32,000 nt of DNA, taken from Candidatus Saccharimonadota bacterium (lineage in GTDB: Bacteria; Patescibacteriota; Gracilibacteria; UBA1369; 2-02-FULL-48-14). Under the pieces are notes generated by a model, which saw nothing but the letters and a program-made list of their open reading frames with translations, was not told where the DNA came from and did no database searches. Each line of letters starts with the position of its first letter. Position 1 is the first letter of the stretch. A program made the position numbers and the translations under genes. The DNA is taken from NCBI GenBank assembly GCA_041661045.1, contig JBAZVE010000001.1:930001-962000 (forward strand), in the 5' to 3' direction. Shown in pieces: positions 1-32,000 of the stretch.

Positions 1-161
1 CGTAGTTCAATCCATTCGCTTTCCCCGGCATTGGGGTTGGGGTAAAGCGCGGAAATTTCCAGGTCCATGGAAAGTTCATCCGCCACTTCCGTCTCGCAGG
101 CCAGAGCCGTTTTTGGGACTGCCAAATGGAGACCGATCATGAGTAGAATTAATTTTTTCAT
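1..161 (-). CDS. Secreted protein, N-terminal fragment with a lamin-tail-domain (LTD)-like opening; the gene continues past the window edge
   Basis: Hand translation of the minus strand from the ATG at 161-159 gives MKKLILLMIGLHLAVPKTALACETEVADELSMDLEISALYPNPNAGESEWIEL. It has a hydrophobic signal-like N-terminus. The I-S-x-x-Y-P-N-P-x-x-G-E-x-E-W-I-E-L stretch resembles the conserved start of LTD domains. It is too short to appear in the ORF track. Confidence 0.5.
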   Translation of the reverse strand, partial: MKKLILLMIGLHLAVPKTALACETEVADELSMDLEISALYPNPNAGESEWIEL

Positions 162-209
162 AAAATGAGGTTAAGTGGACTCAGCATAGAGGGTCGACCT
201 TGATGAAAT

Positions 210-260
210 CCTGAATTTTTCCTTAAACTTTTCTGAATTTTTCCTGAAATTTTTTCAAAA
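210..260. repeat. Phased CTGA + T-tract repeats (copy set A) in the 290-nt gap between the LTD gene and rny
   Basis: CTGA occurs at 211, 233 and 244 (spacings 22 and 11 nt), each followed by AWTTTTT. The set ends in TTTTTCAAAA (251-260). The same units occur at 2622-2680. Confidence 0.6.
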
Positions 261-451
261 TGAGTCTGGCTTTTGTGCAGAACCTTTGTTAAAGTGCGTC
301 CAGTCTTTTATTTCTCAAAACCGGGAGACAAAACGCAGCTCGTAACCTTAAGAACGATTTGAACGCATTGTACACAGATTGGATGGCTAGGTTAGAAAAT
401 CGACTTTTTTGTCGGCGTTTTGCGCATCTCGGGGTTTAATCCCCTCTTTTT

Positions 452-1978
452 ATGGATTTCGTTTCAATCGTGCTTCTCCTGCTTGGCCTGGGTGGTGGAG
501 GAGCGCTTGGTTTCGTTCTTAGAACCCGGCAGCTTAAAGGTGAGGATCAAAAGAAGCGCAAAGAAATGGATCGTGCGCTGCAAGAAGCTCAGAGTAAGGC
601 CAATGAGGTGATCATGCGGGCCAAAAATGAGGCTCTTAAGGAACGAGAAGAAGCTCAAAAGGAAGAGCGCATCAAACGCAAGAAGCTCGAAGAAAATGAG
701 ACTCGACTTTTGAAGAAAGAGGAACAGCTCGACACTAAGGTGGAAGATCTGGATAAAATGAAAGCTCAGTTTGAAGACAAGGCGGAGGCTCTTAAAAAGG
801 ATAAAGAACGAGCGGGACAATTGGTGCAGGAGCAAGAGAAGAAACTTCAAGAAGTTGCAAACTTGTCTCATGAACAAGCCAAGGAACTTCTTCTTAAGAA
901 AATTGAGGAGGAATTTAAGGATGAGTTGGTGGCGCACGCCAAGCAGCTTGAGGAAGAAATGAAGCGAGATGTAGACGAAAAGGCCAAGCAAATTTTGGCT
1001 GATGCGATTCAGCGCTATGCTTCCGAGACCACGGTGGAAACCACCACAACCTCTGTGCCGCTGGCTTCCGACGAATTGAAGGGAAGGATTATTGGAAGGG
1101 AGGGGCGCAACATCAACGCCTTTGAATCGGTCACCGGTGTGGATGTGATTGTGGACGATACTCCTGGCTCTATTGTGATCAGTGGCTTTGACCCTATTCG
1201 TCGTTACATGGCCAAGATCACTTTGGAACGCTTGGTGGAAGATGGCCGTATTCACCCCGCACGCATTGAGGAAATGTATGTCAAGGTGAAGGAGGAGGTG
1301 AATGGTCTTATTAAAGAACTTGGAGAAAAAGCTGCCTTTGAAGTGGGTGTGGCGGCTTTGCCACCGAACTTACTCAAAATTTTGGGACGACTCAAGTTCC
1401 GTATTGCGTATGGTCAGAATGTGCTCAAACACTCCATGGAAGTGGCGTTTTTGGCCGCTGAACTTGCTGGCATGATGGGTGCAAATATTGACCTTTGTAA
1501 GAAGGCCGGGCTTTTGCACGACATTGGAAAAGCGGTGGATCATGAAGTGCAAGGAAAGCATGCTTTCATCGGCCGTGATATTTTAAAGAAATTTGGAATG
1601 TCGGACGAGGTGTTGCATTGTGTGGAAGCCAACGAAGGGGACATGGAGGCCAAGAGCGTGGAGGCCAAAATCATTCAAGTGGCCAACCTTATTTCCGTGG
1701 CTCGACCCGGTGCCAACAAAGAAAATCTGGAAACTTATGTTAAACGGCTTTCTGAAATTGAGAAATTGGCCGGAGAGTTTGGTGGCGTTCAAAAAGCCTT
1801 TGCCGTTCAGGCGGGCCGTGAACTCCGTGTCTTCGTTCGCCCTGATGAGGTGGATGACCTGCAAGCTCTAAAGATGTCCCACGAAGTCGCTCGCAAGATC
1901 GAAAAAGATCTTCAATACAGCGGCAAAATCAAAGTGGAAGTCATTCGCGAACTGAGGGTGGAGGCGTTCGCGGGGTAG
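452..1978 (+). CDS. rny: Ribonuclease Y
   Basis: 508 aa. N-terminal TM helix (MDFVSIVLLLLGLGGGGALGFVL), then a long Lys/Glu coiled coil. KH domain: GRIIGREGRNINAFESVTGVDVIVDDTPGSIVISGFDPIRR. HD domain: HSMEVAFLAAELAG...AGLLHDIGKA. Confidence 0.95.
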   Translation: MDFVSIVLLLLGLGGGGALGFVLRTRQLKGEDQKKRKEMDRALQEAQSKANEVIMRAKNEALKEREEAQKEERIKRKKLEENETRLLKKEEQLDTKVEDLDKMKAQFEDKAEALKKDKERAGQLVQEQEKKLQEVANLSHEQAKELLLKKIEEEFKDELVAHAKQLEEEMKRDVDEKAKQILADAIQRYASETTVETTTTSVPLASDELKGRIIGREGRNINAFESVTGVDVIVDDTPGSIVISGFDPIRRYMAKITLERLVEDGRIHPARIEEMYVKVKEEVNGLIKELGEKAAFEVGVAALPPNLLKILGRLKFRIAYGQNVLKHSMEVAFLAAELAGMMGANIDLCKKAGLLHDIGKAVDHEVQGKHAFIGRDILKKFGMSDEVLHCVEANEGDMEAKSVEAKIIQVANLISVARPGANKENLETYVKRLSEIEKLAGEFGGVQKAFAVQAGRELRVFVRPDEVDDLQALKMSHEVARKIEKDLQYSGKIKVEVIRELRVEAFAG

Positions 1979-1994
1979 AGCTTGACTTTGAGGA

Positions 1995-2273
1995 TCAAGA
2001 AAAAGAAATCTTCAGCTTAGAATCCAGCCCTTTTGCCACTTTCTTTAAAAAAACAAAACTTGGATTGGAGTCTCCCGACTCCAGTCTTGAGATGGCTGAT
2101 TGCTTGGTGCCCATTTTTTTGGCGAGAGCAGCCTGGGTCATTTTTTTGTCGATTCGTTTTTGAATGATAGCGGCGGCCAAATCAAATTCAGGTTGCAGGG
2201 CATCATAGGCCTTTTTGAATTCAGGGTCTTTGAGGAATTCTTTCCTGACTTTTTCGTAGGGTATCATTTTCAT
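1995..2273 (-). CDS. XRE-family helix-turn-helix antitoxin (HigA-like)
   Basis: 92 aa with the HTH core MTQAALAKKMGTKQSAISRLESGDSNPSFVFLKKVAKGL. It lies 29 nt downstream of the toxin gene on the same strand, the toxin-first order typical of HigBA modules. Confidence 0.8.
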   Translation of the reverse strand: MKMIPYEKVRKEFLKDPEFKKAYDALQPEFDLAAAIIQKRIDKKMTQAALAKKMGTKQSAISRLESGDSNPSFVFLKKVAKGLDSKLKISFS

Positions 2274-2302
2274 AACGGTCCAATGATAACATATATGTAA
2301 TA

Positions 2303-2611
2303 TTATTTCAATATCTTTCTTCTATTTTCTGCTGTTTGAATTTCTTTTCTAGGGATTTTGTCGGTTTTCTTTTTGAAAAAGTGCAGAATTACGGCTGTAC
2401 CTTTATTGAATGTATAAATCAGTCGGATTTCCTCTTGGCCTTTTGTTCTCAACTCGAAAAGCGTTGTCGTGATTTTCTTACTGTGCGGCATTCTTAGTGC
2501 ATTGCCGAATTCTCGGAGAAGTTCAATTGCACGAAAAACTTTAGTACTACTTTGGTCCCCCAATTTATGGAGTTCATTTACCAGGTTCTGATCGTAAAAA
2601 AAGATTTTCAT
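2303..2611 (-). CDS. Type II toxin, RelE/ParE superfamily (phage Gp49-like / HigB-like)
   Basis: 102 aa. The LFELRTKGQEEIRLIYTFNKGTAVILHFFKKKTDKIPRKEIQTAENRR pattern (ELR...R.iY.....ill..F.KKt.k.P..ei..A) is typical of the Gp49-like toxin family. It is paired with the XRE antitoxin. G+C is low. Confidence 0.75.
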   Translation of the reverse strand: MKIFFYDQNLVNELHKLGDQSSTKVFRAIELLREFGNALRMPHSKKITTTLFELRTKGQEEIRLIYTFNKGTAVILHFFKKKTDKIPRKEIQTAENRRKILK

Positions 2612-2621
2612 AGTTTGATCA

Positions 2622-2680
2622 TTCTGACGGAATTTTTTTCAAAAGTCCTGACAAATTCCTGAAATTTTCCTGAATTCTTT
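2622..2680. repeat. Phased CTGA + T-tract repeats (copy set B) between the toxin gene and the CIRCE promoter
   Basis: CTGA occurs at 2624, 2648, 2659 and 2670 (spacings 24, 11 and 11 nt). It contains TTTTTTCAAAA (2634-2644) and CCTGAAATTTT (2658-2668). The latter is identical to 243-253. Confidence 0.6.
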
Positions 2681-2685
2681 CGCTC

Positions 2686-2713
2686 TTGACTTTAAAACCC
2701 AAATCCTTAAAAT
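2686..2713 (+). promoter_or_regulatory. Sigma-70-type promoter of the heat-shock operon (TTGACT-16 nt-TAAAAT)
   Basis: TTGACT at 2686-2691 and TAAAAT at 2708-2713. The -10 element abuts the CIRCE operator, as in classical HrcA-regulated groESL promoters. Confidence 0.6.
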
Positions 2714-2739
2714 TAGCACTGCCAAAACTGGAGTGCTAA
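2713..2739. promoter_or_regulatory. CIRCE operator (HrcA binding site)
   Basis: TTAGCACTG-CCAAAACTG-GAGTGCTAA versus the consensus TTAGCACTC-N9-GAGTGCTAA. 17 of 18 half-site positions match and the 9-nt spacer is exact. Confidence 0.85.
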
Positions 2740-2761
2740 TTTAATTCGATAACTCTAAAAA

Positions 2762-3391
2762 ATGATCGAACTCATACAACTTTTTTATGAATCCTTTCTA
2801 CTACCCTTCGGTAAGTTTTTGGTTTGGATCTCTCCTGTTGCTGGGGTAGGAGCCTTATTTTTTGCTCTTTATAAATTTTGGCTATCCAAGAAACACTTAA
2901 AAAGAGATGTCGCGGCAGCAGTATATTATGAAATTTTAAGGGCTGATGGTATTGTGACAGATTATAAGAATTTCAAATCCTATAAGTTTAGAAGGAAGAT
3001 TATTGCTAATAACTCTTGGGCAAAAAATGTACAATTATTTGTAAGAGATTTCTCTGTTATAGACTTGACTAAGATTAGTGATACTTACTCTTCAGGAGAG
3101 TTTTTAGATAAACTAATTGAAAGACATGCGCTTGATCTTATTGATCAAAATAAATATGCCTCTAATAAATTTATTGAAGATGCCTTAGCGGAAATTAATG
3201 AATTAGACCCATCAGCATTAAAAAACTCAAACACAGAGCAAATTTCAAAACTTGTAGGTCCTAAATTTAGTATCTTGCCTCTTCCACCTCTATCCACGGC
3301 GACACTGGACGCGGTTACTGCTGAATATGAGTTTATTTCTACGACTCCCATCCTTACAAAATTGAAACAAATTGCTTGTATTCAACCTTAA
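2762..3391 (+). CDS. Hypothetical membrane-anchored protein (orf209), low G+C
   Basis: 209 aa with a hydrophobic N-terminus (LLPFGKFLVWISPVAGVGALFFALYKFWL, one or two TM helices). The soluble remainder has no family I recognise. Sampled 60-nt lines are 27-35% G+C versus about 50-60% in groEL/pilT lines. It lies between the CIRCE promoter and groES. Confidence 0.6.
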   Translation: MIELIQLFYESFLLPFGKFLVWISPVAGVGALFFALYKFWLSKKHLKRDVAAAVYYEILRADGIVTDYKNFKSYKFRRKIIANNSWAKNVQLFVRDFSVIDLTKISDTYSSGEFLDKLIERHALDLIDQNKYASNKFIEDALAEINELDPSALKNSNTEQISKLVGPKFSILPLPPLSTATLDAVTAEYEFISTTPILTKLKQIACIQP

Positions 3392-3418
3392 TATTAATAC
3401 TTGATTAACCCATCCTAT

Positions 3419-3736
3419 ATGTCCAAATTACAGCCTCTCGCAGGATACATTGTGGTGAAGCGCGAAGAAGAAGCTTCACAAACTTCATCCGGTATTTACT
3501 TAACGGATTCCGCCAAGGAAAAGCCTCAACGAGGGGAAGTGATGGCGGTGGGAAGGGGTAAGCAAACGATTTCTACGAATGGTTCTGGTAATGCAGATGT
3601 TTCGTTTGTTACGCCTCAAGTTCAAGTAGGTCAAAAAGTGCTGTTCAAAAAGTACGGTCCTACGGAAGTGGAGATGGACGGTCAGGAAATGTTGCTCCTT
3701 GAAGAGGACGATATTTTGGCGATCATTCAGGCGTAA
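3419..3736 (+). CDS. groES: Co-chaperonin GroES
   Basis: MSKLQPLAGYIVVKREE...GIYL...KPQRGEVMAVG...VGQKVLFKKYGPTEVEMDGQEMLLLEEDDILAII matches the GroES layout. I prefer the ATG at 3419 over the track's TTG at 3401 because of N-terminal spacing. It carries a roughly 10-aa insertion (QTISTNGSGNADVSF) relative to typical GroES. Confidence 0.9.
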   Translation: MSKLQPLAGYIVVKREEEASQTSSGIYLTDSAKEKPQRGEVMAVGRGKQTISTNGSGNADVSFVTPQVQVGQKVLFKKYGPTEVEMDGQEMLLLEEDDILAIIQA

Positions 3737-3770
3737 TCCACAACCTTATAAAAATTAACTCTCAACTACT

Positions 3771-5408
3771 ATGGCTAAGAAAATTCTATTCCAAGATGAA
3801 GCACGACAAAAACTCCTTAGTGGAGTAAGGCAACTCTCCGATGCGGTGCGTATCACCATGGGGCCCAAAGGTCGCAATGTGCTGCTTGAAAAAAAGTTCG
3901 GCGGACCGATGATCACCAACGACGGAGTGACGATCGCCAAGGAAATCGACCTCAAAGATCCCGAAGAAAATGTGGGAGCTCAATTGGTTAAAGAAGTGGC
4001 AACGCGAACCAACGACATCGCCGGAGATGGAACCACCACGGCAACCGTTTTGGCCTGCGCGCTCCTCGAAGAAGGAATTCGCAATGTGGTGGCCGGAGCC
4101 AATCCTGTTTTGCTTAAAAAGGGCATGGATAAGGCTGTACGCAAGGTTGTGGACCGTCTCAATGAGATGACCAAACCGCTCAAGAGCCAAAAAGAAGTGG
4201 CGCAAGTGGCCACGATTTCTGCGCAAGACAGCGAGGTGGGTGAGGTGATTGCCGAGCTCATGGAAAAAGTGGGTCATGACGGCGCGATCACGGTGGAAGA
4301 AAGCCAGCGCGGCATTGGAATTTCTATGCGCGTGGTGGAAGGGATGCAGTTCGACAACGGATTCATTGCTCCGTACATGATCACGGATTCCAATCGAATG
4401 GAGGCGGTGTACGAAGATGTTAAAATTTTGATTACCGACAAAAAAATCAGCAGCTTTAAGGATCTTTTGCCGATTTTAGAAGCGGTGGTGCAGAGTGGAA
4501 AAAAAGAATTGGTGATTTTGGCGGAGGATATTGATGGAGACGCGCTCACCAATATTATTGTGAATAAGCTCCGCGGTGGTTTCAGCATTCTGGGCATTAA
4601 AGCGCCTGGATTTGGAGAAAGACGAAAGGAAATGCTCAAGGACATTGCAGTGCTCACCGGTGGAACTTTGATTTCTGAAGAGGTGGGACTCAAGCTCGAG
4701 AGCGTGACACTCAGCGATTTGGGAGAAGCCAAAAAAGTGGTTTCCGGCAAGGATCACACCATGATTATTGATGGGAAGGGCAGCCACAAAGAAGTGGAAA
4801 ACCGCGTGGCTGAACTCAAAGTGCAAATGGAGGACACCAAGTCCGACTTTGATCGAGAAAAACTGCAGGAACGGATTGCTAAATTGGGGGGGGGAGTTGG
4901 AATCATTGAAGTGGGGGCGGCGACTGAAATTGAAATGAAAGAGAAGAAAACCCGCATCGAGGATGCGCTCAATGCCACCAAGGCGGCGGTTCAGGAAGGA
5001 ATTGTGGCTGGGGGAGGTGCGGCGCTGCTTCACGCGGCCAAAGCGCTTGAAGACTTTAGAGGTAGCAATGAAGATGAAAATGTGGGAGCCCGCTTGGTTC
5101 GTTTTGTACTCTCCGCGCCCATTCGCCAAATTGCGGAGAATGCCGGAAAGAATGGGGAAGTGGTGATCACGGAAATTTTAAAGAGCAAGAGCGATTCCTT
5201 TGGTTATGATGCCCTCAAAGATGAATACACCGATATGTTTGAAGCTGGCATTGTGGATCCCAAAATGGTGACTCGCAGTGCTCTGGAAAATGCGGTTTCT
5301 GTGGCCGGAACGGTGCTCACCACCGGTGCGACCGTCACCGACATTCCCGAAGAGAAACCCGCCATGGGTGGAATGGGTGGCATGCCCGGGATGGGGGATA
5401 TGATGTAA
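3771..5408 (+). CDS. groEL: Chaperonin GroEL
   Basis: 545 aa. MAKKILF...AVRITMGPKGRNV...GDGTTTATVLA...AVQEGIVAGGGAALL, with the C-terminal GGMGGMPGMGDMM tail. Confidence 0.97.
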   Translation: MAKKILFQDEARQKLLSGVRQLSDAVRITMGPKGRNVLLEKKFGGPMITNDGVTIAKEIDLKDPEENVGAQLVKEVATRTNDIAGDGTTTATVLACALLEEGIRNVVAGANPVLLKKGMDKAVRKVVDRLNEMTKPLKSQKEVAQVATISAQDSEVGEVIAELMEKVGHDGAITVEESQRGIGISMRVVEGMQFDNGFIAPYMITDSNRMEAVYEDVKILITDKKISSFKDLLPILEAVVQSGKKELVILAEDIDGDALTNIIVNKLRGGFSILGIKAPGFGERRKEMLKDIAVLTGGTLISEEVGLKLESVTLSDLGEAKKVVSGKDHTMIIDGKGSHKEVENRVAELKVQMEDTKSDFDREKLQERIAKLGGGVGIIEVGAATEIEMKEKKTRIEDALNATKAAVQEGIVAGGGAALLHAAKALEDFRGSNEDENVGARLVRFVLSAPIRQIAENAGKNGEVVITEILKSKSDSFGYDALKDEYTDMFEAGIVDPKMVTRSALENAVSVAGTVLTTGATVTDIPEEKPAMGGMGGMPGMGDMM

Positions 5409-5426
5409 AAGTTTTAGTGAAGAAAA

Positions 5427-5457
5427 GGCCCTGTCGTAGTTCGGCGGGGTCTTTCTT
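5427..5457 (+). terminator. Probable intrinsic terminator after groEL
   Basis: GGCCCTGTCG (5427-5436) pairs with CGGCGGGGTC (5442-5451): 10 bp including 3 G-U pairs, loop TAGTT. It is followed by TTTCTT. Confidence 0.5.
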
Positions 5458-5484
5458 GTAAAAGGGCGGCTTTTCTGCTATAAT
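5456..5484 (+). promoter_or_regulatory. Promoter of the pilT-containing operon (TTGTAA-17 nt-TATAAT with a TGC extended -10)
   Basis: TTGTAA at 5456-5461, a 17-nt spacer, then TGCTATAAT at 5476-5484. It sits directly after the groEL terminator and 24 nt before the GTG at 5508. Confidence 0.6.
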
Positions 5485-5507
5485 TATGAGATTTAAAAAG
5501 CCTTATC

Positions 5508-5765
5508 GTGGATTCCACTCAAACAAAAAGTCAAAAGATTGCCGTTGCGGCGCAAAAAATGTCGCTTAGCCCTGCCTTTGGAGAGGTGCTTAAGCTCTCT
5601 CCGGAGCAGTGGGCCGCTTATCTTTCTCGTTTAGATGAATCCGCCGTGGAAGACTGTCTGCTTTTGCTCAAAGAAGAGGCGGATACTGATCGAGAGGTGG
5701 AGGAAAAACGCCACCGTCGCCATGAAGCAAACAAGAAAAAACTTTTGAGTCGATTACCCCAATAA
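5508..5765 (+). CDS. Hypothetical protein (orf85)
   Basis: 85 aa from a GTG start; an in-frame ATG at 5559 is an alternative. The C-terminal half is charged (EEADTDREVEEKRHRRHEANKKK). No family recognised. Its stop is 1 nt before the orf392 start. Confidence 0.45.
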   Translation: MDSTQTKSQKIAVAAQKMSLSPAFGEVLKLSPEQWAAYLSRLDESAVEDCLLLLKEEADTDREVEEKRHRRHEANKKKLLSRLPQ

Positions 5766-5766
5766 A

Positions 5767-6945
5767 ATGGCCTTTAATGTTCCCATGAGTCAGGGTGTGC
5801 CGGATGAAGCCGCTGTTAAAAATCTTTTGGAAAAAGAAGTGGTGAATGGCTTGGGTGTGGACAACACTTTGTTTGAATGGGCGAACGATAAAGACCCCCA
5901 AAAACAGGATGCTTTTGAGGCTAAACTTATGCAAATCCGGCCCAATGATTGGCAGGAATTTTGGACGGAAGAAGGAGCTATTAAGCTCGCGCATTTGAAA
6001 GATCAGCTGACTACTCGGGAAAAATTTGCCATGCTTGCTTCACATCTGCTTGGGGAGCAGCTGCTTTCCATCTTTTTCCCAAACAAAACTAAGCCCAATG
6101 TGAATCCTTTAACAATGGAGGAAGCGACGGATTTTTTTGCAAAAGATCCTGCAAAACGAGCTCGAAGAGTCGGCAAGCATTTGGTGTGGGATAACTCTGG
6201 CTTATTTTCTCAATTCACTAATCTTTTTAGTTTGGCGGATTTGGGGAAGGACCTTTCAGCTGAAGGAAGAGAGGCTTTGCCTTTAGTGCCCGGCACGGTT
6301 TGGTTTGCTAATGTGAATCTTTTGCCGCAAGAGCAGGGTCCCAAGCTGAGGCCCACTTTGTTTTCTGTTCTTCAAAAAGCCTGTGCTCCCGGCATAACTC
6401 TTTCTTTTTTGAGACCAGGAGAAGATATGCCTGCACCGGGTCCTAAAGAGATTCAGCTGTCTTTGCTCCCTGCCAGTGCTATTCCTTTGAAGAATGGAGA
6501 ATTGGATTATAAAATGTTGGATTGGTATGTGAAGCGTCATACAGTGAATGATTGCATGTTTATGCAGGCCAGCCCCTTGCTTGCCGCGATCCGTATGCGA
6601 CAACGAAAACCCGAGGAACCCATTGAAGAGGCCTTTGAGGAATCTATTGGACCTGATTTTGGCAATATGGATGAAAATAGTGATCCTGGGTTTATGACCT
6701 CTCTTAAAGGTATTTTGCCTGAAGGCCAGTTTAGTCTTGCTCCCACGGTTCCTCCTGTGCCGGATGCGCCTGCCGCACCCGCTGCCCCTGCAGAACTCGC
6801 CGCGCCTGCTGAACCCGCTGCGCCTGCTGAACCTGCTGCACCACCTGCCGCACCAGCCGTCGAACCACCCGCACCGGAGGCAAGTCCTCCGCCTGCACCT
6901 GCAGCGCCGGTTAACCCGGGTGGCCCCAAGGGTCCTCAACCTTAA
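5767..6945 (+). CDS. Hypothetical protein (orf392) with a Pro/Ala-rich C-terminal tail
   Basis: 392 aa with no signal peptide or TM helix seen. The last ~65 aa are P/A/E repeats (PAAPAAPAELAAPAEPAAPAEPAAPPAAPAVEPPAPEASPPPAPAAP). It is tightly packed between orf85 and pilT. Confidence 0.6.
   Translation: MAFNVPMSQGVPDEAAVKNLLEKEVVNGLGVDNTLFEWANDKDPQKQDAFEAKLMQIRPNDWQEFWTEEGAIKLAHLKDQLTTREKFAMLASHLLGEQLLSIFFPNKTKPNVNPLTMEEATDFFAKDPAKRARRVGKHLVWDNSGLFSQFTNLFSLADLGKDLSAEGREALPLVPGTVWFANVNLLPQEQGPKLRPTLFSVLQKACAPGITLSFLRPGEDMPAPGPKEIQLSLLPASAIPLKNGELDYKMLDWYVKRHTVNDCMFMQASPLLAAIRMRQRKPEEPIEEAFEESIGPDFGNMDENSDPGFMTSLKGILPEGQFSLAPTVPPVPDAPAAPAAPAELAAPAEPAAPAEPAAPPAAPAVEPPAPEASPPPAPAAPVNPGGPKGPQP
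6802..6837 (+). repeat. Tandem 18-bp repeat x2 inside the Pro/Ala-rich tail of orf392
   Basis: GCGCCTGCTGAACCCGCT (6802-6819) is followed by GCGCCTGCTGAACCTGCT (6820-6837). Both sit within a wider GC-rich low-complexity tract of roughly 6745-6915. Confidence 0.8.
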
Positions 6946-6953
6946 TCTAATCT

Positions 6954-8015
6954 ATGGATATCAATCTTTATCTTAAACAAGTGGCCGATAGCCGCGCGCC
7001 GGATCTCCATCTCAAAGTGGGGCGAGTGCCTTTGGTTCGTTTGGCTAATGGAGAAATTCATGAGATGGAGGATGCGGAACTCATGACGGTTCAGGGGGTT
7101 GAAGAAGTGATTGCCCAGGTTTTGAGCCCTGAAAAGCTCGCTCTTTTTAAAACAAAACAAGAGGTTGATAGCTCCTATGCTTTGATGGGAACGGGGCGGT
7201 TCCGTGTGAATGTCTTTATGGATTCGGACGGACCGGCTTTGGCTTTCCGCAGTATTCCAGGTGAAATCCCCACGCTTGCCGGCTTGGGGCTTCCGGAGAT
7301 TTTGAAACGATTCACGCAAAAATCCAAGGGACTTGTGATTGTGACGGGGCCAACCGGAAGTGGAAAATCCACCACTTTGGCGGCGATGATCAATGAAGTG
7401 AACACCACACGACGGGTGCATATTATTACCGTGGAAGATCCCATTGAATTTGTGCATCAACCCAAAATGGCGCTGATGACTCAAAGGGAAGTGGGGGCTC
7501 ACACGCAATCTTTTCCTTCCGCCATTCGCGCGGCCCTACGGGAAGATCCGGATGTGATTTTGGTGGGAGAAATGCGTGATCTCGAAACCATTTCCGCCGC
7601 CATCACTTTGGCGGAGACGGGACATTTGGTTTTGGCCACTTTGCACACTCAAGATGCCGCGCAAAGCATCGACCGTATCATTGATATTTTCCCTTCTCAT
7701 CAACAAGAACAAATTCGGACTCAGCTTTCCACAACCTTGCTTGGAGTGGTGGCACAACGGCTCATTCCTCGGGTGGATGGAAGCGGACGGGTTCTGGCTC
7801 TTGAAGTTTTGGTGCGCAACGACGCGATCACCAATTGTATTAAAGAAGGAAACACGCATCAAATCTACTCCATGATGCAGATTGGAAGAGAGGATGGAAT
7901 GATCACTTTGGACGCATCTTTGGCTGAACTTTATAAGAATGGACTGATTTCCGAGCAAGACATGTTGCTTCGGGCGCGAGATCCTGAACTCATCGCTAAC
8001 CTCATGCAATCATGA
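6954..8015 (+). CDS. pilT: Type IV pilus retraction ATPase PilT
   Basis: 353 aa. Walker A GPTGSGKSTT; ITVEDPIEF; REDPDVILVGEMRDLETI; His box TGHLVLATLHT. The C-terminal AITNCIKEGNTHQI corresponds to the PilT AIRNLIRE motif. Confidence 0.9.
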   Translation: MDINLYLKQVADSRAPDLHLKVGRVPLVRLANGEIHEMEDAELMTVQGVEEVIAQVLSPEKLALFKTKQEVDSSYALMGTGRFRVNVFMDSDGPALAFRSIPGEIPTLAGLGLPEILKRFTQKSKGLVIVTGPTGSGKSTTLAAMINEVNTTRRVHIITVEDPIEFVHQPKMALMTQREVGAHTQSFPSAIRAALREDPDVILVGEMRDLETISAAITLAETGHLVLATLHTQDAAQSIDRIIDIFPSHQQEQIRTQLSTTLLGVVAQRLIPRVDGSGRVLALEVLVRNDAITNCIKEGNTHQIYSMMQIGREDGMITLDASLAELYKNGLISEQDMLLRARDPELIANLMQS

Positions 8016-8407
8016 GTTCTCCCTTCATCAATTTAACGGATCCGGTTGTTTTTCAAAGTTTTGGTGGGGACGAGTACTGGACTAAAGTAGATTTCCCCGC
8101 GGGCTCTACGATCTTGAAAGAAGGCGAAGATTCTCAGGATTTCTTTTATATTTTTTCCGGTTCGGTTGAAATTACAACGGCCATGAAGCTCCTCGCTACG
8201 CTCGGAGCCGGTGATTTTTTTGGTGAAGCGGCCTTGCTCTCCGACAAAGAAAGAAACGCCACCGTGACGGCCGTGAGTGATACGGTGGTCCTCAAACTTT
8301 CTCAGCCCAAATTTGAAGCCTTGGTGCTCAAAGATGCCCAGGCAGCCGTGGGTATTCTTTTGGGAATCGTAAAGGTCTTGAATGGACGACTTCAAGACAG
8401 GAAATAG
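8012..8407 (+). CDS. Standalone cyclic-nucleotide-binding (CAP/CNB) domain protein
   Basis: 131 aa. ILKEGEDSQDFFYIFSGSVEI...GDFFGEAALLSDKERNATVTAVSDTVVLKL gives the beta-roll plus the phosphate-binding cassette FGE...R-x-A-T. No output domain. Its start overlaps the pilT stop (ATGA at 8012-8015). Confidence 0.8.
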   Translation: MSSPFINLTDPVVFQSFGGDEYWTKVDFPAGSTILKEGEDSQDFFYIFSGSVEITTAMKLLATLGAGDFFGEAALLSDKERNATVTAVSDTVVLKLSQPKFEALVLKDAQAAVGILLGIVKVLNGRLQDRK

Positions 8408-8460
8408 CATTGTTACTTTGGGTCTGTTTCGGTACACTATCTGTGAACCCATTTTCGCGC

Positions 8461-11400
8461 ATGAGCTTGAACCCTATTTTTGAGAAACATATCTTAAATC
8501 TTATCCGCTTCACGGGAGTTCTTTTCGCGGCACTTTTAGCGTCTTTTTTGTTTGTTCAAACTTCTCAAGCTGCTTCCTACACTTGGGATGGGGGCGGATC
8601 CACCACTGCTTGGAGCGAATGTACAAACTGGTCCACCGATGTGTGTCCCGTGGCTGCCGATTCCCTCACTTTTAATGCAACAAGCGTCGAAGATTCCGTC
8701 GTGGATGCGGCGTGGACTGCTTCGAGCGGACAAATCACGGCCCTCACCATCGCCTCCGGTTATTCAGGCACTCTTTCGCTCAGCCGTTCGCTCACGCTCA
8801 GCGGCGCATTTAGCATTGCGGGGGGTACTTTCACTGCAACTGGTCAAACCGTTGATTTTAATGGGGGGTTTACCATTACTGGGGGAACGGTTAATGCGCC
8901 GTTGATCGCGACCGCAGCAGGCAGTTTCACGCATGAAGTTGGAGGAACCTTCAACCACAATAATGGCTCTTGGACTGTGGATGGGTCCAGCCAGGTGACC
9001 TACGGCGTTGCGGTCACAGAAGACTTTTATGACTTTACTGTAAACAATACTCAAGCTACTTTTGGGGCTTTACTCATTTCGAATGGAGACACCTTGGTGG
9101 CGAACAACAACCTCAACTTAATAGATGGAGCGATTGTGACGGGCACGCTCGATGCCAAGGGTTCAACGGTGACCATTGGTGCTGATTTTGGACTTGCTGC
9201 GAATGGCACCGGTACTCTTCGCATCAATGGAGCCGGAGTTCAAACGGTAAGCATTGCCTCTCAGACGACAGCGACCTTTGAGCCCGTGTATCAATTCACC
9301 GTGGGGAATTCCAATGCCACCGTTACAGGTACGGGAGCGACGGGCCGGGTTGGTTTTGAAAGACTCAGTGTGAACTTTGGAACCGTGGACATGACGGGTT
9401 ATACTTTTGCCTCCAATGCTGCGGTTTCTGTGGCGGGAGGGACTTTGACGCTTGGAAGCGGGACCCACACCTTCACAAGTACTTTCGCCATTTCTTCCGG
9501 TACCTTCAATGGAGGAAGTGGCAATCTTGACTTCAACAGCACTCTCACCATTTCCGGGGGTACCTTCAATGCTGCTTCGGGGAACACCTTGGTGCAAAGC
9601 AATTTCACTCATATAGCGGGAGGAACCTTCGCTCACAACAGTGGAACGGTCATTGCGGATGGGGGTACTTCGACTTGGAATTTTGCCACCTCAGAAATTT
9701 TTAATAATTTTACTGTGGATTGTACGGATGGTTTCGTAATGACTATTTCAAGCGGGGATACCTTGATTGTAGAAGGAACTTTGAATCTCACCGATGGGGC
9801 GGTGGGGTCGGGAACATTGCGAGTGGAAGGAACGGCGGTGAATATTTCGGTCGATTATGATGGGGGAACCGGCCCCATGCAATTTCGAGAAGGGGCGGAT
9901 CAAACCTTGACCTTGGCGGCTCCTGGAGATTTTAATGCCGATATCACCGTGAACAAAACAGCGGGAACGGTGACGCTTGTGGGGGCAATGACTTTGAATG
10001 CCGCTTCACAAGACCTCATTTTGACCGCAGGGACTTTTGACCTCAACGGCTACAATGTGACAGTGAATGGGACCACCAGCACCATGACGGTTGCTTCAGG
10101 GGCCACTTTGCGTTTGCAAGGAGGGGAGACCATCACCGCGCTTGCGACCTATCCTTCTTTAGCGACCGGCTCCACGGTGTATTACGACGGGGGGTCTTCT
10201 TATACTCTCAAAGATTATACCTATCACCACCTTACGATTGACGGCACTCTTGGGGTCTTTACCCTGGCGGCCAATGAAAGCATTGCTGGGAATCTGACGA
10301 TCATTGCTGGTACCCTTTCTCAGGGTGGTTACACGCTGGGAGTCACCGGTACGGTCAGCAACGATGGCACTTTGCGACGATTTCAAACGGAGGCATTCAC
10401 GGGCACCATGGACACGGACTCCGGAACGGTTGAATACATTGGAAACGGGGATGGAGTGGTGGATGCCGTGACGATTACGGATTTTGGTGGGACGGATTAT
10501 TATACTTTGAAAATCAACGATGCGAATGCGACGAAAGATACCTTTACTATTGGAGGGGGGCTTTCGGTCACTACCTTGCAGGTCACCAGCAGTGAGTTCA
10601 TCCAAGGGGCAAACAGTGTTACCGCCACCACCCTGACGGTGGATGGTGGAACCTTCACCGGTTCAACGGGGGCGCTGGACATCAATGGCAATGTGACGCT
10701 TTCTTCGGGAACTCTTACGGCACCCAATGGTAGCGGATCCTTTGCGGTGCAAGGCAATTTCACGAAAAGCGGGGGGACCTTCACCCACAACAGTGGAACG
10801 GTGGTTTTGGATGCGAACGGCACCCCCACACTTACGGGGAGTGTATCGTGGAACTCCCTCACCCTGCAAGACACCAATGACAACGCCACCGACACCATGC
10901 TGACGGTGGAGGCGGGTTCCACACAAACTTTTGAGGGAACGCTCACGCTTGATGGGCTTGATGCCAGTGATCGTTTAAACATCGTTTCCTCCTCTGCCGG
11001 ATCTTTGGCTACCTTTACTTTTTCGGGATCTTCCACCTTTAGTGGGGACTTTTTGGATGTGATGGACAACACCCTCGTGGACTCTTCCACGGGTATTTCT
11101 TCACCCCTCAATCCCGCCAACTCCGTGGATAGTGGGAATGCCACCAATTGGTTTGTAACTGTGATTTTAGATTCCATTGTCATTACGGATAACAGTGGCT
11201 ACACGAATGACGCAACGCCGGTCATCACCATCTCTGAGAGTGGAACCGCGCCCACGCATGTGGCTTTTTCTTGTAATGGGGGGGGCAACTGGAGTTCATG
11301 GATCGCGTACCCAGTCGATGACATTGTGAGCACCTTCAACATCACTTCAGACGCCACGGGATGCAGTGCGACGGATGGGGAAAAAACTATTTCTGCAAAG

Positions 11401-13398
11401 ATCAAAGACGCTAGCAACGAGTCTTCCACCGTTTCAGACACCACGACTTACGACACCACAGCACCAACGGTTGTTTCGGTGAGCTCTTCCAATGCCGATG
11501 GGAACTATGGTGTGGGTGAAGTGATTACGGTAACCGTGCAATTCACCGATTCCACCATGCAGGTCACGGGTACGCCTCAACTTGAACTGGATATGGATGG
11601 TACGAACCGCCAGGCAAGCTACACCAGCACCAGCACCACCACGCTTTCTTTCACCTACACGGTGGTGACGGGCGATAATAAAACAGATTTGGACTATACG
11701 GGTACTGGAGCGCTCACCTTGAACAGTGGGACCATTAAAGATATTGCCGGGAATACGGCAACGCTCACGCTGGCTTCGCCCGGAGCTGCAGGATCTTTGG
11801 GGGCGAATAAAGCTATCAATGTGGTGACCAATCAAAATCCAAGCGTGGCCAGTGTTACCGGAACGCAAAGCAGTGCCGGAGATGGAGACATCGTGATCAC
11901 CTTCATTATGGATGATGCCGATGACGACAACACCCTTCAAGCAAAAATCGAATACAGTTTAAATGGAGGTTCTTCTTGGGCCGACCCCACGCTTTCCACA
12001 ACGGGGAGTGAAACCTTTGCCACTTTTGGAGATCCGGGTATAGATAATGCTCAAACACGACAGGTGGGACAAACCACATACATCACTTCTTCAAGCGGAG
12101 CCAACACAGTGACGATTCGTTGGGAGGCGGCTACGGATATTGCGGCTTCCACGGATATTGCGAATGCGCGGATTCGAGTTACCCCTTATGATGGAACTAT
12201 AGACGGAACGGCCGGATCCAGCAGTGATTTCATCATTGATTTGGTGGATCCCACCGGGCTGGCAAACGGGGATTTCTCCATCAATTCTCAGACCTCCTTT
12301 ACCCTCAATTGGACCGCTGTTACGGAGAGTAATTTTGATCATTATGAAATTTGGTATGGTACGAGTTCCTCTGATGTTTCTTCACGCAGTGGAACTGCTT
12401 TGGAATGGGATAATAGTGATGACGCCGCTTTAGCCACTCGCACCACCACTTCAACCGTTCTCACCAGTTCCAGCGGTCTTTCCGGTCATTTCTTCCAAGT
12501 GTTTGCGGTGGATGATTTTGGTAACGAAAGTACCGTGACCGGGTACACCATTCAAGTGGCGAGCAGTTCCAGTTCTTCCGGTACCTCCGATTCCAACAAT
12601 AGCTCCAGTGGATCTACTGGAGGTTCCAGTGGTGGAGGTGGAGGAGGATCTTCCGGAAGTGGTTCTAATGATGAGGAAGAAGAGGCCGTGGAAGAAGAGC
12701 CTGTAGAGGAGACTGTGGAAGAAGAACCCGTTGAGGAAGAGGAATCCGACAGCTTTTGGGATGATTACAGCGTGCCGGATCACTGGTCTAGTGGATACAT
12801 TAAGTATTTGGAGGAACAGGATAATATTGTGGAGGTGGCCATTCAGATCCCCACATTCACGGAAATTTTGGAAGGCATTTTCTTAGGACCGAACTTGGGT
12901 GTGAGCAGAGGAGAGGCCACGGAGTTTTTGATTGCGCTTGCGGGATACCAAGTGGATTCCATCAGCATCAATGTGAGGGATTTGATCTTCAGTGATGTGG
13001 ATGAAAACAATCCTCGAGTGGGATTCATTCAGTTTGCGTATGAGCAGATGTTGATTGGTGGGTATCCGGACGGGTCGTTTCAGCCCGACCGAGTGATCAA
13101 TCGAGCGGAGGCGCTTAAATTGATCTCCTTTTTCTTTGGGATTACCGTGGACAGTGGCTTGCGAGGGCAATCCCTGTTGGATGAGTACGGTCTCTCCGAA
13201 AGCCCTTTCACCGATATTGATTTGGAGGCATGGTACGCACCCTTTGTTATTCATGCGTATAGTTATGGAGTGATTCATGGGTATGGAGATGGCACCTTTG
13301 GACCTGCCAATGAGGTGAGCTATGCGGAGTTCCTAAAAATGTCCACGCTTATCCAAAATCTTGAAATCGCTGTTGAGCTGGCGGAGGAACTCCAGTAA
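8461..13398 (+). CDS. Giant secreted surface protein: beta-helix-like repeats, Ig/FN3-like domains, acidic linker and three C-terminal SLH domains
   Basis: Signal peptide ...VLFAALLASFLFVQTSQA/ASYTWDGGG. The first ~850 aa are rich in GGTFT/GTL repeats. An FTH..GGTF.HN.G(S/T) motif recurs at DNA positions ~8926, ~9603 and ~10759. Adhesin-type Ig-like units follow (VTVQF...VTGTPQLELDM...SFTYTVVTGDNKTDLDY...GTIKDIAGNTA), then an FN3-like unit (FTLNWTAVTESNFDHYEIWYG). The C-terminus has SLH-like repeats (FSDVDENNPRVGFIQFAYEQMLIGGYPDGSFQPD; FTDIDLEAWYAPFVIHAYSYGVIHGYGDGTFGP). I prefer the ATG at 8461 over the track's TTG at 8410. Confidence 0.85.
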   Translation: MSLNPIFEKHILNLIRFTGVLFAALLASFLFVQTSQAASYTWDGGGSTTAWSECTNWSTDVCPVAADSLTFNATSVEDSVVDAAWTASSGQITALTIASGYSGTLSLSRSLTLSGAFSIAGGTFTATGQTVDFNGGFTITGGTVNAPLIATAAGSFTHEVGGTFNHNNGSWTVDGSSQVTYGVAVTEDFYDFTVNNTQATFGALLISNGDTLVANNNLNLIDGAIVTGTLDAKGSTVTIGADFGLAANGTGTLRINGAGVQTVSIASQTTATFEPVYQFTVGNSNATVTGTGATGRVGFERLSVNFGTVDMTGYTFASNAAVSVAGGTLTLGSGTHTFTSTFAISSGTFNGGSGNLDFNSTLTISGGTFNAASGNTLVQSNFTHIAGGTFAHNSGTVIADGGTSTWNFATSEIFNNFTVDCTDGFVMTISSGDTLIVEGTLNLTDGAVGSGTLRVEGTAVNISVDYDGGTGPMQFREGADQTLTLAAPGDFNADITVNKTAGTVTLVGAMTLNAASQDLILTAGTFDLNGYNVTVNGTTSTMTVASGATLRLQGGETITALATYPSLATGSTVYYDGGSSYTLKDYTYHHLTIDGTLGVFTLAANESIAGNLTIIAGTLSQGGYTLGVTGTVSNDGTLRRFQTEAFTGTMDTDSGTVEYIGNGDGVVDAVTITDFGGTDYYTLKINDANATKDTFTIGGGLSVTTLQVTSSEFIQGANSVTATTLTVDGGTFTGSTGALDINGNVTLSSGTLTAPNGSGSFAVQGNFTKSGGTFTHNSGTVVLDANGTPTLTGSVSWNSLTLQDTNDNATDTMLTVEAGSTQTFEGTLTLDGLDASDRLNIVSSSAGSLATFTFSGSSTFSGDFLDVMDNTLVDSSTGISSPLNPANSVDSGNATNWFVTVILDSIVITDNSGYTNDATPVITISESGTAPTHVAFSCNGGGNWSSWIAYPVDDIVSTFNITSDATGCSATDGEKTISAKIKDASNESSTVSDTTTYDTTAPTVVSVSSSNADGNYGVGEVITVTVQFTDSTMQVTGTPQLELDMDGTNRQASYTSTSTTTLSFTYTVVTGDNKTDLDYTGTGALTLNSGTIKDIAGNTATLTLASPGAAGSLGANKAINVVTNQNPSVASVTGTQSSAGDGDIVITFIMDDADDDNTLQAKIEYSLNGGSSWADPTLSTTGSETFATFGDPGIDNAQTRQVGQTTYITSSSGANTVTIRWEAATDIAASTDIANARIRVTPYDGTIDGTAGSSSDFIIDLVDPTGLANGDFSINSQTSFTLNWTAVTESNFDHYEIWYGTSSSDVSSRSGTALEWDNSDDAALATRTTTSTVLTSSSGLSGHFFQVFAVDDFGNESTVTGYTIQVASSSSSSGTSDSNNSSSGSTGGSSGGGGGGSSGSGSNDEEEEAVEEEPVEETVEEEPVEEEESDSFWDDYSVPDHWSSGYIKYLEEQDNIVEVAIQIPTFTEILEGIFLGPNLGVSRGEATEFLIALAGYQVDSISINVRDLIFSDVDENNPRVGFIQFAYEQMLIGGYPDGSFQPDRVINRAEALKLISFFFGITVDSGLRGQSLLDEYGLSESPFTDIDLEAWYAPFVIHAYSYGVIHGYGDGTFGPANEVSYAEFLKMSTLIQNLEIAVELAEELQ
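12559..12750 (+). repeat. Low-complexity Ser/Gly then Glu/Val/Pro linker within the giant surface protein
   Basis: Encodes ASSSSSSGTSDSNNSSSGSTGGSSGGGGGGSSGSGSNDEEEEAVEEEPVEETVEEEPVEEEESD. It lies immediately before the SLH region. Confidence 0.75.
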
Positions 13399-13419
13399 GA
13401 TGGGGAAGACTTATTCGCC

Positions 13420-13767
13420 ATGATGGACGACATTATTATTCCAGACGAGAATGAAGATGAGGATGAAGCCGTCCCCGTTGCTTTTGAAAAACAAGCGCTT
13501 GAGGGGTCACGAGGGGGGCATCCTTCCGGGCTCAACCCTTCGGGCTATGTGAAGATTTCTTTTGATCGATTTGTGGCCTTGGTGGCCAATCACAGCTTTT
13601 TGGAGACCGTGGAACGCAATAAAAATGAAGAGGTGGTTCTGAGCACAAATTTGCTCACGGACTTGGCGAATGCGCGACGGTATTCTCCCAACACACGGAT
13701 GCCTCTCTTGATTGCAGGGGGGATTGCGGTGGGTATTTTGCTTGGTTACCTTATTTTCAACTCATGA
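13420..13767 (+). CDS. Hypothetical tail-anchored membrane protein (orf115)
   Basis: 115 aa. Acidic N-terminus (DDIIIPDENEDEDE) and a single C-terminal TM helix (MPLLIAGGIAVGILLGYLIF). Its stop overlaps the pyrH start (ATGA at 13764-13767). Confidence 0.5.
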   Translation: MMDDIIIPDENEDEDEAVPVAFEKQALEGSRGGHPSGLNPSGYVKISFDRFVALVANHSFLETVERNKNEEVVLSTNLLTDLANARRYSPNTRMPLLIAGGIAVGILLGYLIFNS

Positions 13768-14471
13768 AGACAAAGAAAGCTCGAAGGATTCTCCTCAAAG
13801 TCTCCGGGGAAATGATGGCGGAACAAGGGCAGGGGGCCGATGCCGCCGCCGTGCTTAAACTGGCTCAGGATATTAAGGCGCTTTGGAAAAAGAAAATTCA
13901 AGTGGCCATTGTGATGGGCGGCGGCAATTTTTGGCGCTATCGTGACAATAAAAAATTGAGTATTTCGCGCAGCGCTTCAGATGCCATTGGGATGCTTGCC
14001 ACCATGATGAATGCGCGGCTTTTGCAGGAAGCCCTGGAATCGATTGGAGTCCCGGCGAAATCCCTTTCGGCACATGGAAATTTTTATTTCACGGAGCCTT
14101 ATGTGCCTTCTCGTGGCAAAGCGTTGCTGGATAAAGGAACGGTTGTGATTTGTGGAGGAGGAACGGGGAATGCGTACTTTACAACAGACACGGCTGCGGC
14201 GCTTCGGGCTCTGGAATTGGAGTGCAGCGTGCTTTTAAAAGAGACCAAGGTCTCCGGCGTGTACGATAAAGATCCCATGAAGTACAAAAACGCAAAGCTT
14301 CTTCCGAAAATTTCTTATGAGGAGGTGTTGAAACGGGAGTTGCAAGTCATGGATTTGAGCGCTATTTTGCTGTGCAGTGAGAACAAGCTTCCCATTGTGG
14401 TTTTTCAGGGGAAGGCAGGCAATTTGCTCAAGGCCGCGACCGGCAAGAAAATTGGCTCCATTATCTCCTAA
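13764..14471 (+). CDS. pyrH: UMP kinase
   Basis: 235 aa. RILLKVSGEMM..., VAIVMGGGNFWR, VVICGGGTGNAYFTTDTAAALRA and GVYDKDP are typical PyrH motifs. Confidence 0.92.
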   Translation: MKTKKARRILLKVSGEMMAEQGQGADAAAVLKLAQDIKALWKKKIQVAIVMGGGNFWRYRDNKKLSISRSASDAIGMLATMMNARLLQEALESIGVPAKSLSAHGNFYFTEPYVPSRGKALLDKGTVVICGGGTGNAYFTTDTAAALRALELECSVLLKETKVSGVYDKDPMKYKNAKLLPKISYEEVLKRELQVMDLSAILLCSENKLPIVVFQGKAGNLLKAATGKKIGSIIS

Positions 14472-14498
14472 TATTTCTTAAAAAAACTTAAACTTTTT

Positions 14499-15056
14499 AT
14501 GGCTCATCCCCTCGTACAAAAAAGCAAACAGGATTTTATCAAGGCTATTGAGCATCTTTCTGATGAATTCAATAAGCTTCAAATTGGACGAGCTTCCAGT
14601 GGGATGGTGGATACTTTGATGGTGGAATCGTATGGGGTGATGCAACCCATCAAAAATCTGGCCAGTGTGAGTATTCCGGACGCTCGAACCATTCAAATTC
14701 AACCGTGGGATCGGTCCACTTTGGCCGGCATCGAAAAAGCCATTCGTGATTCTGACCTGAATCTCAATCCGAGCAACAACGGGCTTGCGGTTATGTTGAA
14801 TATTCCACCGCTCACTGAGGAACGCCGCCGGGATTTGGTGAAGGTGGTGGGCCGCATGTCGGAGGAAGCCAAAATTGCGGTGCGCAATTTGCGTCATGAG
14901 GCCATGGCCGTTTTTAAAAAAATGGAACATGCCGAAGAGATGAGTGAGGATGAACGGAAAGGTGCTGAGAATGCGCTTCAAGAAGAAGTGGACGCCATCA
15001 ACAAACAAATTGAGGAACTGGCGAAGAAGAAAGAGGACGCTATAATGACATTATAA
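14499..15056 (+). CDS. frr: Ribosome recycling factor
   Basis: 185 aa. ...LQIGRASSGMVDTLMVESYG...IQPWD...IEKAIRDSDLNLNPSNNG...IPPLTEERRRDLVK..., the canonical RRF pattern. Confidence 0.95.
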   Translation: MAHPLVQKSKQDFIKAIEHLSDEFNKLQIGRASSGMVDTLMVESYGVMQPIKNLASVSIPDARTIQIQPWDRSTLAGIEKAIRDSDLNLNPSNNGLAVMLNIPPLTEERRRDLVKVVGRMSEEAKIAVRNLRHEAMAVFKKMEHAEEMSEDERKGAENALQEEVDAINKQIEELAKKKEDAIMTL

Positions 15057-15084
15057 GCGGCATCAATATAAACATAATAAACCT

Positions 15085-16494
15085 ATGACTATTTTCCTCA
15101 CTGTTCTTGTTTTCCTCTTGGTTTTTTCTGCGTTGATTCTTGTGCACGAATTGGGGCATTTTTTTGCAGCGAAACGAGCAGGGGTGCAGGTGGAGGAATT
15201 TGGATTCGGTTTGCCTCCGCGCTTGTTTGGAGTCAAGAAAGGGGAAACACTCTATTCGCTCAACGCCATTCCCTTTGGAGGTTTTGTGCGCATGCTGGGT
15301 GAAGATGAATCCACCGAAGCTTCTCGCAAAAGCAAACGAAGTTTTTCCAATCAGCCTTTGCGCACGCAGGCTTGGATTGTGGTGGCGGGGGTTGTGATGA
15401 ACTTTCTTTTGGCCTTTGTGTTTTTAACGATTGGATTTTGGATTGGGATTGAACCGCTCATCAGTACCGAGGATGATTTTTACAATGGCATTCGGGAAGG
15501 CACGGTGAATATTGAACCCGGTTTAACGGAGGGTTTGGAGGAAGAAGGCGTGTATTTGCCTCGCTTGGTTTATCTTGCTCAAGAGGGAACGGTTTTTTCC
15601 GATAAACTTGAGAATGGGGATGTCATTATTCTTGTGAATGGTGAAGAAGTGCTCACGGAAGATGATTTTTTTGCTACGATTGAAGGGAAAAATAGCATGG
15701 AGCTTGAGGTCTACCGGGAAGGAACCGGAATTTTTCCAGTTGTGATCTCTTTACCTGAGATGCATCCAATCATTTCCTTTATTGAGCCGGAGTCGCCTGC
15801 AGAACTGGCGGGCCTTCAAGTTCAGGATCAAATCCTTCGTTTGGAAGGGGAGCCCGTTTATACCGCTGAACAAATCCTTGGACAAATGCCCTTGCTTGCC
15901 GGGGAAGATTTGATCACTTATACGATTTTGAGAAGTGGAGAGGAACAGGAATTGATCTTTGAAATTGCTCCTCGGCCTGAAGACGGTCGGGTGGGTATTG
16001 GGATTTCGGATCTCATCCCAAACACGGGAAATCTTTCGCTCTATCAAACCTATGTGCCACACACTCTTGTGGGGTTTGAAAAGATTCAGTATGGGTGGGC
16101 TGCGCCTTGGGTGGCTTTTAACGAAATGGGGCGACTCGCCAAGCTCACGGCTGTTTCTTTTGTGGGAGTGATTCAACAATTCATCACGGGTGGAGGTGTC
16201 TCCGCCGGAGTTTCCGGTCCCGTGGGCATCGCGCAAATGACTTTTGTGACGCTTCAAGATGGATTTGCGGCCATGCTTCGTTTCATCGCTTTGCTTTCTT
16301 TGAGTTTGGGGGTCATCAATATTTTGCCGATTCCCGCTTTGGACGGAGGCAAATTTTTCTTTATTCTGGTGCGCGGAATCACGGGCAAAAAATTCAATCC
16401 CAAATATGAGCAGCTCATTCATGCCGCCGGCTTTTTGTTTCTCATCGTGCTCATTCTTGCGATCACCTTCAACGATATCATGAATTTATTTTAG
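15085..16494 (+). CDS. rseP: Site-2 (M50) intramembrane zinc metalloprotease RseP
   Basis: 469 aa. HELGHF in the first TM helix, PDZ-like middle region (SPAELAGLQVQDQILRLEGEPV) and the C-terminal NILPIPALDGG motif. Confidence 0.9.
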   Translation: MTIFLTVLVFLLVFSALILVHELGHFFAAKRAGVQVEEFGFGLPPRLFGVKKGETLYSLNAIPFGGFVRMLGEDESTEASRKSKRSFSNQPLRTQAWIVVAGVVMNFLLAFVFLTIGFWIGIEPLISTEDDFYNGIREGTVNIEPGLTEGLEEEGVYLPRLVYLAQEGTVFSDKLENGDVIILVNGEEVLTEDDFFATIEGKNSMELEVYREGTGIFPVVISLPEMHPIISFIEPESPAELAGLQVQDQILRLEGEPVYTAEQILGQMPLLAGEDLITYTILRSGEEQELIFEIAPRPEDGRVGIGISDLIPNTGNLSLYQTYVPHTLVGFEKIQYGWAAPWVAFNEMGRLAKLTAVSFVGVIQQFITGGGVSAGVSGPVGIAQMTFVTLQDGFAAMLRFIALLSLSLGVINILPIPALDGGKFFFILVRGITGKKFNPKYEQLIHAAGFLFLIVLILAITFNDIMNLF

Positions 16495-16587
16495 GGTGTG
16501 AACAAGGGCTAACCCAACGGGTTGTTGTTCGCTTGCTTGTGAGCCACTAGCTTTGCGCCACTGCGGATTCTTCTGTCAAAGAGTTTT

Positions 16588-16599
16588 GCACAATTGTGC
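16588..16599. promoter_or_regulatory. Perfect 12-bp palindrome GCACAATTGTGC upstream of dnaA (possible operator)
   Basis: The self-complementarity was checked by hand. It lies 55 nt before the dnaA ATG. A candidate promoter TTGCGA (16601-16606)-18 nt-AATAAT (16625-16630) follows it. Confidence 0.3.
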
Positions 16600-16653
16600 C
16601 TTGCGAGTTTTGAACAATTCCCGCAATAATGACATCCCATTTCCCATGCACTT

Positions 16654-18078
16654 ATGTCTGCTGTTCTTCCCGGGCAAGATCTTTGGCTTCAAATTCTGGA
16701 AAAGGTTGAAGTAGAGCTTAAAAGGCCTCATTTCCTCACTTGGTTCCAAAACACCGCGCTGCTGTCTTTTCATGACGGTCTTTTGGTGGTGGGAGTGCCT
16801 AATATTTTTGCTAAGGATTGGCTTGAGAACAAAGTGGGCACGCAACTCATGGAAGCGATCAAGTCCGTGCATCCGGAGGTTCGTGAACTCATGATTGAAG
16901 TGGATCCGCATTTGGCTTTGCCCGAAGACAGTCGCGGGGTGGATGTGAACAAATCGTTTGGAACGAAAGAAAAGAAAACTCGCAAACTTCCGGGGCGCCA
17001 AGAAGTCCGTTTGCTTGAGGGAATTTCGAGCAAATGTCTGAACCCCAAATATTCTTTGCACAACTTTGTCGTTGGTCCCAGTAATCGTTTGGCCCACGCC
17101 GCCTCCTTGGCGGTGGGAATGAGCCCAGGGTCCATTTATAATCCTCTCTTCGTCTACGGGGGCGTGGGCCTCGGAAAAACCCATTTACTGCAAGCCACCG
17201 GAAATGAAATCTTGCGCAACGATCCCAACAAGGTGGTGGTGTACATGACCAGCGAACGGTTCACCAATGAAATTGTGGAAGCCATCGGAAAGCGCAACTC
17301 CAAAGATTTTAAGGATAAATACCGTCGAGTGGACTGTCTCATTATTGATGACATTCAATTCTTGGCCAACAAGGATCGTACGCAGGAAGAGTTTTTTCAC
17401 ACCTTCAATGAACTGTACGACAACGGAAAGCAAATCATCATCAGCTCCGATCGTCCCCCCAAAGAGTTGGACTCTTTGCAAGACCGTTTGGTGAGCCGCT
17501 TTGAAATGGGCATGATTGTGGATGTTCAGTTCCCCGATTACGAAACACGGCTTGCCATCCTGCATGCCAAGTGCCGTGACCATGAGGTTTTGATTCATCC
17601 CGAAGTCTTGGAGTTCATTGCCATGAATGTGCACGATTCCATTCGTGAGCTCGAAGGCGTGCTCATTCAAGCCATTGCTCAAGCCGAATTGGAACATTCT
17701 ACTCCCACGGTTCGCAGCGTGGCCAAGATCATTAAAAAACTTGGGCGAGAAACTTCTTTGCAGTCGGACGGCGTGGTAGAAAACACGCAAGCCCTTCATG
17801 CGGAAGATGTGATTGATCTTGTGGGCCGCTATTTCCGTATTCCGGCTGAGGAACTTTTAGGGGATTCCAGAAAAAGTGGAGTCATTCTTCCCCGACAAGT
17901 GGTGATGTATTTGCTTCGTCACGAACTCAATCTTGCTTATGAACAGATTGGATCGGAGTGTGGAGGTAAAAACCACACCACGGTGATGCATGCGTGCACC
18001 AAAATTGAGAAGCAGCTTAAGAAAGATAAAAACTTGCTTCGCGACATCAATTCCATTAAGAAAGAGATGGGACTTTAG
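16654..18078 (+). CDS. dnaA: Chromosomal replication initiator DnaA
   Basis: 474 aa. Domain I (LWLQILEKVEVEL...FLTWF), AAA+ Walker A GGVGLGKTHLL, Walker B LIIDDIQF, and C-terminal DNA-binding region (...GGKNHTTVMHACTKIE). Confidence 0.95.
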   Translation: MSAVLPGQDLWLQILEKVEVELKRPHFLTWFQNTALLSFHDGLLVVGVPNIFAKDWLENKVGTQLMEAIKSVHPEVRELMIEVDPHLALPEDSRGVDVNKSFGTKEKKTRKLPGRQEVRLLEGISSKCLNPKYSLHNFVVGPSNRLAHAASLAVGMSPGSIYNPLFVYGGVGLGKTHLLQATGNEILRNDPNKVVVYMTSERFTNEIVEAIGKRNSKDFKDKYRRVDCLIIDDIQFLANKDRTQEEFFHTFNELYDNGKQIIISSDRPPKELDSLQDRLVSRFEMGMIVDVQFPDYETRLAILHAKCRDHEVLIHPEVLEFIAMNVHDSIRELEGVLIQAIAQAELEHSTPTVRSVAKIIKKLGRETSLQSDGVVENTQALHAEDVIDLVGRYFRIPAEELLGDSRKSGVILPRQVVMYLLRHELNLAYEQIGSECGGKNHTTVMHACTKIEKQLKKDKNLLRDINSIKKEMGL

Positions 18079-18081
18079 TCT

Positions 18082-19236
18082 ATGCAGACCACTTACTACC
18101 GTCGTTACCAGGCTCCTAAGAAAAAAAACAGCAGTTTCCGCTCGTTCTTTTGGCTCGTTTTATTCTTGGTTTTTGCGCTTTTGTTGCTCCGTGCCTGTAT
18201 CTCTGTTGCCAGCTCCATGCTGGAGGAAAAGAAAGATGAAGCCGTGCTCACGCTCTATAAAGGGGAGGCGGAGATTTTGGAATGGGGCCAACAGGAACCC
18301 AAAAAAGCTTCGGATGCACAGCTGATTTTGGAGGGAGATCAAGTGCGGGTTGGGCCCGATTCTTGGGCAATCCTTTCTTTTTACGATGACACTAAGATTT
18401 TTATGGACGCCAATAGTTCTTTGACGCTCTCTGCCGTTCAGATTGCCGAAGACAGCGAACAGGTGCTCTTGCAACTTACAGAGGGGCGCATTTGGGTGAA
18501 TCACAAAGAAAACGAGGATCAAATTCTGGATGTTCGTGTTCAAACGGCAGCCATGAGTATTCAATCTCTGCAGGGACAATATTTGATTTCTCATTTGGGT
18601 GAGCAGGAAGCTCTTTTTGTGGAAGAGGGGCCGGTAACCGTGGAATATTTGGATCGCAGTGAAGAAGACCGCACCATTGAAACTTTGGTGTTTAAAGGGG
18701 GTGAGATGAGTCTTTTGGATGAAGACACTCAAATTGCACTTCAGGCTCGTGAGAATGTGAATTTAAAAGAACCTCTTCGAGAAGACGCGTTTACGGATTC
18801 TTTCTCTTTGTGGAGTCGTGGAGAGCTGGTGGCCATGGAAGAAGAGCCAAGGGAGATTGCGGAAGAGGAAGAAGAAACCTCTCTAGAGGAGGCCGAAATT
18901 CCTGACGAAGAGGCTGTGGTCGAACCTGAAACCACGACCGGTCTTAAAATTTCCATCCTTTCCCCGGCCTCCGGTTCCACTATTAAAAAAGATGCCATTG
19001 CGATTGAGGGGCAGATTGTGTCCGGAACGGCCAGCACCGTCACCGTGACTTGGTCCGGCAATGGGGCGCCCTACACCTTGGGCAGTTTTGTGGCCGGCAG
19101 CAGCAGTTTCCGCTATGTGGCCGACACCGATTATGCCAATTACTCTTTGGGCTCCAACACCTACACCATTGTGGCTTATGATGAAAATGGGCAGGTGAGC
19201 AACACGGTTACCATCACTCTCAATGCAGAATTCTAG
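18082..19236 (+). CDS. Membrane-anchored FecR-domain-like protein with an Ig-like C-terminus
   Basis: 384 aa with an N-terminal TM helix (FFWLVLFLVFALLLL). GEAEILEWG...LILEGDQVRVGPDSWAILSFYDDTKIFMDANSSLTL...LTEGRIWV resembles the FecR sensor fold pattern. An acidic linker leads to a beta-rich end (LKISILSPASGSTIKKDAIAIEGQIV...). Confidence 0.55.
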   Translation: MQTTYYRRYQAPKKKNSSFRSFFWLVLFLVFALLLLRACISVASSMLEEKKDEAVLTLYKGEAEILEWGQQEPKKASDAQLILEGDQVRVGPDSWAILSFYDDTKIFMDANSSLTLSAVQIAEDSEQVLLQLTEGRIWVNHKENEDQILDVRVQTAAMSIQSLQGQYLISHLGEQEALFVEEGPVTVEYLDRSEEDRTIETLVFKGGEMSLLDEDTQIALQARENVNLKEPLREDAFTDSFSLWSRGELVAMEEEPREIAEEEEETSLEEAEIPDEEAVVEPETTTGLKISILSPASGSTIKKDAIAIEGQIVSGTASTVTVTWSGNGAPYTLGSFVAGSSSFRYVADTDYANYSLGSNTYTIVAYDENGQVSNTVTITLNAEF

Positions 19237-19846
19237 CCCCTTCATTGACCTCACTCGTTTAACCACTTCGGGGATGCCCGTGTATCCCGGTGATGAATCC
19301 CCTGAATTGCTGCAAACGCTGGATTTTGAAGAATATCATTGTGTGAATCACTCCATAAAAAGCAGCATGCATGTGGGCACGCATATGGATGGTCCCATGC
19401 ACATGGTCAAAGAAGGCCGTCGGCTTTGTGATATTGAAGTCGAGCGGTTCTTTGGGCGAGGTCTTTTGGTGGATGCACGAGGTAAAAATCTTTTGGACAC
19501 GGATCTGCTCCCTGCGGATATTCATGCGGGCGACATTGTACTTTTTTGGACGGACTGGGGCAGCCACTTTGGCCAGCCGGTTTATTTCGAAAACTTCCCC
19601 GTGCTCACAGAGGCACTCGCGCAGCGATTGGTGGAACTCAAAGTTAAAATGGTTGGGCTCGATACTCCAAGTCCTGATCACGAGCCTTATGCCGTTCACC
19701 GCATCCTACTTAAGGAGGAGATTTTAATTGTGGAAAATCTCACCGGTTTAGCGGCTTTAGACGGAAAATCCTTTGAAGTGACCGCTCTTCCCACAAAATA
19801 TGCCGCAGATAGTGCTCCGGCTCGTGTGATCGCTAGGTTAGTCTAA
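19223..19846 (+). CDS. Cyclase-family protein (kynurenine formamidase-like)
   Basis: 207 aa. SMHVGTHMDGPMHM fits the HxGTHxDxPxH metal-binding signature of the putative cyclase / arylformamidase family. It overlaps the upstream gene by 14 nt. Confidence 0.75.
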   Translation: MQNSSPFIDLTRLTTSGMPVYPGDESPELLQTLDFEEYHCVNHSIKSSMHVGTHMDGPMHMVKEGRRLCDIEVERFFGRGLLVDARGKNLLDTDLLPADIHAGDIVLFWTDWGSHFGQPVYFENFPVLTEALAQRLVELKVKMVGLDTPSPDHEPYAVHRILLKEEILIVENLTGLAALDGKSFEVTALPTKYAADSAPARVIARLV

Positions 19847-21601
19847 ATACCCATTCAGTTCCCCCAATTTTTCGTAGTGGAATTTGCCGTTTAATCCAGT
19901 TAAATTTTCTACAGATGTTGGAGTGCCCCATTTACTATGAATGGGTGAGTCCTCTCCAGCCAAGACGGAGGCTACTTCACAATCCTGTGTTAGGAGCCAG
20001 AGGCCGCCTCTCAATGTATCGTAAGCCACAATGACGCCGGCATCGGTGAGGTAATACGCATTTCCTCGTTGGCGGGGGACGCCTTCTATGCCAGTGGTCA
20101 CATCGCCCAAAACCAGTTGTGCGGTGCAGATCCATTCGGCGGCATCCGCTTCAAACAGGGTATCTGGGTTTGACCCGTTTTGAAGCAATCTATATTGCTT
20201 CACCTCAATAGGGCCTAAGACGCCTTCCTTTTCAATGGCTGGGAAAAGATCATAATTGGCTACTCGGAGTTCACCGTCGTGTGTTTTTGTAGCATCTGTT
20301 GAATGGGGAAATCGATAGGCCTCACCTCCATTTGAATCGTTGGGGAGTTCAATGTGTTGTCCCTCGAACTCTGCAAAGGGAGTTTCTCCCGGATTTGTAA
20401 ATAGCATGGATTTTCCGGTCTCCGGCTCCACAAAAAGACTGAAGGAACGAACCGTGCCGTCATCCGTGGGCTCCATGAGTGGGGAGGTAATGCCTAGGGT
20501 TGGGCTTTCTTCAGTTGAAAGAGCCGCCACTTGGAGTGAATTGAGATACGGTTGATTACTGATGGTGGTGCTGTTGAGTAACGAGGTGACATCTTCCGGA
20601 TAAATTGAAGCAGCATCGGGAGCTTGTATAAATGCTCCGGGGCAGTCGAAAACGGAAGGGTCGTCTGCACAGGATTTATTTTCAACTTCATAGGACAGGG
20701 CGTACAGGATCGGATTCCCGTTTGAGTCGCTTGCATGGACCAGATTGTGGTGGATCAGAGTGTCATTGAGGTCGTTGGCTATTGAGAGCTCACCGTCAGA
20801 AATTTCTATTACGGGTAGGTCTTGCCATGCCTCGGCGAAGGAGGTTTCAAGGCCGCACTTTGCCACGCCTTCTTCATAATCACAACCCATGGGTTCAATT
20901 CCCCAGGAAGACTTACCCATGACTTTCCCTATAGAACCTGAACTTGTAATAACGGTTCCAAAAACCAAGCCTGTTACGGGGTCTACCGTTATGCCCCCCC
21001 ATAAGGTTGAGTCATCGGTGGAATCCCCATTCCCTGAGTTGATGGTGGTTAAAGGAATACTCTCTCCATCCAGTGCTTCGGCCAGCGCCGAAAGATTTCC
21101 CATCGTGATGTGGTCTGGAGCGGCCAGGCCTGCAATTTGAGCCTCATCAAGGGTCTGCATGGGGACCGTTGTTCCCACCACGCATGAGAAATCGGTTCCA
21201 TGCACCGTCACTTGTACTTCAGCGTCGGGGAAGGCTTGATGGAGCGGATTGTTCGCTCGTGTTTCAGGGAATCCGTGTATTTGAACCTCGAGATTTTCAT
21301 CCAATGCCAGTCCGTTTAAGGAGTAATGCACGGTTCCCGCCATGGCCTGGATGAGCAGATCCACTTCAGTAACGGGCAGGTCCGTGTCCACCCTTAAATC
21401 GGCAGTGTTCCCTGGATTTGCTTGAATATTGATACTCAGCCCTTCACAGGGGGGAGTAGCTCCTCCATCGGAGTTGCCCGAGTCCCCTGAGTCACCTGAA
21501 TCGGTGAAAGGGGAAGAAGCGCTGTCCATTTGTTTCGGAGAACAGCCGCTGAGTACGGTCGAGAGCAACAGGGGTGCCAAGTGACTGAATTTGAGGGCCA
21601 T
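19838..21601 (-). CDS. Hypothetical lipoprotein (587 aa)
   Basis: Lipobox LSTVLSGC at residues ~13-20, followed by an SGDSGDSGNSDGG linker. The large body looks beta-rich and I cannot assign a confident family. Its 3' end overlaps the convergent cyclase gene by 9 nt. Confidence 0.65.
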   Translation of the reverse strand: MALKFSHLAPLLLSTVLSGCSPKQMDSASSPFTDSGDSGDSGNSDGGATPPCEGLSINIQANPGNTADLRVDTDLPVTEVDLLIQAMAGTVHYSLNGLALDENLEVQIHGFPETRANNPLHQAFPDAEVQVTVHGTDFSCVVGTTVPMQTLDEAQIAGLAAPDHITMGNLSALAEALDGESIPLTTINSGNGDSTDDSTLWGGITVDPVTGLVFGTVITSSGSIGKVMGKSSWGIEPMGCDYEEGVAKCGLETSFAEAWQDLPVIEISDGELSIANDLNDTLIHHNLVHASDSNGNPILYALSYEVENKSCADDPSVFDCPGAFIQAPDAASIYPEDVTSLLNSTTISNQPYLNSLQVAALSTEESPTLGITSPLMEPTDDGTVRSFSLFVEPETGKSMLFTNPGETPFAEFEGQHIELPNDSNGGEAYRFPHSTDATKTHDGELRVANYDLFPAIEKEGVLGPIEVKQYRLLQNGSNPDTLFEADAAEWICTAQLVLGDVTTGIEGVPRQRGNAYYLTDAGVIVAYDTLRGGLWLLTQDCEVASVLAGEDSPIHSKWGTPTSVENLTGLNGKFHYEKLGELNGYLD

Positions 21602-21664
21602 TTTTAAAACGAAAGAAGAAGGATTGAGTGCTACTCTAAGCCAAAAATGCTTCTTTGTCTAGCC

Positions 21665-22663
21665 TTACTCCAAGTACGCTGCCTTGTTTGCCTCATGTTC
21701 TTCGTTGGTGGTGGCGTAGTGGACGGCGCCGTCCATGTCGGTGAGGTAGTAGAAATATTCGGATTCTTCCGGATAAATGGTGGCCATCAAGCTGGCGAGA
21801 CCCGGGTTGCTGATGGCGGTGGGGGTGAGACCCGTATTTAAACGGGTGTTGTAGGGACTGTCTTCGGCCAGGTCGGCGGCGGTGAGCTCGTTGTCGTCTT
21901 GAATGTAGAGCAGTGTGGCATCAATACCCAAATACCAGCCGTTGTCGTATCGTTTCCAAATGATGCCGGCCACGATGGGCAAATCCTCCTCGGTGCGGAC
22001 TTCGCGTTCCACCATGGAGGCCACGATCACCACCTCGCTTAAACTGCGATCCGAGGCTTCGATGGCGGCCGTCATCTCGTCGGTCAATCGGTTGTCGAAG
22101 TTCTGCAGCATCATGTTGATGAGGTTTTCGCTGCTGAATGTGGCACTATCTATAAAATAGGTGTCGGGGAAGAGGTAGCCCTCCAAACTTGCGTCTTCTT
22201 CCAGGAAATCATAGTCAAAGGAGCAGGTTTTGGCACATTCTTCAAAAGCTCCGGCTCCAATCAGTCCCATTTCAGCCAGTTCCGCATCCATTTCGGCGAT
22301 GGTCCAGCCTTCGGGAGCGGTGAACGCGAGCTCGCCGGTGCCTTCGGTGGTCAAAACCGTTATGATTTCTCGGAGCGTCATGCCGGGGCTCAGTACAAAG
22401 CGGCCGTAGCGCAGGCTTCCATCCAATTCCTCCTCTTTTACGGTTCGTACAAAACTCTTGTCGCTTACAATGAGATCTTCATTCTCCAGGTTTTGAGCGA
22501 TGCTTTTGGCACTGGACCCTTTTTCTACCTCAAAAACTACTTTTTCCGTGTTCCCATGGTCTGCCGCCTCATTCAAATCCCGTCGCCAAAAGGGCTCCCA
22601 CACGGTCCATACGACCACCAGGAGTAAACCCAAGAAAAGAAGTTGTAGAAGGCGTTTTTCCAT
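21665..22663 (-). CDS. mltG: Endolytic murein transglycosylase MltG (YceG family)
   Basis: 332 aa. N-terminal TM helix, the YceG signature LEGYLFPDTYF, and ...ASMVEREV...PYNTRLNTGLTPTAISNPG. Confidence 0.9.
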   Translation of the reverse strand: MEKRLLQLLFLGLLLVVVWTVWEPFWRRDLNEAADHGNTEKVVFEVEKGSSAKSIAQNLENEDLIVSDKSFVRTVKEEELDGSLRYGRFVLSPGMTLREIITVLTTEGTGELAFTAPEGWTIAEMDAELAEMGLIGAGAFEECAKTCSFDYDFLEEDASLEGYLFPDTYFIDSATFSSENLINMMLQNFDNRLTDEMTAAIEASDRSLSEVVIVASMVEREVRTEEDLPIVAGIIWKRYDNGWYLGIDATLLYIQDDNELTAADLAEDSPYNTRLNTGLTPTAISNPGLASLMATIYPEESEYFYYLTDMDGAVHYATTNEEHEANKAAYLE

Positions 22664-22703
22664 CGAGTAATAGGTTGATGCTGATAATGAAGTTGATAAT
22701 ATT

Positions 22704-22752
22704 GATGCAGCTTGCGCTGCTTTATTGCTTAGCCTTCGCTGCGCTCCGGCAT
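22704..22752 (-). repeat. Leader-element copy 1 (spans the ybaB 3' end and the ybaB-mltG spacer) with a GNRA hairpin
   Basis: Minus strand: ATGCCGGAGCGCAGCGAAGGCTAAGCAATAAAGCAGCGCAAGCTGCATC. Hairpin GCAGC-GCAA-GCTGC lies at 22707-22720. The element ends 40 nt upstream of the mltG ATG. Confidence 0.65.
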
Positions 22753-23052
22753 GCTCGGCATTTCCATGCCCAAATCTCCCATCATGCCGCGCATTTTTTC
22801 TGCGGCGAGCTCTTGAGATTTCTTAATGGCCTTGTTGAAGGCGGCGAGCAGGTCTGTTTGCAGTTTGATCCGGTTCTCGGTGGTGAGCATTTCAGGAGGG
22901 ATACGCACTTCCATCACTTCTTGTTCTCCGTTGATCACTACGGCGATTCCGTTCACTTCCGCCTCAATATGAAGGTTTTTGAGCTCTTCCTTTATCTTTT
23001 TGGCTTGTTTTTGCAGTTTATATAAATCCTTTGCTTGTCCAAAGAGTCCCAT
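22729..23052 (-). CDS. ybaB: Nucleoid-associated protein YbaB/EbfC
   Basis: 107 aa. MGLFGQAKDLYKLQKQAKKIKEELKNLHIEAEVNGIAVVINGEQEVMEVRIPPEML...LLAAFNKAIKKSQ follows the YbaB/EbfC pattern. Confidence 0.9.
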   Translation of the reverse strand: MGLFGQAKDLYKLQKQAKKIKEELKNLHIEAEVNGIAVVINGEQEVMEVRIPPEMLTTENRIKLQTDLLAAFNKAIKKSQELAAEKMRGMMGDLGMEMPSMPERSEG

Positions 23053-23079
23053 GGAGAAAAATTAAGATTAAGTGGGCCT

Positions 23080-23108
23080 AGTATAGCGCTTTAAAGGCAA
23101 GCTTCCAA
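23080..23108 (-). promoter_or_regulatory. Candidate ybaB promoter (TTGGAA-17 nt-TATACT on the minus strand)
   Basis: The plus strand shows AGTATA at 23080-23085 and TTCCAA at 23103-23108 with a 17-nt spacer. The -10 element ends 27 nt upstream of the ybaB ATG. Confidence 0.5.
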
Positions 23109-23117
23109 ATTTTCCTC

Positions 23118-23146
23118 TTGCCATCTTGGGCCTCTGTCGCTAAAAT
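23118..23146 (+). promoter_or_regulatory. Candidate rplY/ctc promoter (TTGCCA-17 nt-TAAAAT)
   Basis: TTGCCA at 23118-23123 and TAAAAT at 23141-23146. It sits back-to-back with the ybaB promoter. The implied leader of about 55 nt contains leader-element copy 2. Confidence 0.55.
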
Positions 23147-23150
23147 CCCT

Positions 23151-23187
23151 CCGCAAGCTGAAGCGAAGCGAAGGCTAAGCAAGAAAG
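23151..23187 (+). repeat. Leader-element copy 2 (in the rplY 5' leader)
   Basis: CCGCAAGCTGAAGCGAAGCGAAGGCTAAGCAAGAAAG. Positions 23157-23187 are the reverse complement of 22720-22750 at 27 of 31 positions. The element ends 19 nt before the rplY ATG. Confidence 0.65.
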
Positions 23188-23206
23188 TCCCGTTATATAA
23201 GAATAT

Positions 23207-23866
23207 ATGGATAAAGTCACTTTTCCCGTTCAAACTCGAGATACTAGCGTGAAGGCACAGACTCTTCGAAAGAAGAATTTAATTCCTGCCGAATACTACG
23301 GTCGTGGAGTTGAAAACATGAGCCTTCAAATGGAATACCAGCCTTTTCGTAAACTTTACAAAAAAGCAGGTTCCAATACCGTGATTGATCTTGAAATTGA
23401 AGGGAAGGGAATGAAGAATGTTTTGATCCATAATGTGGCTCTCCACCCTGTTACCGGTCTTTACACTCATGTGGAATTCATCAATGTGCGTATGGATCAA
23501 GAAGTAACCACCACGATTCCTGTTCGATTGGAAGGTCAGGCTCCTGCCGTTAAGGAATTGGCGGGTATTTTGATCCAAAACTTGGATGGTATTGAAGTGA
23601 CTTGTTTGCCTAAAGACTTGGTTCACGAAATTATTGTGGATGTGTCCAGCCTCGTGGACTTCAACAGCTCCATTACCGTTGGAGATCTCAAGATTCCTGC
23701 CGGAATCACAGTCCTCAATGAACTTGAAGCATCCGTTGCTTATGTCACTCAACCTCAAGAAGAGGAAGTGGCTGCCACTGAACCTGTTGATGTCTCTGCT
23801 GTGGAAGTGACCACAGAGAAGAAGGAGGGTGAGGAAGGTGCTGCGGAAGAGAAGAAAGAAGAATAA
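23207..23866 (+). CDS. rplY: 50S ribosomal protein L25, Ctc (general stress) form
   Basis: 219 aa. ...RKKNLIPAEYYGRG...HPVTGLYTHVEFINV..., two-domain Ctc length with an acidic C-terminal tail (EGEEGAAEEKKEE). Confidence 0.9.
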   Translation: MDKVTFPVQTRDTSVKAQTLRKKNLIPAEYYGRGVENMSLQMEYQPFRKLYKKAGSNTVIDLEIEGKGMKNVLIHNVALHPVTGLYTHVEFINVRMDQEVTTTIPVRLEGQAPAVKELAGILIQNLDGIEVTCLPKDLVHEIIVDVSSLVDFNSSITVGDLKIPAGITVLNELEASVAYVTQPQEEEVAATEPVDVSAVEVTTEKKEGEEGAAEEKKEE

Positions 23867-23873
23867 TCTCTGT

Positions 23874-24113
23874 TTATTGGATCAGCTCGCTCAAGAGCTT
23901 TTTCATGGTTTCCGCCTCGTTGCTGCGAGCCGTTTCATCGTCTTCGATTCTTAGCGTGAATGAATCCCCAATCTTTAAGCCCGGAGCTAGAAGCTGCTTT
24001 GGAAAGTGAATCAATTCTGTTTGTGTGCCTTTGTGAAGCTCCAGTATCGCCTGGTCGTTTTCTTCGCCTCTGTAGAAGGCGGTGTATTGAAATTTAAAGG
24101 GGTTCCAGGACAT
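23874..24113 (-). CDS. Small hypothetical protein (orf79), possibly DUF3006-like
   Basis: 79 aa. ...AILELHKGTQTELIHFPKQLLAPGLKIGDSFTLRIEDDETA...MKKLLSEL loosely resembles small DUF3006-type proteins. The assignment is weak. Confidence 0.4.
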   Translation of the reverse strand: MSWNPFKFQYTAFYRGEENDQAILELHKGTQTELIHFPKQLLAPGLKIGDSFTLRIEDDETARSNEAETMKKLLSELIQ

Positions 24114-24116
24114 ATA

Positions 24117-24169
24117 GATGCCGCTTACGCGGCCTTATTGCTTAGCAGGCTGCGGGCCCCGCTTGGCAT
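24117..24169 (-). repeat. Leader-element copy 3 (immediately upstream of orf79) with a GNRA hairpin
   Basis: Minus strand: ATGCCAAGCGGGGCCCGCAGCCTGCTAAGCAATAAGGCCGCGTAAGCGGCATC. Hairpin GCCGC-GTAA-GCGGC lies at 24120-24133. The element ends 3 nt before the orf79 ATG. Confidence 0.65.
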
Positions 24170-24209
24170 AGATTGGTGAAGGTTTCTCACTCTAGCAAAA
24201 TTTGGGCAC

Positions 24210-24244
24210 AAAAAAAGTGCCAACAGGAGTTTTCCCGTTGACAC
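24210..24244 (-). terminator. Rho-independent terminator of hppA
   Basis: Minus-strand RNA GUGUCAACGGGA-AAAC-UCCUGUUGGCAC forms a 12-bp stem, followed by U7. The two non-Watson-Crick positions are G-U on the minus strand but C-A and A-C mismatches on the plus strand. This supports minus-strand function. Confidence 0.8.
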
Positions 24245-24253
24245 TTTTTCTTT

Positions 24254-26311
24254 TTAAAGCAGGGAATTTGCGGCGATCACCGGAGCGATGATGAGCGCAA
24301 TGGTGTTGATCACTTTAATCAAGGCGTTGAGTGCGGGACCGGCGGTGTCTTTGTACGGATCACCCACGGTGTCTCCAACCACAGCGGCCTTGTGTGTTTC
24401 GGATCCTTTTCCACCTCCATTTCCATCTTCCACAAACTTCTTGGCATTGTCCCAAGCTCCTCCGGCATTGCTCATATTAATAGCCATGAGCAGACCGGTC
24501 ACAATCACTCCCGCCAAGAGTCCTCCGAGTGCCAAAGGTCCAAGGATGAATCCCACCAAAATGGGGGCGGAAATGGCGATGAGGCCGGGCAAAATCATTT
24601 CTTTAAGTGCGGCGCGGGTTACGATGTCCACACAGGCTCCGTATTCAGGCTTGGCTTTTCCTTCCATGATTCCTTTGATTTCACGGAATTGACGGCGAAC
24701 TTCTTCCACCACACTGAAGGCTGCTTTTCCAACCGCTTGCATGAGGAAGGCGGAAAAGAGGAAGGGAAGGGCTCCTCCAATGAAGAGACCCACCATCACG
24801 CGGTAGTCGGTGAGGTTGAAAATGAAGTCTTCCGGACTGTTCTTGAGTAACTCTTCTCCGTAGGCCTGAAACAGCACGAGCGCAGCGAGTGCGGCAGAAG
24901 CAATGGCGTATCCTTTGGTCACGGCTTTGGTTGTGTTTCCAACGGCATCCAAGGCATCGGTGTGAACGCGAACTTCTTTAGGTAGATTTGCCATTTCAGC
25001 AATTCCTCCGGCGTTGTCGGTGATGGGCCCATAGGAATCCATGGCGATCACCATACCGGTGGTGGAAAGCATAGCTACGGCTGCAATGGCAATACCGTAG
25101 ATACCGCTATCGAGTGTGGAGGTGTCTCCAAGCCAGTAAGCGGCGAGCATGGCAAGGACGATCAAAACCACCATAGGGAAGGTGGAGAACATTCCTTGTG
25201 CGAGTCCGGTGATCAAGTTTGTTCCGGCTCCGGTTTCAGACGCCTTGGCGATCATTTTTACCGGTGCGTAATCTTTAGAAGTGTAGTACTCGGTGGCCAC
25301 ATTAATAAGGAGGGTGAGAATCAAACCCACAACCCCTGCAAAGAAGATGTTCAGATCATTGAGCATGATGTCTGTGACGAAGTAGAACCCCACCATAGAG
25401 AGGAGGCCGGTCACCAGAGTTCCTCGGTAGAGTGCGCCCATGATGTTCTTTTTTCCTTCTCCCAGACGAACAAAGTAAATTCCAATGATGCTGGCCAAAA
25501 TGGCGACGGCACCGAGGGCAAGAGGATATTCCACTCCGGCGGCTCCCACTTTGGTGGTGAGGGTTGAACCGGCCAAAATCATGGCGGCGATCAAGGTTAC
25601 GGCGTAGGTCTCAAACAGATCTGCTCCCATCCCGGCGCAATCTCCCACATTGTCTCCCACATTGTCGGCAATCACCCCTGGATTTCGAGGATCATCTTCA
25701 GGGATTCCTTTTTCAATTTTTCCCACAAGGTCTGCGCCCACATCGGCTGCTTTGGTGTAAATTCCTCCTCCCACACGGGCAAAGAGTGAAATGAGTGAAG
25801 CTCCAAATCCAAATCCAATCAAAAGTCCGGGGGCTTCATCCACACCGAGTCCAAAATAGGTGGTGAAGAGCCAGTAGAATCCGGAAACGCCCAAGAGGGC
25901 AAGACCCACCACAGCGAGTCCTGTTACGGCACCTCCTCTAAACGCAACCAGCAAAGCGGCACCGAGTCCATCTTTGGCAGCGGCGGCGGTTCGAACATTG
26001 GCGCGAACGGAGACGCCCATTCCAATATAACCGGCCAGTGCGGAGAATATCGCTCCGACCAAGAATCCCATCGCAATCAGGAATCCGTTGTCCGGAAGGC
26101 CAAATCCAAGTGCTAAAAAGACTAAAATGGTGAAAATCGCCAAGGTTTTGTACTGGCGATTGAGGTAGGCCATGGCTCCTTCTCGGATGGATTCGGCGAT
26201 TTCCTGCATCTTGAGGTTCCCGTCATTTTTTGAGAGAACGCTGATGATCAGGCCGATGGCCCATCCTAAGGCTAGCACGCTAGCGGCACTTGCGAGGACT
26301 GGAATACTCAT
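24254..26311 (-). CDS. hppA: Membrane-integral proton-pumping pyrophosphatase, K+-independent type
   Basis: 685 aa and polytopic. [36 protein letters not shown] and the C-terminal [16 protein letters not shown]. The [10 protein letters not shown] motif carries Lys, where K+-dependent enzymes have GNTTAA. Confidence 0.95.
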
Positions 26312-26354
26312 AAAGAGATAAGTTAAGAATGACTGGCGGAATTTTACACAGTCT

Positions 26355-26363
26355 TGTTATACT
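26355..26363 (+). promoter_or_regulatory. Candidate extended -10 element (TGTTATACT) for the Yip1-like gene
   Basis: TGT + TATACT at 26355-26363, 22 nt before the ATG at 26386. No good -35 element. Confidence 0.35.
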
Positions 26364-26385
26364 TAGTCCAATCTAATTTTCATCT

Positions 26386-26913
26386 ATGGATTTGCAGAAA
26401 TCGCTCAAACAGGCCTGGGACATTTTGCTTTTAAAGGATGTCGCCATGCAAGCGGTGGCAAAGGATTCCTCTGCTTTACCTGTTTCTTTGGGGATTTTTG
26501 CGGGAGCGACGGTGCTTTCAAAATTGGGAACTCTTTTGATCCCTTATTCCACCGGGATGATCGTTTATCGCCCCAGTTTTGTGGATTTCTTGGTGAGCTC
26601 TGTTTTGGGCATCGGAGTTGGGATTGCCATGCTTTTCCTCACCGGCTTGCTTGCGGAACGGCTGTTTCACTCTAAACTCAGCACGGAAGCAACGGTACGA
26701 GTTTTGGGTCATGCTTCTCTCATTACGGCGCTTGGTTTTTATCAGCCTTTAAATATTATTTCCGGGATTTGGTACTTGGTGGTTTTGTGCACGGTTTTAA
26801 CTCGACTTGGAAAATTGCAACCGGGTTCCATCCTCCTTCTTATTATTTTGGATCTTCTGCTTAGTGGAGTTCTTGTTGGGATTTGGTTTGAAATGATGGG
26901 GCCCTCTTTCTGA
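26386..26913 (+). CDS. Polytopic membrane protein, Yip1-domain-like
   Basis: 175 aa with about 5 hydrophobic helices after a short soluble N-terminus (MDLQKSLKQAWDILLLKD). The topology resembles Yip1/DUF1282-type proteins. The family call is tentative. Confidence 0.45.
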   Translation: MDLQKSLKQAWDILLLKDVAMQAVAKDSSALPVSLGIFAGATVLSKLGTLLIPYSTGMIVYRPSFVDFLVSSVLGIGVGIAMLFLTGLLAERLFHSKLSTEATVRVLGHASLITALGFYQPLNIISGIWYLVVLCTVLTRLGKLQPGSILLLIILDLLLSGVLVGIWFEMMGPSF

Positions 26914-26915
26914 TC

Positions 26916-26944
26916 TGTTCATCAGGCTGGTTTTGTGCTATAAT
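26916..26944 (+). promoter_or_regulatory. Extended -10 promoter (TGCTATAAT) placed for a leaderless orf368 transcript
   Basis: TGCTATAAT at 26936-26944 with a weak -35 TGTTCA at 26916-26921. Only 6 nt separate the -10 element from the ATG at 26951. Confidence 0.5.
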
Positions 26945-26950
26945 TGAGCC

Positions 26951-28057
26951 ATGGCTGAAGATTCAAAAGCACCACTTCGTCCCGGAGAAACCGTCTCTGC
27001 TGCACCCGCTGCACCGCCGGAGGAAAAAGTTGAACTTCCCGAAGGACTCACCACTTCTTCTCCTTTAGATAACCTGAGGGAAATGGGTGGACTTGAGGTG
27101 GCCACCATGCCGGAGAGCAATGAACTGCAGGAACGCCGTAGGAAAACGAAAAATCGACTTCAGGAGCTTTCTAATATGGGACCGGATGGGGAAAAGGGAG
27201 AGGACTCCACTTTTGGTGAAGAAGATGAGTCCGGATTCATGGATTTGCTTAAAGAGGCCAATCTTTCCACTCGTCATTTAAAGTTTTGTTGCAGTGGATT
27301 GTTCTTGGTTGGGCTCTTGATCGCCTTGATTTTTGGAGGCCGGGCATTTTGGCAATGGTGGAAGGATCGACCGGAGGATGCCGGTACAGAGGAGGAGGTG
27401 CCGGAGGATACGCCCACCGAACCTGAGGAAGAGAGCGATTTCTTTTTGGATGATTCTCTTTTGAGTGGAATTTTGGTGGGGGAGGAGACCGCGGAAGACG
27501 ATCCGGCCACAGAAGTGGGGGAGAGTCTGGGGGATTCTTTGGCTGGAGGTGGGGATTTGGGTGTTTTCATCCGTGATTTCTCCAGTGTTTATAATGCACT
27601 TCAAGTGGAGGTGAATGGCATGCTCAACCAGAGCACTGACCGTTATGATGCCTTGCAAGAGTATCAAAATGAGCTTGCGGGGCTTCAGGGCACTGCTGAG
27701 CGGAACTTGGAGCGGCTTACGGAGGAGCGAGATGCGCTTGTGGAAGAATTCACCGCTGTGGATGAGGCCAAGGCTGAACAAGAAGATCGCTTTTTCACTG
27801 CTTTGGAGGAATTGAACCCTGCAGGTGCGGAGTCGGCTTTGAATGCTTTTATTGCACATGGGGAGAACTTGGTTTTCTTGCGCGCACAATTCAATGCTCG
27901 GGAAAAGTTGATTTCCTATTACGAACAGGCCCTGGAAGAGCTGGATTTACGGATCCGCGACATCGAGCTCAACGAAGAAGCCTTGGTGAAGGGCGTTCAG
28001 GTTGTGGACATCGAAGGTTCCAATTTGAATCTCATTTTAAGGGAGGACGAATTGTAA
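26951..28057 (+). CDS. Hypothetical single-pass membrane protein (orf368) with acidic linker and coiled-coil C-terminal domain
   Basis: 368 aa with a central TM helix (CCSGLFLVGLLIALIFGG). Flanks are rich in Glu/Asp. The C-terminal ~150 aa are heptad-like (LQEYQNELAGLQGTAERNLERLTEERDALVEEF...). No family recognised. Confidence 0.55.
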   Translation: MAEDSKAPLRPGETVSAAPAAPPEEKVELPEGLTTSSPLDNLREMGGLEVATMPESNELQERRRKTKNRLQELSNMGPDGEKGEDSTFGEEDESGFMDLLKEANLSTRHLKFCCSGLFLVGLLIALIFGGRAFWQWWKDRPEDAGTEEEVPEDTPTEPEEESDFFLDDSLLSGILVGEETAEDDPATEVGESLGDSLAGGGDLGVFIRDFSSVYNALQVEVNGMLNQSTDRYDALQEYQNELAGLQGTAERNLERLTEERDALVEEFTAVDEAKAEQEDRFFTALEELNPAGAESALNAFIAHGENLVFLRAQFNAREKLISYYEQALEELDLRIRDIELNEEALVKGVQVVDIEGSNLNLILREDEL

Positions 28058-28076
28058 GAAAATTTGATTAAGCTTT

Positions 28077-28105
28077 TTGCCTCTTGGAGTTCCCTTTGCT
28101 ATACT
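28077..28105 (+). promoter_or_regulatory. Promoter TTGCCT-17 nt-TATACT (TGC extended -10) placed for a leaderless rel transcript
   Basis: TTGCCT at 28077-28082 and TGCTATACT at 28097-28105. 7 nt separate the -10 element from the ATG at 28113. The track's TTG start at 28077 coincides with the -35 hexamer. Confidence 0.55.
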
Positions 28106-28112
28106 CCACCGT

Positions 28113-30008
28113 ATGATTTACTTAAGTTTAAGAAACGAAGTTTTGAGTCGACGGCCGGATTTGGACATCGCGCTTTTGGATAAGGCTTTTGAATTTGCGG
28201 ATCGGGCGCATGCGGGGCAAAAGCGGTATTCCGGAGAAGATTATATTATTCATCCGGTGGAGGTGGCGAAGATTTTGCTCGATCTGCATCCGGATATGGC
28301 CGCGCTTCAGGCTGCATTGCTGCACGATGTTACCGAGGACACGCCGGTGCCACTTGCGGAGATTGAACAAAATTTTGGTTCAGAAGTGGCGGCCCTTGTG
28401 CAGGGGCTCGAGAAGTTGGCGGTTGTAAAAGTTCCCAGCGGTGATCCGCAGGAAGAGAAATGGAAAAAGATGTTTTTGGCCATGGCGCGAGACATTCGCA
28501 TTGTGTTCATTAAGCTGGCGGATCGTTTGCACAATATGCGCACGCTGCATCATGTGCCGGAACACAAACGGGAGCGCATCGCTCGGGAAACTTTGGGCGT
28601 TCATGCGGCCATTGCGTCTCGTCTGGGTATTTACCAAATAAAAAGTGATCTGGAAGATTTGTGTTTTGAGCACTTGTACCCTGAGGATTATAAAGAATTT
28701 TCGGACCGTTTGGCCACTTATCGAGGGCGGAGTGAGGAGTGCATGGAGTTTGCGACTTCTCAGCTTGAGCAGCTTTTGGTTCGGGAGGGGATTGGTTCCT
28801 TGAGAGTTCAAGGACGGATGAAACACTTGTGGAGCATTTATCAAAAACTCCAAAAAAAATCGGCAAAAGATTTGGGGGAAATTTATGATCTTTTTGCGCT
28901 GCGGGTTATTTTGCCGGATCGCTCGAAGCTTTCACGCGAAGATTTTTCTGAACTTTATTCGGTGCTGGGTCTTTTGCACGGAGAGTTTTTGCCGATGCAA
29001 GATCGTTTTAAGGATTATATCGCGGCCCCCAAAGCCAACGGTTACCGCAGTTTGCACACCACGGTTTTGGGGATGGGTGGAGATTTGTACAGCGAGCCCA
29101 CCGAGATTCAGATTAGGACGGAGGGTATGCATGAAGAAGCGGAAATTGGAATTGCCTCGCATTGGAGTTACAAGCTGGGCAAATCGCTTCTCGAACCTGC
29201 AGCCACCGCGCAGTTGGCTTGGCTCAAAGACCTGGCCTCGGCCTCCCCTCGTTTGGAGTTGGATTTGTACCCCGATAAGATTTTTGTCCTCACTCCAAAA
29301 GATCAGGTGATCGAGCTCCCGGTGGGGTCCAATCCCATTGATTTTGCTTTTGCCGTGCACACGGAAGTGGGCAACAAAATGACCAATGCCAAGGTGAACG
29401 GCCGCATCGTCCCCATCGATTATGAACTCAAAAGTGGGGAAAAGGTGGAAGTGGTGACGCGCAATAATGCAAAACCCAGCCGCTACTGGATTTCTTTGGC
29501 AAAAACTGCTTCCGCCCGAAGTAAAATTAAAAATTGGTTTAATCGTCAAGATAAGGAGGCCAATACCGCTGCGGGTCGAGAAATGCTCAACAAAGAATTG
29601 CATGATCTTGGAAAACCGCTTTTGGATGAGCGGCTCAATCTGCTCAAGGATTATGCCGGCAAACCCCGAAGTTTTGCGGAACGGGAACAGCTTTTGGAAA
29701 ATCTTGGGCTCGGTAATGTGACGGCTTTTCAGTTGCTCAAGACGCTCTTTCCCGGTGAAACCGCTCAGGAAAGGAAACGCGGGGAAATTTTGATTCCGGC
29801 ACAGTACACCGAAGAAGTTTTGGTTACGGATGAGGAAAACCTGCCCGTGGTGCTCAGTGCCTGCTGCAAACCCAGACCGCCTCACGAAATTGTGGGGTAT
29901 GTCACCAAGGGGCAGTTTATTCGAATTCACAAAAAGAATTGTCGAGAGCTGCATGGCTTGGATGAGGCGCGGTTTTTGGACACTAAATGGAAACAGATAA
30001 ACTCTTGA
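28113..30008 (+). CDS. rel: Long RelA/SpoT-homolog (p)ppGpp synthetase/hydrolase, apparently lacking the C-terminal ACT/RRM domain
   Basis: HD hydrolase motifs (HPVEVAKIL...LHDVTEDT; DRLHNMRTL). Synthetase motifs (YDLFALRVI, GYRSLHTTV, EIQIRTEGMHEEAEIGIASHWSYK). TGS domain (IFVLTPKDQVIELPVGSNPIDFAFAVHTEVG...VNGRIVPIDYELKSGEKVEV). Cys-rich ZFD (CCKPRPPHEIVGYVTKGQFIRIHKKNC). The protein ends about 25 aa after the ZFD. Start set at the ATG at 28113. Confidence 0.9.
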   Translation: MIYLSLRNEVLSRRPDLDIALLDKAFEFADRAHAGQKRYSGEDYIIHPVEVAKILLDLHPDMAALQAALLHDVTEDTPVPLAEIEQNFGSEVAALVQGLEKLAVVKVPSGDPQEEKWKKMFLAMARDIRIVFIKLADRLHNMRTLHHVPEHKRERIARETLGVHAAIASRLGIYQIKSDLEDLCFEHLYPEDYKEFSDRLATYRGRSEECMEFATSQLEQLLVREGIGSLRVQGRMKHLWSIYQKLQKKSAKDLGEIYDLFALRVILPDRSKLSREDFSELYSVLGLLHGEFLPMQDRFKDYIAAPKANGYRSLHTTVLGMGGDLYSEPTEIQIRTEGMHEEAEIGIASHWSYKLGKSLLEPAATAQLAWLKDLASASPRLELDLYPDKIFVLTPKDQVIELPVGSNPIDFAFAVHTEVGNKMTNAKVNGRIVPIDYELKSGEKVEVVTRNNAKPSRYWISLAKTASARSKIKNWFNRQDKEANTAAGREMLNKELHDLGKPLLDERLNLLKDYAGKPRSFAEREQLLENLGLGNVTAFQLLKTLFPGETAQERKRGEILIPAQYTEEVLVTDEENLPVVLSACCKPRPPHEIVGYVTKGQFIRIHKKNCRELHGLDEARFLDTKWKQINS

Positions 30009-30702
30009 GGGGCCGATCCAAGTGTAGGCTGAAGAAACTGGGAATCCATTCGCGGAGCAGCTGAGCTTCATCCTTTTGCATCAATATTTTTCTACACTCC
30101 TCGGTGGAGGCGCAACGGAAGAATTCGAAGGCTTTTCGGTATTTGAGGGGGAGAGGTCGGCAGCCTTCGTTTCGGCATGCTGGGCAGGCCAGAGTTCCGG
30201 CACTTTGGTCCCAGTGTGCTTCTGCTTCAATGCTTTGGTGGCAGGCATTGCAGTGTTTGAAACTGGGGAGAAAGCCCAAAAGGTGGGCGAGTTTGATGAG
30301 CGCAATGTCCGGCAAAAAGGCGTGCGGGGCGGTATTTAAGCTTTGCAAAGTCTCCTCCAATAGCGTGTAAATTTGAGGCTCCGGATTTTTTTCTTGAAGT
30401 CCGCGATCTAAAATCTCTAAAAACACACTGAGCCGTAGCACCCCGTCCACGCTTTCTTTGAGGCGCATGAAACTGTTTTTCACTTGAACGCTTTGAAGGT
30501 ACTGATGATGAGTGCTTTTGTAGATACTGCCCTCAATAAGATTCATGGATTCCAAGTGGGCGCGGCGGCGAGAAGCGGGGAGGTTGGCTCCCTTGACCAC
30601 CACCTCCATTCGTTCGCCGGCATCGGTGAGCACGGTGAGCATGAGGTCTTTTTCCCCGTATTCTCGTTTCCGTAAAACAATGGCGCGAAGGTTTTGGATC
30701 AT
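29983..30702 (-). CDS. recO: DNA repair protein RecO
   Basis: 239 aa. N-terminal OB-fold pattern (LRAIVLRKREYGEKDLMLTVLTDAGERMEVVVKGA) and a zinc-finger region (CNACHQ...LACPACR). Its 3' end overlaps the convergent rel gene by 26 nt. Confidence 0.85.
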   Translation of the reverse strand: MIQNLRAIVLRKREYGEKDLMLTVLTDAGERMEVVVKGANLPASRRRAHLESMNLIEGSIYKSTHHQYLQSVQVKNSFMRLKESVDGVLRLSVFLEILDRGLQEKNPEPQIYTLLEETLQSLNTAPHAFLPDIALIKLAHLLGFLPSFKHCNACHQSIEAEAHWDQSAGTLACPACRNEGCRPLPLKYRKAFEFFRCASTEECRKILMQKDEAQLLREWIPSFFSLHLDRPLKSLSVSI

Positions 30703-31616
30703 GAGTTTTGTAAAACGAGACCCCTTTTGAGATAAACTTTTGTGGCGACAAAACTGGAAAGCACCCCTATTCCCATGGAGATCACCAGCTCTGCGGCAAA
30801 GAGCCAGAGCGGACTCCAGTAATTTTGAAAACTCAAGTAGTTGGATAGGGAAGTCCCTTCCAGGAAAAAGACCAATAAAAAGAAACTGAAAAACACCGCC
30901 ACCAGGCTGTAAAAGGCTCCTTCAAACAAGAAGGGGAGTTGAATCATTCCATACTTTGCCCCCACCAATTGCATGATTTGAATCTCAGTTTTGCGTGTAA
31001 AAATACTCAGATGAATGGCGTTCATGATCATGAGCAAGGAGCCGAACAAAAAGGTCACCACCACTCCAATAATGAGTTTTTGGGTGAAGTCGGTGACATT
31101 CAAGAGTCGGGCGGCAATCAATTGGTTTTCTCCCGAGCTTTCGGTCCCTTGTAAGAGGTCTGAATATATGGATTCCTTTAAATAATTGAGCACCATTTCA
31201 TGCTGATTTGGGGTTTCTGTGACGATGCGAAGGCTCGCGGGGAGAGGGTTTTCGATTCCGTAACTGGTGAAGGGATCCGTATCTTTTGGGTAGGTCTCCA
31301 AAAACTTCTCCAAGGCTTCACTGCTGCTGGTGAACTCCACACTTTCCACAACGGGCAAGGCTTCCACCTCTTTCACCAGTTGGTTCATTTCGTACGGAGA
31401 CTGTTCATCGTTCAAGTAAATGATGAGATCGATTTTTTGTGCCAGGTCGTCCAAGGTGGAATGGGTGAGCGCATTCAAAACCATGATCACATTAAAAATG
31501 AACAAAATCAGTCCCATCATCACCGTGGTGGCGACGCTGAGCAAAAGATTTCGCCCCATGTTTTGCATGGAAAGGCGAGCGAGTCGTTTTAGATTGTGAG
31601 CAAGTCTTGGGCGCAT
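30699..31616 (-). CDS. ftsX: Cell-division ABC-transporter permease-like protein FtsX
   Basis: 305 aa. N-terminal LKRLARLSMQNMGRNLLLSVATTVMM, a periplasmic-type loop, then three C-terminal TM helices carrying the MQLVGA motif typical of FtsX. It overlaps recO by 4 nt. Confidence 0.85.
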   Translation of the reverse strand: MRPRLAHNLKRLARLSMQNMGRNLLLSVATTVMMGLILFIFNVIMVLNALTHSTLDDLAQKIDLIIYLNDEQSPYEMNQLVKEVEALPVVESVEFTSSSEALEKFLETYPKDTDPFTSYGIENPLPASLRIVTETPNQHEMVLNYLKESIYSDLLQGTESSGENQLIAARLLNVTDFTQKLIIGVVVTFLFGSLLMIMNAIHLSIFTRKTEIQIMQLVGAKYGMIQLPFLFEGAFYSLVAVFFSFFLLVFFLEGTSLSNYLSFQNYWSPLWLFAAELVISMGIGVLSSFVATKVYLKRGLVLQNS

Positions 31617-32000
31617 AGGGACTGCTTGATGAGTGAACTTTTGAAGGTTTCAGGTTTCCAGGGTTTCAATCGAATGATTTCGATGTTGAGGTTTTCTTTG
31701 ATGAAATAGTTTTCCAGGCCGTAAGTGAATACATATTGATCGTAACCCAAGGCCAGCACAGCCGGAGCGTATTTTTTGATGACGGCATATTTGTCTTCCG
31801 CGTTTCCCAATACGGCACGGCTCACGGCTTTATAATTTTGTACGGCGCGAAGTCGTTTTCTTTCGTTGTACAGCGGGCTGGCTCTTTTTACTTTTTTAAC
31901 CGTTTCATCTCGGGCCACTACCACAATCAATTCATCGCCGAGCGCGCGAGCTTGGTCCAAATAATTTTCATGTCCCGCATGAAAAAAATCAAAAGTACCA
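31589..32000 (-). CDS. Cytidylyltransferase-fold nucleotidyltransferase resembling archaeal RibL-type FAD synthetase (5' end beyond the window)
   Basis: The reverse complement of 31961-32000 encodes GTFDFFHAGHENY (HxGH motif) in frame with ...LDQARALGDELIVVVARDETVKKVKR...AVLGN...LALGYDQ...IEIIRLKPWKPETFKSSLI. As I recall it, this closely follows the RibL pattern (GTFDILHPGH...LGDELIVIVARDETVKK...LGPDQ). TagD-like cytidylyltransferases fit less well. Confidence 0.6.
   Translation of the reverse strand, partial: GTFDFFHAGHENYLDQARALGDELIVVVARDETVKKVKRASPLYNERKRLRAVQNYKAVSRAVLGNAEDKYAVIKKYAPAVLALGYDQYVFTYGLENYFIKENLNIEIIRLKPWKPETFKSSLIKQSLCAQDLLTI

Follow-up and report, generated by a model that had tools for sequence, protein, structure and literature searches.

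This locus raises the question of whether a pilT gene, packed between proteins of no recognisable family, a CNB-domain protein and a giant surface protein, belongs with them to a dedicated system or only shares their neighbourhood. The DNA analysed, a 32-kb stretch here called the window, comes from an uncultured Candidatus Peribacteria/Peregrinibacteria (CPR) bacterium. To our knowledge, it is not known how pilus retraction is controlled in reduced CPR genomes. In the cultivated CPR studied so far (Saccharibacteria), type IV pili are reported to drive host attachment and twitching. A reading of the window from its sequence alone had proposed one module linking pilus retraction to a second-messenger input and a surface adhesin. 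We examined this proposal against about 20 related loci (labelled L002, L008, L012 and so on to L102). The features concerned are the following:

5427..5452, plus strand: hairpin of the groEL intrinsic terminator, followed by UUUCUU (RNA fold)
5456..5484, plus strand: sigma-70-like promoter, TTGTAA-17-TATAAT with a TG extended -10 (10/12 matches)
5508..5765, plus strand: orf85, small clade-specific protein with a GTG start, member of the conserved core
5767..6945, plus strand: orf392, clade-specific protein, member of the conserved core
6954..8015, plus strand: pilT, PilT/PilU-family type IV pilus retraction ATPase (TIGR01420)
8012..8407, plus strand: stand-alone CNB protein of 131 aa (PF00027), its start overlapping the pilT stop by 4 nt
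8461..13398, plus strand: giant of 1645 aa, secreted SLH-anchored surface protein with a signal-peptide-like N-terminus
13420..13767, plus strand: orf115, tail-anchored membrane protein with a C-terminal hydrophobic anchor
13764..14471, plus strand: pyrH, UMP kinase (PF00696 at 127 bits), the gene that opens the housekeeping unit downstream

When the ORFs were re-examined, all seven genes were found where the sequence-only reading had placed them, and the recomputed gaps agreed with it: +1 nt for orf85/orf392, +8 for orf392/pilT, -4 for pilT/CNB, +53 for CNB/giant (ATG at 8461), +21 for giant/orf115 and -4 for orf115/pyrH. The groEL terminator it had assumed is supported by RNA folding (-24 kcal/mol, z = -4.4), a stability that none of 200 shuffles reaches. 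The promoter-like site held to open the string, with its extended -10, is also borne out: its -35 box and TGnTATAAT are invariant in five lineages, and the flanks are variable. Searches of the window for Rfam families and tRNAs found none. The gaps of the proposed tight string thus stand, but not its end at 13767, as the string runs on through pyrH, frr and rseP, the latter two following pyrH at gaps of 27-28 nt. Comparable packing occurs elsewhere in the window (dnaA to FecR +3, FecR to cyclase -14); therefore, close gene spacing is a property of this genome and not evidence specific to a module. A similar caution applies to gene order. The block rny, groESL, ..., pyrH, frr, rseP, dnaA has a common gene order throughout the clade, in lineages with groEL identities down to 67%, and since everything from groESL to rseP-dnaA is shared in this way, neighbourhood conservation alone does not prove coupling. 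The comparison resolves the "operon" into three layers: a conserved core, an optional giant, and orf115 together with the pyrH unit.

The core consists of orf85, orf392, pilT and the CNB gene. These four adjoin one another in 14 lineages, with groEL identities to the window reaching down to 67%. In L012 it is intact (orf119, orf381, pilT, CNB) though relocated next to ftsK, away from groEL and pyrH. The co-conservation of orf85, orf392 and the CNB gene with pilT, which the sequence-only reading had proposed as a check, is thereby found. Identity to the window across lineages is 57-88% for PilT, 39-76% for the CNB protein and 22-57% for orf392, and by Pfam and NCBIfam searches, with fold and profile searches for orf392, all four core proteins lie outside housekeeping families. 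The pilT-CNB pair is present in every Peregrinibacteria locus examined, usually with the 4-nt overlap of pilT stop and CNB start (window, L008, L012, L015, L017, L102), and in L019 and L102 it is kept without orf85 and orf392. No pilT was found near generic CNB proteins at any of 72 loci (559 kb), so that the pairing is specific. Two L019 ORFs upstream of pilT were considered as orf392 relatives and rejected (hhalign probability below 1%).

These observations bear on pure inherited synteny, in which unrelated neighbours sit in a compact, origin-proximal block and their spacing and co-direction reflect genome compaction. We regard this as rather unlikely: the syntenic block as a whole, the generality of short gaps and overlaps in the window and the behaviour of the giant and orf115 as independent units (see below) are all in its favour, but against it stand a core that stays together in the different context of L012, the conserved pilT/CNB overlap, the absence of this adjacency from the generic CNB loci, and the conserved promoter directly upstream of orf85. 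Apart from the single L012 relocation, co-location of the core could be inherited synteny.

The assignment of PilT itself is firm. It scores 455.4 bits with TIGR01420 (cut-off 319.1), other secretion-ATPase equivalogs remaining far under their cut-offs, and among solved structures in the PDB it is closest to retraction ATPases of the PilT type (E about 1e-98), with PilU, DotB, GspE and PilB ranking lower. The Walker A motif GPTGSGKST, the Asp box/Walker B DPDVILVGEMRD and the His box TGHLVLATLHT are present, and AITNCIKE aligns with the AIRNLIRE motif in the PilT structure 5zfq, agreeing at five of the eight positions. The sequence-only reading had stressed that pilT stands without pilB, pilC, pilM-Q or pilin genes, and indeed Pfam searches of the ORFs and a six-frame scan for prepilin motifs revealed none of these in the 32-kb window. 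In other bacteria, too, pilT is often unlinked from pilB and pilC. As Peribacteria genomes have been reported to carry genes for type IV pilus biosynthesis, twitching and T2SS (PMC4736985), a pilT without pilB, pilC and pilM beside it is not unusual.

The domain claimed for the next gene was confirmed as CNB (PF00027, 72.8 bits against a gathering score of 27.5). Its phosphate-binding cassette FGEAALLSDKERNATV is intact (G-E ... R-x-A-T) and aligns with the cassettes of PKA and PKG. A CRP/FNR-type HTH is absent from the 131-aa protein, which reaches 43.5 bits with the CRP model (cut-off 266), and the long orthologues have no HTH_Crp match either. These relatives measure 268-305 aa and give weak GAF hits; the window protein derives by truncation from a CNB+GAF-like protein of 270 aa and has lost the GAF-like half. 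Because it is truncated and additionally carries a 7-aa deletion, its function may be impaired here. The CNB-GAF family comprises about 50 clusters, the few source-named ones coming from Peregrinibacteria or Gracilibacteria MAGs. Among the loci compared, none showed a nucleotide cyclase.

The two upstream genes define small, clade-specific families and are candidate PilT partners. Like orf115, they had been described as lacking a recognisable family, and none of the three matches a Pfam or NCBIfam family. Homologues of orf85 lie directly upstream of those of orf392 in 14 lineages (HMM E 1e-23 to 1e-42), and orf392 lies directly upstream of pilT wherever found. Amino-acid conservation reaching ahead of the first ATG supports the GTG start of orf85. 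Both proteins are probably cytoplasmic, as neither a signal peptide nor a hydrophobic segment was seen in orf85 and no signal peptide in orf392. With 21 clusters among 1.84 billion representatives, the orf392 family is very small. The protein has a helical domain at its N-terminus, together with an alpha/beta domain and a tail of disordered Pro/Ala sequence. An AF2 model from 25 sequences (pLDDT 78, pTM 0.70) supersedes a poor earlier one from seven (pLDDT 56.5). This confidently predicted structure has no recognisable fold: Foldseek returned no significant match, a PDB profile search with the family found nothing, and a Pfam scan over all 25 members gave no match, so that the structural check proposed for orf392 led to no housekeeping family. 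A PTP/DUSP phosphatase was rejected, since the top Foldseek matches are non-significant (E >= 0.09, TM 0.17-0.24 on the query) and the near-invariant columns (G70, L77, G209, E228, P240, G244) contain no conserved Cys or Arg for a CX5R loop.

In the reading we prefer, and hold with about even confidence, the locus comprises a Peregrinibacteria-specific module for cNMP-responsive control of PilT, with an optional giant, followed by the orf115/pyrH unit. Its deepest layer would be the translational coupling of pilT to a stand-alone CNB protein devoid of a DNA-binding domain, a protein that ancestrally would have combined CNB and GAF-like domains and been reduced to CNB alone in the window. The fast-evolving, probably cytoplasmic orf85 and orf392 would have joined upstream in a large subclade, possibly as adaptors or scaffolds. 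The CNB(-GAF) protein would bind cAMP or cGMP and act directly on the PilT hexamer, on its activity, assembly or localisation, and a cyclic mononucleotide would then serve as a post-translational gate on pilus retraction. In some lineages the giant would fill a slot that tolerates insertions at the module's 3' boundary; it would belong to the large extracellular proteins whose variation between strains has already been described for Peribacteria. A bolder version, in which orf85, orf392 and CNB(-GAF) form a new regulatory complex on the PilT hexamer that subjects retraction directly to a cyclic mononucleotide, the variable giant, where present, is co-expressed as a contact adhesin drawn onto a host cell by retraction, and the whole serves an episymbiont as an attach-and-retract module, appears unlikely to us.

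The preferred reading treats the giant and orf115 as separate from the control module, and their distribution agrees with this. The giant was correctly recognised as an SLH-anchored surface protein: PF00395 scores 77 bits in two stretches at the C-terminus, and the N-terminus, by inspection only, is signal-peptide-like, with a basic/hydrophobic segment and an A-x-A-like site (TSQAAS). It contains beta-helix-like GGTF repeats and has no sequence match among solved structures. Its supposed place as a fixed module part could not be upheld, as it follows the CNB gene in only six of 16 lineages and is absent from the other 10, including close relatives of otherwise identical gene order such as L002 (88% PilT identity). 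The giants are mosaics with domain-wise homology: the SLH end shares 53-59% identity, the N-terminal region 28-39%, and the middle region has 50% identity to a giant at a different position. Besides the giant gene in six lineages, the CNB/orf115 junction has taken up a trp operon (L020) and a reverse-strand gene (L102). The eye-catching giant is thus a facultative, swappable mosaic cassette. As it recurs in one slot in six lineages from across the clade, a functional link may nevertheless exist. Peribacteria have been reported to possess S-layer genes and strain-variable large extracellular proteins (PMC4736985).

For orf115, the tail anchor stands but its membership of the pilT module does not. 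In 12 of 12 loci the gene immediately precedes pyrH, even with CNB 8 kb away; in L020, where the trp operon separates it from CNB, it remains with pyrH, and the relocated L012 core lacks it. It is the first gene of a pyrH-frr-rseP housekeeping unit. There are 92 homologous clusters, and all but two of the few source-named ones come from Peregrinibacteria or Patescibacteria. L015 orf110 was rejected as a homologue, being a paralogue of the small orf85-like protein.

Taken together, these distributions make it very unlikely that all seven genes constitute one machine, that is, a cNMP-gated PilT retraction coupled to a giant SLH adhesin and orf115 for host-cell contact. Such a machine would fit the same giant family standing behind CNB in six lineages spread over the clade, its members flanking the core on both sides in L015 and L016, and the lack of a terminator-like site between CNB, giant and orf115 in the window; it is contradicted by the absence of the giant from most lineages, by its non-conserved ectodomains, and by an orf115 that keeps to pyrH when parted from CNB and did not accompany the core to its new place in L012. 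Highly improbable, finally, is a non-pilus role of a PilT-like ATPase and CNB, in cyclic-nucleotide-triggered defence or secretion or in DNA uptake: PilT-family ATPases also drive other fibre systems, and the CNB domain gives generic PADLOC matches to Pycsar effector/cyclase models (E down to 1e-16), but these are confined to that domain, on which ground a Pycsar/CBASS-like defence system was rejected, the module contains no cyclase, TIR or membrane effector, the locus is vertically inherited at an origin-proximal core-genome position and is not an island, and PilT scores as a bona fide PilT, above PilU, DotB and GspE.

We return to the preferred reading, a cNMP-responsive control of PilT, and its relation to known systems. 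Literature searches, including full text, brought up neither a PilT-CNB module nor an account of cNMP signalling in CPR. The giant resembles SLH-anchored S-layer and other large surface proteins in its signal peptide, repeat-rich ectodomain and C-terminal SLH anchor. Its conserved anchor and variable mosaic ectodomain fit the strain variation reported for the "large extracellular proteins" of Peribacteria (PMC4736985), whereas its recurrence in one slot behind pilT-CNB in six lineages sets it apart; S-layer and adhesin are not separable by sequence. Compared with the PilT loci of type IVa pili (P. aeruginosa pilT-pilU; Aquifex and Geobacter structures), the window gene encodes the same ATPase family with the same catalytic boxes and an AIRNLIRE-like motif, and is likewise encoded apart from pilB/C/M and pilins. 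It differs in its translational coupling to a stand-alone CNB(-GAF) protein and in the two preceding clade-specific proteins of unrecognised fold; no pilU paralogue adjoins it as in P. aeruginosa, and pilB, pilC, pilM-O and pilins are not adjacent as in a canonical type IV pilus cluster.

Known cAMP control of type IV pili is transcriptional and proceeds through CRP-type HTH regulators (Vfr/CRP/SyCRP1). In contrast to these and to CRP/FNR transcription factors in general, the window CNB protein has no C-terminal HTH DNA-binding domain. In P. aeruginosa, where cAMP signalling and type IV pili are linked, CbpA is a stand-alone cNMP-binding protein. It is a small cAMP receptor with no DNA-binding output, as the window CNB protein may be, but it is not encoded with pilT, and the family described here has a GAF-like second domain. 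The coupling of PilT to a non-DNA-binding cNMP receptor across an entire CPR lineage suggests that a cyclic mononucleotide controls the retraction motor directly and at the post-translational level. By analogy, this would be akin to second-messenger control of pilus motors elsewhere, where a nucleotide receptor is tied to the motor ATPase: c-di-GMP acts directly on the extension motor through the MshEN domain of PilB/MshE or through FimX-PilZ-PilB. While those systems address the extension ATPase, the CNB protein of Peregrinibacteria is paired with the retraction ATPase.

The genes orf85, orf392, pilT and a gene encoding a cyclic-nucleotide-binding (CNB) protein constitute a genuine clade-specific module that was previously undescribed. 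Six-frame ORF listing and translation placed these genes and those that follow exactly where the sequence-only reading had put them:

5508-5765, orf85 (GTG start)
5767-6945, orf392
6954-8015, pilT
8012-8407, CNB protein
8461-13398, counted from the ATG, 1645-aa SLH-anchored surface protein (the giant)
13420-13767, orf115, tail-anchored membrane protein
13764-14471, pyrH

The recomputed spacings from orf85 to pyrH (+1, +8, -4, +53, +21 and -4 nt, in gene order) are identical to those reported before. The terminator claimed for groEL corresponds to a hairpin at 5427-5452, which folds at -24 kcal/mol (z = -4.4), and the promoter-like site, TTGTAA-17-TATAAT with a TG, ranks second among the sigma-70-like matches of a 13-kb scan; its -35 and extended -10 elements are unchanged in five lineages, with diverging flanks. 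The proposed extent of the tightly packed string had to be revised: the packing is real, but the co-directional string does not end at 13767 and also takes in pyrH, frr and rseP, at gaps of 27-28 nt. Since it extends this far and the genes around dnaA are spaced equally closely, tight packing is a trait of the genome. In relatives (L002:9668-9750, L005:7371-7453, L008:9669-9750; L numbers denote the related loci and lineages compared), the groEL terminator overlaps the downstream promoter: its hairpin reads CCCTCC-TTGTAAAA-GGGGGG, followed by a T-run, and the loop holds the -35 hexamer. The window carries, in the corresponding region (5406-5515), an extra, stronger hairpin upstream, beyond the one found in relatives.

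Gene neighbourhoods were compared across about 20 independent related loci, mapped with HMMs built for each gene. A small ORF, an orf392-like gene, pilT and the CNB gene adjoin one another in the same orientation in 14 lineages (the window, L002, L005, L008, L010, L012, L014, L015/16, L017, L022, L025, L026, L027 and L103), L005 and L014 being counted though their contigs end inside pilT and CNB lies beyond view. Across these lineages, groEL identity to the window drops to 67%; PilT (57-88%) and CNB (39-76%) are similar to or above groEL, and orf85 and orf392 evolve fast (22-57%). In L012 the four genes lie intact between ftsK and unrelated reverse-strand genes, and no groEL, giant, orf115 or pyrH was found around them; thus, the core moved as a unit. 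The suggested association of orf85, orf392 and CNB with pilT is therefore borne out, and the core represents a conserved, relocatable unit with a conserved promoter.

The PilT protein scores 455 bits against TIGR01420 (cut-off 319), and among solved structures its closest relatives are PilT retraction ATPases (E about 1e-98), which rank above PilU, DotB, GspE and PilB. Every locus examined has the pilT-CNB pair, including L019/28/29 and L102, in which the genes 5′ of pilT are unrelated (hhalign probability <1%) or groEL directly precedes pilT. The pair is translationally coupled, the pilT stop and CNB start overlapping by 4 nt in the window, L008, L012, L015, L017 and L102. PilT was absent from 72 control loci with generic CNB proteins (559 kb).

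The giant carries two C-terminal SLH stretches (77 bits); its N-terminus resembles a signal peptide and leads into GGTF-type repeats. A giant lies 3′ of CNB in six of 16 lineages (the window, L008, L010, L015/16, L022 and L025) and is missing from this position in the other ten (L002, L012, L017, L019, L020, L023, L024, L027, L102 and L103). The giants form a mosaic family, 53-59% identical at the SLH end and 28-39% in the N-terminal repeat region, and the middle region of the window's giant shares 50% identity with a second giant that, in L015, precedes the core. The giant is most plausibly a surface-protein cassette of variable make-up (S-layer or adhesin) that occupies a permissive slot; given its recurrence in one slot, a functional link to the module is possible. 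Homologues of orf115 are found immediately 5′ of pyrH in 12 of 12 loci, even where separated from CNB, which assigns orf115 to the pyrH-frr-rseP unit. Between CNB and the pyrH side, L020 contains a reverse-strand trp operon (followed by orf121-pyrH) and L102 one reverse-strand gene, so that the CNB/orf115 junction is an insertion-tolerant boundary. Of the single module proposed by the sequence-only reading, joining pilus retraction, second-messenger input and a surface adhesin, the four-gene core thus stands, but the giant and orf115 are not integral parts of it.

The CNB protein matches PF00027 with 72.8 bits, and its phosphate-binding cassette is retained (FGE-AALL...R-N-A-T-V) and aligns with those of PKA and PKG. 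It has no HTH and is therefore not a CRP-type regulator. Most CNB orthologues are 268-305 aa long, with a weakly GAF-like C-terminal domain; short ones (150-171 aa) occur in L015, L017 and L103, and the window's, at 131 aa, is the shortest of 15. Compared with 75%-identical relatives (270-271 aa), it lacks the entire GAF-like half, and an in-frame deletion has removed 7 aa from the beta4-beta5 hairpin. The allele may be decaying or re-tooled, possibly in connection with replacement of the adjoining giant gene; the truncation was possibly caused by the recombination that installed the present giant allele. In Peribacteria-type lineages, a CxxC motif (e.g., CPRCQEED, CTQCQDRD) is conserved towards the C-terminal end of the GAF-like domain (L002:12232-13044, L008:12277-13092, L010, L012 and L022-L025), a possible sign of a metal or redox site; the CNB-GAF proteins of L019 and L027 have no such motif.

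As claimed before, orf85, orf392 and orf115 belong to no recognisable family, matching neither Pfam nor NCBIfam. The orf392 family comprises only 21 clusters (50% identity) in 1.84 billion representatives, and its relatives in species-representative genomes come from MAGs named Candidatus Peribacteria or Gracilibacteria. An AlphaFold2 model from a 25-sequence alignment (pLDDT 78, pTM 0.70) combines a helical domain at the N-terminus with an alpha/beta domain and a disordered Pro/Ala tail; an 18-nt tandem repeat encodes this tail. Foldseek searches of this model against PDB and BFVD gave no significant match. PTP/DUSP phosphatases recurred at the top (E >= 0.09, not significant), and neither Cys nor Arg is conserved across the family; orf392 is no phosphatase, at most a degenerate relative. 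Some homologues (P0003, P0006, P0008, P0009) carry an extra conserved C-terminal segment (KVDKAKLEEY...WLTPAQKAGVFVLQGSPVEQA...) after the Pro/Ala linker, absent from the window's orf392, which may be a docking peptide or small domain. The conserved core of orf85 is W..(F/L)L..DE..(V/I)(D/E)D.LLLL.EE, with a basic tail. L014 and L015 have an extra orf85 paralogue; in these two distant lineages a paralogous 110-aa small ORF lies directly 5′ of the orf85-like gene (L015:7389-7721, L014:172-504; E 2e-5 to 4e-7 against the orf85-family HMM).

Peribacteria genomes have been reported to carry genes for type IV pilus biosynthesis, twitching and T2SS, as well as S-layer genes and large extracellular proteins that vary by strain (PMC4736985). 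The location of pilT apart from other pil genes, pointed out in the sequence-only reading, is therefore expected and no anomaly. The remainder of the window is housekeeping (upstream rny, groES and groEL; downstream pyrH, frr, rseP, dnaA, relA/spoT, H+-PPase and others). Between rny and groES is a Gp49/HigB-like toxin ORF (2303-2611, reverse strand; PF05973, 80 bits); in this position L010 has an HTH antitoxin and Gp49 pair. Directly after dnaA (3-nt gap) follows a protein with a FecR domain and a C-terminus resembling glucodextranase B (18082-19236, forward strand), an adjacency kept in L002, L018/19 and L103. Cumulative GC skew climbs monotonically over 1-32000 and does not turn at dnaA (16654-18078); thus, either the replication origin is not obviously beside dnaA or skew is uninformative in the window. 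Four further ORFs (175-587 aa) have no Pfam family:

2762-3391, forward strand
19838-21601, reverse strand
26386-26913, forward strand
26951-28057, forward strand

L013, the lineage with the relocated core (L012/L013), and L001, the window's own lineage, were both assembled from the groundwater run SRR18595301, so at least two Peribacteria lineages with differing module contexts share this sample.

We propose that the CNB(-GAF) protein would sense cAMP or cGMP and act directly on PilT, with orf85 and orf392 as putative cytoplasmic clade-specific adaptors. Full-text literature searches found no description of a PilT-CNB system. The proposed mechanism is akin to the second-messenger control already known for pilus motors, in that a messenger is linked to the motor. 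Unlike the known control, it would work without a transcription factor, the messenger would be a cyclic mononucleotide instead of c-di-GMP, and the target would be the retraction ATPase, whereas known pilus-motor control targets the extension ATPase.
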